From IMG/VR virus record IMGVR_UViG_3300020045_009460, positions 1-63,736 of that record: a stretch of DNA of 63,736 nucleotides; one strand, written 5' to 3'. The DNA comes from a virus (Duplodnaviria > Caudoviricetes). This document shows positions 1-63,736 of the stretch, piece by piece (position 1 is the first letter of the stretch; the number at the start of each line of letters is the position of its first letter). A model generated the notes under the pieces. The model did no database searches and was not told the origin of the DNA. It worked only from the letters and a program-made list of their open reading frames with translations. Made by a program: the position numbers and the translations under genes.

Positions 1-121
1 AACCGGCAAAGTCACAGAACTGGTTGAGCTGTTCGCTGCTCCGCTGGATAACATCGTGGTTCTGCCTGCGTTACCGACCACTCCAATAGTATCGACACAG
101 CCTTTTAGTTTGCGTGATATT
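1..121. repeat. Terminal overlap identical to 63616-63736 (circular assembly)
   Basis: Exact 121-nt match; an ORF reads through the junction in frame. Confidence 0.97.
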
Positions 122-189
122 ATGAGGGCTACGCGGAACATGGATATAAAAGCAATTGAAGCAGCCGGTGTCATTGTTAGAGAGGAATT

Positions 190-525
190 ATGAAATTAAG
201 CACCGAAGAATTAAGAGAAATGCGTACGCAGTCGGCATTCATGGCCCAAGAATGCTATGTTTCAGCACTTAATGAGCTGATCGCTTTCCGTGAGCGGGAA
301 GTAGATCAGGTGCCGTTTGGTTATGTATTCGAGGGGCGCACAGGCAAGATTGTATTTCAACGTATAAAACCTATTTTAGCGCAAGACCATCAAACCCCGA
401 TTATTGAGCTATTCACCGCTTCGCAAAAGCCAGTTGTGGAATTGCATAGTGGAGCGGTTATGGGCCGTGCTTACGTTGTGCGACAGATTGAAGCCGCAGG
501 TGGTACTGTTAAGGGCGGTGAGTAA
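190..525 (+). CDS. Hypothetical Eaa-like accessory protein
   Basis: GAGGA RBS; ends IEAAGGTV, like the upstream gene (IEAAGVIV). Confidence 0.65.
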   Translation: MKLSTEELREMRTQSAFMAQECYVSALNELIAFREREVDQVPFGYVFEGRTGKIVFQRIKPILAQDHQTPIIELFTASQKPVVELHSGAVMGRAYVVRQIEAAGGTVKGGE

Positions 526-677
526 TGGGTGCTGGATTTATGAGCGGCATAGGAATAGCGCTTATAATAGGCGCTATTCTTTGTGGGGTGATAGGATGGG
601 GCTATTTGGCTACTCATATGGGCATTATCGTTTGTTCACGCAACCTTTGGGCATTAATACGATTAAGGAGAAATTGA
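525..677 (+). CDS. Small membrane protein (possible 1-nt frameshift near 600)
   Basis: Read by hand: MGAGFMSGIGIALIIGAILCGVIGW; TAATG/TGATG coupling to both neighbours. Confidence 0.5.
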   Translation: MGAGFMSGIGIALIIGAILCGVIGWGYLATHMGIIVCSRNLWALIRLRRN

Positions 678-1069
678 TGAGTAATTTTGAGCGCAAACCT
701 GATGGCGGCTTGGCCGAGCAAATTGAATGTTTAGAGGACATAACCGACGGCAATGGCGACGAATACAATACTGAGCTGTTGATGCTTCTTATCGAGTTGC
801 GTTCCCGCCGACTGCTTAAGCCTACTCCGTACTCTTGGGTCGACCGTAATGTCTGCATGCCTTTTGATGTAACCACAGTGTCAAAATTTGATTCTGTAGA
901 TGTGATAGTAACTGACGGTAGTACAGTTGGGACTAGTGAATGTCAGTGCGGAGCCACTAAAGTGCCATGGGTAGCTTTTTCCAGATATGGCGACATCTGC
1001 CCCGACAATATCACTCATTGGATGTACTATCCTAAACTCCCGCATGTGCTGGGAGACACACCCAGCTAA
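677..1069 (+). CDS. DUF551-domain protein
   Basis: AAGGAG RBS before ATG 677; C-terminal ITHWMYYPKLP motif. Confidence 0.7.
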   Translation: MSNFERKPDGGLAEQIECLEDITDGNGDEYNTELLMLLIELRSRRLLKPTPYSWVDRNVCMPFDVTTVSKFDSVDVIVTDGSTVGTSECQCGATKVPWVAFSRYGDICPDNITHWMYYPKLPHVLGDTPS

Positions 1070-1073
1070 ATAC

Positions 1074-1102
1074 TTGACAAAGATGTCAAATTATGTTATC
1101 AT
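1074..1102 (+). promoter_or_regulatory. sigma70 promoter
   Basis: TTGACA-17-TATCAT with TGn; TTGACA-AAGA-TGTCAA palindrome. Confidence 0.75.
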
Positions 1103-1125
1103 GTAGTTCCAACTGGAGAACATTT

Positions 1126-1518
1126 ATGGCTAAACCTATTGAACTTGCACCATCTGAAGGCATCACAATTACTATCGACGATCCGTATTCTTTACTTCGT
1201 CTCATGTCCGATGAGGACCGCATAAACGCTATTGAGGCGTTAAGCTGTTTTGATGCCGTTATTGAGCATGTGACCAACCAAATAATGAGCATCAACGGCT
1301 GCACCGAAGACGGAAGCTCCGGGTCGTCCCTGTGCTCGGTCGAAAAATACGCAGGCGGGGGCACTCCATTGGATAAGGCTCGCTATGCAGTGGCTATCAG
1401 TGCCTCAGACGCAGCTGCTTCTATGATTGCTGTCCAAGCAGATGAAATCACGCGGCTAAAGTGGGAGTTGGATGAATTGAATAAGGCGATTGCACGAGGA
1501 ATGTACCGGCCTGACTAA
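1126..1518 (+). CDS. Hypothetical protein
   Basis: GGAG RBS, follows promoter. Confidence 0.7.
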   Translation: MAKPIELAPSEGITITIDDPYSLLRLMSDEDRINAIEALSCFDAVIEHVTNQIMSINGCTEDGSSGSSLCSVEKYAGGGTPLDKARYAVAISASDAAASMIAVQADEITRLKWELDELNKAIARGMYRPD

Positions 1519-1528
1519 CCTTAAATAC

Positions 1529-1557
1529 TTGACATCAAGCTCCGGCCATGGTATAAT
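1529..1557 (+). promoter_or_regulatory. sigma70 promoter
   Basis: TTGACA-17-TATAAT with TGn. Confidence 0.9.
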
Positions 1558-1608
1558 AGGCTTTATGGATAGGGGAACGGTCCCCAATCATTGACCGGAG
1601 CGATCAAC

Positions 1609-2331
1609 ATGTTAATAGACCTTACCAAAGTCAAAGAACGCATCGCCAAGATGCTAGCTAAAGCCTCGAACAACACCAACGAACATGAAGCCGCTTCCGC
1701 TGCTGTCATGGCCCGCAAACTGATGGACAAATACCAAATTGATGAAATGGACATTGCGTCATCTACCGATGGCCGCATGTTCGGCGCTGATCAATTTGGC
1801 GAATCTAGCTCCGACGACACCTATCGCTACATGCCTCAATGGAAAAACTTTATGTCTGTGGGTGTCGGTAAATTCAACGATTGCCAGACCATCTCCGAAT
1901 GGGAGGGTGAGGCCAAAGGTTTCCGGGTCACTTGGAGAGGATTTAAAGAAGACGCCAAGGTAGCCAAGCAGATGTATGATTATCTATGTGCAGTAGTTGA
2001 TTCATGTACGTCTGCTTACATGCGGTCCCAAGGGTACACAAGATACAATGCCCGCGTAGGTACGGTGTTCAAAGAGGCGATGGCGGGTCGTGTCACTTCA
2101 AGACTTCGAGCAATGGAAGAAGAACGCATGGAGGGGGCTGTTACAGCCACCGGGACATCCCTTGTCGTTTTGAAATCAACCGCTATCGCCGATTATTTTG
2201 GTTCAGTAGAATATGAAAGCTCCAAGAGCAAGAAAAAAGAATTAAAAGACGATGAGATAGCAGCTATTATCGCAGGCCGTGATGCGGGGGATGCTGCAGC
2301 CATAACAGATGTATTGGAGGAACAATCATGA
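1609..2331 (+). CDS. DUF2786-domain protein
   Basis: RIAKMLAKASNNTNEHEAASAAVMARKLMDKYQI is the DUF2786 pattern. Confidence 0.8.
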   Translation: MLIDLTKVKERIAKMLAKASNNTNEHEAASAAVMARKLMDKYQIDEMDIASSTDGRMFGADQFGESSSDDTYRYMPQWKNFMSVGVGKFNDCQTISEWEGEAKGFRVTWRGFKEDAKVAKQMYDYLCAVVDSCTSAYMRSQGYTRYNARVGTVFKEAMAGRVTSRLRAMEEERMEGAVTATGTSLVVLKSTAIADYFGSVEYESSKSKKKELKDDEIAAIIAGRDAGDAAAITDVLEEQS

Positions 2332-2885
2332 TCCATAATTTGAAAATAGCACCCGTTCATTTTCGTGATGTCATATCAGGCATTAAAACAGCCGAATTTA
2401 GGCTGAACGACCGGGATTTCCATGTGGATGATATCCTCGATTTGAAGGAATATGAGAACGGCCTGTATACTGGCAATTCTATTATTCGCAGAGTGGTTCA
2501 CGTCTGCGATGTCGGTTTCGCGGCTCCCGGATATGTTATGTTAAGCATTGAAACATGTACATATATGTGGTTAAATGCTCATGAAGTGCCCACGGCGTTT
2601 GGTGTTAAATTCAAAGCACCTCCAAAGGGTAGTAAAGAGCTTGATGAGTTTTACGATTTAGTGTTTGGCTCAAGAACCTTCGATGCTTCGTGGGCCGGGC
2701 GTGTAGGCCACTATCTATACGGGGATGATCATCAAATAGCCGACAATCAGGACGGTTACGTATATCTTTGGCCAAGACTTTGGAATGCTCATATCCAATC
2801 AGGTCGTGGTGTTCGATGGATTATGTCTGCTGACTATTCCATCGCGAGCAGCATGTCATGCAAGTATGTGGAGATTAATATATGA
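2328..2885 (+). CDS. ASCH/DUF3850 (PUA-like) domain protein
   Basis: HNLKIAPVHFRDVISGIKTAEFRLNDRDFHVDD. Confidence 0.85.
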   Translation: MIHNLKIAPVHFRDVISGIKTAEFRLNDRDFHVDDILDLKEYENGLYTGNSIIRRVVHVCDVGFAAPGYVMLSIETCTYMWLNAHEVPTAFGVKFKAPPKGSKELDEFYDLVFGSRTFDASWAGRVGHYLYGDDHQIADNQDGYVYLWPRLWNAHIQSGRGVRWIMSADYSIASSMSCKYVEINI

Positions 2886-3121
2886 AAAAATTAGTGACTG
2901 GTCAGCGGGTTCTCACGCCCGAAGGCGTTGTTATAATGGATTTAGTACTGCGCCGAGATAAGGCGTCCAAGCTAAGTCCATTATGTCCCAAATGTGGCAC
3001 CGAACAGGTGCAGTTGCTGGGATGGGCGCAATGGCCAGTACTTTTTCGTTGTCGGCATTGCAAACATATGTTTAATGTGTCCGAAGATGGGACCAGATCT
3101 AACATCGGCGAATTTATTTAA
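2882..3121 (+). CDS. Zn-ribbon protein
   Basis: CPKC...CRHC. Confidence 0.65.
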   Translation: MKKLVTGQRVLTPEGVVIMDLVLRRDKASKLSPLCPKCGTEQVQLLGWAQWPVLFRCRHCKHMFNVSEDGTRSNIGEFI

Positions 3122-3125
3122 ATGA

Positions 3126-3154
3126 TTGACAAGTGGTCCGAAACATGCTATAAT
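3126..3154 (+). promoter_or_regulatory. sigma70 promoter with -10 in a hairpin loop
   Basis: TTGACA-17-TATAAT; 12-bp inverted repeat 3134-3145/3157-3168. Confidence 0.9.
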
Positions 3155-3185
3155 GGTGTTTCGGACCATTCATATTGAGGTTATC

Positions 3186-3557
3186 ATGAATCACAAAGAA
3201 TTTTTGCAGGCAGTACGCGCGTCAACTTTGGCTAACCGCGATGCAGTGTTCAATTTAAAGGCTACTAATAAGAGTCTTTACGGCGGTAACTATGTTGTAG
3301 TTGGTAATTCAACTCTCATGCGCGTTGCTGAACACAACGCCGGTATCATCAGTCACAAGCTAGTGCCTGCAGCACTCGCTAATTTCTCGGTGTTTCAATC
3401 AAAAGAGGCCGCAGAGCATTTCGCCAAAATGTGCCCTACTCATTGTCAAGCTATGCGTGTTATCGCTGGTCTCAACGTGTATAATGATATGCTAAATACG
3501 TTAATTAGCGAATGTGATCGCCAGCTAGAAGAAATGGGAGACGATGATGGGGAATGA
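3186..3557 (+). CDS. Hypothetical protein
   Basis: GAGG RBS after promoter. Confidence 0.7.
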   Translation: MNHKEFLQAVRASTLANRDAVFNLKATNKSLYGGNYVVVGNSTLMRVAEHNAGIISHKLVPAALANFSVFQSKEAAEHFAKMCPTHCQAMRVIAGLNVYNDMLNTLISECDRQLEEMGDDDGE

Positions 3558-3765
3558 AACCACTATCGGGATGCTCAGGAATTTGATGGGGCACATTGAA
3601 AACGGAACTGATGTAGTAATTACATTAAGCCAAGATGACGCCACTGGAGTATATGTGGTTCGTTGTTCCATTCATGGTAAAACTTTATGGACGGAGTACG
3701 CCGATAAATTCGACAAAGCGATTGAGGTAGCATACGCTGCTCACGGAGTGAATTATGGCGATTAA
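3544..3765 (+). CDS. Hypothetical protein
   Basis: GGAG RBS, overlapping operon arrangement. Confidence 0.65.
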   Translation: MMGNETTIGMLRNLMGHIENGTDVVITLSQDDATGVYVVRCSIHGKTLWTEYADKFDKAIEVAYAAHGVNYGD

Positions 3766-4180
3766 AGCGTCTAAAATAACTGTTGAGGTCAGAGTTCCAC
3801 ATGTTGTGGATATGTACCGGCCAAATATTAAGTATATCATAATCAGCATCGCTCATAGCATGCCTGAAGATTCCTACATCAAAATGTGGGGTCCCAACTG
3901 CTGTGGGTATCGCGGTCGTATCGAAACAGCGGGCCGCTATAGCGCCCGTACCGTCAACGAAGCTCTTCATTACTACAACGACGGCGTAAACACCATTGCG
4001 GTGCCTGAAATAGACGTTAAAAGCTTGGTAGTGCCTGCTGACCTCCATTTTTTCGACGAGGATGGCATAGGCCCCGGTCACTGGCTTAAAAACGACAAAA
4101 ATACATGGTGCTCCCTTCTGCAAAACGCGGCTTCCATTAACAGAAACATTGAAGAACTTTATTTCTACCATTCGAGGTAA
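3755..4180 (+). CDS. Hypothetical protein
   Basis: GGAG RBS; MWGPNCCGY...AGRY motif. Confidence 0.65.
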   Translation: MAIKASKITVEVRVPHVVDMYRPNIKYIIISIAHSMPEDSYIKMWGPNCCGYRGRIETAGRYSARTVNEALHYYNDGVNTIAVPEIDVKSLVVPADLHFFDEDGIGPGHWLKNDKNTWCSLLQNAASINRNIEELYFYHSR

Positions 4181-4182
4181 CT

Positions 4183-4938
4183 ATGGCTTTGCTAAAACTC
4201 ACTTCGGCTCACATAAGGGCCGCTCTACGTACTCGTTACATGCAGCCCGAATGGGCGCTGTTTTTTGAAGTGGCTGACGGTACTGGTGCAGCCCAGCGCC
4301 GGTGGGCGGATGCCTTGGCTATGAATATGTACCCGAGCCGAGGACTTGCTGTCCACGGCTTTGAAATAAAGGTGTCTCGTAGCGACCTCAAAAAAGAATT
4401 GGCCTGCCCTGATAAAGCGGAGAGCGTGGCCCAGTATTGTGATTATTGGTGGCTCGTAACCCCCTATGGCCTTGTTGAGGATCCTAGCACCCTTCCCGAT
4501 ACTTGGGGCCTGCTTGAAGTGGACGAAAAAGGTAAAGTGTCTATAGTATTGCCTGCCGACAAAACCCCGTCTGTTCCTATGGGTAAGCCTTTTGTGGCAT
4601 CCCTTCTACGGTCTGCAGCCAAGGTAGATGAGAAAGCCAATTCGGAACTTATTCACAAGGCTATAGAAAAAGAGCGGGCAAACATCGACAGCAACTTAAA
4701 GAACCAAATAGCCAGAATGCGCGAAAGCCAATGCGACGCTTTGGACACATTGGTTAAAATAAAAGAGGCTACAGGCATCGACTTAACATCATATAAGTGG
4801 AACGTCGATAAGTTTGCCAGAGTCCTTAAAATAACGGAGTCAGGGGCTTTAGACTCTTGGCAAGGTATTGATGCCATAGAAACAAGTCTAAAAGGCTCAT
4901 TGGATTTGGTGCAAAAGATGTGCGCAGCCTTTAAGTAA
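4183..4938 (+). CDS. MmcB-like PD-(D/E)xK nuclease
   Basis: FEV...RWADAL...GFEIKVSRSDL...YCDYWWLV. Confidence 0.75.
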   Translation: MALLKLTSAHIRAALRTRYMQPEWALFFEVADGTGAAQRRWADALAMNMYPSRGLAVHGFEIKVSRSDLKKELACPDKAESVAQYCDYWWLVTPYGLVEDPSTLPDTWGLLEVDEKGKVSIVLPADKTPSVPMGKPFVASLLRSAAKVDEKANSELIHKAIEKERANIDSNLKNQIARMRESQCDALDTLVKIKEATGIDLTSYKWNVDKFARVLKITESGALDSWQGIDAIETSLKGSLDLVQKMCAAFK

Positions 4939-4967
4939 TTGCGCTCTGTCCGTTATTGTGTTATAAT
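4939..4967 (+). promoter_or_regulatory. sigma70 promoter
   Basis: TTGCGC-17-TATAAT with TGTGn. Confidence 0.75.
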
Positions 4968-5027
4968 GATTTTGCGTAATGGGTAGTCCATCGCCGGATG
5001 GGTGGCCGAACCACCCGAGAAACTGAA

Positions 5028-5291
5028 ATGCAGATGACTCGTAGGCAGTGGATGATTTGGCGATATATTGATGCGCAAGCACGCCGCCAAGCCAACTTCG
5101 GGATGGACCGCCCAGAAGAAGTATCAATCGTAGCTGAATGTGATAGTGACATCAAAATGATGACATCGCTCGGCGTGATTGAGCAAGTGTCACAATCCCA
5201 GACTAAAATCACGGTGCGATTCACTCCGCTAGGGAAAAAACCTCATGGAGTATATAGAAAGCGTAGTGTCATCAATAATCCCGAAATCTGA
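5028..5291 (+). CDS. Hypothetical protein
   Basis: ORF directly after promoter. Confidence 0.55.
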   Translation: MQMTRRQWMIWRYIDAQARRQANFGMDRPEEVSIVAECDSDIKMMTSLGVIEQVSQSQTKITVRFTPLGKKPHGVYRKRSVINNPEI

Positions 5292-5403
5292 ATTGTTTGA
5301 GCTTATGGACTGGGCTGTAAGAGGTTCATTGCTCGGTGTTCCTCCTTGTTTAGTGGTTGCGGCGGCGCTGATTGTCATAGGGCTGCTGCTTCCTGAAGAT
5401 TGA
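5245..5403 (+). CDS. Small membrane protein
   Basis: Read by hand; hydrophobic C-terminus LVVAAALIVIGLLL. Confidence 0.4.
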   Translation: MEYIESVVSSIIPKSELFELMDWAVRGSLLGVPPCLVVAAALIVIGLLLPED

Positions 5404-5416
5404 TCGGAGATATAAA

Positions 5417-5983
5417 ATGTTAATCAGCAATTCTAAATTCAATGAATTAAACGTTGATGATGTCACTAATTACATCAACTCCCTTTTACGTATGACGGCG
5501 GTAGGGATCATGACCGACAAAGAAGCTTATGATTTATCGGTGCTTGCGTTGGGCAAATACATGGGAATACCCGATATCAGTAGCGTGAGTATTTCCGACC
5601 TGCGCAAATCTGTTGAACTCCCTGATTATAATTATTCAGTGGGGGATAGGCCGAACTGTCGCTGTTCTACATCCCGACTTTTAGTGCCTCTTATTGAAGA
5701 GGTCGCCCGAATGGTCCACTTCAGCCACCATTATGTCGCTCAAGATGGCGTTGACGGCGCTATTCGGTCGTTCAGTGAAATGCCTACGCGTAACCGCCCC
5801 CGTGGCGTGTGGCGTCTCGATAATAAAGAGGCCGATTCTAAAGTAATTTTCCCTAGCGCTATGCGAGATGCCTTAGGCCCGTGGGCGCATAGCTTGCACG
5901 AGGTGGTGGTAGTTAACACTGCCCCACGGTCGATAAAGCTTATTTTGGTTCCTCACGAACAGCAGATTGACAGCCCCGTTTAA
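5417..5983 (+). CDS. Hypothetical protein
   Basis: GGAG RBS; contains RPNCRC. Confidence 0.65.
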   Translation: MLISNSKFNELNVDDVTNYINSLLRMTAVGIMTDKEAYDLSVLALGKYMGIPDISSVSISDLRKSVELPDYNYSVGDRPNCRCSTSRLLVPLIEEVARMVHFSHHYVAQDGVDGAIRSFSEMPTRNRPRGVWRLDNKEADSKVIFPSAMRDALGPWAHSLHEVVVVNTAPRSIKLILVPHEQQIDSPV

Positions 5984-5995
5984 TTGTGTTAAAAT
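5967..5995 (+). promoter_or_regulatory. sigma70 promoter
   Basis: TTGACA-17-TAAAAT with TGTGn. Confidence 0.8.
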
Positions 5996-6021
5996 GCTAT
6001 TTCCATAATCCGGAGGTTAAC

Positions 6022-6297
6022 ATGATCAAGAAAATAGCTTCTAGTATTAAAAATTTTTTAAGCTCACCTGTCAAGCGATATATCCCCGGAGCGCCAAGGG
6101 TGGGCGTTAACGTAGCTGAAGATGTGGCGGATGTATACCCTGTCAAAGTTCGTATCATCTGCCAGCCGTGTCAGGTGTCTATGCCATATGACCGGGACGC
6201 CGCCATGCCTAATTATTATATCCACAAGTGCCCGAAATGTGGTCGCGAGCACAGCTCTATGAACAAATACCCATTTATTAAATATGAGGAGTTTTGA
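6022..6297 (+). CDS. Zn-ribbon protein
   Basis: GGAGG RBS; CQPC...HKCPKC. Confidence 0.65.
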   Translation: MIKKIASSIKNFLSSPVKRYIPGAPRVGVNVAEDVADVYPVKVRIICQPCQVSMPYDRDAAMPNYYIHKCPKCGREHSSMNKYPFIKYEEF

Positions 6298-6588
6298 ATG
6301 GAAATTAAACGTTCCAAGGAAAGTGAGTTAGACTGTGACCATTTGCCTAAGTATGTCATCGCCAAAATCAACAAAGAACGTGGGATTATTGATTTTGGTA
6401 AACGTTTTTATGTCGAGGGCGATGACATCGTGCCCGAATCATGGCACATCATGCTATTCTCAACCCCGGAAGAGGCAAATGGTGCGCTTATCTCTGGCGG
6501 GTTTGAAGAGTTAATGTTTAGTGTACGGCACCTCGACGAACTGCATTTAGAGTTCGCTAAATTCATCACGTCAGGGGAATCGAAATGA
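6298..6588 (+). CDS. Hypothetical protein
   Basis: GAGGAG RBS. Confidence 0.65.
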   Translation: MEIKRSKESELDCDHLPKYVIAKINKERGIIDFGKRFYVEGDDIVPESWHIMLFSTPEEANGALISGGFEELMFSVRHLDELHLEFAKFITSGESK

Positions 6589-6941
6589 CCAAAAAAGAAA
6601 TGCCTATGTACCAGTGCCATAAAAAAGTATGGGCGCTGCAGGTAAAAGCAATTACTTTGCAATTTAAACGTGTTGATAATGATGTCGGTTGCCTGCCTGA
6701 CGGCGCTATCATCAGTCCGGTTGAAAGTGACTATGTGCCATTTTACATCAGTCAGGACTGGATGAGCAAGCACGACGTTCAGGTAGGCGGCTATATCGTT
6801 ACTTATGATAGTGGCTACGTGTCCTATTCCCCTAAGCATAAATTTGAGCGCGGCTATGCTCTGATACAAAGCCCGGAGAGTGAGGGCGAAAAGAAATACG
6901 TCAATCATGGTATTAGCGCCGCATGTATAGGGCATGATTAG
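6585..6941 (+). CDS. Conserved phage protein (YQCHKKVWAL...GGYIVTYDSGYVSYSP..FE.GY)
   Basis: Motif recognised from other phage genomes; function unknown. Confidence 0.7.
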   Translation: MTKKEMPMYQCHKKVWALQVKAITLQFKRVDNDVGCLPDGAIISPVESDYVPFYISQDWMSKHDVQVGGYIVTYDSGYVSYSPKHKFERGYALIQSPESEGEKKYVNHGISAACIGHD

Positions 6942-6944
6942 TAC

Positions 6945-6973
6945 TTGACAGAGCCACAAGGATGTGGTATGAT
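6945..6973 (+). promoter_or_regulatory. sigma70 promoter
   Basis: TTGACA-17-TATGAT; spacer palindrome CCACA-AGGA-TGTGG. Confidence 0.85.
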
Positions 6974-7003
6974 GTTCCTTTTGTGAAACGTCGGAGAGAG
7001 TAA

Positions 7004-7678
7004 ATGAGTCATTTTGATATCACACGTTTTATTAAGTATGTAGTTCGCCAAGAAGTAGATGGCAACGAAGCTGTTTATGGATATGAAGTCCCCGATCGAA
7101 CTATCGTTCCTGCGGGCAGCGTCATTCCTGATAATACCGTGTTCGGTAAAGAATGCGTGTTCATGGATGGGGTGATATTCGGTAGCAGCTGTTCATTCGG
7201 TGAACACTGCTCATTCGGGGCCAGATGTCGCATAGGTGGTAACGCTATTTTTACCGCTGGGTGTCACATAGGGTTTAAAAGCGTCATCGGGGGATATTCT
7301 ACCTTTGATGACGTTATTATTGCTGACTACGTGTTTATCGGGGCATCTTGTAGATTTAACGGCCACTCTGTTTTGGGTCAGCGTTGCGTTGTAAGTGACT
7401 ACGCAGTATTCAACAGAACGTTTGTGGGGCACCACACCTCTATCGGTGTCGAAGCCATTTTTGATGGCGGTTCTGTTTTGGGGAACCGCTGTTATATCGG
7501 CTCGAGAGCGCTTTTCCGTGATCGAGTTCGAGTGGGGCAAGATTCTGTTGTGGATGTTATGGCCACTTTCCATGTCCCAGCGCATCTGGAAACAGGTGTT
7601 ACTATTGAGGATGGCTGGAAAGGCCACGCCCCAGTGGTTCAAAGCAGATGTATTATCGGTTGCAGAGGTGATGAATGA
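7004..7678 (+). CDS. Hexapeptide-repeat (left-handed beta-helix) protein 1
   Basis: Periodic [FIV]Gxxxx repeats (VFGKEC, IFGSSC, SFGEHC...). Confidence 0.8.
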   Translation: MSHFDITRFIKYVVRQEVDGNEAVYGYEVPDRTIVPAGSVIPDNTVFGKECVFMDGVIFGSSCSFGEHCSFGARCRIGGNAIFTAGCHIGFKSVIGGYSTFDDVIIADYVFIGASCRFNGHSVLGQRCVVSDYAVFNRTFVGHHTSIGVEAIFDGGSVLGNRCYIGSRALFRDRVRVGQDSVVDVMATFHVPAHLETGVTIEDGWKGHAPVVQSRCIIGCRGDE

Positions 7679-7953
7679 ATAACGATGTTTTGCTTCCTAC
7701 TGGTGGCATACAAGCTGTTGGTAAACATATCGAACGTGTTTCTGTTGGACGTACCTCCGATGGTGAACAGCCTCGTAAAGGCCCTAATAGTTTCTATAAA
7801 GGCCGCAGCAAAAAGGTGCTTATTAAATTGTTCATGGAAAAGGGCCACAGCAAAGAGCGTTCGCGCCAGCTGGCTAAAGTGTGGTTAGGTCTCAAAGACA
7901 GCGAGCGCGAAGAGATCATGGCCAGCCAGACCTCAGCAGTCCTCCGTAGCTAA
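7675..7953 (+). CDS. Basic hypothetical protein
   Basis: GAGG RBS, ATGA overlap. Confidence 0.6.
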   Translation: MNNDVLLPTGGIQAVGKHIERVSVGRTSDGEQPRKGPNSFYKGRSKKVLIKLFMEKGHSKERSRQLAKVWLGLKDSEREEIMASQTSAVLRS

Positions 7954-8098
7954 CACCAATCCCAGCACCGCCCCGGAGATAGCAAACGAGCTTTCTCCGG
8001 CTTTTCCAGTTCGCTCCCCGACACCACCCCGCCACAAATATACCGCCAATCTGCACGCACTCTCTCCGTGTCTCGTGTTTATTTACGCTGATAATATA

Positions 8099-8127
8099 TT
8101 GACAACAGTTTGTAAATGTGATATAAT
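8099..8127 (+). promoter_or_regulatory. sigma70 promoter
   Basis: TTGACA-17-TATAAT with TGTGn. Confidence 0.9.
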
Positions 8128-8160
8128 AATTACATCAAATAGGCACATGAGGAACTGCAA

Positions 8161-8337
8161 ATGATTATCGACCTGACTCCCAGCCAGCTTCTGGTGGTTG
8201 AAATGGCGTTGACCGATTTCCGCAATGAACTTTTTCTGCAGCGCATGTGCGTCCACAGTGATGACGCTGCTGCAGAATTGAATTCCCAAAACAATGACGT
8301 ATGTCAAGTATTATCTAAAATTTCCGAGGGGAAATAA
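8161..8337 (+). CDS. Hypothetical 58-aa protein
   Basis: Read by hand; GAGGA RBS; abuts next ATG. Confidence 0.6.
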   Translation: MIIDLTPSQLLVVEMALTDFRNELFLQRMCVHSDDAAAELNSQNNDVCQVLSKISEGK

Positions 8338-8832
8338 ATGTTTGAGAAAAATTTACGGGGAGGTTATGTAGTCCCCCCATCCACCATGGTCCCGGAAAAT
8401 ACCATTTTTCCTAATTATTCCGAAGTGGGTCACCATTGCCACATTGGAAACGGTTGTAAATTCGGGGATGGGGTATCCTTTGGGCACCATTCATTGGTAG
8501 GCACCAACTGCACCGTAGGAAACCGAGCAAAGATCCAAAATGATGTGTCGTTCGGAGCCGGTTGCTATTTCGGGCATCACACCTATGCTTTACGGGGTGT
8601 GATATTTAATAACGGCACATCATTCGGCAGCGAATGCACGTTCGGGGATAGATGTTCGTTCATGGGGAGCCATATTCGCGTCGGCGATCAGTCTTGGTTC
8701 GGTGACAGGCCTACATTTACACGGCCCACAATAGTTGGGATAGGTTCTATGTTTTTATCAGGCAGACCAGAACTAGCAGTAGACCCGCACCAAGATATAA
8801 TCAGGCGCGAGAAAGAGTCCCATCGGGCATAA
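8338..8832 (+). CDS. Hexapeptide-repeat (left-handed beta-helix) protein 2
   Basis: HIGNGC KFGDGV SFGHHS LVGTNC repeats; paralogue of 7004-7678. Confidence 0.8.
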   Translation: MFEKNLRGGYVVPPSTMVPENTIFPNYSEVGHHCHIGNGCKFGDGVSFGHHSLVGTNCTVGNRAKIQNDVSFGAGCYFGHHTYALRGVIFNNGTSFGSECTFGDRCSFMGSHIRVGDQSWFGDRPTFTRPTIVGIGSMFLSGRPELAVDPHQDIIRREKESHRA

Positions 8833-8938
8833 ACGCAAATCGGGGGGCGACAATAGCCCCCGAACATCGAGAGAGCTTTTTCTTGCTTTTCTCCTTGCGA
8901 GGGGACAAACCAGAGACAGTGAAACCGGAGATAGTAAA

Positions 8939-9643
8939 ATGAAGATTAATATAAAGCCTTTTGAAGAAAACTTGATTTACCATGTAATAGCTAATTTGGC
9001 TGTTAATTCCCAACTGTGTGAAGAGCATGTCCCCCTCAAGGATCGGGTGGGGATCGTCATTTGTTCGGCGATAGAAGCAAGAATGGTAATTTCAGAAGTA
9101 GCTAAACAAGGACCGCAAGCCTTTTCTGAATACGCCTTATCTGATGTGAAAAATGGTTGTGTAGTAGTCGCTGGCATGATTGCGGTGGCTATACACAAAT
9201 ATCTCGGTATCTCTAAGGATATCTCAAAAGATGAATATATCCGTAGATATGATGTCTTACGAGAAAAATCTCTTGAGGTAGCCTCGAGGGAAGGAGGTGT
9301 GAGACCTACACACACTGCAATGCTTATGGCCATAAAGCACGGCCATTCTGATCACGACATGTTTACGGGTGAATATAGGGAAACATCTGCCAGTACGGCG
9401 TCGGTTATGTCTGTGTACATGCACTCAAAAAGATTGAAAGAATACTTCAATTCACATGAAGAAGACGAAATATGGAGCAACAGCCAGTCGTTGGGGGCCA
9501 TGGTTTGTGCATCCATGGAAGCATACGTTGATGTGTGCGCATCAAAAGGCGAGAGTTGGGGTGAAGCACTTATGTTCGATGCAGCGGATATGAAGGCCAC
9601 CCAACCTGCTAAACTGATGTTCGCCAATTTAACCATTCACTGA
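8939..9643 (+). CDS. Hypothetical protein
   Basis: GGAG RBS, 234-aa ORF. Confidence 0.7.
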   Translation: MKINIKPFEENLIYHVIANLAVNSQLCEEHVPLKDRVGIVICSAIEARMVISEVAKQGPQAFSEYALSDVKNGCVVVAGMIAVAIHKYLGISKDISKDEYIRRYDVLREKSLEVASREGGVRPTHTAMLMAIKHGHSDHDMFTGEYRETSASTASVMSVYMHSKRLKEYFNSHEEDEIWSNSQSLGAMVCASMEAYVDVCASKGESWGEALMFDAADMKATQPAKLMFANLTIH

Positions 9644-9734
9644 CATATCTACCTAACCTGCCACAAAGATATAATCTATCCCTCTGAGGCCGCGTCAACA
9701 GCGGCCTCAGACGTATTCAGCTTTGATGATAATA

Positions 9735-9920
9735 TAGGTTAGGGTTCTGAGAATATTTGTACCAAGAATGCGTCTCCACGATCCAGAGCCAGTGGCTTTG
9801 TCTCGGCGTGCCGTTGCTATGAACCGATATTCTACCTCCCTATTACCCCTAACCCCCTAACCTAAAAAATAATAAAAAGAAGTAGGGAAAAGGGGAGGCC
9901 GCGTCACACGGTGTTCTTGG
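9735..9920 (+). repeat. Non-coding element copy A (homologous to ~57579-57756)
   Basis: 32-bp identity 9838-9869 = 57685-57716, plus shared GAGGCCGCGTC and GTTCTTGG blocks. Confidence 0.9.
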
Positions 9921-9994
9921 CTCAGAAGTTTTAAATTAGCATCTTGACCATTTTGGGCCAATTACTAACCTTGACGCGGATACCCTATCCTATA

Positions 9995-10023
9995 TTGACT
10001 TTACAAGCTTTCTATGGTATAAT
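9995..10023 (+). promoter_or_regulatory. sigma70 promoter (terminase operon)
   Basis: TTGACT-17-TATAAT with TGn. Confidence 0.85.
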
Positions 10024-10037
10024 CGAAAAAATCACCC

Positions 10038-10523
10038 ATGTCAGAGGCATGTATGACAGCAATTCCGACTATGACCGACGCCATGGACTTTAAAGCGTTA
10101 GTAGAGAAGCACAAAGAGGAGGAGTGGTTAAACCTAGCTAACGATAAAAAGCTATTTGTATGTTGGTACATACGGTCAGGATACTCCACGCATAAAATGC
10201 GCGACGTGGGGATCAGTGACCAAGAAGTGTCCATGTACCTTTCTGATCCGCTTACTCAGGCTGCTATCGCGGACGTAGGGAAGCAATACTCCGAGGTGAC
10301 AACCTTTACACGTGTCGGCCTTCAAGCCAGATTGTCGCGTGCATTGGATATGGCGCTTGGGGAGGTAGAGCGTCCAACATACAGCAAAGAGGGGGAATTG
10401 ATGTACCGCAGAGTGGTTGATTTAACATCTGCAGCCAGATTGTTAGAGATGGCAGAAAAATATATCAATGACCCTAATGCGGATGATGATGCCAAAACGC
10501 CTGCGCCTTGGGAGGAACGGTGA
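10038..10523 (+). CDS. terS: Terminase small subunit
   Basis: Size and position directly upstream of terL; start codon uncertain. Confidence 0.6.
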   Translation: MSEACMTAIPTMTDAMDFKALVEKHKEEEWLNLANDKKLFVCWYIRSGYSTHKMRDVGISDQEVSMYLSDPLTQAAIADVGKQYSEVTTFTRVGLQARLSRALDMALGEVERPTYSKEGELMYRRVVDLTSAARLLEMAEKYINDPNADDDAKTPAPWEER

Positions 10524-11956
10524 TATTTGATATTGATGAAGAACTGAAGCCGTATGACCCGGAAAAAGCCAGACTAAGACCAAATCCTTTTGTTGTTCTA
10601 GATCCTTCATGTGGGGATATACGACATTATCGCATCATAACATTCAAAGGAGGTCGAGGATCGGGTAAAACGTACAATGTGGCTGATGCTGTAACTCGGT
10701 ACATGCATACAGCTAAGATGAAAGTGCTGTGCGGGCGTGAATTACAAATATCTATCGCGGATTCATCTAAAGCAGAACTCGAATTAGCCATAGCCCGCCA
10801 AGGCAGAGATCATTTATTCGACACAGCTGAAAAATATATAAAATCAAAGAAAACAGGATCGGTCGCAATATTTAAGGGTCTTAGGTCCAATATAGATTCT
10901 CTTAAATCTATGGCTGGCATCAAAATGTTCTGGGGAGAAGAAGCACAGGGGGTATCTAAAGAAACGATGGAGAAATTATTACCATCGATACGTACTCCGG
11001 GGAACAGGCTCATCTTTACTATGAATCCCGAAGATGAGGAATCATTCGTATACCAAGAGCTGGTCGCAAAGGCAGGGCAGCCGGGGTATGAGGATAGATT
11101 AGCGGTAGAAGTCAATTACTATGACAACCCGTACTTCACTGAATCACTTGAGTCAGACCGCATAAACTCGCTTCAGCGCATATTAGATGCACCCACAGAA
11201 GACGCCAAAAATCAAGCCATTGCCGACTATTGCTGGATATGGCTTGGTCACACTAAAAAGACAGTAGGTAACACTGTAATTAAAAGGTCAGAGCAAAGAG
11301 AATTCGAGGCACCTCCTTGGGGTAAACAAGAATTCTTGTTCGGAGCAGACTGGAGTAATGGCGGTGCTGATCCTACTGCGGGTGTTCGTCTGTTCATAGC
11401 ACTTAATGAGCGAGGAAAAGCATGTCTTTGGGTTGATTATGAATTGTACACAAATAATCACAGCCTAGATGAATTGCCTCCGTTATTTTCATCGGACCTG
11501 CTAGGGCTTACATCAAAAATGCACGGTGTGCCTCAGCCTACTTTACGAGCCGATTCGTCTTTGCCGCTAGCGATCAACAAAATGAACGAATGCGGCATAG
11601 ACTGTGAGCCAGCTAAAAAGGCCGCAGGTTCAGTTGAAAATGGCCTGATGTTTATCAATAACTTTGATAGGGTGTACATCCATCCTAGATGTGCTAACTT
11701 AATAGTAGAAGCAAAGAAATATCGATGGAAGGTCGACGCCAGAACTGGTAAAATATTATCTGTATTTGAAAAAGGGAATGACCACCTGTGGGATGCCATA
11801 AGATACGCGCTGGAGCACCTATCAACCCAAAAACCTGATTCGTTCTTCACGTTTACTAACAGCTTGGCCACGTGGCAGTGGTCGGAAGAAGACCAAAAAT
11901 TCCACGAGATAAAGAGCGAGTCAGATGGATTCGGAGCTGGGTTCGGTTTCTATTGA
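10520..11956 (+). CDS. terL: Terminase large subunit (PBSX-type)
   Basis: GGRGSGKT Walker A, WGEEA Walker B, TMNP, GADW, NDHLWDAIRY; GTG start after GGAGG. Confidence 0.95.
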   Translation: MIFDIDEELKPYDPEKARLRPNPFVVLDPSCGDIRHYRIITFKGGRGSGKTYNVADAVTRYMHTAKMKVLCGRELQISIADSSKAELELAIARQGRDHLFDTAEKYIKSKKTGSVAIFKGLRSNIDSLKSMAGIKMFWGEEAQGVSKETMEKLLPSIRTPGNRLIFTMNPEDEESFVYQELVAKAGQPGYEDRLAVEVNYYDNPYFTESLESDRINSLQRILDAPTEDAKNQAIADYCWIWLGHTKKTVGNTVIKRSEQREFEAPPWGKQEFLFGADWSNGGADPTAGVRLFIALNERGKACLWVDYELYTNNHSLDELPPLFSSDLLGLTSKMHGVPQPTLRADSSLPLAINKMNECGIDCEPAKKAAGSVENGLMFINNFDRVYIHPRCANLIVEAKKYRWKVDARTGKILSVFEKGNDHLWDAIRYALEHLSTQKPDSFFTFTNSLATWQWSEEDQKFHEIKSESDGFGAGFGFY

Positions 11957-11982
11957 CTTTGGGCCTTACGCCGTGGTATAAT
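11953..11982 (+). promoter_or_regulatory. sigma70 promoter (portal)
   Basis: TTGACT-18-TATAAT with TGn. Confidence 0.75.
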
Positions 11983-12015
11983 GGAAGCTAAATCACAGCA
12001 CAGGCGGCGCGACCG

Positions 12016-14295
12016 ATGTTTAACAGAATTGCTCTTGCAATTAAGATCATCCTGCGGGGCGAACAAAAACCGCCTGTGCAGGAGCCATACCCTGAACGGT
12101 TAGACCCGTTAAGTCCGTTCGCCCGCATTAGGCGCAACGACTCCCTAGAAGACGGGCAAATGCCTGAACTTCGGTCCGCAATGGATGACATCGCACCTAG
12201 TGAAAAAGAGTCTGCCAAAACGATTGCCATGGACTCCGCATTAGTGCACAAGGGATTTGTGGGCGATGACTCCACGGGGGCATCAACCCTTAAAGCAGGA
12301 TCAATGGGGATGTATGGCGTCCCTGAGGGGATCACGTCTTGGTATATGAGCCAAGGGTTCATAGGATGGCAGACATGTGCCATCATGGCGCAGCAATGGT
12401 TAATAAACAAAGCGTGTGAACAGTCAGGCTTGGATGCCGTCCGGCACGGGTGGGAATTAAACATAGCAGACGGGACTGATATCGACCCGGTAATCATGGA
12501 AGACATAATCCAGACCGATATTGAGTATTCAGTTAAAAACCACCTGTCCAATATGGTTAAGTTCACCAATATTTTCGGTATTCGCGTGGTCGTGTTTGAT
12601 GTGGATTATGAAGATGACGACGCGTTAGAAATGCCATTCAATATCGATGCTGTGCGGGCCGGTTCATACAAAGGACTCCGTCAGATTGACCCTTACTGGT
12701 GCGCTCCTCTGTTAAATACTGAAGCAGCCACCAACCCCGCATCAATGCGGTTCTATAAACCCACTTGGTGGGTAATCGGCGGCAAAAAATACCACTGGAC
12801 ACACCTGCACGTGGCTATGGGTCCAGAGGTGGCTGATATTCTAAAGCCTACCATATATTACGGCGGACTATCTTTGGTTCAACGTATTTATGAGCGGGTA
12901 TATGCAGCAGAGCGAGTCGCTAACGAAGCCCCTTTGCTGTCGATGTCTAAGCGAACAACTGCTCTTCACGTGGATTTAAAGAAAGTAGCTGCTGACCAGA
13001 AAGGATTTGAAGAGAGATTAGGGCAGTGGATAAATTACCGCGACAACCACGCCATTAAAGTGCTGGGTCTGGAAGAAGCGATGGAGGAGTCAGATACCTC
13101 TCTGGCTGACTTCGATTCCGTGATTATGAGCCAATATCAGCTGGTGGCAGCCATAGCAGAAACACCCGCTACTAAATTATTAGGTACATCGCCTAAAGGA
13201 TTTAACGCAACAGGTGAATTCGAAGAAAAGAGCTACCACGAAAAATTAGAAACCATCCAGTCCGATGAATGCGACCCTCTGTTGGCCAGACATTACGAAC
13301 TAATGGCTAAATCGAAAGGGTGGGATTTCAGCATAGGAGTAGCATGGAACCCTACAGATGCTAAAACAGCCGAGGCCCAAGCTGATATTAACGATAAAAA
13401 GGCATCCACAGGCGAGCGGTTGATCAATGCTGGGGTCATCAGTCCGGATGAAGAACGTAAGCGCGTAAGGACTGACAAATTTTCTGGATACTCCAATATC
13501 AAAGACGAAGAGGATGATGCCTCCGAAGAGCTATTGGAGCCGGGGGAATTGGATCATCCGGGGGCTGAAGAGAAAGGGGAGGCAGCAGTGGAGACAGCAG
13601 GAGCCTCGGAAGAAAAACCAAATGAACCGGAACCGGGCGACAGCGCGGCGGATGATGAAGTTGACGGGGGCGGCGAGGAAAAGCTTCTTCGGCTAGTAGA
13701 GTTGTTCGGGCAGCTGGTCACTCTTCTAAAAAAGACACAGCCCAAGCCCGCGAAAAGGGCATCGCTACCGAGTGTTAACGCATCAGTGCAAGCTAGTGTA
13801 GTACCTAAGGTCAAATCGGCTTTGAGGGGGGATGTTCCTCCTATAAATGAAAGCGATATGCCTAAGATCCCGTGGAACGGATATCAGATAGCTATCGAAA
13901 ACCCAGCCGGTACTTATCGCACCGGGGCATCTGAAGACGGGTCTGAATGGTCTACCAGAATGCAATATGATTACGGGTACGTAATGGGGACTGTCGGGGC
14001 TGATGGAGATGGAGTAGATGTATTTATGGGGAGATCATCAGACGCTCCTAATGTATATATCGTGAACCAGAACAATCCTGAGACTGGAGAATTCGACGAG
14101 CATAAGGTATTCATAGGATTTAACAGTGCGGGCGATGCGGAAAATGCATACCAAGCGGCGTATGGTTCTGGCTGGGGCGGTTTTGGTGATATACAAATAG
14201 TCACCATCCAAGGGTTTAAAGAATGGATGGGTAACGGGGACCAATCTAAGCCATATACCATGGGATGGAGAACCGAGGCGAATAATGGCATTTAA
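12016..14295 (+). CDS. Portal protein (DUF1073 type) fused to a C-terminal inorganic pyrophosphatase-like (InPase) domain
   Basis: Follows terL; PATKLLGTSPKGFNATGE portal motif; C-terminal IENPAG...YDYGY...GADGDGVDVF...FDEHKVFIGF. Confidence 0.9.
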   Translation: MFNRIALAIKIILRGEQKPPVQEPYPERLDPLSPFARIRRNDSLEDGQMPELRSAMDDIAPSEKESAKTIAMDSALVHKGFVGDDSTGASTLKAGSMGMYGVPEGITSWYMSQGFIGWQTCAIMAQQWLINKACEQSGLDAVRHGWELNIADGTDIDPVIMEDIIQTDIEYSVKNHLSNMVKFTNIFGIRVVVFDVDYEDDDALEMPFNIDAVRAGSYKGLRQIDPYWCAPLLNTEAATNPASMRFYKPTWWVIGGKKYHWTHLHVAMGPEVADILKPTIYYGGLSLVQRIYERVYAAERVANEAPLLSMSKRTTALHVDLKKVAADQKGFEERLGQWINYRDNHAIKVLGLEEAMEESDTSLADFDSVIMSQYQLVAAIAETPATKLLGTSPKGFNATGEFEEKSYHEKLETIQSDECDPLLARHYELMAKSKGWDFSIGVAWNPTDAKTAEAQADINDKKASTGERLINAGVISPDEERKRVRTDKFSGYSNIKDEEDDASEELLEPGELDHPGAEEKGEAAVETAGASEEKPNEPEPGDSAADDEVDGGGEEKLLRLVELFGQLVTLLKKTQPKPAKRASLPSVNASVQASVVPKVKSALRGDVPPINESDMPKIPWNGYQIAIENPAGTYRTGASEDGSEWSTRMQYDYGYVMGTVGADGDGVDVFMGRSSDAPNVYIVNQNNPETGEFDEHKVFIGFNSAGDAENAYQAAYGSGWGGFGDIQIVTIQGFKEWMGNGDQSKPYTMGWRTEANNGI

Positions 14296-15166
14296 AGCGT
14301 CCAAAAAGCGCGAGCGGAAGATAGACAAGGTGATTAGGGGGAGACCCCTAATCCCATCAGCCGCTATAGAAAAATGGTACGCTGGCCAGATAAAAGAAAT
14401 GCTGACCGAGATGGGAGCCGATTACCGGTCTGAGATAATGGGGCTGATGTCTTTAAAGGGGACAAAAGAACATTACGCTGCCGACGCAAAACTTCCAATA
14501 AATAGATTCAAAGCCGCATTTATGAAGCTGGCTAAACGCTGGCAGTCGAAAATAGCAAAGTTAGTAGAGAAAACGCCTAAGTCATTTGTAATGCAAGTGG
14601 ATAAACACTCTTTTTCATCAGTAGGGGCTTCTCTTAAGTCTTTAGGAATAAAGCAACCTAAAGACTTGGCCAAGTCTGATTGGGAAAGTTCCATGGAATT
14701 GGCGGTCCAGCAAAATGTGGCCTTGATAAAAAGCATAGGGCAGGAATTCCACGATAAAATAGAAAAATCAGTATGGAATTCGCTAACATCGCCTAAAGGG
14801 ACCGAGCAGGGAGCGTATGGCTTAGGGAAATACTTAACAGAGACGCTAGGGGCATCAAAAGAACGCGCCGATTTTATAGCGTTAGACCAGACGAAAAAAG
14901 TATTTTGCGAATTGAACAACGCTAGGATGAACCAAAACGGGGTTGATGAGTTCGAGTGGGCGCACAGCTCAGCAGGCAAAACGCCCCGTCACACGCATAT
15001 GGATATGGATGGCCAAACATTTTCTACTAAAGGTCCGGGAAGTGAGCTATATTACCCGGACGGAACTAGGGTTAGTCTACCCAAAAAAGATGACGGCAAA
15101 CCGGGACATGCTATAGGATGCAAATGCAGAATGATACCGGTCATTAACATTTCTGACGATGATTGA
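14285..15166 (+). CDS. Head morphogenesis protein (Mu gpF/SPP1 gp7 family)
   Basis: RADFIALDQT, W...PRHTH, PGHAIGCKCR. Confidence 0.9.
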   Translation: MAFKASKKRERKIDKVIRGRPLIPSAAIEKWYAGQIKEMLTEMGADYRSEIMGLMSLKGTKEHYAADAKLPINRFKAAFMKLAKRWQSKIAKLVEKTPKSFVMQVDKHSFSSVGASLKSLGIKQPKDLAKSDWESSMELAVQQNVALIKSIGQEFHDKIEKSVWNSLTSPKGTEQGAYGLGKYLTETLGASKERADFIALDQTKKVFCELNNARMNQNGVDEFEWAHSSAGKTPRHTHMDMDGQTFSTKGPGSELYYPDGTRVSLPKKDDGKPGHAIGCKCRMIPVINISDDD

Positions 15167-15174
15167 GGTGATAT

Positions 15175-15375
15175 ATGCCATTAGCTAAGGGTACTAGTAA
15201 AAAGACTTTTGAAAAGAATGTGTCTGAGATGGTTGAAGCTGGATACCCAGAGAAACAAGCAGTAGCCGCAGCATACCAGCAAAAAAGGTCGGCAAGCAAA
15301 GATTCAAGCGTAATAAAGCCAAGCAAAGAATTAATGTCCAAACTAAAAGAGCTTTTAAAGGCTCTGCAGCCGTAG
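15175..15375 (+). CDS. Small head-associated protein
   Basis: MPLAKG...GYPEKQAVAAA motif typical of this head module. Confidence 0.65.
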   Translation: MPLAKGTSKKTFEKNVSEMVEAGYPEKQAVAAAYQQKRSASKDSSVIKPSKELMSKLKELLKALQP

Positions 15376-15406
15376 CGATAACCGTCAGGAAAACTCTCTA
15401 CGGTAC

Positions 15407-15435
15407 TTGACGCGAGTTTTCCTGTATGATAAAAT
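15407..15435 (+). promoter_or_regulatory. sigma70 promoter (capsid operon) with -35 in a hairpin loop
   Basis: TTGACG-17-TAAAAT; 11-bp inverted repeat 15386-15396/15414-15424. Confidence 0.75.
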
Positions 15436-15468
15436 ACAAATGTGGAGTTAACTAAAGCTGGGGCAATA

Positions 15469-16827
15469 ATGACGGACACGGCAAGCCATCGCTCGATCGA
15501 CCAAAACGGGTTCTTGAACGTTCGGTCAACACCTGTGTCTAGCTACGGCATTTTTGAGTACAGCGCCGCACAAGTAGGTCTCCCCGGCGACCCTGATCGC
15601 ATAGTCAACGTTTATCGTCCTGAGTCATCATTAACTGATCCCGACACTATCAAATCATTTCAAACCCTTCCGGTGATTGATGATCATGATCTTTTGTCAG
15701 GCTTTGAAGAAGATGATGACATAATGTCCCCAGAGGAAAAGGGCGTTGATGGCGTCATGACCAATGTCAACTATGTAGCCCCTTGGCTCATCGCTGATGT
15801 TAAAGTGTTCTCCCGTCGCATGCGCCGCGCTATTGATAGCGGTAAATGTGATTTGAGCGCTGGCTATGCATGTGATTTCATATTCCAAAAGGGTATGTTT
15901 CGCGGAAAACCATACGAAGTCGTGCAGATTAACATGCGCGGCAATCATTTGGCTCTGGTGGATGCTGGCCGTGTCCCCGGCGCTAAAGTGCTGGATAGCA
16001 AGACATTGATTTATGACTGTCTTTCTTTCAATAAAATCAACCCGACCAAAGGAATCGATATGAAACCAAAACGTAAATCGGTTGCGATGGACAATGCAGT
16101 AGAGCAGCTTAAATCATTGATCCCAGCGCTCGAACAGTATTTGTCCGAAGAAGCATCCGAACCAGCGCACCAAGACGGCGAAGAGCCAGTCAATGAAAGC
16201 GCAGGCGCTGAAGGCGGCATCGGCGCAGTGGCCGAAGGGGATGAAGGCGAAGAACCCCCCGATGGCGAAGTAGGTGAAAATGCCGAATCAGGTGAAGCCC
16301 CAGAGGGAACTGACCCGGCATCCATTCTGTCCCAGATCAAAGCGTTGCTTGAAACAATGGGCGCTGCGGATGAAGAAATGGTTCAGGATGCTGTAGAAGG
16401 TTTGCAAGAAGGCGGTGAGCACGCTATCGGTAACGATGAAGGCGAAGAAGAAAAACCAGTGGCTGCTGCTGATTGCGAAAACAACGGGAAAGCATCTCCC
16501 GGCCCTGCGTCAGGTGTGCACGCCACAGGTGACGCCGCTATTCGTAAATCTATCTATAAAGACATGTCAAACAAACAAAAACTTTATAACCGCGTGAAAC
16601 CGGTAATCGGTGCGTTTGACCACTCTTTGATGACCTGCGAAGACATGGCCGCATACGCAGCTAAAAAGCTCAAAATCAATGTGCCTAAAGGATCTGCCAG
16701 CATTGCGCTGGATAGTTTCCTGTCTGGTGCAGAGCGTAGCAAAGTGGCTGCCAAGCCGGTTACTCACGCGGGTGATGCTGCATTTGGCTCATTCGATCCT
16801 ATTGATAACTATTTGAAGGGTAATTGA
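15469..16827 (+). CDS. DUF2213 prohead protease/scaffold
   Basis: DQNGFL, VYRP, LSAGY, NHLALVDAGR; acidic scaffold-like tail. Confidence 0.9.
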   Translation: MTDTASHRSIDQNGFLNVRSTPVSSYGIFEYSAAQVGLPGDPDRIVNVYRPESSLTDPDTIKSFQTLPVIDDHDLLSGFEEDDDIMSPEEKGVDGVMTNVNYVAPWLIADVKVFSRRMRRAIDSGKCDLSAGYACDFIFQKGMFRGKPYEVVQINMRGNHLALVDAGRVPGAKVLDSKTLIYDCLSFNKINPTKGIDMKPKRKSVAMDNAVEQLKSLIPALEQYLSEEASEPAHQDGEEPVNESAGAEGGIGAVAEGDEGEEPPDGEVGENAESGEAPEGTDPASILSQIKALLETMGAADEEMVQDAVEGLQEGGEHAIGNDEGEEEKPVAAADCENNGKASPGPASGVHATGDAAIRKSIYKDMSNKQKLYNRVKPVIGAFDHSLMTCEDMAAYAAKKLKINVPKGSASIALDSFLSGAERSKVAAKPVTHAGDAAFGSFDPIDNYLKGN

Positions 16828-16829
16828 TC

Positions 16830-17492
16830 ATGAGCTTTCAGAAAAGTGTTTATCGCCAGTATGTACAGGGTTTCGTAGGCGAAATCGCCAATGATGGCCC
16901 ACTGCGCACTAAGCCGGGCATTTTGGCCGCTCCCGCTTTGTCAACCAACGTAAACCGTATCGGGCGTGCCTTTGGTTGGTCATCCGATCTGCCTGCTATG
17001 GGCGGCACTCCTCCAGCAAACTCAGTAACTCCAGCTGTTGGGGCCAGCGTTATTGTGGGTGGTGCTAATTACTACGGTATTCTGGCCATCCCTAAAAGTT
17101 ACGCTTTGTTCGGCGGTTCAACAGGCGCTTTGTCCCCTACTGTCGATCTCCCGAATAACCTGATGGTCGGCCTGATGGACATGGGTATTATCACCTTGTC
17201 AGTGGCTAATGGTAACGACACCACCCAAGATGTCATCTATGGTGCTCAGTTATACTACTGCATTGCAGCAGGTAACGCCGCAGCGGGTTACCTCGCTACG
17301 ACGGCCAGTGATGTTGGCCGCCTGTATTTCTTTGATGACGTGGCAAACAAATCTCCTTCTACATCTAAGTGGTTGCCTGTTCCGGGCGGTATTATAACAA
17401 CAACGATTGCCGCAGTAGCATCGGCAACACCAAATGACACTGGCAACCTCGACGCGGGTAATGTAACCGTTCGCGCCCAGCTGACCCGTTAA
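16830..17492 (+). CDS. Head decoration/cement protein
   Basis: MSFQKSV...GFVGEI start; lies between scaffold and capsid. Confidence 0.7.
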   Translation: MSFQKSVYRQYVQGFVGEIANDGPLRTKPGILAAPALSTNVNRIGRAFGWSSDLPAMGGTPPANSVTPAVGASVIVGGANYYGILAIPKSYALFGGSTGALSPTVDLPNNLMVGLMDMGIITLSVANGNDTTQDVIYGAQLYYCIAAGNAAAGYLATTASDVGRLYFFDDVANKSPSTSKWLPVPGGIITTTIAAVASATPNDTGNLDAGNVTVRAQLTR

Positions 17493-17505
17493 CAGGAGAT
17501 ATATA

Positions 17506-18645
17506 ATGGCGAATGTAAGTAAGACGCACTCATCGCTCCCGCCTCGATCTATCCGGGCGCTGGAGTTGGATAAAAAACACATTGGCGACGCTGCAGTACG
17601 CAAGCTGAACCAACTGGGCATTTTTATCGACCCTCAATTTGTACGTGATCAGGTCGCTGGCTTGTACCGAAACACTGGCGGTAACAGTAGCTTGGCAATG
17701 GATGCCGCGTTCACTCCGCAGGCCACTGTTTCGTCTGTACCTACTCCCCTGCAATTCCTGCAGTATTGGCTGCCGGGTTTTGTTAAGGTAATCACGTCAG
17801 CTCGTAAGATCGACAAGATCATCGGCGTAAACACTGTTGGTTCATGGGAAGACCAAGAAGTCGTGCAGGGTATCGTCGAAAGTTCTGCTACTGTGCAGGA
17901 ATATGGTGATTATACCAATATTCCTCTGGCATCGTGGAACACCAACTTCGAGCGACGCACTATCATCCGTGGTGAGCTGGGTATCCAAGTGGGTATGCTG
18001 GAAGAAGGCCGATCCGCCGCAATGCGTCTATCATCTGCGGAAGAAAAGCGCCAAGCCTGTTCTATTTCTCTGGAAACTTTCCGAAACGCAGTGGGCTTCT
18101 ACGGCTGGAACAACGGCAACAACCGTACGTTTGGCTTCTTGAATGATCCAAACCTCCCGGCATGGGTATCAGTATCAGGCGGCACTTGGAACACTAAAAC
18201 GTTCCTTAACATCACCGCCGACATCCGTGTAGCAGTAGCGGCACTTCGTACTCAGTCCCAAGACATCATCGACCCGGAAACGACCGAACTCAGTCTGGTT
18301 CTCCCGACAGCCAAAGTCGATTTTCTTACCGTTACGTCCGATTTCGGTATCTCAGTACGTGATTGGCTTACTCAGACGTACAAAAAGATCACCATCATCT
18401 CCGCGCCAGAACTTAACGGCGCAAATGGTGGTGCTGATGGTTTTGTATTGTTTGCAGATAAGATCGATTCGTCTGAAGATGGTTCAAGTGACGGCGGCCA
18501 GACGTTTGTTCAAGTAGTTCCGAACAAACTGTATACGCTGGGCGTGGAAAAACGCATCAAAAGCTACGTCGAAGGGTTCTCCAACGCAACCGCAGGCGTA
18601 ATGCTTAAGCGCCCATGGGCTGTGATCCGCTACACCGGCATCTAA
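17506..18645 (+). CDS. Major capsid protein (DUF2184 type)
   Basis: GFLNDPNL, APEL, TAGVMLKRPWAVIRYTGI; followed by a terminator. Confidence 0.9.
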   Translation: MANVSKTHSSLPPRSIRALELDKKHIGDAAVRKLNQLGIFIDPQFVRDQVAGLYRNTGGNSSLAMDAAFTPQATVSSVPTPLQFLQYWLPGFVKVITSARKIDKIIGVNTVGSWEDQEVVQGIVESSATVQEYGDYTNIPLASWNTNFERRTIIRGELGIQVGMLEEGRSAAMRLSSAEEKRQACSISLETFRNAVGFYGWNNGNNRTFGFLNDPNLPAWVSVSGGTWNTKTFLNITADIRVAVAALRTQSQDIIDPETTELSLVLPTAKVDFLTVTSDFGISVRDWLTQTYKKITIISAPELNGANGGADGFVLFADKIDSSEDGSSDGGQTFVQVVPNKLYTLGVEKRIKSYVEGFSNATAGVMLKRPWAVIRYTGI

Positions 18646-18665
18646 GCACAAAAGTAATAAGTATC

Positions 18666-18693
18666 CTGAAAGCCTCCTAACCGGGGCTTTCAG
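18666..18693 (+). terminator. Hairpin terminator after the capsid gene
   Basis: CTGAAAGCCTC-CTAACC-GGGGCTTTCAG. Confidence 0.65.
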
Positions 18694-18705
18694 CGTATTT
18701 GCATA

Positions 18706-18735
18706 TTGACACCACGCCTAGTTTTGTGGTATAAT
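18706..18735 (+). promoter_or_regulatory. sigma70 promoter (neck/tail operon)
   Basis: TTGACA-18-TATAAT with TGTGn. Confidence 0.8.
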
Positions 18736-18818
18736 AAGGGTGCATGAAAACCGAACAAGAATCCGTTAAGCTGTGGGGGCCTAGCGGATATTATAAATAG
18801 GACCACAAGGATACAAAT

Positions 18819-19298
18819 ATGACAGTATATGTGTTAAGTACTATGACAGGCGATGTAGCATATACATTCTACAGTGGTGATTCCGATAAGGGCGAATTAC
18901 CTACCGAAAGAAAACGTATCCACATCAGCGGCGGTGCTGGATTGCCAAGCCTTACCAGTGGTATTGGTGAGATGTCCAAAGATGACGCAGGGCACCCTCT
19001 GTGGACATCAGAGGGAAAGGTAACGCCTATCACCGATGCGGCTTATCAGGAGCTGAAAGAACACCGAGTGTTTAAGCAGCATATCGCCAACGGGCACATC
19101 AAAGTGCTGAATAGCGACATCGCCGACAGCATCAAGGCAATCGCTAAAGAAGTTCGAAGTATGGAAGCGCGTGATGCGTCTGCGCAGTTGACAGAATCTA
19201 CGGTAGGCAGCAAAATTAAGTCAAAGATGCCTAAAGTAACTACTGGTAAGGGCGACGAAGAAGAAATCAACTTTGCAGCCATGCCAAAAATTAAGTAA
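18819..19298 (+). CDS. Putative virion-associated protein
   Basis: Position after the capsid gene. Confidence 0.6.
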   Translation: MTVYVLSTMTGDVAYTFYSGDSDKGELPTERKRIHISGGAGLPSLTSGIGEMSKDDAGHPLWTSEGKVTPITDAAYQELKEHRVFKQHIANGHIKVLNSDIADSIKAIAKEVRSMEARDASAQLTESTVGSKIKSKMPKVTTGKGDEEEINFAAMPKIK

Positions 19299-19306
19299 GG
19301 AACACA

Positions 19307-19759
19307 ATGTCAAACGCCATCACCTTTAACGAAGACCTTTTCAGGTCGCAATTCCCGGCCTTTGCCGACCAAACAGCATACCCGACAATAGTGCTTCAAA
19401 TGTACTGGGATGAGGTAGGAAGCTTTATTGTTGATGGCGGGACATATGGAATGTTGAGCGGAGATACCACTGTTCTAGCCATGAATCACATGGTAGCCCA
19501 TTTCCTAGAATTGGCTAAATTAAATAAGGCTAAGGGGACCAGCAAACAAGGCGGATATAAAACAAGTGCGGGCATTGATAAAGTAAATGTTCAGTATCTG
19601 GCTCCCCCTAACAAAGATCAGTTAAGCTGGTGGATGAACCAAACAAACTACGGCGCTGCCCTTTTGGCTCTACTGGAGATTAAATCAGTGGGCGGGTTTG
19701 CTATGGGCGGTCTTAATGAGCGAGGCGGTTTCCGTAAAGCTGGTGGTGGATTCTGGTGA
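19307..19759 (+). CDS. Head-tail adaptor (DUF4054)
   Basis: FRSQFPAFAD...AH...WWMNQTNYG. Confidence 0.85.
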   Translation: MSNAITFNEDLFRSQFPAFADQTAYPTIVLQMYWDEVGSFIVDGGTYGMLSGDTTVLAMNHMVAHFLELAKLNKAKGTSKQGGYKTSAGIDKVNVQYLAPPNKDQLSWWMNQTNYGAALLALLEIKSVGGFAMGGLNERGGFRKAGGGFW

Positions 19760-20235
19760 AATCTAATCTGTCGGGGTCAGAACAACTTAAAAAATCATTG
19801 GACGAAATGTCCCGTAAAGTTGTTAAAACGGGCTGGTTTGAAACAGCCCGTTACCCAGCGGATGAGAAACGGGGAAGGGCTGGAGGGGAGTATATAGCAG
19901 CTGTGGCATACTGGCTAAACAAAGGTACTCCTAACATGCCAGCAAGGCCATTCGTCAGTGACGCCATCGGCATGAATGAAAATCAGATAAAAGCCCTAGC
20001 CAGAAAATTGATGTCAAGGGTTCTAAATGGGGATATGACGACAGATGAGGCCATGGGGCAGATAGGACTTTATATCGAAGGGCTTATCATCAAAAATATC
20101 AAGTCCCAAAGGTATGCCGCTCTTTCTGAAGATTATAGAAAATGGAAATCAAAATTCCACAATGAGCCTCAGATATTGATAGATACTGGCTTGTTGTGGC
20201 AAACAGTAACATCAAGGGTAGAGGAAAAATGGTAA
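19756..20235 (+). CDS. Neck/tail-completion protein (HK97 gp10-like)
   Basis: GTPNMPARPF, LIDTG. Confidence 0.75.
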   Translation: MKSNLSGSEQLKKSLDEMSRKVVKTGWFETARYPADEKRGRAGGEYIAAVAYWLNKGTPNMPARPFVSDAIGMNENQIKALARKLMSRVLNGDMTTDEAMGQIGLYIEGLIIKNIKSQRYAALSEDYRKWKSKFHNEPQILIDTGLLWQTVTSRVEEKW

Positions 20236-20624
20236 TTCCGGGCAGTAACTTATTGACTGATGCCATGGCTCTGCTCGACACAGTCGACATAAAGTATTAT
20301 AAAGACAGCTCGAGAACCTTAAATGACCAAGGGGTGTGGGTCACCACATACGAGCCTTTTGTGTTAATAGAAGCCAGTGTTCAAGCCCCAGACCGAAACA
20401 CTTATGTCCAGTACGGTCTGGATATGCAAAAGAACTACTTAAAGGTATTTCTGTCCGCTGACACCGTAGATTTGTCTCGCGACCAATCAGGCGACCAATT
20501 CGTAATAGGGCTTCCCGGAAACGAATACCGATACCAACTGGAATCAGAGGTCCCTTGGTATGATTTTGATGGGTGGGTTGAGCTTTACATAGTCCAGATC
20601 GGTAAGGAGCCGCCAAGTGCTTGA
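20229..20624 (+). CDS. Head-closure protein
   Basis: Synteny; IPGSNLL...ASVQA...GDQF...DGW. Confidence 0.65.
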   Translation: MVIPGSNLLTDAMALLDTVDIKYYKDSSRTLNDQGVWVTTYEPFVLIEASVQAPDRNTYVQYGLDMQKNYLKVFLSADTVDLSRDQSGDQFVIGLPGNEYRYQLESEVPWYDFDGWVELYIVQIGKEPPSA

Positions 20625-21168
20625 TTCAGACCTGATACGACTATTCCGGTCCACTCTGATGAGCGGATTAGCGCTAGCTGGGTGGAATTATCCAGTAGTT
20701 CAACGGTCCCAATCAACGCAACAGGGCATACCTACAGAAAATACTGTCTATTTTCAAAAGTTGTTCGATTATAGATACGGTATGCCATGCATGATTACTA
20801 CTGTAGGCACTCCAACTGCTGCGCAAAACACTGAAACCACCACTCAGAACATGGAGACCACTTTCCAAGTCAGTGCGCTTACTATTCTGACCCCCTCCAT
20901 GACAGTAGATCAGGTCACAGCGAGTGACATATCCAATTATTTGGCTAACATCCTTCAGAGAAGGGATACGATACGAAAGATGTTAGCCTCAAACAACGTC
21001 AACGTGCTGAGAATCCAAAAAATAGACAACACATATTTTGAAGACGACAGGCATCGAAACGAAGCATGGCCTACTTTTGAAGTAGTTCTTACGCACCAAA
21101 CCGTAACCAGTGTGGCAGTAGATAACACTAATACAGTGGTGCAGAATGTATATCAAGTGCCCGACTAG
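20617..21168 (+). CDS. Tail terminator/neck protein
   Basis: Synteny, directly before the sheath gene. Confidence 0.65.
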   Translation: MLDSDLIRLFRSTLMSGLALAGWNYPVVQRSQSTQQGIPTENTVYFQKLFDYRYGMPCMITTVGTPTAAQNTETTTQNMETTFQVSALTILTPSMTVDQVTASDISNYLANILQRRDTIRKMLASNNVNVLRIQKIDNTYFEDDRHRNEAWPTFEVVLTHQTVTSVAVDNTNTVVQNVYQVPD

Positions 21169-21179
21169 GAGAAATATGT

Positions 21180-22799
21180 ATGTCAATCGACATTACTAAG
21201 TATATCAATATCACATCCGGTGTGGGTGCCGGGGCTAGCGTGGCATCGCGCCAGCTGGTAGGCCGCTTTATCACCAAATCAAGCTATCTGCCTCGTGACA
21301 CCATTTTCGAAGCAAAAAGTGCTACGGCAGTTCTTGCCCAGTTCAACAACGACGTATCATCCCCAGAGTATCGCCGAGCGCTGGCCTACTTTAAATTCGT
21401 AAACAAAAACATCAAATCACCTCCGATGATGTCGTTTGTTCGTTGGGACACCACCACATTCATCGCACCGGTGTTTACCGGCAACTCAACACCTAAAACA
21501 CCTACTATTTTAGGCCAGATCCAAGCGATGTCTGCCAATGCCGGGTTCCAGATTACATATGGCGCTGCCTCCGCTGTCTCTGTAAGATTTGATGCTCGCC
21601 CGGCTTCGTCTTTCTTGGATTTGGCTCCCATCATCCAAGCAGCTATCCAAACCGCAGCGGCTGGTATTTCGGCGTTGGCAGGTGCTACTGTTGTATATAA
21701 CATCTCGTCAAACCGCCTGATCATCACCGGGTCCACCGGCACTACTGCAGGGTCGATCACCATCACAGCAGCTGCATCAAATGACGCATCTACGCTGTTG
21801 GGCTTTATGGACGGTGACTTCACATCATCTGCTGGTCGCGTAGGCGACAACGCGGTCCAAACCATGGACCGAACCACCAACCGCAGTGACAATTTTGGTT
21901 CATTTGCTTTCATCGACGCATTAGATGATTGGCAGTCCTCTGTTGTGGGCAACCGACCTCAAGATGTAGCACTGTGGAATGCCGCATATAACAACAAGTT
22001 TATATTCTCGCATTACGTAACCCGGTCGCAGGCAACCCAAGCTTGGTATGCCACTTTTATGGGGATCGCCGGATGTGCGTTTACATTGACCCAAGATAAC
22101 GGTAGCTCTCCATCCACCGACTCAGAATTGTTTCAAGCTCAGTCGCCAATGGAGATTTTGGCAGCCACTGACTACACGGCAACCAATGGTACTCAGGGTT
22201 ATATGTATTACCAGTTCACGGACCGAAGCTTCGCAGCTGATTCATCCGGCAATCTGGTGGCCAATGCCGGGTCCGTGGGCGACACTGCTGTTTCTGATGC
22301 TCTTGATGGTATTCGTGTCAACTATCAGGGTGTGACAATGACTGCTGGCCAGCAGATCGCATTCTATCAGCGCGGCGTGTTGATGGGCGGGTCTACTTCA
22401 GCAACTGATATGAACACCTACGCCAATGAGATGTGGCTGAAAGATGCGTTCCTGACCAACATCTTAAGCTTGTTGTTGGCAATGAAAGTGTCAGCCAATG
22501 AGATTGGTCGTGGCCAATTACTTCTGAACATGCAGAGCACGATTGATGTAGCTCTGACAAACGGCACCATCTCTGTAGGTAAGCCGTTGAGTGTGACTCA
22601 ACAAGCGTATATCACTCAGGTGACCGGGTCTGATAAAGCATGGCACCAAGTGCAGGTGGCTGGGTACTGGATCAATGCCACTTTGTCCTCGACGGTAAAT
22701 GCTCAGTCATCATTGACTGAATGGCAGTTTAATTATACCTTGGTTTACTCCAAGGATGATGTCATCCGCCGCGTAGTCGGCTCTGACGTACTGATTTAA
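21180..22799 (+). CDS. Tail sheath protein (DUF3383 type)
   Basis: MSIDITKYINITSGVGA, NFGSF, FYQRGVLMGG, YANEMWLK, YSKDDVIR. Confidence 0.9.
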   Translation: MSIDITKYINITSGVGAGASVASRQLVGRFITKSSYLPRDTIFEAKSATAVLAQFNNDVSSPEYRRALAYFKFVNKNIKSPPMMSFVRWDTTTFIAPVFTGNSTPKTPTILGQIQAMSANAGFQITYGAASAVSVRFDARPASSFLDLAPIIQAAIQTAAAGISALAGATVVYNISSNRLIITGSTGTTAGSITITAAASNDASTLLGFMDGDFTSSAGRVGDNAVQTMDRTTNRSDNFGSFAFIDALDDWQSSVVGNRPQDVALWNAAYNNKFIFSHYVTRSQATQAWYATFMGIAGCAFTLTQDNGSSPSTDSELFQAQSPMEILAATDYTATNGTQGYMYYQFTDRSFAADSSGNLVANAGSVGDTAVSDALDGIRVNYQGVTMTAGQQIAFYQRGVLMGGSTSATDMNTYANEMWLKDAFLTNILSLLLAMKVSANEIGRGQLLLNMQSTIDVALTNGTISVGKPLSVTQQAYITQVTGSDKAWHQVQVAGYWINATLSSTVNAQSSLTEWQFNYTLVYSKDDVIRRVVGSDVLI

Positions 22800-22810
22800 G
22801 GGGTATATCA

Positions 22811-23260
22811 ATGCAAAACGTAAGTGGTTTCGGTTTTGTCGCCACCGTGAAGGCCAGTAAAACCTTCCCAAACGGGTTTCCGTTAACTATGTTTGCGGAT
22901 GATGCAGATCCGTTTGATGTCCCAAGCATGCAAATCGCTGACAAGGGCATGGGCGTGAATGGCGACATGGTTCACTGGTCAAAAGCAAACCCTATCAACA
23001 TCAGCTTTAACATCATTCCCGGCTCTGGTGATGATGAAAATTTGCGCGTCCTTTTCGAAGCAAACAGACCGGGTAAAGGCAAGGTAATTGCCAGTGATGA
23101 GATCAGCATTTCTGTTATCTACCCCGGTGACGGTGCTCGGTCATATAATCTGGTCAAGGGTATTTTGACTGATGGCATGCCGACAAATGGCGTCCAACAA
23201 TCTCAGCGCCAGAAATCAAAAACATACAACTTCTCATTCGAGAATGTAATTTCGGCTTGA
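22811..23260 (+). CDS. Tail tube protein
   Basis: Follows sheath; ~150 aa; TFPNGF...FADDADP...GVNGD. Confidence 0.8.
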   Translation: MQNVSGFGFVATVKASKTFPNGFPLTMFADDADPFDVPSMQIADKGMGVNGDMVHWSKANPINISFNIIPGSGDDENLRVLFEANRPGKGKVIASDEISISVIYPGDGARSYNLVKGILTDGMPTNGVQQSQRQKSKTYNFSFENVISA

Positions 23261-23285
23261 CAGAAGAGTGTGCGGATGGTATAAT
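23257..23285 (+). promoter_or_regulatory. sigma70 promoter, overlapping hairpin 23286-23307
   Basis: TTGACA-17-TATAAT; AAAGGACGG-GAAA-CCGTCCTTT. Confidence 0.8.
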
Positions 23286-23326
23286 AAAGGACGGGAAACC
23301 GTCCTTTGTTATTTCTGGGAGAACTG

Positions 23327-24085
23327 ATGACCGTCGCCGCAACAGCAGTAAATCCGTCGGACCATGAGTCGACACCCTCAGCATTAAACAAGATGTTAAG
23401 AGACTATTTTCTTAACATCGACGACTGTCTCCCGGCTGTAATTATATCCTACAACAGAGTAAGTAACACCGCAACAGTAAAACCGCTGATAAGCAGAATC
23501 ACTGTCGATAATCAGGTAGTGGCAAGAAACCAAGTAATCGGCCTTCAGGTGTTCTCATTCGGCGGTGGCGGTTTCAATTTGAATTTTCCTCTAGTCCCCG
23601 GCGATCTTGGCTGGATTAAGGCATGTGATCGTGACTTAGATGCCTTTAAGGCGTCTCTATCAGAAGGAGCGCCTAACACATGCAGAACACACACATTCTC
23701 GGACAGCTTGTTTTTACCTGATGTGATGAGGCGGTACGTGATAAGAGGAGAACACTCGAGCGAAATGGTTTTGCAGAGTGTTGATGGTAACAACAGGGTG
23801 GCTATAGGACAGAGTCGCATAAAAATAGCCACGGGTGACACCTTTATTGAATTGGTCCCCGGAAAAATATCTTTAAATACTATGGGCCTTCTTGATGTGA
23901 TATCAGCCGACAGCAATTTTTCAGGCAATGTCACCATAAAAGGGTTGACTACTATGGAGGGAGGATTTGCTGCTACGGGTGGCGGCGGGTCGTCGGTCGA
24001 CAGTATTAAAGTGGCAGGAACAGCCGTTGAGGGTCACTCTCACACTAACCCAGAAGGTGGGCGAGTAGGCCCATTTGGAGCATAA
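23327..24085 (+). CDS. Baseplate spike (Gp138/gpV-like)
   Basis: LPAVIISY...GGGGF...PGDLG...DRD; C-terminal HxH metal tip (GHSH). Confidence 0.85.
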   Translation: MTVAATAVNPSDHESTPSALNKMLRDYFLNIDDCLPAVIISYNRVSNTATVKPLISRITVDNQVVARNQVIGLQVFSFGGGGFNLNFPLVPGDLGWIKACDRDLDAFKASLSEGAPNTCRTHTFSDSLFLPDVMRRYVIRGEHSSEMVLQSVDGNNRVAIGQSRIKIATGDTFIELVPGKISLNTMGLLDVISADSNFSGNVTIKGLTTMEGGFAATGGGGSSVDSIKVAGTAVEGHSHTNPEGGRVGPFGA

Positions 24086-24088
24086 CCC

Positions 24089-24634
24089 ATGGCATTTGTA
24101 GGCTCTACATTAGGCGCTGCGCTGACAAACAGGAAAGCGTATAAAATATACGACATGCGCACCACCTCGATATCAGAGGTGATAGGCCTTAAAATAAAGA
24201 GCGCCCAAGCCACGAACCAAGCCGACATACCCCAACACCCTACTGAAAATGGCGATTTTTTAGTAGATCACAAAATAATCCAGCCTAGAACAGTACAGGT
24301 TGAGGGGTTTTGCATAGACCAAGACTCTTATAGTAAAATTCAACAAATATTTAACGATAGAAAAAATCTTTATGGCATACAAATAAAAGAAATAATTGTT
24401 GAGAATTGTACGTTCGGTGAGTTTGTACCGGTGCGCGATTCTAAGGTATTGAACGCAATACCCATTTCTTTTACTATGCATGAGATACTACAAGCTGCTT
24501 CCTCGACTGGAATGTCGAAAGACAAAGTAAAATCCCCCGGCGACGCCGATACGGTTAAGCGCGGACAAACTCAAACCGCCATGCCTCCTGCTGATCAGGC
24601 CCGTACTATGATGGCCTCCGGCGTAGGTAAATAG
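24089..24634 (+). CDS. Baseplate/Dit-like protein
   Basis: HPTENG...DHKIIQP. Confidence 0.7.
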   Translation: MAFVGSTLGAALTNRKAYKIYDMRTTSISEVIGLKIKSAQATNQADIPQHPTENGDFLVDHKIIQPRTVQVEGFCIDQDSYSKIQQIFNDRKNLYGIQIKEIIVENCTFGEFVPVRDSKVLNAIPISFTMHEILQAASSTGMSKDKVKSPGDADTVKRGQTQTAMPPADQARTMMASGVGK

Positions 24635-24641
24635 GAAAATC

Positions 24642-25058
24642 ATGAAAGAACTTATTCTGAACGGAAAGACATACCGCATCAATAAATTTGGCGCACTATC
24701 AGGCCGTGCGATCGTTGCCCAATACCCACTAAGCATGATGCTACATAACAAAGAATATGAGCGTAATGAAGAGGTTATGCTTCGTTTGATGTCTCATGTG
24801 GAAGTGGTGTTGTCTGATGGCACGACCCAATCACTCAGTACTCGAGCACTGATCGACAACCACGTGGCTGATTGGTCAGATTTGGTGGCTATTGAGATTG
24901 ATGCCTTGAAATATAATGCGCCTCAATTTTTCGACGGCACTGCCAAAGGAATACTTGGAAAAGTGGAGTCATGGATCACTGCCAGTTTGACGAAAGTAAT
25001 GGGCGACGCTATCGGCGAGAACCTTCGTGACGTGTTAAATCAGGACAGTAAGGACTAA
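24642..25058 (+). CDS. Tail assembly chaperone-like protein
   Basis: Synteny; paralogous to 27890-28384. Confidence 0.55.
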   Translation: MKELILNGKTYRINKFGALSGRAIVAQYPLSMMLHNKEYERNEEVMLRLMSHVEVVLSDGTTQSLSTRALIDNHVADWSDLVAIEIDALKYNAPQFFDGTAKGILGKVESWITASLTKVMGDAIGENLRDVLNQDSKD

Positions 25059-25059
25059 T

Positions 25060-25554
25060 ATGGACAATGTCGGCGGATTTGGCGTTGTAATCAGTCTTAT
25101 AGCCACTAAAACTTTTCCGGTGGGCCTGACCTTATCTAAATTCTCCGATGATGTGTCGCCTATAGAATTCAGCGAGTCCCAAGTAGCAGACCATGAATTT
25201 TTGGTAGATGGTGATATAATCTCATTTGAGACATCATCGGCTGTAACTGTTAAGATCGGCGTCATACCCGGTTCCGATGACGATGACAACCTATCCATCA
25301 TGCTAAATAGTAACAAGTCGATTTTCAGGATCGGCGGGCTACCTGATTTAATGATTATGAGCATACTATACCCAAACCAGCCCGGTATTGTTCTAAACAG
25401 AGGATATATTCGCAGCGGGTCATTAGGGACGTCAATGAGTGAAGCGGGCAGGGGTAAGGGTAAACAATTCGAATTCATTTTTGCCGAGTGCACAACAGCT
25501 TCGGTTAAAGGGTTGATCTCAGTTGCGGCAAACGCCGCTATGTCTATATTCTAA
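25060..25554 (+). CDS. Second tail-tube-like protein
   Basis: Aligns with 22811-23260 (NV.GFG...KTFP.G..L..F.DD..P; IPGS.DD.NL). Confidence 0.75.
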   Translation: MDNVGGFGVVISLIATKTFPVGLTLSKFSDDVSPIEFSESQVADHEFLVDGDIISFETSSAVTVKIGVIPGSDDDDNLSIMLNSNKSIFRIGGLPDLMIMSILYPNQPGIVLNRGYIRSGSLGTSMSEAGRGKGKQFEFIFAECTTASVKGLISVAANAAMSIF

Positions 25555-25563
25555 GGCTCTACA

Positions 25564-27888
25564 ATGCTATTTGACGTATTTTATGTAAAGTATGAAGTAG
25601 ACAAGGCGGACACTGAAAAGGCCATTGACGCTGTTACCAATAAAGCAGAAAAGGCTAGGAAAGCCGCTGAAAGCGCGGGCGAGAAGGGCGTGAAAAACAT
25701 GGATGAAGCCGCCAAGGGCGCTGCTGACTCCATGGGAAGAGCAGGCGACTCGGCTGATAAATTCCACCAAAAGCTTGAAAAAGTAAAAGAGGGGGCATTA
25801 AAGGTAAAAGGAATTCTGGGCCAGTTGGGAGACGTAGGCTCGATGATTAGTAAGGGAGGTGTGCAGAAGGTTTTGTCATCAGGAATAGAACACGCACAGT
25901 CTCTGATGAGAAAACCCGGCGCTGCTGCCGAGGGGGCCGCTGCTGCCGAGGGGGCCGCTGCTGCGGGGTCAGGCGGTCTTAGTGCGGGTGGCCTCATGGC
26001 CCGAGGGCTGGTTCTTCTTGGTGGTCCTGTGGCATTAATAGCCGCCGCTGTTGCTGCTGTTGCTGCTGCGGGTGCATGGGGAGTTAAATCAGGCCACACT
26101 ATAGCAAAAGCGTCAGAAGAAAAGTACGGCAGCACCAAGAAAGATGCATGGGCAGCAGGTATGAGCACCCAAAGCCTGCTGACTCACCAAATAGCTGGCG
26201 AGAACATAGGCATAAGCAGAGAAGACAGCCTAAAAGGGTTGGCTGGGCTTAATGAAAAGATAAAAGAGGTGGCTTTACATCGTGCCCAGCCTATGGGTGG
26301 TATCGATATGAGGACCGGCATCGACACCAACCCTTTATCAAGGCTGATGCGATCCAGAGGCATTAAAATACAGAGCGGCAAGCACCTAGAGGGGATGGAC
26401 CAGATCTGGAAAGTAATTGTTGATGACTTAAGAACAGCCGCGCAAAAACAAGGCACTAACTATGCGCTGGCCAGAGCCACCCAGCAATATGGACTTGATT
26501 TCAATCAGGCATCAAAAATAATTGAAGCAACGTCCGATCAAGTAAAAGATATGAATAAGGGGATTGAGCAGCAAGCCATAAAAGAAACGCTTTTGGCTCA
26601 GTCTACTAAGAATTACACCGCCGAACAAGCAAATCTTAAAGTAGAACAAGAAAAAACCGAGACCATAATCAGATCTAGAGTGGTTCCGGGGATGGTGGCA
26701 TGGTCCAAAGAAACAGTCGCACTTGAAAAGAATATGAGACCAGTAAACGCTTTGATGAGTATTCTCAAACGGTTGATGATCGACATGTCCACAGGTGCTT
26801 TGCACATGTTAAACAGCTCCATAGAGGGTATTGTCAGTCTTGGCGCTAAATTAAAAGAACTCCCAGATATGCTTGACGGGCTGGGTGATAGAATGAGTCT
26901 GTCACTTGAAAAAGGCATCAACCATATGATGGGGAAAATACCTACCTCATTAGGGGGTAAGTCCCAAGAAGAGATGGATGCCACTGACAAAGAAATCGAT
27001 AAAAAGGCCCAAGGATACGAAGATTTCCGCAAGAAAGAAAAAGAAGCCCAAAAGAAACAGAAAGAAGCCGATTACCAGAAAGACGCTACCGAATCGTTCA
27101 ATGAGAATATCGGCGAGTTCCAGAAGCGGTACGGTAAAGTAGATGAAAGCAGGATGTCGGAACTGCGAAAACAATTTGCTGATATGGCCCAGAAAGGCGA
27201 TATCAACTTAAACGACAATGAATTGGTCATAACAGCATTGCAAACCCTCGTAGGGACCTCCAAAGAAGGACTGCAAGCAAACGATGCTCAGTTCCAAGTG
27301 GAGAAAGAGAAGTTAAGCCAGATCGTCACGAATACGTCGGTAGGCCTAGAACAAGCAATTGCTATGTGGGCCAGCGGCATCGGTCGCGCGGGTGGTCTTG
27401 GTACTCCGGATAGCGGTATAGAAGGGCAATCACGTGCTGATTTTGAAAAAAGGTCAAGAGTATTGAGATTTACCCCCGACCCGGCTGTCATGCGCATGGG
27501 GATGGCATCTAGTCTTAACGCTCAAAAACAAGCCGGTGCCATGCCGCTCCCTGTCGCCCCCGGCCCGCGTTTCATGCCTAACGACGTAGTGGAGCCTACC
27601 CAGCCTAAAGAAACAGCTGGCGACACCATGAACAGGGCTAATGATGCTATGCGAAATGCTAATGATGCGGCTGCTAAAGGGGTGAGGATGACTGAAGCAA
27701 ATCGCGTTAATTCCCAGCCTACTAACAGCCCGCAACAGGGAGGAGTACATATAGGGGAAGTAAACGTTGATGTGAAATCAAACGAGCCTAAAGACTTCGG
27801 TGAACGACTGGGCAAAGAAATAAATGATGTGATCGGCATGATGAATAAACAAATAGCTAATGTCCATGACGGCATATTCAAGGGGTGA
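25564..27888 (+). CDS. Tape measure protein
   Basis: 774 aa, helical, A/K/E-rich, one hydrophobic segment. Confidence 0.8.
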   Translation: MLFDVFYVKYEVDKADTEKAIDAVTNKAEKARKAAESAGEKGVKNMDEAAKGAADSMGRAGDSADKFHQKLEKVKEGALKVKGILGQLGDVGSMISKGGVQKVLSSGIEHAQSLMRKPGAAAEGAAAAEGAAAAGSGGLSAGGLMARGLVLLGGPVALIAAAVAAVAAAGAWGVKSGHTIAKASEEKYGSTKKDAWAAGMSTQSLLTHQIAGENIGISREDSLKGLAGLNEKIKEVALHRAQPMGGIDMRTGIDTNPLSRLMRSRGIKIQSGKHLEGMDQIWKVIVDDLRTAAQKQGTNYALARATQQYGLDFNQASKIIEATSDQVKDMNKGIEQQAIKETLLAQSTKNYTAEQANLKVEQEKTETIIRSRVVPGMVAWSKETVALEKNMRPVNALMSILKRLMIDMSTGALHMLNSSIEGIVSLGAKLKELPDMLDGLGDRMSLSLEKGINHMMGKIPTSLGGKSQEEMDATDKEIDKKAQGYEDFRKKEKEAQKKQKEADYQKDATESFNENIGEFQKRYGKVDESRMSELRKQFADMAQKGDINLNDNELVITALQTLVGTSKEGLQANDAQFQVEKEKLSQIVTNTSVGLEQAIAMWASGIGRAGGLGTPDSGIEGQSRADFEKRSRVLRFTPDPAVMRMGMASSLNAQKQAGAMPLPVAPGPRFMPNDVVEPTQPKETAGDTMNRANDAMRNANDAAAKGVRMTEANRVNSQPTNSPQQGGVHIGEVNVDVKSNEPKDFGERLGKEINDVIGMMNKQIANVHDGIFKG
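25921..25964 (+). repeat. 18-bp in-frame tandem repeat (AAAEGA)
   Basis: GCTGCTGCCGAGGGGGCC x2 plus a partial copy. Confidence 0.9.
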
Positions 27889-27889
27889 T

Positions 27890-28384
27890 ATGAATACTAC
27901 AATAGAGATGGTGGGGGATAAAAAATATAGAATACATTTGATCCCCGCCTATTACGCCCAAGAATATTTATCAAAAGAGCGTAGTGACGAGGGGCCTCCA
28001 TCAGAAGAGTCGATAATATATTTGATGGGGTTTGTGGATGCTAAAACAGAGGACGGTTGGGTTAATCTGGAGGACGCGGAGACTATTGACAAGTATGTCG
28101 AGGACTGGATGGAACTTGACAAGATAACCGAGATAGTGTATAATATAAATTTCGGATTCCTGCAGGGGTGGCGCATTTGGCGCGTGCCGAACACGGACGG
28201 TTTTGAAGGGACTGAACCTAGGCAATTAAGCCCTTTCATCCACTCAATAATCACAAATAACTACGCCACCCTGCAAGAGTTAAAAACAACCTGCTCGTTG
28301 AAAGACGCTTTTGAAATGCAAGATTCAATATTGACTAAAGCGATGAATGAGTATAGATACATGAAAATGAAAGGAGCAAAATGA
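27890..28384 (+). CDS. Second tail-chaperone-like protein
   Basis: YRI...EE....LM..V...ID..V.DW..L shared with 24642; C-terminal ATLQEL...SL.D. Confidence 0.6.
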   Translation: MNTTIEMVGDKKYRIHLIPAYYAQEYLSKERSDEGPPSEESIIYLMGFVDAKTEDGWVNLEDAETIDKYVEDWMELDKITEIVYNINFGFLQGWRIWRVPNTDGFEGTEPRQLSPFIHSIITNNYATLQELKTTCSLKDAFEMQDSILTKAMNEYRYMKMKGAK

Positions 28385-29262
28385 TCATAGATCCTCGCAT
28401 ACTGCGCGCTCAGTTCCTGTTTAACTCAGGGGCCGACACAGTAGAATATAAAGAGGACTTTGCGATCTCATTTTCAGCAGGTAAAAATGTTTTTAGCATC
28501 CAAAACAATTCTAGACTAGAAATCAAAAACGTCCGGAGAGAAGTCCGGGCGGATATGCTAACCCGGTTCAATCAATTTAATCAAAGAACTCAAGAGACCC
28601 CTTTCCTCCCAGTCAACATATCAGCAGGTCGTGAGAGCTATGGTCCGTCTTTGGTATATACTGGGAACGTTATAAAATGCAGTATGTCGAATCCTCCTGA
28701 TATCGGTATCATCATGGATCTGGCTACGAATCAAATAGATAAAACCAAATGGGTGCAATACTGGCCGAAACTACCGACCACATTCAGTGGGCTATGTCAA
28801 TGGGCAGCGGGCGTTTTGGGTCTTACTCCTGAGATACACCTTCCAGCCAGCTTGGCCAATGCACCTGTCACCAATTTTCTGGGTGGCAACATGATAACCC
28901 TAGAAGCTATTCCGATATATATTCAAAGGTACTATCCGGACCAGATAGTGGCATTTATCGATGACAGTGCGTTAGTAGTCATGAATATTGGGGCAGTGGT
29001 AGCGTCTAGAGGAACCGTTCAAGTTGGTTATGGTTCTGAAAATCCGTTTATTGGGATACCGGAGTGGACTGAATTCGGTATCTCAGGCAAAATTTTGTTC
29101 ACCCCTGAATTAAAGCTAGGGTGCGCTGTCAATGCAGTGTCTATCATGAACCCATCGATAAATGGGTCCTACGTGGTAGGGAAAATAGACTACGACTTAG
29201 CATGTCGTGATGCCCCTTTTTACGCAACATTTACAGCTTATCCTAAGGCGGCCACGGCATGA
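28381..29262 (+). CDS. Baseplate hub protein
   Basis: Synteny; ISAG...G...PPD; IGIPEWTEFG. Confidence 0.7.
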   Translation: MIIDPRILRAQFLFNSGADTVEYKEDFAISFSAGKNVFSIQNNSRLEIKNVRREVRADMLTRFNQFNQRTQETPFLPVNISAGRESYGPSLVYTGNVIKCSMSNPPDIGIIMDLATNQIDKTKWVQYWPKLPTTFSGLCQWAAGVLGLTPEIHLPASLANAPVTNFLGGNMITLEAIPIYIQRYYPDQIVAFIDDSALVVMNIGAVVASRGTVQVGYGSENPFIGIPEWTEFGISGKILFTPELKLGCAVNAVSIMNPSINGSYVVGKIDYDLACRDAPFYATFTAYPKAATA

Positions 29263-29585
29263 GATTAGTATCTTTAACAGCCACTCTGCCTAACCAATCA
29301 GTAACTTTTACTGAAGACAGCGATTTCTATGAGATAGTCATGAAGTATACTAACGACTTCATGACCGCTGACATATCTAGGAATGGGGTATCTCTAGTAT
29401 CAGGATTGAGATGTGTAACATCCGGTCCATTGCCTAATTTCTTGCTGCCCTTATACAAAGAAGCGGGTAGGGGCAATCTGGCGTACTGGAACGATTCCGA
29501 AAACTACCCCCTTTACAGTGATTTCGGGGTTACTACGTTCTTGGCTTATTACAGCCCCTCAGATCTAGTCACGGTGCGATCATGA
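29259..29585 (+). CDS. Baseplate protein
   Basis: PNQS...G.RC...FG motif; synteny. Confidence 0.6.
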   Translation: MRLVSLTATLPNQSVTFTEDSDFYEIVMKYTNDFMTADISRNGVSLVSGLRCVTSGPLPNFLLPLYKEAGRGNLAYWNDSENYPLYSDFGVTTFLAYYSPSDLVTVRS

Positions 29586-29923
29586 TTACATTAGCGGTTG
29601 ATGAGAATAACAGTATGTATTTAGATAGCTCCGGGAACTTAGCTACGTTGTCGGGGGCTGACGCGCTTGCTCAGACGTTGGGCCAGATGAGCAGAACAAG
29701 ACGTAATGAAATGCTTTACGCGACTGACAGAGGCATCCCGTATGCAGACACTATCTTCTTAACTAAAGACGTGCTGATGTTCGAGGCGACCATGCGCAAT
29801 GAGTTCAGCCTTCATCCAGAGGTCACCGGTATAAACTCATTCACAGTCAGTATCGATGGCGACGTGCTGACATATTCAGCCGAAGTAAACTCAATATACG
29901 GGGCGGTGACGGTCAATGGGTGA
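29582..29923 (+). CDS. Baseplate wedge/sheath initiator (gp25/W-like)
   Basis: NSMYLDSSGNLA...GIPY...SIYG. Confidence 0.75.
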   Translation: MITLAVDENNSMYLDSSGNLATLSGADALAQTLGQMSRTRRNEMLYATDRGIPYADTIFLTKDVLMFEATMRNEFSLHPEVTGINSFTVSIDGDVLTYSAEVNSIYGAVTVNG

Positions 29924-31166
29924 TTATTACGCGTATGATCGGGATACTGGGCTTATTATCCCGGACACGAGCACTTTAAAAGCAGATGTCCAGAGCGAAT
30001 TCAAATCGGCTCTTGGCTCTAACATGGACTTAACTGACGCCACCCCCCAAGGACGTTTGATCGATGGTGAAGTTACCGCACGGTCAAACGTAATAGCATA
30101 TACTGCAGGAATTGCAAATCAGATAAATCCAGACCAATCGGGAGGCGTATTCCTAGCATCCCTTTTCTCTTTGATGGGCGGAACTCCTTATACAGCCACC
30201 CCTACCGTATTTGATGGTAGAGTCTACGGCACAAACGGGTCTACGTCTCCGTCAGGGATGTCTATTTATGACTCTGCGGGCAATGTGTTTAACCAGCAAA
30301 CAGCAGCGGTATTGAACCAAGTGGACACTACTGTCACCCCCAACACCTATTACGGCGTAGCTACTTTTCAGGCAGCCGTGGCGGGAGCAACCGCTGTGTT
30401 GGCGGGTGCTACATGGTTCATATCAAGTACTGCTCCCTCTAATATCACTAAAGTGGTCAACCCTCTAGCGGGGACCACAGGCCAAGCCATTGAATCTGAT
30501 GTGGCTGCCCGTAGGCGCAGAAAGAGCACGTTAGCAGCGCAATCAAGCAACACAGTAAGAGCTATCAAAGCTGGCGTCAGCGCCCTTTCTGGATACCGTT
30601 CTATGGTGATAAGAGAGAATGACGATTCGTCGGTGGCCGTTATTGATGGGATTTCAATGCCCGCTAATAGCGTTTATGTCTGTGTGCAGGGTGCCCTTGA
30701 TGTAGATATAGCCGATGCAATGCTCACAGCTAAGGGAACGGGTGCCGCGTGGACAGTTGGACAAGTTCCCCGAGGAACCCCTGTGACTACTTCTCTTATT
30801 GAACCATCTTCAGGCCAGCCTTACACGATTTTACATGCAAGGCCTCTGATAGTATCCTGCACATGTGTTGTAACTTATGATGCGTCGCAATCAGTAGGCA
30901 ACTATGAGCCACAGTACGCCGTTCAGGATGCTATAAATAAATACCAAAACGGGCTTATTAACGGCGATCCGGGCTTGGTCATTGGTCGCAACTTGTCCGC
31001 GTACGAACTTAGTGGTGCGGTGTCTTCGGTATATCCCGGATTGTACATAGCAGACGTTACCGTAACAGGTAAAACAGTCGTTGCCGGGCAAGAAATCCCT
31101 GTTGAGATGTGGGAGCAGGCCGAGTTACCTGTAGGCTCGATCGTAGTAGTGCCAAGGGGCGTCTGA
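29916..31166 (+). CDS. Baseplate J-like protein
   Basis: TPQGRLI, INPDQSGG.FL, ESDVAARRRR. Confidence 0.85.
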   Translation: MGDYYAYDRDTGLIIPDTSTLKADVQSEFKSALGSNMDLTDATPQGRLIDGEVTARSNVIAYTAGIANQINPDQSGGVFLASLFSLMGGTPYTATPTVFDGRVYGTNGSTSPSGMSIYDSAGNVFNQQTAAVLNQVDTTVTPNTYYGVATFQAAVAGATAVLAGATWFISSTAPSNITKVVNPLAGTTGQAIESDVAARRRRKSTLAAQSSNTVRAIKAGVSALSGYRSMVIRENDDSSVAVIDGISMPANSVYVCVQGALDVDIADAMLTAKGTGAAWTVGQVPRGTPVTTSLIEPSSGQPYTILHARPLIVSCTCVVTYDASQSVGNYEPQYAVQDAINKYQNGLINGDPGLVIGRNLSAYELSGAVSSVYPGLYIADVTVTGKTVVAGQEIPVEMWEQAELPVGSIVVVPRGV

Positions 31167-31888
31167 TGATAACTCAGGAATTCAATAAGAGACGCAGCTG
31201 TTTACAAGCCAACATTTGGCAGTATGACAACGCCGATCCTTTTTTAGATCTACTGAAGCAGAAGGATTATTGGTACTCTGAGTATTTCGATACTTTCTGG
31301 ATCAACTGGAGAGAGGGCGTTTTCCGTCTTGAGATTAATTACGACCCTGCAAGTATGTCACATGTACACACCTCTTTGTTTGGGTGTGCTATATGGGCTA
31401 TGATTTTGGATTTCCCTCTAGAGCCAATATTGATTCCTAGGGATGGGATGAAGCAACCTTGGTCTTTTGAGAATATAGGGTCTACTATTATAGCTGGTAC
31501 TTCTCGCGAGAACTTTGGTATAGTTGAAGATCCGGCCGTGTCCGGACTAGGTGGTAACTTTACTCCGGCGTCTATTTCAACCGCGATGACCATCTTAGAA
31601 AAGGTCCAGATGTTGAAGCTAGTTTATTATAGAAACATCGGCAACTGCACTGTGCCATTCCTAAACGCCGCGTTGGCCGATGTATTTAAGATAAACGGCC
31701 AATTAAACGTGTCGGGGGGTGTGCCAGCCCCGATAAGCCAGACTCCGTACGTTTTAGACCCCGGCAATATGACTCTTACTTATGTTTTCCCATATAAATT
31801 AAGCGATCCGATGGTGGCCAACTTAGCTGCATGGGATGTGTTGCCCAAACCGATGGGCGTAAAAATCATCATGCAGTTTCCTGCTTAA
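31166..31888 (+). CDS. Baseplate wedge (DUF2612-like)
   Basis: WQYDNA...FG..IW..IL...LPKPMGV. Confidence 0.75.
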   Translation: MITQEFNKRRSCLQANIWQYDNADPFLDLLKQKDYWYSEYFDTFWINWREGVFRLEINYDPASMSHVHTSLFGCAIWAMILDFPLEPILIPRDGMKQPWSFENIGSTIIAGTSRENFGIVEDPAVSGLGGNFTPASISTAMTILEKVQMLKLVYYRNIGNCTVPFLNAALADVFKINGQLNVSGGVPAPISQTPYVLDPGNMTLTYVFPYKLSDPMVANLAAWDVLPKPMGVKIIMQFPA

Positions 31889-31899
31889 GGAGCTATAAA

Positions 31900-32817
31900 A
31901 TGACATCCAAACGTTTTTTAAGGCCGTTTGCGATCGATGCGACGTCATCATCAGACCGCGTAGAGATACCCGATTCGGGCACGTCAACGTCTGCAGTGAA
32001 CTACCAGACCGGTTACAACGGAAGATATGCCTTACAATATGGCATCGACCCCCAAGCCCTCCCTGTCGAACGGCAGTATTTTAATGGACTGATGTATGAT
32101 ATTACGTCTGTTCTTATGGATTGGCAGTTGTACGGGTTTCCTGAATGGTTCAACTACTCCGGATCAACGCCAGCTTCATCATATAGCGCCGGGTCAGTAG
32201 TACGATATAAAACCAATCCTCTTGGTTCATATACTCTCTACCGCTGTCTGGTCGATGGAACTATTACAGTCCCTACAGATACTGCTAGCTGGGAATATGT
32301 CCCTACAGTCAGCCAAATTTATGACGCCATGGGCATTGTAAACCAATATCCTAACGTCACCAATGTTCCAGCTACGGGCGACTTTAATGCAGTTCCTATT
32401 CCTACAGGGCGCAAGAATGGCATTATAGAATTCCAGACTGACGCCGGTGTGAGAGGATGGTTGAACTGCCCCCCCACCCAGACTACCGCTCGTGCAGGTG
32501 TTTTGGAGACGTATCAGTTCACCTCGCTGACCACTGGCATTGATAACACCATGCAGCGGTACAGTGACATCGCCGGGCAGGTATACGCACGCGCGTTAAA
32601 TCCATCTACTAACGTTTGGTCGATATGGGTCAACTTGTCCCAAAAAGGTGGTGCTACAGGTGCTGGTGATGATAAAGTTTTCTTTTTGAATGATCAGGTA
32701 GTGACTTCTAATTATAGCGTACCGAGCAATCAAAACGCTATGACAGCCGGTCCTATTACTATCAACAATGGCGTCACGGTTTCTGTCCCCGATGGCGCGG
32801 TTTGGACGGTGGTGTAA
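31900..32817 (+). CDS. Proximal tail fibre/adaptor
   Basis: PFA...R..IP...ERQYFNGLMYDIT anchor; C-terminal GGATG...NAMTAGPITI..GVTVSVP.G..WTVV. Confidence 0.75.
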   Translation: MTSKRFLRPFAIDATSSSDRVEIPDSGTSTSAVNYQTGYNGRYALQYGIDPQALPVERQYFNGLMYDITSVLMDWQLYGFPEWFNYSGSTPASSYSAGSVVRYKTNPLGSYTLYRCLVDGTITVPTDTASWEYVPTVSQIYDAMGIVNQYPNVTNVPATGDFNAVPIPTGRKNGIIEFQTDAGVRGWLNCPPTQTTARAGVLETYQFTSLTTGIDNTMQRYSDIAGQVYARALNPSTNVWSIWVNLSQKGGATGAGDDKVFFLNDQVVTSNYSVPSNQNAMTAGPITINNGVTVSVPDGAVWTVV

Positions 32818-32818
32818 C

Positions 32819-33715
32819 ATGTCAATCACATTAGATGGTTCCGCAGGTATCACCTCGCCTAAAACCGCGAGTGTGTCCATAAATTTCGGTGTAGTGGGCG
32901 ACAGAAGAAATTTAGAGGCGTGGTCTAACGACGGCGCTACTATAAACATGTCATATATGTCTCATCTGCTATCGGATGCTTCGAATAATTTATGCTCATT
33001 GAGAGGCACTTCCGCTTTATCAATGAGCATAAATTCCACTGGTCTCGGGGGGATGGTAGGCGGCGCGGTGGGTAATGGTGGGTATATCGCGGTGTATCAC
33101 GTGTATCGCCCATCTGGAGCCAGCGAAGGCCTTGTAGGTATCAACTGCGACAACTTATCTAACTTAGCCTCCAGAGTTCCAGCAAGTGAGCTATTCCCCG
33201 GAGCTGTCGACCTTCCTTCTACTTACATGTATAGTGCTCTGGTGGGTGTGTATTACGTTGCAAAAGACACCAAATATCTAAGGAACTTTTACCAGACGGA
33301 CAGAAGAATTTCTACCGTAATGCTCCCTTTGGGCTATGCGATATCCGCTTCTGTCCCATTTGCAGGGTCTATTATAACCCTCCCTTACACTTATTTGGAT
33401 GGCACATCCTACCCCACCCCTGAGTTAGGTCAGTGCGTCCCTCCTCCGGCTAATGCCAGAGTTATTCATGTGTCATCGGCTGCTTGGGTTCTGTCTGGCG
33501 GTGGCCCATATACCTTGATAATAACTCCTATTAGTGGAGCTATGAAGGGAGGGTTTGTAACCTCTTGGTTCTCCCCCACAGGGGGCAATGGCAACCAAAC
33601 CATGAACCGGATGTTGACATCATATAGAACAACCGGATTGAGCGTAAACGTAATCCCTCTGACCGCCACTATACCTGTTAAGCACGGGTTCGGCGTGACA
33701 GAATATGAAATCTAA
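32819..33715 (+). CDS. Tail fibre/receptor-binding protein A
   Basis: Follows adaptor; paralogous to 34987-35955. Confidence 0.65.
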   Translation: MSITLDGSAGITSPKTASVSINFGVVGDRRNLEAWSNDGATINMSYMSHLLSDASNNLCSLRGTSALSMSINSTGLGGMVGGAVGNGGYIAVYHVYRPSGASEGLVGINCDNLSNLASRVPASELFPGAVDLPSTYMYSALVGVYYVAKDTKYLRNFYQTDRRISTVMLPLGYAISASVPFAGSIITLPYTYLDGTSYPTPELGQCVPPPANARVIHVSSAAWVLSGGGPYTLIITPISGAMKGGFVTSWFSPTGGNGNQTMNRMLTSYRTTGLSVNVIPLTATIPVKHGFGVTEYEI

Positions 33716-33723
33716 GGGCTGAT

Positions 33724-34545
33724 ATGACTATCTCTTTGAAAGCAAACACCGATGGCAGCGGCACTATTTACATCAACGGCAGCCCCAAAATGACTTTGGA
33801 TGCAGCCGGTAATGTCGTGGGAACCTTAACCCCCGCTCAAGGTGATAATACTTTAAAACTACCTACAACAGCCTATGTGAGACAAAACTCACGCAACTAC
33901 GCCGGTGCTATACAGATCAATGCTGATACTGTTTTAACATCAGCCCATCTGTCTAGCGCATTACTGGTGAACACGGGAGGGGCTACCCTAAGGCTCCCGG
34001 CCATCTCCAGCTTGTTTGATGGTGCTACTTTCATCATAAGAAACATGGCAACCACTCCTATAGGGGTGATCACATCAGGCGAGACCATTTTTATATCCAA
34101 CGCAAATACGTTAGCATCCATTTTTGTTGATGTAGGTGAAACAGCTATATTTATAGCTGCCAGTGGTAATTGGCTCCTTGATGGTTCTACAGTGGCTAAA
34201 AGGTTACCTAATTTTGCTAAAAACGTCGCAGGCCCTTCAACATGGTGGAGCAAGTTGCCTAATGGACTTATCCAGCAATGGGCTACAGTGGGCTTTGTTC
34301 GTCAAGCTGGCCTTTTTTTCTTCGCTGATGTGACTTACCCGGTTCCTTTCCCTAATGCGTGTCTTTCGGTAGTTCCTGCGTATATCGGGCAACCTCCTGT
34401 GGCTGGTACATCGACCCCCCTATTGGTTGATTCTCTGTCATCCAGAACAGGTTGCTCTATTTGTACATCTATTAACACATGGTTCACCTCTGCTAGGGGT
34501 GATATGAGTACTCAGCCGATTTCCGTTTCTATTGTAGGGTGGTAA
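33724..34545 (+). CDS. Tail fibre/receptor-binding protein B (gp53-like C-terminus)
   Basis: PTTAYV; KLPNGLIQQW...PVPFPNACL...VGW. Confidence 0.8.
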   Translation: MTISLKANTDGSGTIYINGSPKMTLDAAGNVVGTLTPAQGDNTLKLPTTAYVRQNSRNYAGAIQINADTVLTSAHLSSALLVNTGGATLRLPAISSLFDGATFIIRNMATTPIGVITSGETIFISNANTLASIFVDVGETAIFIAASGNWLLDGSTVAKRLPNFAKNVAGPSTWWSKLPNGLIQQWATVGFVRQAGLFFFADVTYPVPFPNACLSVVPAYIGQPPVAGTSTPLLVDSLSSRTGCSICTSINTWFTSARGDMSTQPISVSIVGW

Positions 34546-34546
34546 C

Positions 34547-34987
34547 ATGGACGAACAGTTGTGGTATTTCGATGCATCTACATTAGCGTTTTATCCTTAT
34601 TCTATGAAGCCTGATTACGTGGCAGCCGGGACATGGCCCGCCAGCGGTGTTGATGTTAATAACTACACACGGGAAGACTTCATGCCCCAGAACGCACCGA
34701 ACGGCATGACTCTTGGTGCTGATGGGCGTGGGTTCCCTACTTGGGTTCCTATAGCTGTGGTCCCTCCTACTGACGCCGAGAAATATGCAGAAGCTGAAGA
34801 TCTGCGTAAGCGTTTGATAGCAGAGACAGAATCTATATCCCCTATTGTGTGGGCATCCATGGGGGATCCGGGAGAGCTTTCAAAGTTGCAAACGGCGTGG
34901 ATCGAATACAGAACCGCGCTAAAAAATCTCCCAAGCCTTCCGGGATATCCTAATGTTACATGGCCAGTTAAGCCGGAGATTTCATAA
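34547..34987 (+). CDS. Tail fibre assembly chaperone (Tfa)
   Basis: FYP...WP...G.PTW...AW..YR..L...P.V.WP.KP. Confidence 0.85.
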   Translation: MDEQLWYFDASTLAFYPYSMKPDYVAAGTWPASGVDVNNYTREDFMPQNAPNGMTLGADGRGFPTWVPIAVVPPTDAEKYAEAEDLRKRLIAETESISPIVWASMGDPGELSKLQTAWIEYRTALKNLPSLPGYPNVTWPVKPEIS

Positions 34988-35955
34988 TGAGCCAAGTGAA
35001 TGCCGTTAATCATCAGGTAGGGATGAACAGCACTCCCGAAAACAATTTCGTCCTGAGCGCATCTAGCAATGACGGGACTATGAGTATAAAAAGAGGGGGG
35101 GTAGCGCAGCAGCAGGTATTAGGGTTCGACGCCAATGGCTACACTATCGCTATAACTCCCCCTAAAGGTGATGCCACTACTAAATCCGCTACCACTGCTT
35201 TTGTTAAAAATGCGATGGTAGCGTCAGGGATTATAGGGGCTTCGTTGAATGCGTATATGTTCAATACATCGGCATCATTATCTGCAACATGGTCAGCTGA
35301 TATGTTGGTAGTGGCTGAGTCGCTTTCTGGTCAAACATATTCTCTGTCATCACTATCATTGTCGATCAATCTAGGCACTGTGGGTGCTGGGGGTATGGAC
35401 ACCGGATCAATACCCGCCAATGGGTATGTTGCCATCTATGTGATATATAATCCCACCTCTAAAACAGCCGCTTTGATGGGCGTCAACACTACTGCAATAG
35501 TAGCTCCTGAGGTGTATGGCGGGTCTAGCATGCCTACGGGCTACACCGCGTCAGCGCTGGTCGGTATTAGACTTACTTCAGGCAGCCTTATGACGGTAGG
35601 TGCACAGATAGGGAGGCATGTAGGGATATTAACTAGTCAGGTTTTCTCTGCCACCTCTGTAGTGCCATCAACCCCCACTTCTTTGTCTTTAAGTGCTTGT
35701 GTTCCTCTTAATGCTAAAAAAGTGGATCTTTTCCAACGTTTTGTATCTACAACTGCCGAATTGCAACAATTGGCAATAACCAGCACTGCCAACCCCATTG
35801 GTCTTGTTGGCTCTTTGTTCAACGCATCTGCGGCTGGCCAACAATTTGGGTCAACGGATATTCTCGACCTTGTGTACCCCCAAACGCTGTATTATTACCA
35901 AACAGCGGCAATATCCACCACACGGCAACTATATGTTACCGGCTACACATTTTAG
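34987..35955 (+). CDS. Tail fibre/receptor-binding protein C
   Basis: ATTAFV; INLGTVGAGGMDTG..PANGYVAIY.IYNP; MP.GYTASALV. Confidence 0.75.
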   Translation: MSQVNAVNHQVGMNSTPENNFVLSASSNDGTMSIKRGGVAQQQVLGFDANGYTIAITPPKGDATTKSATTAFVKNAMVASGIIGASLNAYMFNTSASLSATWSADMLVVAESLSGQTYSLSSLSLSINLGTVGAGGMDTGSIPANGYVAIYVIYNPTSKTAALMGVNTTAIVAPEVYGGSSMPTGYTASALVGIRLTSGSLMTVGAQIGRHVGILTSQVFSATSVVPSTPTSLSLSACVPLNAKKVDLFQRFVSTTAELQQLAITSTANPIGLVGSLFNASAAGQQFGSTDILDLVYPQTLYYYQTAAISTTRQLYVTGYTF

Positions 35956-35964
35956 GGAGATATT

Positions 35965-36174
35965 ATGATATTATATGCGGTGTTGGATAAAAATGGGGCT
36001 ATCGAAACGTTGTTCGGGGCATCCCCCCAAGATAGTGATGTATATCCGTCCATGATAGAGCTTAACTCCTCTGATGATGCATATAAGGCGTATTACCAGA
36101 AAATGTTGTCTATGGGCATAGCAGATGGTATGGTTACGCCGGTAGATAATGTGGCAGAAACTAAACCAGCATAA
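35965..36174 (+). CDS. Small fibre-associated protein
   Basis: F..SPQD..VYP motif; GGAG RBS. Confidence 0.6.
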   Translation: MILYAVLDKNGAIETLFGASPQDSDVYPSMIELNSSDDAYKAYYQKMLSMGIADGMVTPVDNVAETKPA

Positions 36175-36185
36175 GGAGCTGTATA

Positions 36186-36497
36186 ATGTTCGAGAAACAC
36201 ATCGCGGACCTGATGCAAGCATTGGTAGCCGGTATTGGCGGCGTGATTGCCGCACTGATGCGGAAAGAGACACATGGATTGTCTGAAACTATCATTGCTG
36301 GTGCTGGTGCGATGTTTTTAGGCTTTATTGTAGCTAAAATATGTCGTATCTCAGGCCTCAATGAGGACACAGCGATTATTTTGACATCGCTGTCTGGTTG
36401 GCTGGGGGCTGAACGCACTAGCCGTTATTTGGAAAGGATGGTCACTTCTAGGCTGGGCATCCCTGATGAAGACGAAAAGAAGGATGACACAAAATGA
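36186..36497 (+). CDS. Holin
   Basis: 103 aa, 2-3 TM helices, SGWLG, charged C-terminus. Confidence 0.8.
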   Translation: MFEKHIADLMQALVAGIGGVIAALMRKETHGLSETIIAGAGAMFLGFIVAKICRISGLNEDTAIILTSLSGWLGAERTSRYLERMVTSRLGIPDEDEKKDDTK

Positions 36498-36745
36498 CAG
36501 GTGAACATGTACGACGTGCGGTGGTCCTGCTGTTCTTGTTCAATTTGGCTCTTATGGCTCAAAACTGGCGCACTAGCGAGCGGATTAAGGACATGAACGT
36601 TACTGCAGCCAGTACTTTAAAGGCGACCGAAGACGCCAGATTAGAGTACCAAAAAGGTAACGACCACATTGACCAAGTGGTAAAACAGCTCAATGACTTG
36701 ATTGAAAAAGATATCGAGGCTAAGAAGGCTACTAAGGGGAAATAA
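36494..36745 (+). CDS. Single-TM coiled-coil protein (possible lysis accessory)
   Basis: N-terminal TM; coupled to holin. Confidence 0.55.
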   Translation: MTGEHVRRAVVLLFLFNLALMAQNWRTSERIKDMNVTAASTLKATEDARLEYQKGNDHIDQVVKQLNDLIEKDIEAKKATKGK

Positions 36746-36746
36746 T

Positions 36747-36774
36747 AATAAGGCCCGGATATCCGGGCCTTATT
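36747..36774. terminator. Bidirectional terminator between convergent arms
   Basis: Perfect 28-bp palindrome AATAAGGCCCGGAT-ATCCGGGCCTTATT. Confidence 0.85.
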
Positions 36775-36784
36775 TTAAACTATG

Positions 36785-37306
36785 TTAATGCACGGCCATC
36801 TCCTTCAATGCCCATGATGTAAAGCTTTTGTCTACATTGAACGTTGAATTCGAATCGGTGCCGTCCGGGCATTTGATGTGAACAATAAACGCTTTTTGCC
36901 CCACCATGGCCATGACGGCACCGGTTCCCTTTTTTTCAGTAATGTTACTCATCAGAATGATAGCACCGTCTGAATACGCTTTTACCTTTTTAAGAGACTC
37001 GGACCCGTCGCCCCATGTGATATCCACATCGCACTGTTGCTCTACCGAGCTACCGTACCCCATCAAAAACACTGGCATGAAGGTTTCACCGTCAATGGCG
37101 GTTGCTCCGGGGGAAGTGACACACACCCCGGTATTGCTGCAGGTGATGCCCATCGGAACACCATCTTTCGATTTAGTCTTATTCCACGTAGCTTGATGTG
37201 GCGCAGGCTTGGTGTCAATCGTGCTGGCATGCGCCGCGCACGCCATAAGAATAAAAGCTATGGTAAATACTGCAGCCTGTGAAATGAATCCGCTAACGAT
37301 TTTCAT
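36785..37306 (-). CDS. Exported protein with signal peptide
   Basis: Sec-type N-terminus ending AHA; four spaced Cys in the mature part. Confidence 0.7.
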   Translation of the reverse strand: MKIVSGFISQAAVFTIAFILMACAAHASTIDTKPAPHQATWNKTKSKDGVPMGITCSNTGVCVTSPGATAIDGETFMPVFLMGYGSSVEQQCDVDITWGDGSESLKKVKAYSDGAIILMSNITEKKGTGAVMAMVGQKAFIVHIKCPDGTDSNSTFNVDKSFTSWALKEMAVH

Positions 37307-37315
37307 TAATATCTC

Positions 37316-37540
37316 CTAACGTTTAGATTGAAGGCGAGCTATTTCAGCATTCACCCTGTCGGCTTTTTCCGAGTGCACAGCTTGACATGAGTCAGCTTTA
37401 CACTGCCTTAATATCCACATCTCATTGCTTAGCTGGCTGTAAGACCTTGAAAGCTGGGATATGCACTGAGAGTCTTTAGTGTCGCATGACCAAGCCAAAG
37501 GAGCGACTAACACCAAAGCCAACAACATTACTTTTTTCAT
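37316..37540 (-). CDS. Small exported Cys-rich protein
   Basis: MKKVMLLALVLVAPLAWS-C...; 4 Cys. Confidence 0.65.
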   Translation of the reverse strand: MKKVMLLALVLVAPLAWSCDTKDSQCISQLSRSYSQLSNEMWILRQCKADSCQAVHSEKADRVNAEIARLQSKR

Positions 37541-37577
37541 ACGACACCTATGTTTAAGGGACTTCCCCGTAGCACCT

Positions 37578-37606
37578 ATTATACTACAGGAAAAGCCCCT
37601 TGTCAA
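37578..37606 (-). promoter_or_regulatory. sigma70 promoter
   Basis: TTGACA-17-TATAAT (no TGn). Confidence 0.85.
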
Positions 37607-37619
37607 GTATTGTTACATA

Positions 37620-38534
37620 TTACAAAATATCGTCAGGGTCACGAGTTCCCGCGTAAACAGGGAATCTAGGGAGGTCTTTGCGCCCCTTAGGAAAATGTTT
37701 GAACCTGATCGTTTCATCAACCCATTTGTTTTGGTTCGCCCAAATCTCATCGCGAAGAGATTTTCCGAAACCTGAACCTACTTTAAATAGGATACCTGTT
37801 TTAATCTCTATACACCATAAAGCGCCAAGCGTGTCACCGGGGACCTTTCCTTCCGCTGCCGTAGACCGTTTTTGATACCCGTTTTCTGCGATATAAGCTT
37901 CATTGGTGTTTATCATAAGCTCTTCGAAACCAACCACCCGAGCCTCATCAAACTCAAATCTTTTTACCTTTAGGATATCCCCCTGTTTAGCAGTGCATCG
38001 GCCATATCTATAGGGGCTTAATATCTTACGTATCATAAGCCCCTCATATTTATTATCTAACTCTTCCTCTTCATATATATCGCATTCATACTGGGATGTG
38101 ATAAGGCGTTGGGGGACCAGCTTAAGGTCAGGTATGTCCCGGAAAACGGTTGCGAATTTTTCTTGGAGGGAGTCGTACCGATCTGCATATGGTTGGCCGG
38201 GCATGTCGAATAAATCAAACACATTTAGCACCCAAGGTTCGCCAGAGGGTTCTTCCTTTATGCGCCGGGTAACTTGTGTTTTGATATAAACATCTTCGGC
38301 ATTGGGTGTACCTACGGTTAATTCCCCGTCAATCCCGTGGAACGCGCTATACCCAAGCATTTTGTGTAGGTATAAATTAGGGGCGCGTTTTGCTGACCGG
38401 GTGATTGCTGTCTTTTCGCGAACAGCTATTCGGTTGCCGTCTATTTTGGCTGATGCAAACATAGGCCATTGCAGTGGATATTTGTCCACCACATCTTCAA
38501 TGCGTTCATTGGGAGCTAGCATTAAACGGTTCAT
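37620..38534 (-). CDS. ATP-dependent DNA ligase
   Basis: KIDG, IDGEL, VFD, EGLMIR, LKVK, VGSGF, PRFP. Confidence 0.93.
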   Translation of the reverse strand: MNRLMLAPNERIEDVVDKYPLQWPMFASAKIDGNRIAVREKTAITRSAKRAPNLYLHKMLGYSAFHGIDGELTVGTPNAEDVYIKTQVTRRIKEEPSGEPWVLNVFDLFDMPGQPYADRYDSLQEKFATVFRDIPDLKLVPQRLITSQYECDIYEEEELDNKYEGLMIRKILSPYRYGRCTAKQGDILKVKRFEFDEARVVGFEELMINTNEAYIAENGYQKRSTAAEGKVPGDTLGALWCIEIKTGILFKVGSGFGKSLRDEIWANQNKWVDETIRFKHFPKGRKDLPRFPVYAGTRDPDDIL

Positions 38535-39184
38535 TGCGGCACCTCTCTCGTTTTCAATGGCTGCGGAGCTTTGAAATTATATGTTGCTGATGACCCTACG
38601 CACGCGTACGACACGCTGAACATATGCGTGTTTCGTATGGCTACCATGGCATCTTTACCGGTTTTTGTTTTTGGGACGTAAAGAGATAGATTCCCGTTGT
38701 ATATATAGGAATCAACAGGTGCAAGGGCCACGCCCGCGTATGAAACCGAGGCTTTGCACGTCTGGTTTTCATTTTCGTCGATTCCGCTCAAGTATATTAT
38801 GCTGCTGTCAGGAGCTACTATAAGACATACCATAACATCTTCAGTGGAACATATGGTCCACATATTCACAGACACACGGGTCCAGTCACGAACCAAATTC
38901 TTAGCGCTGACATCTTTGCGGTTAGCTTCTTCTATCCTCATAGCGGCTTTTACAGAAGCCCCCTTATCGATAGCCATGGCGGCCTCTGTCACGTCATATG
39001 CGCTGCCAAGGGATGCCTGCTCATCGGGAGATAAGAAATGTCTAACCATAAAAGAGTCAAATGGAGACCTTTCTGTTGACTCCACAGGCAGGTTCAATGC
39101 ATACCAGCGAAATAACGGTTCTGCTCCCGTTGACACCAATACCGATGCCGCAAATACTACAAGGGCAGTGATTGTTTTGTTCAT
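38531..39184 (-). CDS. Exported protein, C-domain paralogous to 36785-37306
   Basis: Signal peptide; shared Cys spacing and G...M.....F.V...C. Confidence 0.6.
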   Translation of the reverse strand: MNKTITALVVFAASVLVSTGAEPLFRWYALNLPVESTERSPFDSFMVRHFLSPDEQASLGSAYDVTEAAMAIDKGASVKAAMRIEEANRKDVSAKNLVRDWTRVSVNMWTICSTEDVMVCLIVAPDSSIIYLSGIDENENQTCKASVSYAGVALAPVDSYIYNGNLSLYVPKTKTGKDAMVAIRNTHMFSVSYACVGSSATYNFKAPQPLKTREVPQ

Positions 39185-39226
39185 AGCTCCCTCAATGCCC
39201 CACCTAGGCGGGGCTAATTTATATGG

Positions 39227-39649
39227 TCAATATGAGACGCGAGCTGGTTGAGACATATCTGCGGTATAGGTATCGCTGATATGCCGCCCGCTTTCCCCAG
39301 CTTTCTCAGTTTGTCCCTCATGCTTGTGGGCTGTGATGGTGGCGGGTCTGATAGCGGATTCTTCTCTATGCGTCTCGTCCTCTTCAAGAAGATCGGCCAC
39401 GAGAATGGCGTAACCGCCGATGTCACGCCATGAGTCAACATTGTGAGCATTGCCATTAGCGATACGTGCGATTTTATGGGAAATCATGTTTATTGATTCT
39501 TCCATGTACTCCGGGATCTGGGTAGGAGTGTTTACGCGCATATGCCCAAGGATTATATCGCGTAATTTTTTGCTCAATTCAGCTTGGTCGCGATAACTCC
39601 CGTACTGCTTGCCGCGTTCCTCAAGGATTTTGGTCATTTTATCGGACAT
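39227..39649 (-). CDS. DUF6378-like protein
   Basis: ILEERGKQYG...MISHKIARIANG....DSWRDIGGYA. Confidence 0.75.
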   Translation of the reverse strand: MSDKMTKILEERGKQYGSYRDQAELSKKLRDIILGHMRVNTPTQIPEYMEESINMISHKIARIANGNAHNVDSWRDIGGYAILVADLLEEDETHREESAIRPATITAHKHEGQTEKAGESGRHISDTYTADMSQPARVSY

Positions 39650-40062
39650 ACAATCTCTCCATGTTTTGATATTAATATAGCTGAATCTACGGCATAATCT
39701 ATTGTAGATACTTTGAAATGCAAGCGCCCGGCCAGATGCGCGATATTGAAAATAGCATCCGGCTCTGAGACTGATTTCGCCGGGAGTACGTAGTAACAGT
39801 TATCGTCACCAATTATCATCACCGGATTTCCACCCGCTTTGATGCGGTCTTTAAACCAGCGGTACTGAGTGGGCCGGATTTCAATGCCCCCGCCCTTTTT
39901 AACCACTTTAAGCTCTATCTGGGTAATGTGGCCATCGATACAACAGTCAGCGTCGGGAAATCCGGCTGATGTCATATGCGACTCTACCCAAGATAGATGT
40001 GAACGGGGATATTTCCTGCTCACAGAGTCGGCTAACTCATCCCGGAGTTCTGATTCTTTCAT
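39634..40062 (-). CDS. VRR-NUC/Holliday-junction-resolvase-like nuclease
   Basis: KESEL...GFPD...IELK...IRPTQ..W...GG; ATGA-coupled to datZ. Confidence 0.8.
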   Translation of the reverse strand: MKESELRDELADSVSRKYPRSHLSWVESHMTSAGFPDADCCIDGHITQIELKVVKKGGGIEIRPTQYRWFKDRIKAGGNPVMIIGDDNCYYVLPAKSVSEPDAIFNIAHLAGRLHFKVSTIDYAVDSAILISKHGEIVCPIK

Positions 40063-40637
40063 AGTACCGGCCATTTCAAATCGTAATTCTGACACCATGA
40101 ATGAGTAATGTGATAGACATCATCACGAGCTTGTGAAACAGCATTGAAAGCAATAGGTCCTTCTGCGCATATGGAGGGCAGTTTAACCATAAAATCATCA
40201 AAAGCGTGGATGATATATGACTGAACGCTCGATGCTCTGATATCCGCTTGGTCAACATTAACTTCGCACCAATATATCGACTCTATCAAATCAGCCGCTT
40301 TGATGATCCATTTATATGTTGACGGAGTGTTTTCGAAGCCGTCTCTTTCAGCCAAAGCAGCCACTTCAATGCCTACATTTCGCAGAGCTATTTTGACATG
40401 GGACGGAATATCCCCTGTTGTCATTTCATCCATATCATGACACGCACCTAAGTAAAAGGCATGATCCGGGTTGATGCCGATAGCACCGTGGTCCACAGCG
40501 TTTTCGGCAATGTGCTTAGCCAAGAATGCCACCCGGAATGAATGTTGGGCCACATCTTGGGGCGATTTGGTGGTGACCATGTGAAAACGCGTCACTTCGT
40601 TTAGGTGCCACGCTGCTCTTAATTTTCTGATGTCCAT
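40059..40637 (-). CDS. datZ: HD-domain dATP triphosphohydrolase
   Basis: VTRFH...VAQHSF...HDMDE..TGDIPS.VK...IKAADLIE; in the purZ operon. Confidence 0.85.
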   Translation of the reverse strand: MDIRKLRAAWHLNEVTRFHMVTTKSPQDVAQHSFRVAFLAKHIAENAVDHGAIGINPDHAFYLGACHDMDEMTTGDIPSHVKIALRNVGIEVAALAERDGFENTPSTYKWIIKAADLIESIYWCEVNVDQADIRASSVQSYIIHAFDDFMVKLPSICAEGPIAFNAVSQARDDVYHITHSWCQNYDLKWPVL

Positions 40638-40639
40638 AG

Positions 40640-40954
40640 TTAAATCTCTTTGTTGTGCTGCAGACATCCACCGCTGGGGTGCCATGTCCGCTTTTTGTTT
40701 ATTTCTAATTTATCGTAGAATGCTTCAGCTGGATTGATATCGTGAAGTTTGGCTACATCAAGAACCAAAATAAGTATATCGGCTATCTCGCCTGCTACGT
40801 CTTTGGTTCCTAGCGTCACAGCCTCCATTAACTCGGCTACTTCGCCTGCCATCTTAATAACAGTGCGGCGGGAATCTCTCCCCGCCAACAATGTTTCAAT
40901 CCAAGCCGCTTGCGCTTCCACCATGTTATTAATGTCTGGCGAGCGGCTGTCCAT
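40640..40954 (-). CDS. mazZ: MazG-like/DUF550 (d)GTP diphosphohydrolase
   Basis: K..GEVAEL...GEIADILIL...KLEINKKRTW; between purZ and datZ. Confidence 0.85.
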   Translation of the reverse strand: MDSRSPDINNMVEAQAAWIETLLAGRDSRRTVIKMAGEVAELMEAVTLGTKDVAGEIADILILVLDVAKLHDINPAEAFYDKLEINKKRTWHPSGGCLQHNKEI

Positions 40955-42036
40955 TATTCGCCATCCAGAGCGTTTTCGTAGCCTTCCGAGTAGCGCTCTA
41001 AGAATTCGTCAACACTGATCACCTGATCGCGGCGAGGGCCGGTCCCGACCATAGTGATGATGTCTTTGTCGATATAGCCCAGATCGCCCATCATCTCGTT
41101 AACCTGTTCGATAACATCAACTGCTTGATGAGGGTTGTAATTGACAAAATTGAGCATCACTTCATCGATGCCGTTGGCGATAATTGCTTCGTGGATCTGC
41201 GCATAGCTAAACGAGAATACGCGGCGAACACGTTTGGTCACAGTGGTGAGTTCTGGAGCCACCCCGAGCTGTTCCCAAGTGAGTTCTTCCTGATCCGGGT
41301 AAATATCGCCGCTAAAGCCATCGGCAGTATTGCCGACGCGGATCGGATGGAGACGGGCCACACCGATGGCTTTGCGAAGCCAACCGGCTGGGATGGCGCA
41401 GTCGGCCATGTAGCGAGTAACAGTACAGTCGCGAGATGTGCAGTACGGGTAGAAGCCTGAATTGTGCCCCAGCGAGTAACCCTGAGCGCCCTCAACCAAA
41501 ATGCTCTCAGATTCGAGGAGATGCTGCAAATAGTCGGCATGGCTCACAACATATTTATCAAGGCCGTACTCGGCCAGCAGCGGCATCTGATCGCGAGCAA
41601 TAGCACCCACTTCGCGGCGTATTTTTGACACGACCGCTTCACCTGAACCCTGCATAGTAGAAGAGATGCGGGATAATGTTTGCTGTTCTTTGTCCTTCAT
41701 CTCCTGTGTGACGATCATGCAGGCTTCATGAATAACAAAAATCTTTCCTTCAATAAGGTCCGCCACACCTTTTAATTCTTCCGCCAGACGTGCGGGGGAG
41801 AATGCGCTTCCCGGACCCATCATGATGCGTTTGGACACCATTACCGCGTTAGGCATGGCTTTGTGCATCCATACGCGCCCTTCCGGAGTGACAGTGGTGT
41901 GGCCCGCGTTGGGAAGATTGGCGTTAATCACAGTATCGTATTTGTTAGCTACTGCAAGATAGTCACACAGCAACCCTTTACCAGTAGAACCGAACTGCAA
42001 GTCTACTACCACATCTACTTTACGATTGTTTTTCAT
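40954..42036 (-). CDS. purZ: N6-succino-2-amino-2'-deoxyadenylate synthase
   Basis: PurA fold (NAGHT, EGAQG, YPYCTSR, TTVT.R.RR) with GSTGKG in place of GDEGKG and NFVN in place of TKLD. Confidence 0.95.
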   Translation of the reverse strand: MKNNRKVDVVVDLQFGSTGKGLLCDYLAVANKYDTVINANLPNAGHTTVTPEGRVWMHKAMPNAVMVSKRIMMGPGSAFSPARLAEELKGVADLIEGKIFVIHEACMIVTQEMKDKEQQTLSRISSTMQGSGEAVVSKIRREVGAIARDQMPLLAEYGLDKYVVSHADYLQHLLESESILVEGAQGYSLGHNSGFYPYCTSRDCTVTRYMADCAIPAGWLRKAIGVARLHPIRVGNTADGFSGDIYPDQEELTWEQLGVAPELTTVTKRVRRVFSFSYAQIHEAIIANGIDEVMLNFVNYNPHQAVDVIEQVNEMMGDLGYIDKDIITMVGTGPRRDQVISVDEFLERYSEGYENALDGE

Positions 42037-42112
42037 TACTTTTCTCCGTATAGGCCTCTGCGGCCCGGATTGTGGGAAGTCTAATTAGACCTCCCGTTTC
42101 AACTACGACGTT

Positions 42113-42141
42113 ATTGTATCACGTCTAGGTCATGCTGTCAA
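42113..42141 (-). promoter_or_regulatory. sigma70 promoter of purZ-mazZ-datZ
   Basis: TTGACA-17-TACAAT with TGn. Confidence 0.85.
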
Positions 42142-42167
42142 GTATTCTATCGTACCAAGAATTAAAC

Positions 42168-42980
42168 TTAAAGCTGAACTTTCGGCCTGTTGCTGATGAT
42201 AAGTTCCCCGTAAGAGCCTTGGTTCGATGTGCGCTTGATGGTGGACTTAGTCTCCACCCGTTCAATAGTATACCCTTCATACATCTCGCGCACTTCGGGG
42301 ATATCAGAATTAGTAAGAATGACCCGGCATCCCAACACATCAAGCCTTTTGAACTCGTCACATAGCTTTATGTGATCATAAGTAGTAAAGCCGCGTGACG
42401 TATAATCAACGTGGCCGTTGGCAGTGAAAGGCATATAGGGAGGGTCCATAAACACTACATCCCCCGGCACAGCTAAAGCCGTAGTAAGCTCGTAGGATTG
42501 AGTATAGATCCGGGAATGTCGTATACACCGCAGCACCTTTTGTGCGCTATCTAAAACATGACCATTAATTATTGGCGATACTTCACTGCGTCGGTGGTCA
42601 TAAGGAACGTTAAAACCGCCTTTTTTGTTGACACGCCACAGCCCATTAACGCACAATTTATTTAAGTATATAAATCTGGATGCGACATTAACATTATATG
42701 TCGGCGACAGTGAACGGACCGTAGCGTAATCCCACGGGTTGTTGTCCCATGAATTCACCCTTTCTGCCAGCTCAGACCCCATCGCATGTATTACTCTATA
42801 CGCCTCCATCAAATCTGGATTAGCATCACCGATGATTGCTGTGCTAGGCTCTAGGTGGAAAAATAAGGCCCCCGCTCCGAAAAATGGCTCAATATATGTT
42901 CCGTACTCTGAGGGCATGTGCTCCATCAATTTAGGAATCATACGTCGTTTGCCGCCAGCCCACCTGAAAATTGGTAACAT
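42168..42980 (-). CDS. dam: Dam-family N6-adenine DNA methyltransferase
   Basis: RWAGGK, YIEPFFGAGA, NGLWRVNKKGGFNVPY, FMDPPY, LTNSD, ELIISN. Confidence 0.92.
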   Translation of the reverse strand: MLPIFRWAGGKRRMIPKLMEHMPSEYGTYIEPFFGAGALFFHLEPSTAIIGDANPDLMEAYRVIHAMGSELAERVNSWDNNPWDYATVRSLSPTYNVNVASRFIYLNKLCVNGLWRVNKKGGFNVPYDHRRSEVSPIINGHVLDSAQKVLRCIRHSRIYTQSYELTTALAVPGDVVFMDPPYMPFTANGHVDYTSRGFTTYDHIKLCDEFKRLDVLGCRVILTNSDIPEVREMYEGYTIERVETKSTIKRTSNQGSYGELIISNRPKVQL

Positions 42981-42988
42981 AATGTCCC

Positions 42989-44854
42989 CTAATAAAGATA
43001 TTGGCCTTTGGCCGTAGATGCTTCGAAATATGTTTTCCCGGTGCCGTTTAGTTCCAACATCATAGGAACCCGCATCCAAGGAAATGAATCCTGAAAAGAA
43101 TTGATCACATCTAAACACACTTCGGCCACGTCTTTTTCAAGTGGAATAGAGAATTCAAACGAGTCATGCACATTTAAAAGCAAAAAAGAATCGTGACGGG
43201 CTAACGTAGCCTCCAAGACAACTAGAGCCGTTTTGTTGACGTCCGCTGCTGTTCCTTGAATTATCAGGCCTGATGCCGCATACGACTTATGCCCACGCGG
43301 GAATCGCATCCTCCGGCCAGAATGGGTTCTTACCCATCCTCGTTGCTCGGCACATCTTTTGGCACGCTCGGCCAAATCTTTAACACCTTTCACCTTTTGA
43401 TGGTATATGGCTATGGCATCTTTCGCTTCTTTGCCCGCTTTTTTATAAGTGATCAGTTCGCCACGGGATGTAAAAGATTCCCACTTAAACGGTAGGCCCA
43501 GTTTCTCAGCTATTGCTCCATCCCCGGAATTAAATATCATTGACAAATTCAGCTGTTTGGCATTGACCTCCCCGGAATATGTCGCGTTTCGCTTAATGCC
43601 CATTAGGTCGGCGGTGAATTGATGGAAGTCAAGTTCAGGGTTTTCCGCATATGCACTAATAACTATTTCATTGTTAGCTAGGTGGGCGAACACCCGGACA
43701 TCGCATGACATGATATCTGTACTGCCCCAACGGTGCCCTACTTCGGGCAAAAAGCATGATTTAACTATTTTCGCTACTCGCTTGTTGCGTGATGGAATCT
43801 GTTGCAGTGCGGGTTCTTGGTACGACAATCGCCCGGTGCCAGTCCCTCCGTCCTCCCCCTTGCATTGGTTTATGGATGGGTACACACGGCCATCCACCGC
43901 ATGGCCTATTACGTGTCCTTTTAGGAATGTATCACGCGTTTTGATATTAGAGCGGATATCTACTATCAATTGCGCTTTTGGGTCATTTACCATTTCACGT
44001 AGAATAGAAGATGGAATTGATGGCCCCCCTGTTTTTTTCGCTGTTTCGATTTGGTATCCGTTGTTGGCCACCCAAACATTGCCCTCTTTTCGAGGCTCGA
44101 ACACTTTTTTTATTTGGGGTGCGCTATTCACGTTTATCTCAAATCCGACCATTTCATTTATCTTTTTCTGGTCTTCTGTGATAATAGTATCCAGCTCCAA
44201 AATAGCTGCGTTAGCTGCTACAAGGTCAACCCTTACACCCCGGCGAGTCATGCGCTGCAACGTAGGGAATATGCTCATTTCGAAGTCGACGACCTCGTGC
44301 AAATCATCTTCCTTTATTTTGGCCACCTGCCAATCATACAGCCGTAAAGTAAGAGAGGTATCCTGCTTAGCATAAGGCCCCACTAACTCGGGGGGCGCTT
44401 TATGCAAGTTTGGCATTTGAGCAGACCGGGTAGCTTTCCCCCCGAAAATAGCCGCCAATTTTTCGTAAATATCATCCACTTTGTTATCTTTCAAATATTT
44501 TTTAGATAGAGCATCTAATGAATACTCCATCTCATGCTCATTTATTAGGCACGCCTGTATTTGGGTGCATCGTACTTGATCCAAAGGGATTTCTAGGCCC
44601 ATACCGTAGCCCATTTTACAGTCAAAGTGGGCATTGTGCATAGCGATGACGCCTTTGTATGACTTCATCTGTTTATTAAACCAGCGCTTTATCTCCGGCT
44701 GGCGTCGCACATCCCAGTAATAGTCATTCCCATCGGGGGTGGACACCGACACGCCGAACACTTTATCGCGCGGATAATATAATCCAGTGGCTTCTGTATC
44801 GAACGCAATCTTGTCAAATGATGATAATTCGGGAAATACTTCAGGTGCGTACAT
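42989..44854 (-). CDS. dpoZ: Family A DNA polymerase, DpoZ type
   Basis: Exonuclease DTE/HNAHFD/YAKQD; TGRLS; motif B NAKQLNLSMIFNSG; motif C HDS; next to purZ. Confidence 0.88.
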   Translation of the reverse strand: MYAPEVFPELSSFDKIAFDTEATGLYYPRDKVFGVSVSTPDGNDYYWDVRRQPEIKRWFNKQMKSYKGVIAMHNAHFDCKMGYGMGLEIPLDQVRCTQIQACLINEHEMEYSLDALSKKYLKDNKVDDIYEKLAAIFGGKATRSAQMPNLHKAPPELVGPYAKQDTSLTLRLYDWQVAKIKEDDLHEVVDFEMSIFPTLQRMTRRGVRVDLVAANAAILELDTIITEDQKKINEMVGFEINVNSAPQIKKVFEPRKEGNVWVANNGYQIETAKKTGGPSIPSSILREMVNDPKAQLIVDIRSNIKTRDTFLKGHVIGHAVDGRVYPSINQCKGEDGGTGTGRLSYQEPALQQIPSRNKRVAKIVKSCFLPEVGHRWGSTDIMSCDVRVFAHLANNEIVISAYAENPELDFHQFTADLMGIKRNATYSGEVNAKQLNLSMIFNSGDGAIAEKLGLPFKWESFTSRGELITYKKAGKEAKDAIAIYHQKVKGVKDLAERAKRCAEQRGWVRTHSGRRMRFPRGHKSYAASGLIIQGTAADVNKTALVVLEATLARHDSFLLLNVHDSFEFSIPLEKDVAEVCLDVINSFQDSFPWMRVPMMLELNGTGKTYFEASTAKGQYLY

Positions 44855-44863
44855 AGCGGCCCC

Positions 44864-45112
44864 TTAGAATGGTTGGTCATCAGGGCCGTTTGATGTTGGG
44901 ATGTGCGACGGTTGGCGCTGCTGTGTTTTGGCGGTTACCTTCAAAGATAGGAATGGTTCACCTGTCCGACTAGTTTTCTTCCAGCCGGACACAAAAAATT
45001 CTTTCCCTTCCACGTTGACGCTTCCGGTGTAGTCAGGGCTTGTTGGAGTGCGTTTTTCTTTAGCGCGGAACAGTGCGCCTGAATTTGTAGGGTCGTACGA
45101 TTTATTTTCCAT
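44864..45112 (-). CDS. Small ssDNA-binding-like protein (DUF736-like)
   Basis: NSGALF...PDYTG...SGW....G..FLSL; acidic DDQPF tail. Confidence 0.7.
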   Translation of the reverse strand: MENKSYDPTNSGALFRAKEKRTPTSPDYTGSVNVEGKEFFVSGWKKTSRTGEPFLSLKVTAKTQQRQPSHIPTSNGPDDQPF

Positions 45113-45163
45113 CGATTTTTCCTGTTTTGGGCTAGGCCCCTATACGAATATGGCGGATATTGA

Positions 45164-45187
45164 AAGGCCGGGAGATCTCCCGGCCTT
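45164..45187. terminator. Palindromic hairpin after the SSB-like gene
   Basis: Perfect 24-bp palindrome AAGGCCGGGAGA-TCTCCCGGCCTT. Confidence 0.6.
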
Positions 45188-45192
45188 GGGTT

Positions 45193-45966
45193 TTAGAATT
45201 CTTTTTCTTCTTCGGCGGAGTAGTTGGAACCCTTGGCCCCCGATTCCTCCGCGTCAGGCTCATGGTTGGTGGTTACCGCCTTGTCTTTCAAGAACTCGTA
45301 CAAAGATTCTGCTTCTTTATACGTGGCCTGATTGACAAACCCAGCTGGACGGGCGTCATAGGTGTAATAATCGCCCTTAGCGGAACTTGCCTCCACCGTG
45401 GATACTGTATACGCCTTGGCAAAACGATCGACGCCAGACATCGTAACCAAAGAGTTCAACTTACGGCTGAATTTAATAGCCGATTTGGTACATGCGACGA
45501 TGGCTTGCTCAAGACCGCCATCTGGCTTGACGATGAACCCGATATGGGAGTGGCTTTCCATCAATTCAACGTCGTCGCCATCTTCCATCGCTTCGATCTC
45601 AGTGCGCGCACGCACTTCATCACTGAAAGGCCATGCACCTTTGAAGCCACCGCCTTTTTCACGGTCTTTGAAAGCAATCCATTCTTTGCGGAACAGAACC
45701 GGCACGAACAGGAGACCTTCATCGCCATAAAGCTCATCGGTCAAAGTGTTATACAAGCGGCCTTGCTCCGCACCGGCGATGTATTTGGGGTCATTCTTTT
45801 TCAACTGCGGAGAAATCGCCTGAATGATGCCGATGCGGGGCAACATAATGTCGTTTGAATCGACCTGCTCATTACCACGAGCGTCACCCTTTTTCAGCCA
45901 TTCTGGCATTTGGTCAGCGGCGGCCAGAAGAGCGGTGTGAGTTGCGGCGATTTGGGTTTTTGACAT
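45193..45966 (-). CDS. Putative ssDNA-binding protein
   Basis: PRI.IIQA.SPQ...GA..G...NTLT.E; acidic C-terminus ending in F. Confidence 0.65.
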   Translation of the reverse strand: MSKTQIAATHTALLAAADQMPEWLKKGDARGNEQVDSNDIMLPRIGIIQAISPQLKKNDPKYIAGAEQGRLYNTLTDELYGDEGLLFVPVLFRKEWIAFKDREKGGGFKGAWPFSDEVRARTEIEAMEDGDDVELMESHSHIGFIVKPDGGLEQAIVACTKSAIKFSRKLNSLVTMSGVDRFAKAYTVSTVEASSAKGDYYTYDARPAGFVNQATYKEAESLYEFLKDKAVTTNHEPDAEESGAKGSNYSAEEEKEF

Positions 45967-46045
45967 TTTTATTACTCTCTATATTAGTTAAGGTTTCGTT
46001 AGTTAGAGGTTTGGTTAAGGGTTCCCTCCATCCCCAGTACTGAGT

Positions 46046-46074
46046 ATTATACCACATCCGTGTGGCTCTGTCAA
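46046..46074 (-). promoter_or_regulatory. sigma70 promoter
   Basis: TTGACA-17-TATAAT; spacer CCACA-CGGA-TGTGG. Confidence 0.9.
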
Positions 46075-46080
46075 TTACCC

Positions 46081-46611
46081 TTATTTAGGCTCTTTTGACT
46101 TTTTGGTGGCAACTTTTACCAGACTTACTTTAGAGTAGGGGGTGCATTTAAACAATTCCTCGGGGGTCACCCGGCCTGATTGGATGCCCTCTTTAAGCCA
46201 CGCTTTTAAGGATGATGCGTTTACTGTCTCTTGGATCATGTCGCCGTAGTTATTATCCCGCAGCCATTTATATGCTTCCTCGCGTTTCTCGGCCGAGATG
46301 GATGCATAGACATCGCCAGATACTTGGACTCTTCCGACCCCTTCAACAGTAAACGTGCGTAATTCCATTTCAATCATTAAGTCCGGCACTTCTTTTAGCT
46401 TGAGCTGATCGAATTCAGCGTTTAATTGCTTGCGCACCAAATCAAGCGCGTCATGAATTTCGGTCAGCTGTTTAATGCGCTTAGCGAGATTGGTCAGCAG
46501 CATGATCGGTTCGCCGGTGCGGTCGGGCTTTGTTGCTTCCAAACCACGGCCCACACGTTCAATGACGGTGATGACATCTTCGGTGGTCGGCGTGCGTTTT
46601 TCTTGGTTCAT
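46081..46611 (-). CDS. Conserved replication-module protein
   Basis: P.LM...A..WLR.N..G..I..TVN..SLKAW. Confidence 0.7.
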   Translation of the reverse strand: MNQEKRTPTTEDVITVIERVGRGLEATKPDRTGEPIMLLTNLAKRIKQLTEIHDALDLVRKQLNAEFDQLKLKEVPDLMIEMELRTFTVEGVGRVQVSGDVYASISAEKREEAYKWLRDNNYGDMIQETVNASSLKAWLKEGIQSGRVTPEELFKCTPYSKVSLVKVATKKSKEPK

Positions 46612-46619
46612 GTTGTTAC

Positions 46620-47234
46620 CTATTTAGTGTTGGCGTTTCGTGTTGCGGAGGAGTTTGCTTCATCGCGATCTGGGTTATAGCGGCCCAAGATATAATCCGG
46701 GCGACGACTGTCCGGTTGAGGGCAGGCGGCAATTATGCGCCAGCCGTTATCAAGCGCCGTCTGCAATTGGTCAGTGCAACTATCTTCAAGCAGCATGGTT
46801 TCATTTAAAATCATCAGCCCAAGCCCCGGCACGTGGACGTCGCACTTAGAATTATACGAGAGTTCCGGCATTTTTTCAGCCATCTCAGCTAACCGAGATT
46901 CCAACTTAAGCACAGCCGCCCCGACACTTTCAAGTGTTGCATCTACGGTCTTGGGCCGATGGCGTGACTTTATTGTAGGTTGTATGCCGATATCAATCAA
47001 GTTTAAGAACTGATCAATACTAGCTAACGCCTCAAAAGTTTTTATTTGGTAATAGCTAGAATAGGCGACATCATCGCTGATGTCATTTTCACTGCGGTTT
47101 TCTAAAGGCGCTGTGTAGACGATACCCACTGATGTAAGAGCAGCGTGGAATTTGTGATATGCCGCTGAATATTCAGTATATTTGTGGGTGTATGACAATG
47201 GTGCTTCAATATTTATTAACAGAACATCACTCAT
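46620..47234 (-). CDS. Conserved phage protein
   Basis: EDSCTDQLQ..LD.GWRIIA.CPQPDSRRPDYILGR. Confidence 0.7.
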   Translation of the reverse strand: MSDVLLINIEAPLSYTHKYTEYSAAYHKFHAALTSVGIVYTAPLENRSENDISDDVAYSSYYQIKTFEALASIDQFLNLIDIGIQPTIKSRHRPKTVDATLESVGAAVLKLESRLAEMAEKMPELSYNSKCDVHVPGLGLMILNETMLLEDSCTDQLQTALDNGWRIIAACPQPDSRRPDYILGRYNPDRDEANSSATRNANTK

Positions 47235-47297
47235 GATTACCTCATATTAATGTTTAAGTGGGGCTTTGATTCGGGGTCCCCGCTTCCCGATATTAAT

Positions 47298-47326
47298 ATT
47301 CTAACACATCCTTGTGGTCATGTCAA
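47298..47326 (-). promoter_or_regulatory. sigma70 promoter
   Basis: TTGACA-17-TAGAAT; spacer CACA-AGGA-TGTG. Confidence 0.85.
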
Positions 47327-47329
47327 GTA

Positions 47330-49027
47330 CTAGATTAGTGAGAATTTTCCTGAGTGCACAGCTTCTTCCACCCATTCCGAGATGTCTTTTTTCTGATTAG
47401 TGGCCTCCATGATAGACCGATCAGCTTTAATATCTAATGTAAGGTCGATAATGCCGATGCCTTGGGTTTTTTCAAGGTTGGTTGCACGCTCCAGACTTTG
47501 AACACGACTTTCATACTGATAATCCATGCTATAGTAAATCATTACATTAGCAGCACTAAGCTCCAGCCCCATCGACCCGCACGTAGGGTTGCCTACAAAG
47601 TATCGCACATCCTCGTTTCCTTGGAATGTTACTCGTGCGTGCGTCCGTTCATCCTCGTTTTGCTTCCCGTAGAATGTAACCGCTGATTCGGGGCCGTACT
47701 TAGCTATTAGAGCATCGCGGATAGCTTCTATTTCAGGCACAAACCGCGCCCATATAACCACTTTTCCGGGTTCCTCCGCCAGTATCTCCATCAATTCGTC
47801 TAGCTTAGGATTAGTTTTAAGTGGGATGGGGATACTAGTCCCGTCCTCTTGGAGAGAGGGGAAAAAACCGCCCGCTATTTGCTGTGCTCGCAACAATAAG
47901 GTCATCGCTGTTTGAACCACTGTTTCGTGGTCGCCCATGGATGTTTCCAGAGTCTTTTGTAGCTCTTTGACCATCTTAATTTGGTCGGGGGTAGGGTCGA
48001 TAGTGCGCTGTGTGAAAGTTTTGTCAGGGAGGTCTACTACATCTGATGTTTTTACGAGATGGGCGTAAGTGGTGATCTTGGCCATCAATTCGTCTACGTT
48101 TTTTACGCCGATTTCCTTTTTCCTCTCAAACCCGCCCATAAGCACGTAACGGTTGCGAAACGCATAAAAGGAATCAAACCCGAGAGTATGGGTTCCTAGA
48201 AATCGGAATTGCGCGAATAGGTCCGAAGGGGATCTTGTCACCTCGGAACCTGTTAGAATTACCCGGAACCCAGCAACCGCACCTAAGTCCCAAAGGGACT
48301 CGGTCCTTAAGCTTTTGTGGTTCTTAATACGGGTCGACTCATCAACACCGATCATCGTGCGAGCGCCGTAGATGCTCACAAATTCGGTAGCCAGTTCTTG
48401 GCCTCCGACAGATGCTTGCCCCTCAACAGACACCACAAGCACTTGCAGTTTTGGCTCCTTCTTGGATGTTTTGTCCTTAATACCGGCCATCCACGCAGCG
48501 ATTTTCTTCTTTTTAGAATCTTTCTTTATGTTTAGCACGTGCAGGTCATATGGGCAAACGGCACGCTTGCCGAATTCTGATTCCCACACCGATTTGATGG
48601 AATTGGGGCATACTATTAATAGAGAATTGATTTGTCCTGCGATAAAACGGCCACATGCCAGCCTGATAGTGGTTGATGTCTTGCGAAGCCGTGGGCGGTG
48701 CAGAATGGCGTACCCTTCGTGATTCCACGCGCGTTTAATAGCGGTTATTTGGTGGTCCAGAAGGCCATTGAATATTATTGCGGGAGGCTCCCCCTCAATC
48801 GTCACCGGAGTGGCCGCGTCGATAATCTCCTGCGCTAATGCTTTGGCCGCATCATCCATGTCATCAGAGAAGCCTGCTATTAACGCCATGGCGTTATCGT
48901 ATGTGGGGGCTACTGCCCATAGTGCGAATTTCTTTTTAAATTCTCTTTTTGGCAGTTCCATTATGCGGTGATTTTCCATGAAACTACATTTAACAGCAAA
49001 CTTACCATTTAACACATTGACTTTCAT
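47330..49027 (-). CDS. SNF2-family helicase-like protein with degenerate ATPase motifs
   Basis: LIVCP, DEST, LTGS, KVVIWARF, GLELSAA; Walker A reads RLRKT. Confidence 0.85.
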   Translation of the reverse strand: MKVNVLNGKFAVKCSFMENHRIMELPKREFKKKFALWAVAPTYDNAMALIAGFSDDMDDAAKALAQEIIDAATPVTIEGEPPAIIFNGLLDHQITAIKRAWNHEGYAILHRPRLRKTSTTIRLACGRFIAGQINSLLIVCPNSIKSVWESEFGKRAVCPYDLHVLNIKKDSKKKKIAAWMAGIKDKTSKKEPKLQVLVVSVEGQASVGGQELATEFVSIYGARTMIGVDESTRIKNHKSLRTESLWDLGAVAGFRVILTGSEVTRSPSDLFAQFRFLGTHTLGFDSFYAFRNRYVLMGGFERKKEIGVKNVDELMAKITTYAHLVKTSDVVDLPDKTFTQRTIDPTPDQIKMVKELQKTLETSMGDHETVVQTAMTLLLRAQQIAGGFFPSLQEDGTSIPIPLKTNPKLDELMEILAEEPGKVVIWARFVPEIEAIRDALIAKYGPESAVTFYGKQNEDERTHARVTFQGNEDVRYFVGNPTCGSMGLELSAANVMIYYSMDYQYESRVQSLERATNLEKTQGIGIIDLTLDIKADRSIMEATNQKKDISEWVEEAVHSGKFSLI

Positions 49028-49058
49028 TATTTCTCCAGATACGGTTGAGCCACTCCCT

Positions 49059-49087
49059 ATTGTAACACAAGGAGTGGCTCTTGTCAA
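49059..49087 (-). promoter_or_regulatory. sigma70 promoter with -10 in a hairpin loop
   Basis: TTGACA-17-TACAAT; 10-bp inverted repeat 49047-49056/49071-49080. Confidence 0.85.
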
Positions 49088-49097
49088 TTGTTTGATA

Positions 49098-49337
49098 TCA
49101 CTCGTCGGGGATCAGACCCTTCGTATCACATCGTTGTTCTGCTACTTTCAATTGGCACATCACCACTTCATATCGGCCCTTCATATTGCCGCCCGATTTT
49201 TTGATGGTGATAGATGTACCATCATCCATCTTAGTGTGCATCTCCGGGGAGTCGCTTGTACTTCTAATTACGTTTACAGTGGTGACCACGACAACAGCGA
49301 CAATTAAGATATCTCGGATCTTGTCGATGTTTTTCAT
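49098..49337 (-). CDS. Membrane-anchored hypothetical protein
   Basis: N-terminal TM. Confidence 0.55.
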   Translation of the reverse strand: MKNIDKIRDILIVAVVVVTTVNVIRSTSDSPEMHTKMDDGTSITIKKSGGNMKGRYEVVMCQLKVAEQRCDTKGLIPDE

Positions 49338-49612
49338 TTCTTAACACCGGCTAGTGACCAAATCAACGCGATGAGCCAAAATACGATAGACAGGAAAGCC
49401 GAGATAATTACGCCGAGACCCGCCGCCAATGATGAACCATGGCTCATATGGCCCGCGTAAACAATAACGGTGGTGTACCCGGCCATTATCCCTACACTGA
49501 GGAGTATTACCACAGTGATGGCCATTTTGCTTTGATGCTTGCGTTTAAATGCAATCAGCACCGGGGCAATCCACACTACTAAACAAGCTAAACAAATAAT
49601 CAATACAGACAT
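49334..49612 (-). CDS. Superinfection immunity protein (T4 Imm family)
   Basis: P..IA..RKH....I...W..ALIWS. Confidence 0.75.
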   Translation of the reverse strand: MSVLIICLACLVVWIAPVLIAFKRKHQSKMAITVVILLSVGIMAGYTTVIVYAGHMSHGSSLAAGLGVIISAFLSIVFWLIALIWSLAGVKK

Positions 49613-49650
49613 TTTGTTCTCCAATAGGCCCCGTAGGGCCTTAAGTTAAA

Positions 49651-50112
49651 TTAACGTACGAAGTAGTCGCCCTTAGGCTGGTTGTAGAAAAACTTGAATT
49701 CACCATCGATCTTTTGGGCGAATTTAAAACGTGCCGATTTTGGCCACACCAGAAAGTTCTCAGCAGCAGCCGACATATCCATTTCAATCTCTGCCATGCA
49801 TTCACCATCTTCATCTAAGATGGTTTTGGCGTGCTTGTCGTCATCCGTGGTGTCCATTGCAATTTTAATACTAGTCACCGCATCACGCACTTGATCAGAG
49901 GTGATATCACCGCGACGTGCTGCGCCGCGCAAAAGGTTGGCACCGGTCATAGAGCGACGACCTTTATCAAGATGAGCGTAGTTGGCCGGGTCTTTGTTCA
50001 ACAGCTGGCATGCTACCATCATGCGAAGCTCGCCATCAATCGCCATCACTAGCGCGGTTACTGCGAAATCAGATTCAGTGTGGATTTTGGTGCCTTGGCC
50101 TTTAGCGCTCAT
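49651..50112 (-). CDS. Unknown protein, YxHL-G-MTxxN paralogue 3
   Basis: NYAHLDKGRRSMTGANLLR. Confidence 0.75.
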   Translation of the reverse strand: MSAKGQGTKIHTESDFAVTALVMAIDGELRMMVACQLLNKDPANYAHLDKGRRSMTGANLLRGAARRGDITSDQVRDAVTSIKIAMDTTDDDKHAKTILDEDGECMAEIEMDMSAAAENFLVWPKSARFKFAQKIDGEFKFFYNQPKGDYFVR

Positions 50113-50179
50113 TTTGATGTCTCTCTATTTCCGGTTGGTCGGGAACCGTTCCCGCCGTTCACTACTGAACGATAAAATT

Positions 50180-50208
50180 ATTATATCATATCTTTAACTT
50201 TGTGTCAA
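50180..50208 (-). promoter_or_regulatory. sigma70 promoter
   Basis: TTGACA-17-TATAAT with TGn. Confidence 0.9.
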
Positions 50209-50712
50209 TTATTTCGTTTTATTGGGGATCATTCCGCTTATCGAGTGGTGATTTTGGTCACGCTCGCGATGCATTACTTGCATTACGGGGTAGGGCTTTC
50301 CATAGTACATTGTCGTAGACTCCTTGGTCATTACGCCCCAAAGGATTGGTTTAGGCCCCGCTTCGCTTTCCTCGGCTTGCCTCTCCCACTTGGCGATATC
50401 CTCTTCCGGAAAGTACTCCGGGAAAGATAGGTCCGATGCCGGGTCGTGCTGTAGGCCACCTGACTTTTCCTGACTTTCCCGGTTGAAATCGGAGGGCCGG
50501 GCTGCTATGATGGTGGCGGTGGCGGCTTTGATGGCGTCCATAAGCTCCGGTTTCTTGGCCACCGCTAGGCGCAGCAGATTCCCCCCAGTCATAGCTTTAC
50601 GCCCGCGATCTAAGTGTGCGTACGATTTTGGCTCCTTGCCCAATAGGTCACATGCAATTTGAATTTTTTCCTCGGCTACGAGGTCGGCGATAATAGTTTT
50701 AAGGTCTGTCAT
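50209..50712 (-). CDS. Unknown protein, YxHL-G-MTxxN paralogue 2
   Basis: SYAHLDRGRKAMTGGNLLR. Confidence 0.75.
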   Translation of the reverse strand: MTDLKTIIADLVAEEKIQIACDLLGKEPKSYAHLDRGRKAMTGGNLLRLAVAKKPELMDAIKAATATIIAARPSDFNRESQEKSGGLQHDPASDLSFPEYFPEEDIAKWERQAEESEAGPKPILWGVMTKESTTMYYGKPYPVMQVMHRERDQNHHSISGMIPNKTK

Positions 50713-50742
50713 AATGCACCAATATGGAAATAACGTGAGATT

Positions 50743-50771
50743 ATTATAACATGGCTAGGGAGGAGGCGCAA
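50743..50771 (-). promoter_or_regulatory. sigma70 promoter
   Basis: TTGCGC-17-TATAAT with TGn. Confidence 0.75.
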
Positions 50772-50780
50772 GTACTGCAT

Positions 50781-50811
50781 AAAAAGAAGCCCCGAAGGAT
50801 TCCGGGGCTTT
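50781..50811 (-). terminator. Intrinsic terminator
   Basis: AAGCCCCGGA-ATCC-TTCGGGGCTT followed by CTTTTT. Confidence 0.85.
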
Positions 50812-51007
50812 GATAGAGAGGTCAATTAGTTGATTTACATAATGTGCCCCTTGGTTTGTTACAGTGTTTTCGTGTTTACTGATAAGCGCCAAATGCTCTA
50901 ACTGGTCAACATCTTCTTCGATACTATAGCCAAAACACTTGGCGCTTATTGGTCAGGGGCTTCACACCCCCTAGGCACTTACTCTGTGCTAGAGTCGGAG
51001 AGATCGG
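50781..51007 (-). ncRNA. Putative structured RNA / 3' UTR-derived sRNA
   Basis: 22-bp stem (50928-50949 with 50882-50903) with 5 G-U pairs that form only on the - strand. Confidence 0.55.
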
Positions 51008-51793
51008 TTATTCAGCTTCTTTAAGCTCAGATTGAAGATCGACATTTTCAGCGGCTGTTTCGGTAGCCTGAGCTTTCAGCAATTTTTCAGCTGCGGCTGC
51101 TTGCGCTTTAGCGGCTTTTGCATCTGCGGCGGCCTGCGCTTTAGCGGCTTTTTCTTTCGCCTTTGCGGCTGCCTTAGCTGCTTTCTCATCCAATTCTTCT
51201 TGGATTTTAGCAGCGCGGGCGTCTGCCTTGATCTTGTCTTTTGCTGCTTTTTCAGCGGCTGCAGTTGCTGCCTTTTCGGCTTTAGCTGCTTCGCGGGCCG
51301 CTTTTTTATTAGCCGCTTCTTCTTTTTTGGCTGCTTTAGCGTCGGCCTTTGCCTGCAGAGCGGTTGCTTTAGCTTCCACGTCTGCTTGCTTTTTGTTGGC
51401 TTTGGCCAGCTCACGTGCTTCTTTTTCGCGCTCAACTTTCAGAGCGTAATTTTCGCGGTCAGCAGCGGCCACTTCGCGCACTGCATCGAGCACTGATTGG
51501 AATGAAGCGCCCAAAGTTTCGTCACGGCGAAGAACGTTACGAATCACATTGCCGAGGGTCATACGCTGTTGGCCGGGATTGAGATGCTCATACTTAGTAA
51601 CATCAACGCCCAAAGCGTCGGCGGCCAGTGATTTGATGTGGTCCAGATTCAGACCGGTCAAAGCACGTGCAACTTGGTCGCCGCAATGGTAAGAAACACT
51701 GCCTGATGCTGACTTGGTGCGGGTCATGTTGTCGATGGGCAGGCTGATGCGTGCGCCCTTGCGCTGGTCTTGTTCGGTTTGTACATTTTCCAT
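51008..51793 (-). CDS. Unknown protein, YxHL-G-MTxxN paralogue 1, with Ala/Lys-rich tail
   Basis: KYEHLNPGQQRMTLGNVIR; GAGG RBS; AKAAK repeats. Confidence 0.8.
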   Translation of the reverse strand: MENVQTEQDQRKGARISLPIDNMTRTKSASGSVSYHCGDQVARALTGLNLDHIKSLAADALGVDVTKYEHLNPGQQRMTLGNVIRNVLRRDETLGASFQSVLDAVREVAAADRENYALKVEREKEARELAKANKKQADVEAKATALQAKADAKAAKKEEAANKKAAREAAKAEKAATAAAEKAAKDKIKADARAAKIQEELDEKAAKAAAKAKEKAAKAQAAADAKAAKAQAAAAEKLLKAQATETAAENVDLQSELKEAE

Positions 51794-51853
51794 TTTTATA
51801 TCCTCAAATTTAGGGAGAAAGGGGGCAGGCTTCCCCTCCCCCTCAGTAATATA

Positions 51854-51882
51854 ATTATACCACAGCCACTGCTGTGCGTCAA
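51854..51882 (-). promoter_or_regulatory. sigma70 promoter
   Basis: TTGACG-17-TATAAT; spacer CACAGC-AGTG-GCTGTG. Confidence 0.85.
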
Positions 51883-51894
51883 GTATCGCGTGAC

Positions 51895-53202
51895 CTAATT
51901 CCGCGATACGACATACAGCTTCTTCGCGGCCCGCGTCGCGCCGGTGTACCCCCATTGTCGACTAGAATCTCTGAATATGTGGCTGTCGTCAAAAAGCAGC
52001 ACAGTGGCCCATTCTGATCCCTGCGCCTTGTGCACAGTTATTGCATACCCCCATGTGGCTAAAACAGAATCCCATCGCACATTAATTGGTAAATCATCTC
52101 TGTTTTTTATATCCTGCACAAAACATGTTATATGCACCGGGACGCCCGGAACTCTTTCTAACTCTTTCGTATCTTTTGATGGCGCGTACTCGATCAAGTC
52201 TAGCAGTGCGTAGTCCCCTTCTACTTCCACCGCTTCAACTGTCCATAGGCTCCCATTCGTCACGCCATACTCTTTGCTGTTCGACACACAACAAATTTTT
52301 TCGCCGATGTTAGGTACGAATCCCCAGTAGCCTAGGAGCTTTCGCATATGCTTGTTTAATTCGCGCCTTTTATCGTGGATGCCGCATAGCACCTGCTGGC
52401 AATTGAACCAAGACGGGTCGGCCTTGCGCCGCACTTCGTAGTCAATCCCTTTCGGCTTGTCATTGAATTTACCGCCCAGTCTGACGTGGGCTGCAATCTC
52501 TAGGATGTCGCCGTCAGTACGCAATACTTTTTTCAGCAGAACGTCGGGTCTTTTTGGGTCAAAGAATGGCCAATCCCCAACTGGAGGTAATTGGCCGGGG
52601 TCGCCAATGCCGATGATAGGCAATCCGATAAATTCTAAATCCTCGCCCATGGTCTTACCCACCATTGACGCTTCATCCACTACAATACAGTCATATTGCG
52701 CTACTTTTTCGCGTATCTCACGCCACTCCCGGCGCATAAATCCTATAGAACTACGAGCTACCGGCAGGGGCGGCCTTTCCGATGGCGGGACGCCTGCTTC
52801 TACTGCATTTAAGTATTCTTTCTGCATCGCAATGCCCTCAGGGCTAAGTAACGCCCCGCTATCATCGACGTCATACAGAACACTGTGTATGGTAGCACAT
52901 GGCACACATCCCTTGGATGCCAATACCGTTACTGCGCGATTGGTGAATGAGACATAGAGTGGATTAAGCCCTAATTTTCTGATGGCGACGCTACATGTCG
53001 TTTTACCAGTACCAGCCAAACCGTATAATCTAAAAACCGGGGGCTTGTTTGTGTACTGTTTACATTTTACCTTCGCTACTCTCAGCCATTCTTCCAGCTT
53101 GATCATACCAGCTTTCTGGTCTTGGGTAAGAGGATATCCTGACACCAACATGGCGTCCAGCTTCTCGCTAATGCTGAGATTATTAATAATTAAACTTGTC
53201 AT
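51895..53202 (-). CDS. Dda/RecD-like SF1B helicase
   Basis: GLAGTGKT, VDEASMV, GDPGQLPPV, TVHKAQGSEW, YTGATRA. Confidence 0.92.
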   Translation of the reverse strand: MTSLIINNLSISEKLDAMLVSGYPLTQDQKAGMIKLEEWLRVAKVKCKQYTNKPPVFRLYGLAGTGKTTCSVAIRKLGLNPLYVSFTNRAVTVLASKGCVPCATIHSVLYDVDDSGALLSPEGIAMQKEYLNAVEAGVPPSERPPLPVARSSIGFMRREWREIREKVAQYDCIVVDEASMVGKTMGEDLEFIGLPIIGIGDPGQLPPVGDWPFFDPKRPDVLLKKVLRTDGDILEIAAHVRLGGKFNDKPKGIDYEVRRKADPSWFNCQQVLCGIHDKRRELNKHMRKLLGYWGFVPNIGEKICCVSNSKEYGVTNGSLWTVEAVEVEGDYALLDLIEYAPSKDTKELERVPGVPVHITCFVQDIKNRDDLPINVRWDSVLATWGYAITVHKAQGSEWATVLLFDDSHIFRDSSRQWGYTGATRAAKKLYVVSRN

Positions 53203-53253
53203 TTTTCCCCTCAGGGTCAGTAAAAACGGGAACCCCGTAGAGTTCCCTTGTGA

Positions 53254-53541
53254 TTAATGCGATACACCTAAACTTTGGATTACCGGGCTTCCTTTCATCA
53301 AGTTGTTCATGCGCTTAATTGACTCTTGCAACCCGAACACCATGTACCTCAGAGTGCCTAAGCACTCCATGTTGTTCTTATCGATAGTAAGATCGACATC
53401 AGGGTCACTTGAGGGGAGTTGGGCCAGACACGGCTCCCCCATCAGGTCGCTTGATACTGTTAGCTGCATTGGCTGCTTCGGTTCTGATGCGCAACCGCTC
53501 AACATCAGGAGGACAATATATACGACCGGGAGTTTTAACAT
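53254..53541 (-). CDS. o-spanin (Rz1-like lipoprotein)
   Basis: Lipobox LSGC; overlaps the 3' end of the Rz-like gene in another frame. Confidence 0.75.
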   Translation of the reverse strand: MLKLPVVYIVLLMLSGCASEPKQPMQLTVSSDLMGEPCLAQLPSSDPDVDLTIDKNNMECLGTLRYMVFGLQESIKRMNNLMKGSPVIQSLGVSH

Positions 53542-53788
53542 ATTTGATGATATCTCCATCAAGTTTCTGATTTGATGAGGTCATGGCTGCTTTGGCCTCA
53601 CCGAGTTTTTCGTACACGCCTGAAAGGTCAGACTGCGCTTCCTGCACCTTGACTATCGTGGCGGCGTTCTTGGTAAGTTCCTTGCTGTCCGCGTGCCAAC
53701 TACAGGCCATCCATCCGGACCCGAACAACACAGCGCTATAGAAAATAGCCGCTGCTACGCAAAGTAAAACTTTATATAATCCAGTCAA
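53405..53788 (-). CDS. i-spanin (Rz-like)
   Basis: N-terminal TM (GW...W), coiled coil, IIKYVK....C. Confidence 0.75.
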   Translation of the reverse strand: MTGLYKVLLCVAAAIFYSAVLFGSGWMACSWHADSKELTKNAATIVKVQEAQSDLSGVYEKLGEAKAAMTSSNQKLDGDIIKYVKTPGRIYCPPDVERLRIRTEAANAANSIKRPDGGAVSGPTPLK

Positions 53789-53880
53789 TTGATAACCTCC
53801 TACTTAAATTATGAATGGCTTCACCACTCGCCGTCTTTCTCCACTGTTTCCGTCAATGCCTCACTTAGTTAAGAACCGAT

Positions 53881-53909
53881 ATTTTAGCACATCCGTGTGC
53901 TTATGTCAA
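53881..53909 (-). promoter_or_regulatory. sigma70 promoter
   Basis: TTGACA-17-TAAAAT; spacer GCACA-CGGA-TGTGC. Confidence 0.85.
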
Positions 53910-53912
53910 TGA

Positions 53913-56504
53913 CTAGAAGTCCTGTTCTTTGTCTACGTCATATCCTTCGAACTTATCTTTGTCCTCTGTGTCAAGTTCTTCGATAAGTTCTGGAATCCAT
54001 GCTCTCAGGCAGTCCCTCATAGTGGCGCAGGTAGGCCACACAATAGTGCTTTTATTTTTAGGCTTGACCAACTGGCACGCAAAATCATTCAGCAGCCTAT
54101 CTCGGAATGTTTGCACTGGCTCTGCCCGCCATTCACTATTGCGCTGGCGATTACTATGCACCCAAGCCACGTACGCCTCATAGAAGTCCCCCATCCGGCT
54201 GCGACCGCCCCAGCCCTCACCGGTGCTGTTGCCGTCATCATTTTCTTCGATGTCAAACCCTTTCACCATGTGGTAATACAAATACGCCACTAATGAATCA
54301 CATCGCATCATCCGAGTGTCCGCCATGTCAGCTTTCTCTTTGGTGGTCAGCGATGTCCGGGCTGCTTCGAAGTCCACTTCCCAGTTCAACAGCATGTGCA
54401 ATAATTTAGCTGGGCCGTCTCCTTTCATTTCGGTGGCCAACTCCTTGAAATAGAGTCGTGCTTCTTTGTCTACTTCTTTGTCGGCGTCCCGATTTTCCTT
54501 GCTGAATTTATTATCTGTTTTCATAACCGTCCACCGCCTATCACCTCGCTCAACTGCCACCGGCTCATTTTCATTTGATAAAGCCACCAAAAACATCACA
54601 TTCTGAGCGTCTCTAGCGGCTTTCCCTTTCCCCTCCTCGCGCATGGTCTGAGCTGATATTAGTGATTTCAGCTTATTGCGCAGTTTTGGGTCGCCTGTGA
54701 AAATGGCCTCATCGGCGCATATCATAAATTTACCAACCAATTCTTCCGAGAATCGGGACGCCAGAGCATCATCATTATGCAGGTACTTGTAGTTAAGTTC
54801 ACCTAGCGCATTACCGACATATTCAGCCAAAATCGATTTACCCGATCCTTGGTCTCCGGTGATAGCTAAGGCGGTAGGTACTACTGTGTCCCCAAATTGT
54901 ACCATATAGGCCAGTCGGTTCATGACCCAAAAAGAGCGGTCAGAGTCTCCTGAGCACACTATTTCATTCAGGTGCCTTAAAAACATGATGGGAACACCTT
55001 CTATCGGCCTCACCTTGTAACCGGGGAATAGATTAAGCACGCCGTTGGGACATCGGCTGTTTTCGATATAGAACCCTGCGGATGCATAAGATATACGAGC
55101 CGGGTTCTGCAGCCACACGTCGAACAGGTCCTTGGTCACTATCTTCCCGTTCTGGAGCTGCATTTCTACTTTGTACCCTGCAGCCATTAGCTTGATTTGC
55201 ATGATAGACACTTCGGACACTTTGGCGTATCCGTGTTTCATCTTGCCTTCATCAGTCAGAGCATATCTTGTCTTAAATACAGTCATTGCAGGTATGAACA
55301 CTGGGGGCAGCATCCTCCGGTCCGGAGTCTTGCCCCGTTTAACCATGTCCACCATCCAGCGGTCAGGATCAATCACGGCAAATGACCGGTTCATCATCCG
55401 CACCGCCTTTGATATGTCTAACTTTGTCGCCCCGCGTTTAGGGTTCACCCACCCACATAGCTCAGCAAAGTAGTAAAGCGTTGATATGTTAGCGCCACCC
55501 GCTTTCTTGGAGCTGCCACGATTCCAAAAATCCAAGTTCATGGCGTGGTCATACTCTTCCGGGTCGCGGGCGCTCCACCTATCCAGAACATCGAAGCCAT
55601 CGTCCGTGTCATGTTCCGACTTAATGGCGAAACAAATATCTTGCCACCAATCCTCATGCTCCGCCGGGTCAATACAATCCAGCATATCGGATATCTGGTC
55701 AAGTGGCGTAATGCAAAACGCAGGACCGGCTGTCTCGGCTATGTCAGCCCCCGCTTGTGCGTTTTGGGATGAGGTACGCGTGCTGGTTCCTACGTTGAAT
55801 ATCGCCTCAAACAGCCAGTCAGGCATTTCTGCTACTTCTGACAGCTCGATAGCGTCATACATAGTATAACACTTAGAGAAGGGTGCCATTACGTGGCCGT
55901 TGTCAGCACGGAAATCAACACCGGGGGCGAACTTGTTCTTGTTGCTCTTTGCGGGGATGTCCTCACGCCACCTGAAATAGATATGCATGCCTTGGCCAGA
56001 CTCACCGCCAGTACGCACTTTGAACGTCTCTATTGGTTCATGGCCCTCCGACACCTTATTGAACCAAATGAAGCCGTCCTCGGCTACGTTTCCGTCAGCG
56101 TCTAGTTTGACATCCAAGTCTAAAACTATTACACCGGACCCCTCGCCGGTAGCCAGACAGATATTGCATCCCCGATACTTCCCGCTTGCAGGGTTCCACC
56201 AGCTATCTATCTCACCTTGTGCATATGAGGCTTTTTCGTACTGATTACTGAATGCAGGAGCTTTGCCGCCCCACATCTGATAATCACGCTGTTTCATCTC
56301 CTGCTTGCGACCTTCTGCTTTAGCGCGCCTTTTATCCTCGGCGTACGCAGCCAGCGCAGTCTCTAGCTTATCCTTATCGAATGGTTTGGAGGGGAACAGT
56401 CTCAACCCAAGTGACGCCAGTCTAACTGCCGCTTGATATACCTGTTGCGACCGGTCGGATATATCTACCAGCTCGTCATATTGCTCTTCATTAAGAATGT
56501 GCAT
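53913..56504 (-). CDS. Primase-polymerase/PriCT-2/SF3 helicase fusion
   Basis: VLDLD...G.HIYF...GVDFRA (AEP); D.WS...Y (PriCT-2); GDQGSGKS, ADEA, LSN, DRRW. Confidence 0.9.
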   Translation of the reverse strand: MHILNEEQYDELVDISDRSQQVYQAAVRLASLGLRLFPSKPFDKDKLETALAAYAEDKRRAKAEGRKQEMKQRDYQMWGGKAPAFSNQYEKASYAQGEIDSWWNPASGKYRGCNICLATGEGSGVIVLDLDVKLDADGNVAEDGFIWFNKVSEGHEPIETFKVRTGGESGQGMHIYFRWREDIPAKSNKNKFAPGVDFRADNGHVMAPFSKCYTMYDAIELSEVAEMPDWLFEAIFNVGTSTRTSSQNAQAGADIAETAGPAFCITPLDQISDMLDCIDPAEHEDWWQDICFAIKSEHDTDDGFDVLDRWSARDPEEYDHAMNLDFWNRGSSKKAGGANISTLYYFAELCGWVNPKRGATKLDISKAVRMMNRSFAVIDPDRWMVDMVKRGKTPDRRMLPPVFIPAMTVFKTRYALTDEGKMKHGYAKVSEVSIMQIKLMAAGYKVEMQLQNGKIVTKDLFDVWLQNPARISYASAGFYIENSRCPNGVLNLFPGYKVRPIEGVPIMFLRHLNEIVCSGDSDRSFWVMNRLAYMVQFGDTVVPTALAITGDQGSGKSILAEYVGNALGELNYKYLHNDDALASRFSEELVGKFMICADEAIFTGDPKLRNKLKSLISAQTMREEGKGKAARDAQNVMFLVALSNENEPVAVERGDRRWTVMKTDNKFSKENRDADKEVDKEARLYFKELATEMKGDGPAKLLHMLLNWEVDFEAARTSLTTKEKADMADTRMMRCDSLVAYLYYHMVKGFDIEENDDGNSTGEGWGGRSRMGDFYEAYVAWVHSNRQRNSEWRAEPVQTFRDRLLNDFACQLVKPKNKSTIVWPTCATMRDCLRAWIPELIEELDTEDKDKFEGYDVDKEQDF

Positions 56505-56874
56505 CGTCGGCTCCAGATAGCGCCGCCAGTGCTATTACCGCCGCCCGTTCCAGCATCACTTTAGTTTCGCTGGCATATAAATTACCAGCGTCGTCAGCAC
56601 CGATACACTCGTTTATTGCATCTCTGTATTGGATGCAAGGATAAGTGTTGCCATTAGGGAAGTCGAGCATGACAATGATGTAGCGCACCCGGACCCTCCG
56701 GTCATCACACTCACCTCTTACATAACACAGGGATTTATTGAGAACGTGAAGCTTTACAAATAGACTGGACACGTGGCCTTTCCAGAACCGTGTATTCGCC
56801 AGTGCTACTTCTACGTTGGGATTCTTATTTGACTGCGGTGATACAGGGATGGTAAAATCTTTAGTTCTGAACAT
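56491..56874 (-). CDS. Hypothetical protein
   Basis: AGGAG RBS; coupled to the primase gene. Confidence 0.65.
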   Translation of the reverse strand: MFRTKDFTIPVSPQSNKNPNVEVALANTRFWKGHVSSLFVKLHVLNKSLCYVRGECDDRRVRVRYIIVMLDFPNGNTYPCIQYRDAINECIGADDAGNLYASETKVMLERAAVIALAALSGADDAHS

Positions 56875-56956
56875 CAGCTACTCCTAAGGAACGGTCCTAC
56901 CTAAGTAGGACGGACAACTCGCCGGGGTATTCTAAACAGGACCGCGAGGTAGATCC

Positions 56957-56986
56957 ATTATACCACATATAAAAAACTTATGTCAA
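56957..56986 (-). promoter_or_regulatory. sigma70 promoter (primase operon)
   Basis: TTGACA-18-TATAAT with TGTGn. Confidence 0.8.
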
Positions 56987-57373
56987 TAGATATCTCCCCA
57001 TCGCACCAAGAACTGCGGCGGGACTCAGCCCTTCTTTTATATTTTTAACTGCAGTAATTACATCATCCGGGTATCCGCACGCTTTCAATGCTTTTACTGC
57101 ATCCTTTTGCTTTATCACATATACTGCCATCGTTGAATCCAGTTTGGGCTTGATATTCAACGCTTTAAATAATTCGTCGTGGGTTACTGACTCCCCAGCG
57201 TACCCCGCAGACCTGAATAGATCATCTACCGCAACGTAGACAATCAAATCGGTCCTATATGAAATCGTGCCGATAGGCAATTTACGCATTACGCGATAGA
57301 TGATGTACTTTATCGGGCTGCAGCCCACGCGCAGCAACTGAACTTTAGCTTTCGCCATTTTCCGAGCCTCCAT
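56978..57373 (-). CDS. Hypothetical basic protein
   Basis: First gene of the leftward arm. Confidence 0.6.
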   Translation of the reverse strand: MEARKMAKAKVQLLRVGCSPIKYIIYRVMRKLPIGTISYRTDLIVYVAVDDLFRSAGYAGESVTHDELFKALNIKPKLDSTMAVYVIKQKDAVKALKACGYPDDVITAVKNIKEGLSPAAVLGAMGRYLLT

Positions 57374-57385
57374 AGTAAAAAGACC

Positions 57386-57414
57386 ATTTTAACACGACGC
57401 TCTACATATGTCAA
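57386..57414 (-). promoter_or_regulatory. sigma70 promoter
   Basis: TTGACA-17-TAAAAT with TGn. Confidence 0.8.
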
Positions 57415-57870
57415 TGATTCCACGTTAGATATGAAGGTTAGGTGACGGGCCAAAAGAACTATTGCCGAAAGCCCGAAGCGGGTTAGATTGATCACCTGAA
57501 ACAGCAGACGGGTTAGATAATTCGGAGAACGCCAAGCCCCGAAGGACACGGGATGTAGGGCAGTCGACATATGTCAGGATAGGTTAGGGGTATACCTATC
57601 CACATCGGCCAAAAAGAAAGAAAACGAGCCAAAGCCACCGTCTTTGTCCCGCTGTGGCTGCTGTTCTCTCCGATGTCTCCGACCCCCTATTACCCCTAAC
57701 CCCCTAACCTAAAAAAATAAAAAAGGAGGAGAGGCCGCGTCGGACGGGGTTCTTGGTGCGGACGGGTATTGGTTAGATTTATACGTTAGATCGGCCTCTC
57801 CCTATCCTAAATGATTAGCGCGCTGTTGGTTCATTTACCGGTCGTTAATTGTTATCACCTGAATTGCTAC
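57415..57870. other. Divergent non-coding region with copy B of the repeated element; candidate replication origin
   Basis: About nine (G/C)GTTAG or CTAACC motifs; 32-bp identity to 9838-9869; close to the primase gene. Confidence 0.55.
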
Positions 57871-57899
57871 TTGACACACGTCTATAGATGTGCTATAAT
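57871..57899 (+). promoter_or_regulatory. sigma70 promoter
   Basis: TTGACA-17-TATAAT with TGTGn. Confidence 0.9.
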
Positions 57900-58005
57900 C
57901 GCTGTTCGCAGTTATTAATCCGCCGCTTTTCCTGCGCATTGTTGTCTTTGTGCTATGATACTACCACCACAATGCGGCGAGTTTAACCGAGTTTAGGAGA
58001 GAAAA

Positions 58006-58347
58006 TTGAAAGAGTTAAAAGACACCGGGGCTGCTTACCGGTACAACGTCGAGGTCATGGGAAAGGTAGTAGCCGATGCTATTATCGACCTGACTTCGCT
58101 TAAGTATGATCCTGCAGAAGTAATTGCTAATTACACCTCATTGTTACATGATATGTTTGATGAGGTCCCTCATGGCCACAGTTACATCAATCTGGCTGAC
58201 CGTCTTATTTATCTATCATCTGTAAATCCTCATGTGTTAGTGGGCAAAACTGTGCCGAACACTGGAGACTATGCCTCACATAAAGAAAAGATGGACATGT
58301 GGCGGCGACCAACCTTAGAATCAGGAGAAGTAAATGCGCAATGTTAG
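58006..58347 (+). CDS. Hypothetical protein
   Basis: AGGAG RBS, TTG start. Confidence 0.6.
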   Translation: MKELKDTGAAYRYNVEVMGKVVADAIIDLTSLKYDPAEVIANYTSLLHDMFDEVPHGHSYINLADRLIYLSSVNPHVLVGKTVPNTGDYASHKEKMDMWRRPTLESGEVNAQC

Positions 58348-58831
58348 TGATAATGGTTTACGTTTTACAGCGGCGTTTGAAAGTTTTCGCAGTGCTCCCT
58401 ATTTTGCCACTGCAGACGAGCGCGCAAAGGGGCTTTACACTTGGGGCTTTGGTCACACCGGTACAACACCCCCTCGCAGTAATATTACACTGACTGATGC
58501 GTACACACTGCTAAAAGCTGATATGGCCAAGGCAGTGGCGTTTGCAGATGCTAATGTCAGTAAAGACCTCAACCAAGCACAGTTCGATGCCATTTGCGAC
58601 TTATGCTTTAATGTGGGCAAACAAGTCGTAGCTAAAGATGCTGTTTTGGGTGATTTTGATGACGCCGCTCGTGATGGTGATGTGCCAGCACTTCGCATTA
58701 AGCTACTGCAATTTAATAAGCAAAATGGCGTAGTACTCCCCGGTCTTGTTCGTCGTGCCGCAGGCCGATCAGCGCTGTTTGATGGCTCTTCTTGGAGTGA
58801 TGCTGAAGCCGCCGGACGGGCAGCAGTATAA
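58334..58831 (+). CDS. Endolysin (GH24 lysozyme)
   Basis: FES...PY...TWGFGHT; LNQAQFDA...FNVG; LPGLVRR. Confidence 0.92.
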   Translation: MRNVSDNGLRFTAAFESFRSAPYFATADERAKGLYTWGFGHTGTTPPRSNITLTDAYTLLKADMAKAVAFADANVSKDLNQAQFDAICDLCFNVGKQVVAKDAVLGDFDDAARDGDVPALRIKLLQFNKQNGVVLPGLVRRAAGRSALFDGSSWSDAEAAGRAAV

Positions 58832-58845
58832 CGTCATCCCCGAAC

Positions 58846-58874
58846 TTGACAAGGACGTCAAAACTTGTTATAAT
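58846..58874 (+). promoter_or_regulatory. sigma70 promoter enclosed by an inverted repeat
   Basis: TTGACA-17-TATAAT; CATCCCCGAAC 58835-58845 / GTTCGGGGATG 58881-58891. Confidence 0.9.
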
Positions 58875-58920
58875 AACGTTGTTCGGGGATGGCCTCGATA
58901 TGCGGGAGGAGTGAAATGAA

Positions 58921-59260
58921 ATGAAAAAATCAGTGTTGTTGGTAGAGATAAACAAGGCAGTGCGTGCCATGGATGCGGCTTTAGATGAAGTAAAGCGTGA
59001 TGAGGGAGGTAAATTTTCATCAGGTGGGGGTTCTGCGGGCTGGTAGTTCCAAACAGGCTGCAAATACCAGCCCGCAGGCCCAGCGTTTGCAGAGTATCAT
59101 CAAGAACGGGCCAAGAACGAAAAGCGAGCATGCTATTGCAGCAACACATTATACAAAGCAAGCATCGGCAGCCAGAAGAGCTGGTGACCTGACTAAGGCT
59201 GCTAACATGGAGAAGAAAGCCAAAGGTCATAAACAAAAAGCCACGGCAGGTCAGTGGTAA
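58921..59260 (+). pseudogene. Putative internal head protein split by a +1 frameshift near 59035-59040
   Basis: 58921-59046 encodes ...RAMDAALDEVKRDEGGKFSSGGGSAG; continues in the +1 frame as AGSSKQAAN... Confidence 0.55.
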
Positions 59261-59291
59261 CAGTTTGTTACATTTTTAGCATGTGCAATAC

Positions 59292-59320
59292 TTGACAGGG
59301 ATGTCGGGCCATGATATAAT
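59292..59320 (+). promoter_or_regulatory. sigma70 promoter
   Basis: TTGACA-17-TATAAT with TGn. Confidence 0.9.
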
Positions 59321-59371
59321 TGTGTTATCGGGAGGCGACGCCTTCCACCACTAATCACAAGGAATCACATC

Positions 59372-59797
59372 ATGGCCGCTAAAACAACTTACACCGCAAA
59401 AGACCCGAATGGCGTTGAACACACTCGCACTACCGCCCGCGTTTACTCTCACGCAGTATTTTCCCGTCTGGACCTTGCAGCTAAGCGTAAAGAAGCCACC
59501 AGTGCAGTAGTGGCAGAAAACGAACGCCGCAATCACTCTTACTACGTTGATTCTGTGAAAAACAATTCTAATCGTGAACATAAAAACGATGAATTTGATC
59601 GCCTCTACTTGCGCTTTGCCTCCATGACTCCTGAAGAATTCGTAGCCGAACGCGTTGCTGAAAGAATTTGCTTGATTAACGCATGCGGTGAAGGTGAATT
59701 TAGCGATGCGTGGTATGAAGTGGGCTTTTGTGGTCGTATTGATCTGGCTCAAAAAATGGCCGCTAAATACCGCAGCGCAGTTATCGTAGCTCTTTAA
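59372..59797 (+). CDS. Hypothetical early protein
   Basis: AAGGA RBS after promoter. Confidence 0.75.
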   Translation: MAAKTTYTAKDPNGVEHTRTTARVYSHAVFSRLDLAAKRKEATSAVVAENERRNHSYYVDSVKNNSNREHKNDEFDRLYLRFASMTPEEFVAERVAERICLINACGEGEFSDAWYEVGFCGRIDLAQKMAAKYRSAVIVAL

Positions 59798-59838
59798 TTC
59801 TTAAGCGCCAAGGACGGCGCACTTAACGGAGATTCTAA

Positions 59839-60384
59839 ATGAAAATTACCAAGCAAGAGTTAGTCAAATTTGAGGCGTGCCGAGGTGGGCTTGCACGCTT
59901 TGTTAATCAAACCGGCGGCACTGACGAAGCTGTGGAAGTGTCAAGCCTTATCGGCGGTTTGAATACTGTATCGGATCTGGCTTGGCTTGCCGGTAAAACT
60001 CTGTCAAAAGGGGAGGTTCTACGGTTTGCATGTGACTGCGCGTTGATGAATATTGATTTAATTAAGCCTTATACAGTTAGGTTTGAAGAAATTGTGGCCT
60101 TTTTAAAGGCACCGCATGGCGGTGACGCTGACGCGGCTGCTTATTGTGCTCACGCTGCCTCTTGTGACGCTCACGCTGCTTATGCCGCTGGCGACGGCAT
60201 CGCCTGTGACGCTTCTTATGCTGCCTATGCTGCCTATGCTGCCGCCTGTGCCTATACCAGCAGCACTAGTAACATTTACGCCGATAACGCTGTCTATGCT
60301 GTTACTGATGTTGTCAATGCAGCCATCAATGCTGCTGATAGCTGCATTGAAATAAATGACCTGATGCGGGAGCTTTTTAAATAG
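59839..60384 (+). CDS. Hypothetical protein with Ala/Tyr-rich repeats
   Basis: AC..G...F...DL.WL...RFACDCA, then AAY/DA repeats. Confidence 0.7.
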   Translation: MKITKQELVKFEACRGGLARFVNQTGGTDEAVEVSSLIGGLNTVSDLAWLAGKTLSKGEVLRFACDCALMNIDLIKPYTVRFEEIVAFLKAPHGGDADAAAYCAHAASCDAHAAYAAGDGIACDASYAAYAAYAAACAYTSSTSNIYADNAVYAVTDVVNAAINAADSCIEINDLMRELFK

Positions 60385-60412
60385 TCCTATTATCCGGGTG
60401 ACTGTGCAATAA

Positions 60413-60441
60413 TTGACACGGGCTTTGTCCCGTGGTATAAT
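60413..60441 (+). promoter_or_regulatory. sigma70 promoter
   Basis: TTGACA-17-TATAAT; CACGGG-N6-CCCGTG. Confidence 0.9.
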
Positions 60442-60486
60442 TGTGTTATATGGGCATCGCCTATCACCACTTAACGGAGATTTGAA

Positions 60487-60678
60487 ATGAACTTTCCAGT
60501 AACAGTTAAAAACGGTAACACAGAAATTACTTCCGCTGATCGCAACGTAGCAGACCAAGTAGATACCCGCCCACTTGATGATGACGGGTATCTCATAAAA
60601 CCCCGAAAATCACCCTATCCGATAAACTCCATCACCCGCAGGCACAGGCGCACAGCATCCCCAGAGGATTGTGCGTAA
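60487..60678 (+). CDS. Hypothetical protein
   Basis: GGAG RBS after promoter. Confidence 0.55.
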   Translation: MNFPVTVKNGNTEITSADRNVADQVDTRPLDDDGYLIKPRKSPYPINSITRRHRRTASPEDCA

Positions 60679-60681
60679 TAA

Positions 60682-60710
60682 TTGACACGGGCTTCGGCCC
60701 GTGGTATAAT
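60682..60710 (+). promoter_or_regulatory. sigma70 promoter
   Basis: TTGACA-17-TATAAT; CACGGGC-TTCG-GCCCGTG. Confidence 0.9.
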
Positions 60711-60758
60711 TGTGTTATAGGGAGGTGTCGCCTCTCATCCCGACACAAGGAACATCAG

Positions 60759-61019
60759 ATGAAAGTATTGACCAAAGCTAGATTCATCAGGTCGACGCTG
60801 AAAGCGCTGGAATCAAAGGCTTCAGATTTCAAGGACGCAGGCACGACTAATGGTAACGCCATTAACAAGGTAGTGAAAGACGTCGAAAACGCTGCTTATG
60901 ATTCTGGCCTGTTCGAAACCGGCGAAATCTCCGCACACACTACAGACCGTTTCGGCAATCCTTATAAACTGCAAGATATGCTGAACTGGCGTGCGATTTT
61001 CCTTAACTATCTGAAATAA
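60759..61019 (+). CDS. Hypothetical protein
   Basis: AAGGA RBS. Confidence 0.7.
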   Translation: MKVLTKARFIRSTLKALESKASDFKDAGTTNGNAINKVVKDVENAAYDSGLFETGEISAHTTDRFGNPYKLQDMLNWRAIFLNYLK

Positions 61020-61048
61020 TTGACATGAGCCAAAACACGTGCTATAAT
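61020..61048 (+). promoter_or_regulatory. sigma70 promoter with -10 in a hairpin loop
   Basis: TTGACA-17-TATAAT; 14-bp inverted repeat 61025-61038/61049-61062. Confidence 0.9.
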
Positions 61049-61080
61049 GTGTTTTGGCTCATTTTTTATAGAGGTTAACT

Positions 61081-61359
61081 ATGAACAAGTCACACGCCGA
61101 AGCGATAAAAATCAACGAGTGGTGGGATAACGAGGCGTCCGATGAGACCTTGGGTATCGACCATGCCGTTTTTGCCTCTCAACTAACCGCTGATTTCAAA
61201 TGCACTGTGCACACGTCAACGGATTGCCAAGACGAAGATGCTGCAATGCAGCTGATGCATGTCGAAGCGCTTGAAATGAACATGGTGCTCGAACGGTTTC
61301 CGCACCACTGGCCAGAGTACAACGCCGCCAAAGAATGGTGCTCAACAACTCTTTTATAA
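61081..61359 (+). CDS. Hypothetical acidic protein
   Basis: GAGG RBS. Confidence 0.7.
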   Translation: MNKSHAEAIKINEWWDNEASDETLGIDHAVFASQLTADFKCTVHTSTDCQDEDAAMQLMHVEALEMNMVLERFPHHWPEYNAAKEWCSTTLL

Positions 61360-61368
61360 GGGTGCGAA

Positions 61369-61839
61369 ATGTCAATTTTAGTGTTAAAAGATATGTGCGG
61401 CGGTGACGACGTCGTTATTGATTTGGTAAGAGATGCTGACCGTCTGCGTTTAGGTGTTGATTCTACCGGCGGCTTTAAAGATGGTGACTCGGTGGATAGG
61501 ACCATTCAGTTGTCCATGGCGGAAGCCCGCAGATTAGTGTCTGCATTGGACGCTGCCATAAACCCGCTTAAGCCACAAGTTGGGGACACTATCCGGGTTC
61601 TGCAGGACTATTGGATGTACAAAAAATCATATGAATATACTCTGGAGGAGTTTAGGTTGACTCTCGGGTTTTTCAAATCAGAACAGCATAGAGAGGCTGG
61701 TGTATTTACTGCTCTTAGTGATGAAGATTTATATGACAGCGGTCCGGACAGCAAGAGCGAGTATATCTCAAATTTCGGGTCGTATACCTCAAACCAAGTA
61801 CCAACATTTGAAATAATAAGGAGAAAGTCCGATGCCTAA
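61369..61839 (+). CDS. Hypothetical protein
   Basis: Operon position. Confidence 0.7.
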   Translation: MSILVLKDMCGGDDVVIDLVRDADRLRLGVDSTGGFKDGDSVDRTIQLSMAEARRLVSALDAAINPLKPQVGDTIRVLQDYWMYKKSYEYTLEEFRLTLGFFKSEQHREAGVFTALSDEDLYDSGPDSKSEYISNFGSYTSNQVPTFEIIRRKSDA

Positions 61840-62047
61840 ACATACTACACACGTAGGCAGACTGGCCGCCATGGGCTTGGGCGATGTGTTGATGGGCCGC
61901 GTGTGGGTCGGCTTGAATGACTGTGGCGACCACTGGGTCACAAAAAGCGGCGTGCGGTATAACAAGGTGGATGGCCGTTGTGACTACACCGATGCTTCAC
62001 GTCTTGATTTAAGAACTGTACAGCTGGATAGGAAAATGTATGACTAA
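61832..62047 (+). CDS. Hypothetical protein (W.T.SG.RY.K..G...RLDL paralogue 1)
   Basis: AGGAG RBS. Confidence 0.7.
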   Translation: MPKHTTHVGRLAAMGLGDVLMGRVWVGLNDCGDHWVTKSGVRYNKVDGRCDYTDASRLDLRTVQLDRKMYD

Positions 62048-62309
62048 GTATATCGGCACCGTGACGTTCGAGCGCAATCCGAAGAAATCGACCCATACTG
62101 GCATTGTAGTGGTTAAAATCTCTGTAAACGGAATACCGGAAAAAGTCTCAGAAACTGAAGTGCGCATTCGCGAGACTCCTAAGTATTGGATTACAGACAG
62201 TGGCCTTCGCTACAGCAAACACAAAGGGGGTTGGTGCGCTAGTTTCCTAGGCGCTCGTCTTGACTTATTATCGACAAGACGCATTAGGCCGGGGCAGTTT
62301 CCATCATAG
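62040..62309 (+). CDS. Hypothetical protein (W.T.SG.RY.K..G...RLDL paralogue 2)
   Basis: Motif shared with the upstream gene. Confidence 0.7.
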   Translation: MTKYIGTVTFERNPKKSTHTGIVVVKISVNGIPEKVSETEVRIRETPKYWITDSGLRYSKHKGGWCASFLGARLDLLSTRRIRPGQFPS

Positions 62310-62317
62310 ATCAATAC

Positions 62318-62346
62318 TTGACACGGGTTCCGGCCCGTGCTACAAT
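62318..62346 (+). promoter_or_regulatory. sigma70 promoter
   Basis: TTGACA-17-TACAAT; CACGGG-N6-CCCGTG. Confidence 0.85.
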
Positions 62347-62373
62347 GTCTTGGCTCATTTCGGAGATAAAATC

Positions 62374-63033
62374 ATGTTCAAGCGTATTACAGTAAAATTT
62401 GTTCCACCTCACATCATCTTTGAAGTAGTGGACGATGATGTGCCGGATTTTGTCGCGCCAATGACTTATTCATGTGAGTCATTGGCGGAGGCTAAGTCGT
62501 TTGTGCATTTCAGCCAAAGAAAAGGCGATATCACAGCTCCTGTCCACGACAGCCTTTTGAGGGATATCTACAGGATGGAGCTTGGGCTGCAGCCCCCAAT
62601 AAATATTAAAAGGCTGGAATCGATTACTGTCAAAACTGATGGTGACCGCATCTTTTTCACAAGCCGTCGTTCGGGATATGAAAAAGAGCCGTGCGGGATG
62701 TTCGCTAATCAGGCCGATGCTCGTGATTTTGTCGAGACATTGCTGGCCACAGGGCGTATCACTACGTATTTGCGTGATTCATTGATATCCACGATAGATA
62801 AACTGAACGTTGGCACCGACCCGGTCACCGTGCATCCTAACGACATACGGCCCGAAAATACAAACACGATTCTTAGCGTATCTGAGCATCCTGATAGCGT
62901 GAAGGTTGCACGGGATTCCGAAGTCGTTACGCTGGAAGCAATTATTGCGCAACTGAGGGATAAAGTAAGGATGCTGGAAAAGCAGCAGGAAATCAACCTA
63001 CGTTATATTTGGGAGCAGAAATATGACAAATAA
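62374..63033 (+). CDS. Hypothetical protein with a duplicated ~75-aa domain
   Basis: ITVK...IF...A..FV....G.IT....DSL...I occurs twice. Confidence 0.7.
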   Translation: MFKRITVKFVPPHIIFEVVDDDVPDFVAPMTYSCESLAEAKSFVHFSQRKGDITAPVHDSLLRDIYRMELGLQPPINIKRLESITVKTDGDRIFFTSRRSGYEKEPCGMFANQADARDFVETLLATGRITTYLRDSLISTIDKLNVGTDPVTVHPNDIRPENTNTILSVSEHPDSVKVARDSEVVTLEAIIAQLRDKVRMLEKQQEINLRYIWEQKYDK

Positions 63034-63736
63034 CCCGTTACGCGAAGCAGCACTGAGAGCCGGGGGTGAAAGATGGAGATATTCAATGTTGACGCCATAC
63101 AGCACTCCCGCCATTGTTTCTTCAGACGGCTCGTGTGTTATCGACCTATCCGGCAGCGACACGCCAGCAAAATATGCCCTCTTTTTAAGTCAAGCAAATC
63201 CCGCCGCCATCATTGCTTTGCTTGACCAACTGGATAGCCTGCGTAAAAGTTTTGATGAACTGGCGGATATCGTCGGCTTCTCAAAAGAGCGCTGCGACCA
63301 GACTGGTGATTCACCGATGGACTGCGCGCGGGGACTGGTAGTTGAGAATGTGGGGTTGAAGTGGTTAATTGAGCAACATGCAGGAGGTTTTGCTGTCTGC
63401 CCGAACTGCTCACACGAAGACCCGTCCGAAACTGACGATATTGTAATTATGTATCGATCAATGAAAACCCTAGTTACCGCGCATATTGAAGCACGGAAAG
63501 GCGATCGAGTGCCGGTTGCATTTTCTTACAAATATGCCAACTGCGAAACATGTGAAGGGTTCCAAGATTGGCACAGTGAACTAAGCACGGAAAGGCCGCC
63601 AAAATGGATGATTGAAACCGGCAAAGTCACAGAACTGGTTGAGCTGTTCGCTGCTCCGCTGGATAACATCGTGGTTCTGCCTGCGTTACCGACCACTCCA
63701 ATAGTATCGACACAGCCTTTTAGTTTGCGTGATATT
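63023..63736 (+). CDS. Ead/Ea22-like protein, continuing across the junction to a stop at 193
   Basis: Translated by hand: MTNNPLREAALRAGGERW...FLSQANPAAIIALLDQL (Ea22-like); open to the end and through 122-193; ATGA overlap with next gene. Confidence 0.75.
   Translation, partial: MTNNPLREAALRAGGERWRYSMLTPYSTPAIVSSDGSCVIDLSGSDTPAKYALFLSQANPAAIIALLDQLDSLRKSFDELADIVGFSKERCDQTGDSPMDCARGLVVENVGLKWLIEQHAGGFAVCPNCSHEDPSETDDIVIMYRSMKTLVTAHIEARKGDRVPVAFSYKYANCETCEGFQDWHSELSTERPPKWMIETGKVTELVELFAAPLDNIVVLPALPTTPIVSTQPFSLRDI

Follow-up and report, generated by a model that had tools for sequence, protein, structure and literature searches.

A phiVC8-like 2-aminoadenine gene module enclosing a Dam-like methyltransferase gene in the genome of an uncultivated PB1/E217-type myovirus

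Cyanophage S-2L, the founding phage of the 2-aminoadenine (Z) type, carries the triad of PurZ, MazZ-1 and DatZ and is described in PMC8065100 as a siphovirus using a PrimPol in place of DpoZ. In Vibrio phage phiVC8 and the podoviruses related to it (the DpoZ-2/PurZ group) a replication module runs from an SNF2 helicase to a DUF6378 protein, and phiVC8 itself is a 39-kb podovirus. The Burkholderia phages Bm1 (PP183292) and BCSR129 (MW460247) have genomes of 66–68 kb with sheath, tube and baseplate genes, in which DpoZ, PurZ, MazZ, DatZ, a small protein and a DUF6378 protein follow one another. Electron microscopy is reported to show that Bm1 is a myovirus with a contractile tail (PMC12003559); the main text of that paper contains none of the Z-pathway terms searched. 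No chemical evidence of Z for Bm1 or BCSR129 was found in the literature searched. Another set of phages, namely PB1, E217 and JG024 (Pbunavirus) with Wifcevirus FEC19, Myosmarvirus, Carpasinavirus, Pluto and WTB, has genomes of 61–69 kb.

The window analysed here, which is the whole stretch of 63,736 bp (63.7 kb), holds the entire genome of a lytic-type myovirus that has not been cultivated. The IMG/VR record gives it a CheckV completeness of 100% and direct terminal repeats, and a repeat search found an exact 121-bp direct repeat at 1–121 and 63616–63736. With a probability of roughly 0.8, the DNA of this phage most likely contains Z in place of adenine, through a phiVC8-like module in a PB1/E217-type genome. 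The genes concerned form a cluster at 39227–44854 on the minus strand, with DpoZ, a D12-class Dam-like methyltransferase, PurZ, MazZ, DatZ, a small phrog_2165 protein and a DUF6378 protein in this order. It has the same order of Z genes as Bm1 and BCSR129, the PurZ and DpoZ of which are 58–60% identical to those of the window at the protein level and the structural proteins 32–63%. Unlike the window, these two phages have no D12 methyltransferase; their GC content is 57–58% as against 47%. Each Z gene that the initial annotation had placed in this cluster was found there on the minus strand, and its reading of individual motifs was borne out as given below.

PurZ, the 2-aminoadenylosuccinate synthetase, is encoded at 40954–42036 (minus strand). 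It matches PurZ of phiVC8 (6fm1, 1.8e-92; 50% identity) and of S-2L (7odx, 3.7e-60; 38% identity), while its match to PurA chains is weaker (1e-11 to 6e-21). A serine replaces Asp13 of PurA, and 11 of the 12 published PurZ marker residues are kept, including F12, S14, T262, F295 and Y298 in phiVC8 numbering; the signatures GSTGKG and NFVN noted earlier are both in the translation. The adjoining gene at 40640–40954 (minus strand) codes for a MazG-like (d)GTP pyrophosphohydrolase of the MazZ-1, S-2L type (S-2L MazZ 7ody, 8.2e-9; MazG, 3.5e-4). In alignment with 7ody the acidic metal ligands and the equivalents of R83, I56 and D60 are identical, with residue numbers that presuppose a tag offset of 6 residues by our own count. 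This gene had been called MazG/DUF550, of which MazG stands and DUF550 falls, since PF04447 had no match listed for the ten proteins scanned (E <= 0.01) or the three rescanned (E <= 10). DatZ, a putative HD-domain dATP triphosphohydrolase, lies at 40059–40637 (minus strand), with its start placed at Met17 of the open reading frame. It was recognised by phrog_7076 'dATP triphosphohydrolase' (4.8e-23), a YfbR-like profile (1.1e-12) and S-2L DatZ (6zpa, 8.8e-5), and its HD metal-binding residues are invariant among five DatZ sequences. For both MazZ and DatZ the solved S-2L proteins are the best matches. DatZ carries F and M at the S-2L specificity pair W20/I22, and because of this replacement its selectivity for dATP is not assured.

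DpoZ, at 42989–44854 (minus strand), is a family A DNA polymerase (DNA_pol_A, 4.1e-45) with a 3'-5' exonuclease domain (3.2e-13 in Pfam), and it contains both motifs pointed out before, KQLNLSMIFNSG and HDS. Its best solved match is phiVC8 DpoZ (7pbk, E 2.8e-196; 51% identity), as compared with 4e-38 for Klenow. Identity is 59% to the Bm1 polymerase and 41–52% to its counterparts in other purZ-positive phages, and falls to 29% at the first polymerase from a phage outside the purZ matches listed. For all four enzymes, the matches to solved Z-phage proteins are much stronger than those to housekeeping relatives. In a sibling genome synonymous sites are saturated relative to the window, with dN of 0.03 for PurZ and 0.06 for DpoZ, and sequence comparison indicates that all four are intact and conserved.

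The steps of the pathway and the activities of its enzymes are taken from homology to characterised enzymes. MazZ would convert dGTP to dGMP, which PurZ would join to aspartate with the use of ATP, giving a succinylated precursor. Completion to dZTP would be left to host PurB and host kinases; the phage encodes no PurB, since no Lyase_1 gene was found in the window. DatZ would destroy dATP, and DpoZ would copy the genome placing Z opposite T.

By their sequence relationships, the Z genes are assigned to a phiVC8-like replication module of roughly 10 kb (39227–49087). Its upstream half (44864–49087, minus strand), as read from Pfam and PHROGs profiles, comprises an SSB-like gene (44864–45112), Pam3 gp34-like (45193–45966) and gp33-like (46081–46611) genes, a conserved hypothetical gene (46620–47234) and an SNF2 helicase (47330–49087), and most of these are closer in identity to phiVC8 and SH-Ab than to FEC19 and Carpasina. 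The order SNF2 helicase, gp34-like, DpoZ, PurZ, MazZ, DatZ, small protein and DUF6378 protein is that of phiVC8 and of most IMG/VR purZ loci. Unlike the window, phiVC8 has a primase between dpoZ and purZ, lacks the methyltransferase and gives no tblastn match to the window's MazZ (E <= 1e-4), so its gene is of the MazZ-2 type. The small protein (39634–40098, minus strand; phrog_2165, annotated 'DNA helicase' in PHROGs) probably starts at an internal Met near 40062, and a homologue directly follows datZ in 59 of 83 purZ loci. The last gene of the conserved module (39227–39649, minus strand; DUF6378, PF19905, 4e-6) has a homologue downstream of datZ in 34 of the 83; its protein was modelled as four helices with a pLDDT of 83.5, and a fold search gave no informative match. 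Nearby on the same strand lie an ATP-dependent DNA ligase (37620–38534; phrog_114, 1.2e-48), 31–38% identical to the ligases of the non-Z relatives FEC19 and Carpasina and unmatched in Bm1 and BCSR129 by tblastn, and a stretch at 51895–56504 with a Dda-like helicase (51895–53202) and a primase-polymerase with a DUF5906 helicase-like domain (53913–56504), whose proteins are 50–53% identical to those of Bm1.

The gene between dpoZ and purZ (42168–42980, minus strand), which had gone unmentioned in the initial annotation, encodes a D12-class N6-adenine DNA methyltransferase (PF02086, 3.7e-42). Its nearest solved relatives are DpnM (2dpm, 6.8e-44), E. coli Dam (1.6e-23) and T4 Dam. The best explanation is that a DpnM/Dam-like methyltransferase of the GATC family has become fixed at this place in the sub-lineage of the window, and it is predicted that the enzyme may methylate 2-aminoadenine. 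It is quite possible, at something short of even odds, that the enzyme instead acts on GATC sites of the host, for instance so as to upset its replication, gene control or mismatch repair, or that the gene is a selfish insertion unrelated to Z. None of the four reference Z phages tested (Bm1, BCSR129, phiVC8 and SH-Ab 15497) carries the gene, it occurs in only 3 of 49 IMG/VR purZ records, and among the 30 matches listed the closest phage homologues are no more than 39% identical and none comes from a phage in the purZ matches listed. It also evolves faster, being 78% identical between window and sibling as compared to 92–96% for its neighbours. However, the sibling keeps it in the identical slot, and its linkage to purZ extends to at least seven genomes. 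Six pairs, formed by common data source and identical contig size, connect it with PurZ genes of the clade; in three pairs the contig measures only 5.9–7.4 kb. A purely selfish insertion would not be expected to remain linked while PurZ diverges to as low as 47%. All 10 of the homologues compared keep the DPPY motif unchanged, and dN of 0.16 with saturated dS against the sibling indicates purifying selection. A DpnM/Dam-like methyltransferase gene placed between dpoZ and purZ appears to be new.

An N6-adenine methyltransferase in this genome would be accounted for most simply by DNA that retains some adenine. The genome might then be partly substituted, with A and Z mixed, or unsubstituted, and the Dam-like enzyme would act on the remaining adenines in GATC. 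We regard this as unlikely. The intact methyltransferase inside the cluster and the F/M pair of DatZ speak for it, as does a three-gene Z cluster expressed in E. coli, for which PMC8342488 reports replacement of 12.1% of plasmid and 3.9% of chromosomal adenine. On the other side, the four Z enzymes are intact and under the constraint described above, DpoZ is the sole DNA polymerase found in the genome, and Bm1 DatZ too has M at position 22, other combinations having been reported on dZ-enriched contigs. Replacement of adenine by Z is the preferred reading.

The virion genes, all on the plus strand, are by homology of the Pseudomonas PB1/E217 type. The large terminase subunit (10508–11956; phrog_3717/phrog_2, 7e-40; Terminase_3, 4.4e-26) is followed by a portal with a C-terminal inorganic pyrophosphatase domain (12016–14295; Phage_portal_3, 5.5e-75; InPase, 2.2e-45), a fusion shared with the PB1/E217-type phages. 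The major capsid protein (17506–18645; phrog_264, 5.4e-71) belongs to the PB1-like supergroup and is 60–63% identical to those of Pluto, MyoSmar, Carpasina, FEC19 (Wifcevirus group) and Bm1. The tail sheath (21180–22799; phrog_205 'tail sheath', 2.3e-33; DUF3383, 3.9e-77) has about 41% identity to the sheaths of Carpasina and PB1-like phages. The tail proteins belong to E217 (Pbunavirus) Pfam families, as in the PB1/E217-type phages: the gp32 family at 22811–23260 (PF22764, 1.5e-53), which we read as tail tube from its position beside the sheath while the family goes under the name 'tail fiber protein' in Pfam and PHROGs, and the gp41 family for the baseplate hub at 28381–29262 (PF22759, 7.6e-58). 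The hub, two small genes and the wedge (29916–31166) make up a baseplate block at 28381–31166 (phrog_196, phrog_6). Tail fibre genes occupy 31831–35955 (phrog_26622, 4209, 188, 11518), with a fibre assembly gene at 34547–34987. The contractile-tail genes proposed earlier are thus present. A Bcep781-type chassis, also proposed, was rejected. Burkholderia phage Bcep781 (Naesvirus) is also a myovirus, resembles the window in the order of its head genes and has an annotated family A polymerase, but its genome is 48 kb, its capsid and portal are 23% and 26% identical, and the window's sheath, PurZ, DpoZ and DatZ are unmatched there (tblastn, E <= 1e-4).

In trees of PurZ (82 rows) and DpoZ (70 rows) the window falls among phiVC8-like contigs of 36–41 kb, apart from the SH-Ab 15497 clade. 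None of its structural genes has a tblastn match in phiVC8 or SH-Ab 15497 (E <= 1e-4). With the shared gene order, this upholds the proposal of a phiVC8-like Z replication module in a myovirus genome. Both trees unite window, sibling, Bm1 and BCSR129 in a single clade (SH-aLRT 99 for PurZ and 97 for DpoZ). A PurA-family gene or such a family A polymerase was found in none of five whole genomes of PB1/E217-type non-Z relatives, nor by tblastn in FEC19 and Carpasina, which carry a different polymerase of 940–965 aa. Because Bm1 and BCSR129 have the same combination of module and virion, the module most likely entered a single time, in the common ancestor of the clade. Separate transfers between related myoviruses retain some plausibility, as the structural tree (1929 columns) places the four on one side of a branch with weak support (78/74). 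The case for novelty is weakened, purZ-positive myoviruses being already in GenBank as Bm1 and BCSR129, the former described by electron microscopy; no paper naming a Z-type myovirus was found in the open literature searched. Also apparently new is a broader clade of metagenomic PurZ genes, on contigs of 52–69 kb.

That a phiVC8-like podovirus and a PB1-like myovirus were wrongly joined in one metagenomic contig, as the differing nearest relatives of the two genome halves might suggest, is close to refuted by the exact terminal repeats and full CheckV completeness, an even GC of 0.45–0.51 along the window, the recurrence of the architecture in cultured Bm1 and BCSR129, and identical junctions on two further contigs with 92–96% protein identity. 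The full gene order is kept on an independent 63,527-bp metagenome contig, and the Z cluster and sheath occur together on an independent 31-kb IMG/VR contig.

Avoidance of GC-only palindromes was considered as a Z signature and rejected: observed/expected is 0.16 in the window, but the non-Z phage FEC19 shares the pattern (0.37), so it is not Z-specific. The window contains 23 EcoRI and 14 HindIII sites, in line with the earlier remark that such sites occur. The host of Bm1 and BCSR129 is Burkholderia, whereas the fibre of the window points, weakly, to Enterobacterales, the host suggested at first. With the distal fibre as query, 23 of 26 named homologues come from Enterobacterales, the best being from Rahnella aceris (59% identity over 75% of the query).

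In this genome the enzymes of 2-aminoadenine (Z) synthesis and the genes of a contractile tail occur together, and the gene cluster which the initial annotation had placed at 39227-44854 was borne out as seven genes on the minus strand. DpoZ (42989-44854) contains the Pfam DNA_pol_A and 3'-5' exonuclease domains and matches DpoZ of Vibrio phage phiVC8 (7pbk) at E 2.8e-196, as compared to 4e-38 for the Klenow fragment. It is followed by a D12-class methyltransferase gene (42168-42980; PF02086, 3.7e-42), which was absent from the initial annotation, and by purZ (40954-42036), whose product matches PurZ of phiVC8 (6fm1, 1.8e-92), PurZ of S-2L (7odx, 3.7e-60) and phrog_1211 (8.9e-79). MazZ (40640-40954; S-2L MazZ 7ody, 8.2e-9) is encoded between purZ and datZ. 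The datZ gene (40059-40637) lies directly after mazZ, and its product matches phrog_7076, 'dATP triphosphohydrolase' (4.8e-23), YfbR-like proteins (1.1e-12) and S-2L DatZ (8.8e-5). A small phrog_2165 protein (39634-40098) and a DUF6378 protein (39227-39649) complete the cluster. The mazZ gene had been described as MazG/DUF550; the MazG-like part of this label stands on the 7ody match, but the DUF550 part was dropped, as no match to PF04447 was obtained, either with ten proteins at E <= 0.01 or, for three of these, in a second scan at E <= 10. A model of the DUF6378 protein (pLDDT 83.5) retrieved nothing from the PDB at E <= 0.001 with Foldseek, S-2L MazZ being at rank 19 with E 5.8, and a wide VIA-align comparison gave generic helical membrane subunits with a best Z score of 7.2. 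No Lyase_1 (PurB) gene was found in the window; the later steps to dZTP must be supplied by the host, as in other Z phages (PMC8342488).

All the functional statements on these genes rest on homology, which extends to the level of individual residues. By sequence the window PurZ is nearer to PurZ than to PurA, PurA chains matching at 1e-11 to 6e-21 (E. coli PurA 1ade, 1.2e-11). The GSTGKG signature noticed earlier was confirmed: S17 (in DLQFGSTGKG) takes the place of PurA Asp13, a catalytic residue; all six aligned PurZ sequences share this serine, which PMC12884076 reports for 147 of 147 PurZ sequences from phages. Eleven of the 12 PurZ-discriminating residues (bioRxiv 10.1101/2025.10.22.683976) are kept, the exception being P144, which is V in the window. 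[quoted passage not shown] The enzyme is predicted to be a 2-aminoadenylosuccinate synthetase using dGMP rather than IMP. The dpoZ gene lies ~950 bp upstream of purZ with the methyltransferase gene alone between them; its product, a family A polymerase with 3'-5' exonuclease, groups with the phiVC8 type at SH-aLRT 100 versus the SH-Ab group, and is predicted to be a Z-selective polymerase of the DpoZ-2 group, preferring dZTP over dATP. In DatZ the HD metal ligands (H48, H83, D84, E87, D92, D132) are invariant in five of five sequences. The specificity pair W20/I22 of S-2L DatZ is F/M in the window, W/M in Burkholderia phage Bm1, W/L in phiVC8 and W/I in SH-Ab 15497, and pairs other than W20/I22 have been reported on dZ-enriched contigs in a preprint. 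The alignment of MazZ with 7ody has identical residues at the metal-binding acidic positions, at the equivalent of R83 and at those of I56 and D60, which contact guanine, with a numbering that assumes a 6-residue tag offset by our own count; R83 and the I56/D60 contacts are described as features of MazZ-1, the S-2L-type (d)GTP pyrophosphohydrolase (PMC8342488).

It was proposed in the initial annotation that a phiVC8-like Z module had been combined with a myovirus, and this proposal was upheld. The module reads SNF2 helicase, two small conserved genes, a Pam3 gp34-like gene, an SSB-like gene, DpoZ, PurZ, MazZ, DatZ, small protein and DUF6378, an order which agrees with phiVC8. Across 83 purZ loci (78 from IMG/VR and five from four GenBank records) this order is near-constant, DpoZ being present at 74, DatZ at 67, the gp34-like gene at 60, the small protein at 59, MazZ at 52, SNF2 at 51 and DUF6378 at 34 of them. 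Since the gene order recurs across purZ loci, the module is taken as ~10 kb (39227-49087), larger than the region flagged at first. In tblastn searches the replication genes show 50-60% identity to Bm1 and another Burkholderia phage, BCSR129, and 31-51% to phiVC8 and SH-Ab 15497; in the non-Z myoviruses FEC19 and Carpasina they are 24-36% identical or absent. The structural genes of the window, on the other hand, have no tblastn match in phiVC8 or SH-Ab 15497. One 119,931-bp IMG/VR contig (67% complete) carries a PurZ 45% identical to that of the window, with no match to DpoZ, DatZ or MazZ within 10 kb of purZ and a D12 methyltransferase ~54 kb from it; this contig may come from another kind of phage with PurZ, one of larger size.

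Terminase, portal, capsid, sheath, tube, baseplate hub and wedge are encoded on the plus strand at 10.5-31.2 kb. The capsid is 60-63% identical to those of Luteibacter phage Pluto, Serratia phage MyoSmar, Xanthomonas phage Carpasina, Bm1 and the Wifcevirus group, and the sheath is ~41% identical to those of Carpasina and the Pbunavirus group. Sheath, tube, hub and wedge match DUF3383 (3.9e-77), E217_Gp32 (1.5e-53), E217_GP41 (7.6e-58) and phrog_6, respectively. By its gene content the window is a myovirus of PB1/E217 type, contraction itself being seen only in its relative Bm1. The 'Bcep781-type chassis' of the initial annotation did not survive this comparison, as the capsid is only 23% and the portal 26% identical to Bcep781 (Naesvirus), in which the sheath has no match at E <= 1e-4, versus 60-61% capsid identity to the PB1-like genera in the same comparison. 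The portal protein (12016-14295, plus strand) has a C-terminal inorganic pyrophosphatase domain (InPase, 2.2e-45), and its homologues are labelled 'inorganic pyrophosphatase' in Pluto and 'phosphatase family protein' in MyoSmar.

The combination of a Z module with a contractile tail is real, but it is not categorically new, because two deposited isolates have it. Bm1 (PP183292, 67.5 kb) and BCSR129 (MW460247, 66.1 kb) encode DpoZ, PurZ, a MazZ homologue, DatZ, the small protein and DUF6378 ordered as in the window, and like the window they also encode sheath and baseplate. The tail of Bm1 was found to be contractile by electron microscopy (PMC12003559); in the main text of that paper PurZ, aminoadenine, diaminopurine and adenylosuccinate have zero occurrences. 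The novelty implied for the combination at the outset is thus weakened by these two purZ-positive phages. A single clade unites the window with its IMG/VR sibling, Bm1 and BCSR129, at SH-aLRT 99 in a PurZ tree of 82 rows and 97 in a DpoZ tree of 70 rows, and in both trees this clade is nested among phiVC8-like contigs of 36-41 kb and separate from the SH-Ab 15497 clade. A structural tree was built from capsid, sheath, tube, protease and portal (10 taxa, 1929 columns), without the sibling, for which only sheath and tube were available, and without Bcep781, which was too distant. It places the window with Bm1 and BCSR129 weakly (78/74), and its well-supported set has four taxa, namely these three and the Aeromonas phage Gekk3-15. 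Neither a PurA-family gene nor a polymerase of the window type was found in any of the five phages Gekk3-15, Pluto, MyoSmar, WTB and JG024. The simplest reading, though not a proven one, is that the module was acquired once by the ancestor of the clade.

The size of this clade was approached with two collections. Among 49 IMG/VR purZ records of >= 22 kb, chosen from 79 loci, a sheath of the window type occurs in one, the sibling, and in none of the 26 that are >= 90% complete. A PF04984 sheath occurs in none of the 49, a null which covers other sheath types only, since the window sheath is DUF3383 and not PF04984. In a larger protein collection, PurZ clusters are graded from 96% down to ~53% identity, and a PurZ tree of 51 rows has a clade of 27 rows (SH-aLRT 99) which includes the window, Bm1 and BCSR129. 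All its members with a long contig are on contigs of 52-69 kb, as against 36-41 kb for the phiVC8 type. From this size and the four verified genomes, we infer that the whole clade could consist of myoviruses. The window, Bm1, BCSR129 and ~20 metagenomic PurZ clusters (52-69 kb) would then make up a sizeable, unrecognised contractile-tailed clade with a phiVC8-type module. The papers of 2021 in which the Z cluster was defined confine it to siphoviruses and podoviruses (PMC8342488, PMC8599892), the ten Z-cluster phages of PMC8342488 being all Siphoviridae or Podoviridae. Among NCBI viruses downloaded in June 2022, Z phages have been sorted by shared genes into at least seven groups (PMC12884076); the words myovirus, contractile and Burkholderia do not occur in the main text of that paper, and BCSR129 may already be among its seven groups. 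Our full-text literature search returned no paper reporting a Z myovirus. What goes beyond published work is the size of the clade and a Dam-like methyltransferase that is conserved within its Z cluster. Cultured members of the clade are already considered for therapy against Burkholderia, and in such candidates Z-DNA would alter restriction, sequencing and PCR behaviour.

The methyltransferase is, as judged by its homologues, a member of the Dam/DpnM family of the D12 class and a predicted N6-adenine enzyme. Its nearest solved relatives are DpnM (2dpm, 6.8e-44), E. coli Dam (1.6e-23) and T4 Dam (3e-6), all of which are GATC enzymes. FxGxG and DPPY are the motifs of this family, and DPPY is invariant in ten of ten methyltransferase sequences. 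The gene was found in none of the five phages Bm1, BCSR129, phiVC8, SH-Ab 15497 and FEC19. Among the 49 IMG/VR purZ records it was detected in three: the sibling, the 120-kb contig, where it is far from purZ, and one record with a weak split match. A sibling contig of 63,527 bp, the one close relative of the window obtained in a scan of metagenome contigs, has the gene in the same slot between dpoZ and purZ; synonymous sites between the two are saturated, and the dN of the methyltransferase is 0.16. In addition, six methyltransferase clusters match PurZ clusters of the clade in data source and in the exact size of the single or longest contig (63,527; 65,675; 6,553; 7,369; 5,940; 64,875 bp). 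Going by these matching sizes, methyltransferase and purZ would reside together in at least seven genomes including the window, with PurZ identity from 96% to 47%.

It could be possible that the enzyme of this sub-lineage methylates N6 of 2-aminoadenine itself at GZTC, so that virion DNA would carry N6-methyl-2,6-diaminopurine. We regard this as unlikely, with a probability of roughly 0.15; we know of no natural occurrence of N6-methyl-2,6-diaminopurine. The same Dam-like gene could instead serve to act on host DNA, or its presence in the Z cluster could indicate that Z substitution is incomplete. If methylation at GZTC does take place, it would cover those restriction enzymes for which GATC-type sites remain cleavable in Z-DNA. 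No other palindromic tetramer falls as far below expectation in the window as GATC (172 observed versus 289 expected). As to the cleavage of dZ-DNA by GATC cutters, MboI, DpnII and Sau3AI are absent from the main text of PMC12944874, which gives its per-enzyme results in figures. A limited literature check found nothing on the use of 2-aminoadenine by N6-adenine methyltransferases, and whether it is a substrate for them is a question which can be tested.

Avoidance of GC-only palindromes was considered as an indirect signature of Z-DNA and was rejected as specific evidence. GC-only palindromes have a ratio of 0.16 in the window versus 0.91 for those containing A/T, and four Z phages deviate in the same direction; however, FEC19, which is non-Z, behaves alike (0.37 versus 0.85), thus the deficit is not specific for Z-DNA. 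Of the eight hexamer palindromes made of G and C only, the window lacks or nearly lacks six, namely CCCGGG (0 observed/19.6 expected), CCGCGG (0/10.4), GCCGGC (0/12.9), GGCGCC (0/10.9), GGGCCC (0/6.6) and CGGCCG (2/14.4), while CGCGCG and GCGCGC are retained; GAGCTC and GGTACC are absent too. Nearly the same subset of hexamers is avoided by FEC19, a phage of E. coli, and this shared avoidance may come from restriction systems common to the hosts rather than from Z-DNA.

The initial annotation had suggested an enterobacterial phage, a view to which the homologues of the distal tail fibre lend weak support. The best named homologue is a prophage protein of Rahnella aceris (59% identity over 75% of the query), and among 120 matches listed, 23 of the 26 named ones are from Enterobacterales: Yersinia 11, E. 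coli 7, Rahnella 1, and Shimwellia, Cronobacter, Atlantibacter and Kluyvera 1 each. The other three are from Burkholderiales. Fibre matches among phage records are from phages of Burkholderia, Yersinia, Pseudomonas and Ralstonia at <= 43% identity, and a comparison of the window with 5426 E. coli genomes gave one 200-bp match of 68% identity, in a single genome, which is uninformative as to the host. The host could tentatively be sought in Enterobacterales, perhaps in Yersiniaceae.

The record is complete as a genome, with exact direct terminal repeats of 121 bp and a CheckV completeness of 100% for its 63,736 bp. The window varies little in GC content along its length (0.45-0.51), and no tRNA genes were found in it. 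Neither megablast of 39227-44854 nor blastn of the tail-fibre region revealed near-identical DNA among GenBank phages. The arms beside the terminal repeats (1-10000 and 56500-63736) hold ~40 small ORFs with no match in seven comparison genomes, except for a DUF2786/DUF7168 protein at 1591-2331. The holin (phrog_785; 36186-36497, plus strand) shares 46% identity with a protein of Bcep781 and 32-34% with proteins of Bm1, BCSR129 and SH-Ab 15497; only ten window genes have any Bcep781 match at E <= 1e-4, the holin being the most similar. No endolysin gene was identified in the window. An ATP-dependent DNA ligase (37620-38534, minus strand) is 31-38% identical to its homologues in the non-Z phages FEC19 and Carpasina and gave no match in Bm1 or BCSR129, which are Z relatives. 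Should the DNA be Z-substituted, the nicks to be sealed by this ligase would contain Z. Between the lysis genes and the replication module, three minus-strand genes (36785-37306, 37316-37606 and 38531-39184) encode proteins of no PHROG or Pfam family with N-termini resembling signal peptides or lipoprotein signals. The three are possible morons or spanin-like genes, and the 217-aa protein among their products is 91% identical in the sibling.

Follow-up and report, generated by a model that had tools for sequence, protein, structure and literature searches.

What does an adenine methyltransferase act upon in a phage genome from which adenine is expected to be missing? This question is raised by the 63.7-kb genome of a myovirus (hereafter the window, the whole stretch of 63,736 nucleotides analysed), which constitutes an entire virus record, carries direct terminal repeats, has a completeness rating of 100% and affiliates by its capsid with myoviruses of Proteobacteria. 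ORF calls on its minus strand give the order dpoZ, dam, purZ, mazZ and datZ (Table 1), placing a D12-class methylase gene amongst homologues of PurZ, MazZ, DatZ and DpoZ, all of which are present together at the locus. The ORF coordinates confirm the arrangement described in the first-pass annotation, namely an 8-bp gap after dpoZ, an intact Dam-family gene and then purZ-mazZ-datZ. An intact Dam within a cluster for the replacement of A by 2-aminoadenine (Z), together with the separate recruitment of such genes by other Z phages, suggests the existence of an undescribed natural base, N6-methyl-2-aminoadenine (m6Z).

Table 1. Predicted genes and promoter candidates of the dpoZ-dam-purZ region of the window.
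Feature	Coordinates	Strand	Evidence and remarks
Candidate sigma-70-type promoter	46046..46074	-	TTGACA-17-TATAAT, 12/12, extended TG; precedes the gp34-like/ssb/dpoZ/dam unit
Pam3_Gp34-like protein	45193..45966	-	PF23977 2.4e-67; first gene of the dam-terminated unit
Small single-strand DNA-binding protein (ssb)	44864..45112	-	phrog_18154 5e-16
dpoZ, family-A DNA polymerase with 3'-5' exonuclease, 621 aa	42989..44854	-	PF00476 4e-45, PF01612 3e-13
dam, orphan D12-class (DpnM/Dam-type) N6-adenine DNA methyltransferase, 270 aa	42168..42980	-	PF02086 2e-42
purZ promoter (predicted)	42113..42141	-	TTGACA-17-TACAAT, 11/12, extended TG; within the 131-nt dam-purZ spacer
purZ, 2-aminoadenylosuccinate synthetase homologue	40954..42036	-	phrog_1211 9e-79, PF00709 6e-31
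mazZ, MazG-like nucleotide pyrophosphohydrolase	40640..40954	-	PF03819 3.5e-4
datZ, HD-domain dATP triphosphohydrolase homologue	40059..40685	-	phrog_7076 5e-23, PF12917 1e-12

The four Z-pathway proteins are recognizable by both sequence and context. DpoZ and the DNA polymerase I of Vibrio phage phiVC8 are 51% identical across 620 residues, while PurZ shares 60% and 58% identity with its counterparts in the closest isolates, the Burkholderia phages Bm1 (PP183292) and BCSR129 (MW460247), and 50% with that of phiVC8. The profile phrog_1211 matches 14 of 14 control genomes and on its own cannot distinguish PurZ from bacterial PurA; the assignment was made because of the 50–60% identity to annotated phage PurZ combined with the cluster context. 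MazZ falls slightly below the Pfam MazG cut-off (21.2 vs 22 bits) and is 37% identical to MazZ of S-2L (E 3e-13). DatZ is 28% identical to S-2L DatZ (E 1e-10) in an alignment beginning at residue 15 and, because its alignments to S-2L and to a relative of the window start at residues 15–16 of the long ORF, the true datZ start is probably the ATG at 40637, directly after the mazZ stop. A purZ-mazZ-datZ core with dpoZ upstream is likewise the arrangement of phiVC8, SH-Ab 15497, PMBT28, S-2L, Wayne and other purZ isolates. Phages with this kit have been reported to be fully substituted and, given the full PurZ/MazZ/DatZ/DpoZ set, A should be replaced by Z in the window phage.

The 8-nt spacer between the dpoZ stop and the dam start (TAG-gggacatt-ATG) accommodates the GGGGA Shine-Dalgarno of dam, whereas 131 nt separate dam from purZ. 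As this latter spacer contains a near-consensus promoter, dam would belong to the dpoZ transcription unit, with purZ-mazZ-datZ under a promoter of their own. The earlier description of dam as part of a Z operon is accurate with regard to its position in the cluster, but the separate promoter would split it from purZ-mazZ-datZ. The gp34-like gene that heads the dam-terminated unit retains its synteny in Bm1 and BCSR129, and the candidate promoter upstream of it is a consensus match alone, such matches not being enriched in the region (9 vs 11.1 in shuffles).

Of four DNA methylase families, PF02086 has a single match in the window, dam, and PF01555, PF05869 and PF00145 have none there. The PF02086 match scores 146 bits against a cut-off of 22, spans profile positions 1–253 of 253, and is also recovered by a six-frame search of the genome. 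Among solved structures, the best match is DpnM (M.DpnII 1, PDB 2dpm; 8.8e-44, residues 3–266), the GATC methylase of the Streptococcus pneumoniae DpnII restriction-modification system, followed by E. coli Dam (EcoDam; 1.6e-23) and T4 Dam (2.6e-6), both orphan GATC methylases of the same family. Window Dam and DpnM share an N-terminal W.GGKR motif, the FxGxG SAM motif, DPPY and the recognition hairpin (CVNGLWRVNKKGGFNVPY in the window vs NFNGLYRVNSKNQFNVPY in DpnM). All three elements listed as intact in the first-pass annotation were found so in the translation: the SAM motif EPFFGAG (residues 31–37) and the catalytic DPPY (residues 179–182), both aligning with the motifs of DpnM and EcoDam, and the recognition loop NGLWRVN..G.FNVP (NGLWRVNKKGGFNVP, residues 112–126). 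DPPY is invariant across alignments A2, A3 and A5. Unlike DpnM, the window Dam has no adjoining cognate endonuclease gene and sits in a genome predicted to hold Z for A; its flanking genes, dpoZ and purZ, mark the methylase as an orphan.

Passages of PMC4417163 name R124 (Gua4), L122 and P134 (A:T pair) and N120 as GATC-reading residues of EcoDam. Their aligned counterparts in the window, R116, L114, P126 and N112, are all kept, and within the 7-member clade of the window Dam these four positions are invariant or conservatively exchanged (L/M at 114). The aromatic intercalator is absent, however, as Val111 aligns with Tyr119 of EcoDam (Phe in DpnM); Trp115 stands where DpnM and EcoDam have Tyr or Cys, and both Val111 and Trp115 are invariant in all 7 clade members. 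The first-base-pair contacts differ as well (EcoDam K9 to Arg6, Y138 to Arg130). According to the same passages, Y119A is the second most damaging alanine mutant of EcoDam and conservation across the family does not extend to the first-base-pair contact (PMC4417163). The presence of Val111, Arg6 and Arg130 in place of Y119, K9 and Y138 renders strict GATC specificity less certain. Overall, the dam product is most likely an active orphan N6-adenine methyltransferase of the DpnM/Dam type with a predicted GATC specificity.

A comparison with related phages shows that dam occupies an exact insertion point, bounded by the stop codon of dpoZ on one side and the purZ promoter on the other; the two hexamers of this promoter are shared by the window, Bm1, BCSR129 and a relative of the window, L008 (alignment A6). 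Bm1 and BCSR129, with genomes of 66–68 kb, a capsid 61% identical to that of the window and a GC content of 57–58% vs 47%, exhibit the same gene order (helicase, gp34-like, ssb, dpoZ, purZ, mazZ, datZ and the next two genes), except that the promoter and purZ come immediately after dpoZ, and a D12 gene is absent throughout both genomes. The Bm1 paper is silent on Z genes, its text lacking the terms adenylosuccinate, aminoadenine and diaminopurine. In L008, the DNA of which is 76% identical, dam is intact in the same place and shares 78% amino-acid identity (pN 0.144, pS 0.815); judged by these values, dam is kept under purifying selection across saturated synonymous divergence. The first-pass annotation had considered that dam might prove randomly placed and decaying in relatives. 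Where present, the gene is instead intact and located in or next to the Z cluster.

The window also contains fewer GATC sites than expected (172 observed vs 288.6 expected, O/E 0.60), the corresponding ratios being 0.95 in Bm1 and 0.94 in BCSR129. This depletion was rejected as a signal of Dam or Z, since all five capsid relatives lacking both dam and Z are depleted too (O/E 0.51–0.71), which makes it uninformative on either.

The occurrence of dam beside purZ in other phages, which the first-pass annotation had proposed as a check, was surveyed with an HMM scan of 157 purZ loci, corresponding to 126 distinct IMG/VR contigs. A D12 gene lies within 10 kb of purZ in 5 of the 126, in each case on the purZ strand and at most 2.7 kb away, and in four layouts overall. 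The layout dpoZ-D12-purZ occurs twice, with unrelated methylases (the window type and L246), whereas L061 and L099 share purZ-mazZ-D12-datZ and L245 exhibits datZ-orf-D12. When L099 is compared with L061, no other gene of the cluster is as well conserved as the methylase (65%, vs PurZ 61, DpoZ 64, MazZ 42 and DatZ 43). In the reverse survey of IMG/VR, a PurZ-family gene was found within 10 kb in 7 of 15 loci whose D12 gene is at least 35% identical to that of L061, vs none of the 65 loci below this value. Phylogenetic trees group eight Z-linked D12 rows and two rows from one incomplete contig in a single clade (98 in FastTree and 97 in the IQ-TREE quick run, both starred), while the window Dam belongs to a different starred group, among 14 non-Z rows. 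A single clade for all Z-linked rows was rejected by the AU test (p 7e-81). On the evidence of these trees, D12 methylases entered Z clusters independently, at least twice.

D12 genes are nevertheless no standard component of Z phages. With a profile that spans both lineages, none was found in 18 isolated purZ phages from about 16 host genera, in which N6_N4 methylases were likewise absent (0/18), and D12 genes occur in 3 of 85 whole purZ records and in 0 of 25 purZ records that are at least 90% complete. The supposed functional tie between Dam and the Z pathway gains support from the conserved site and from at least two independent entries of D12 genes, although most Z phages lack such a gene.

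Could such an enzyme accept Z? According to Czernecki et al. 2021 (PMC8342488), with reference to Marzabal 1995 and Brennan 1986, methyltransferases of E. coli, reportedly including Dam, act on 2-aminoadenine sites in vitro, albeit with an efficiency at least ten-fold lower. Our literature search found no report of natural m6Z DNA; the earlier statement that no m6Z DNA has been characterised should be limited to natural DNA, as the in-vitro chemistry is already published. Excerpts of PMC12944874 describe dZ DNA as still cut by 47% of 147 restriction enzymes, including BstYI (RGATCY), and report a mean of 9–50% dZ in E. coli plasmids from cloned purZ-mazZ-datZ with or without dpoZ (Table 3 therein). 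The Z-Calling paper regards the coexistence of Z and 6mA as an open problem (PMC13128860).

Our best explanation, for which we judge the chances to be evenly balanced, is that the dam enzyme transfers methyl groups to the N6 position of Z within GZTC sites of the phage DNA, adding nuclease cover beyond that of Z. Encoded at the end of the dpoZ transcription unit, Dam would be produced alongside the Z-selective DpoZ, and its substrate would be the freshly replicated DNA of the phage itself. With PurZ, MazZ, DatZ and DpoZ putting Z at A positions, the base flipped into the DPPY pocket would be Z and, as Z retains the N6 amine, the product at GZTC sites would be N6-methyl-2-aminoadenine. The pay-off may be protection from GATC-directed nucleases that Z by itself fails to block, whether DpnII/MboI/BstYI-type restriction enzymes or, where the host is Dam-positive, MutH. 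That a phage Dam can act on a base-replaced genome has a precedent in T4 Dam (hydroxymethylcytosine), but there the methyl group goes to a base other than the replaced one, whereas here the non-canonical base itself would accept it. More broadly, and with a confidence falling somewhat short of even, we propose that some Z phages make m6Z, a purine that is non-canonical in two respects, and that D12 genes constitute a recurrent accessory module of the Z pathway (at least two recruitments). The clade of L061, L099, L245, L246, L295, L297, L301 and L306 would be a Z-specialised type, and the window Dam clade would represent a second solution, in which Val and Trp replace EcoDam Tyr119 and Cys123 and a three-hydrogen-bond base is flipped and methylated.

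Methylation of ordinary A rather than Z, due to incomplete substitution or to early products that hold A, would result in a genome with both Z and m6A, each protecting the sites left open by the other. Dam-family enzymes are made for adenine, Z is reportedly the poorer substrate in the passages of PMC8342488, and the 9–50% dZ in excerpts of PMC12944874 indicates that partial substitution is chemically possible. We nonetheless find this scenario improbable, as the phage encodes a full exclusion kit, with DatZ, MazZ and a DpoZ resembling that of phiVC8 as noted above, and preserving a methylase by selection for the sake of a few residual sites would seem to bring little return, although two D12 lineages have preserved theirs. 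Host DNA, the only place where ordinary GATC exists in the infected cell, could be the target instead, with GATC (over-)methylation upsetting host replication control, mismatch repair or gene expression; in a variant, the chromosome of a Dam-negative host would be exposed to its own methyl-dependent nucleases, thus freeing nucleotides for Z synthesis. The production of dam with replication genes, i.e. early or mid infection, and the Dam-dependent systems of many Proteobacteria, the capsid-inferred host group, are in keeping with such a role. It has only a small chance of being correct in our estimation, because it leaves the four Z-cluster layouts and the largely purZ-confined D12 clade unexplained, and because none of the five capsid relatives without a Z cluster encodes a D12 gene, which suggests that the gene tracks Z and not host range.

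Because replication modules frequently harbour phage methylases, the position of dam carries little weight by itself. The gene might simply be a passenger, encoding an orphan phage methylase of the ordinary kind that came to lie in such a module by chance, is functionally unconnected with the Z pathway and hardly acts, if at all, on the Z genome. The majority of Z phages, the closest isolates included, do without the gene, in one contig purZ and the D12 gene are 53 kb apart, and the D12 share among purZ contigs (5/126) is not clearly above the phage-wide rate, being of the same order as the 697 of 50,697 phage records that match the window Dam. We still consider a passenger unlikely, given that dam is intact despite saturated synonymous divergence (pS 0.82, pN 0.14), that two unrelated D12 lineages are found at one dpoZ-purZ junction (the window and L246) and another at the mazZ-datZ junction, and that purZ is near 7 of 15 close members of the second lineage but near none of 65 more distant ones, as the reverse survey found.

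The new observations here are the D12 methylases in or beside the Z clusters of 5 of 126 purZ contigs and a largely Z-linked D12 clade, and the survey yields testable genes of two unrelated methylase types, drawn from four arrangements of the cluster. If the proposed activity is real, it would provide a ready-made enzyme for marking synthetic Z-DNA site-specifically and would be relevant to tools for detecting Z or 6mA by sequencing kinetics. It would also explain how Z phages cope with those restriction enzymes, roughly half of the total, to which Z-DNA remains susceptible (PMC12944874). Should Z indeed be methylated, m6Z would be an additional natural DNA base, hitherto made only in vitro, and phages would stack a sequence-specific methyl mark onto a genome-wide base replacement.

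The window spans an entire IMG/VR virus record, complete at 63,736 bp and carrying direct terminal repeats. The phage is a myovirus, with genes for a tail sheath, a baseplate, a portal fusion and the large terminase, and three helicases are also encoded: a PrimPol-helicase, a UvrD-like one and one of the SNF2 type. The phage's capsid protein shares about 61-63% identity with its counterparts in MyoSmar, TropicalSun, Gekk3-15, Pluto, Carpasina and Bm1, which are Proteobacteria myoviruses of 60-68 kb. The minus-strand gene order is gp34-like, ssb, dpoZ, dam, purZ, mazZ, datZ, and by homology the kit for Z (2-aminoadenine) DNA is complete, with PurZ, DpoZ, DatZ and MazZ all present. The placement of dam inside this cluster, as described in the first-pass annotation, is real, and its ATG indeed lies 8 nt past the dpoZ stop, with a GGGGA ribosome site within those 8 nt. 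For datZ, the ATG at 40637, immediately 3' of the mazZ stop, is a likelier start than that of the long ORF, because homology to the DatZ proteins of S-2L and of the window's relative (described below) begins there. Searched by megablast, the 4.8-kb region matched none of 50,697 phage records. Among sequencing runs, one DNA run was listed, with a word share of 0.07, and no RNA run. Elsewhere in the genome, the portal or minor-head protein has an extra domain with matches to PHROGs whose annotations read endolysin, virion protein and DarB-like antirestriction protein, and the hexapeptide-repeat transferase is unusual in phages of such type.

Coordinates of features in the window and in surveyed IMG/VR contigs
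Record	Feature	Position	Strand	Match or remark
Window	dpoZ	42989-44854	-	51% identical, full length, to phiVC8 polymerase
Window	dam	42168-42980	-	D12 family, whole-profile match 2e-42
Window	Val111 and Trp115 of Dam	42642-42650	-	
Window	purZ promoter	42113-42141	-	TTGACA-17-TACAAT, extended TG, near-consensus
Window	purZ	40954-42036	-	phrog_1211 9e-79; 60% identical to Bm1 PurZ, 50% to phiVC8 PurZ
Window	mazZ	40640-40954	-	S-2L MazZ match 3e-13
Window	datZ	40059-40685	-	S-2L DatZ match 1e-10
Window	5' end of long datZ ORF	40637-40685	-	46-nt overlap with mazZ; likelier start ATG 40637
Window	portal or minor-head protein	12016-14295	+	extra C-terminal domain, residues about 617-751
Window	hexapeptide-repeat transferase	7004-7678	+	PF00132 6e-15
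L245	D12 methylase 3' of datZ	12536-13663		375 aa, exceeding its relatives by about 130 aa
L296 (IMGVR_UViG_3300042317_001400)	two D12 genes	7758-8570 and 9962-11032		tandem, diverged copies of the Z-linked type
L301	gene directly 5' of purZ	13286-13777		phrog_24386 and phrog_1238
L343	gene directly 5' of purZ	16348-16872		phrog_24386 and phrog_1238

The EPFFGAG, DPPY and NGLWRVNKKGGFNVP motifs previously read in the window's Dam were all found. Among solved structures its nearest matches are DpnM (8.8e-44), E. coli Dam (EcoDam; 1.6e-23) and T4 Dam (2.6e-6), and it keeps the residues aligned to EcoDam R124, L122, P134 and N120, which PMC4417163 gives as readers of the G:C and A:T pairs in GATC. 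GATC specificity is likely, to judge from the alignment. Three positions differ from EcoDam: K9 is replaced by Arg, Y138 by Arg and the intercalating Y119 by Val. The positions of the EcoDam intercalating Tyr119 and Cys123 are occupied by Val111 and Trp115, and since both are invariant across the seven-member clade of this Dam, down to 46% identity, they are a stable feature rather than decay. The start chosen in the public gene call (P0001, 257 aa) would remove the conserved FRWAGGKRR motif of Dam, and the ATG at 42980 is the better start. An AlphaFold2 model from a seven-row alignment has a mean pLDDT of 68.4, with the recognition loop and DPPY loop below 50. The gene is the window's single match across four DNA methylase families.

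The position of dam can be resolved by comparison with the closest isolates, the Burkholderia phages Bm1 and BCSR129, which share the window's gene order but pass directly from dpoZ to purZ and encode no D12 gene anywhere in their genomes. The spacer between dam and purZ contains a purZ promoter whose hexamers are kept in the window, its relative, Bm1 and BCSR129, which indicates that dam was inserted, or lost in the other lineage, exactly between the dpoZ stop and this promoter. Such a location makes dam the last gene of the polymerase unit; for the stretch between dam and purZ, no site resembling a terminator was reported. The promoter is conserved even though PurZ is only about 60% identical and GC content lies 10 points apart between the phages. 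The relative, represented by a 31-kb IMG/VR contig (L008) and a 63.5-kb metagenome contig (L171), is collinear with the window at 76% DNA identity, and its dam is intact at 78% amino acid identity, with neighboring genes at 63-96%. Between the two, dam has a pN of 0.14 and a pS of 0.82; these values are given instead of dN/dS because synonymous sites are saturated (pS 0.70-0.88). Judged by sequence, dam is under purifying selection. Its nearest homologues, P0003-P0007, are 63-45% identical, P0003 being encoded on a 65.7-kb contig, and none of the five was found in IMG/VR. One metagenome scan returned only L171 and relatives at no more than 43% identity, with no Z genes seen in the flanks.

A survey of dam beside purZ had been suggested as a check. 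Across 85 whole purZ records, PF02086 matched 3, none of them among the 25 with completeness of 90% or more. Eighteen isolated purZ phages, whose hosts span about 16 genera and which include phiVC8, SH-Ab 15497, PMBT28, S-2L, Wayne and ZP6, gave no match to a profile of both methylase types. The sequence within 10 kb of purZ was scanned by HMM at 157 loci, representing 126 distinct contigs drawn from at least 529 IMG/VR purZ stretches, and D12 genes turned up in 5 of the 126. Most Z phages thus lack such a gene, but all five flank cases lie inside or adjoining the Z cluster and on its strand. Their arrangements vary: the window type is dpoZ-dam-purZ; contig L246 has dpoZ-D12-purZ-mazZ-datZ, its methylase being unrelated to the window's and overlapping dpoZ at its end; the related but divergent contigs L061 and L099 have purZ-mazZ-D12-datZ, the methylase being their most conserved cluster gene (65%); and L245 has datZ-orf-D12. 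In one further purZ contig, a D12 gene lies 53 kb from purZ.

The methylases of L061, L099, L245 and L246 belong to a second type, in which DPPY and an N-terminal GGK motif are present and the Dam recognition loop is absent. In a reverse survey from this type, covering the best 80 of at least 319 IMG/VR loci, a PurZ-family gene lay within 10 kb at 7 of the 15 loci whose D12 is at least 35% identical to that of L061 and at none of the 65 below 35%. Five new PurZ-like ORFs among these best 80 of at least 319 loci match phrog_1211 at 1e-56 to 1e-73, a profile that also matches bacterial PurA. Trees of the D12 domain unite eight Z-linked rows with the tandem copies of L296 in one clade (starred support of 98 in FastTree with 123 rows and 97 in IQ-TREE quick with 59 rows). 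The window's Dam falls outside: its own starred group also takes in 14 rows with no Z link. The Z label changes 3 times on the tree versus 9.7 in shuffles, with 0 of 500 shuffles as low, and an AU test, on a group named after the first tree was seen, rejected placing every one of the ten Z-linked rows in one clade (delta lnL 140, p 7e-81). These separate groups and the AU rejection indicate that D12 methylases entered Z clusters at least twice. The 50 kb of L296, a piece of a larger phage at 26% completeness, contain no PurZ. In L301 and L343, contigs with the Z-linked methylase, the genes matching phrog_24386 and phrog_1238 (annotated phosphoheptose isomerase) replace the usual purZ neighbors, possibly a further form of the Z module.

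GATC is the lowest of the 16 palindromic tetramers in the window (observed/expected 0.60, z -9), but five of five capsid relatives that lack both Z and dam are likewise depleted (0.51-0.71), so this depletion carries no weight as evidence for Dam or Z and was dropped; values at or below 0.60 also occur in 9 of 62 purZ loci without dam. Clustering of GATC as at P1 pac or oriC was likewise rejected, as the maxima (4 per 100 bp, 6 per 350 bp and 8 per 750 bp) were reached in 28-35% of random placements. Certain dam-less Z phages nearly lack the site: phiVC8 (36.3 kb) has 3 versus 135.6 expected (0.02), Salmonella phage PMBT28 (37.5 kb) has 1 versus 160 (0.01), and the IMG/VR loci L029 and L026 stand at 0.02 and 0.04. 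Z substitution thus leaves selection against GATC in place in those hosts, and purging GATC and carrying Dam may be alternative answers to one pressure. In the Z phage SH-Ab 15497 of Acinetobacter (31.7 kb), CCGG has an observed/expected ratio of 0.0; this site is beyond Z protection because it holds no A.

Z retains the N6 amine, its extra amino group being in the minor groove. We propose that the window's methylase would be produced together with the polymerase, would act on fresh Z-DNA and would thereby close gaps in the protection conferred by Z, a reading to which we assign an even chance. This fits Czernecki et al. 2021 (PMC8342488), who state that methyltransferases from E. coli act in vitro on sites holding Z with at least ten-fold lower efficiency and that 6-methyl-2-aminoadenine blocks an endonuclease, as well as Yang et al. 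2026 (PMC12944874), in which 47% of 147 restriction enzymes, including BstYI (RGATCY), still cut dZ-DNA and DpnI does not. In the latter study, E. coli plasmids with purZ-mazZ-datZ plus helicase-dpoZ-ssb attain about 50% dZ. Three rival readings, methylation of residual A, action on host DNA and a passenger dam, are each regarded as unlikely, to about the same degree.

Dam-family methylases and Z genomes are both known already, and the combination described here is a variant of both. Neither natural m6Z (N6-methyl-2-aminoadenine) nor a methylase in a Z cluster was found reported in the openly accessible full texts searched. 'Methyltransferase' and 'methylase' are absent from the text of the metaGPA preprint on genes associated with purZ, as is 'methyl' from that of a 2026 NAR paper on Z-phage nucleotide metabolism, and the Bm1 paper leaves the Z genes unmentioned. 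Comparative genomics backs the proposed m6Z and points to a functional link between Dam and Z, and the survey supplies several candidate enzymes with which m6Z can be tested.
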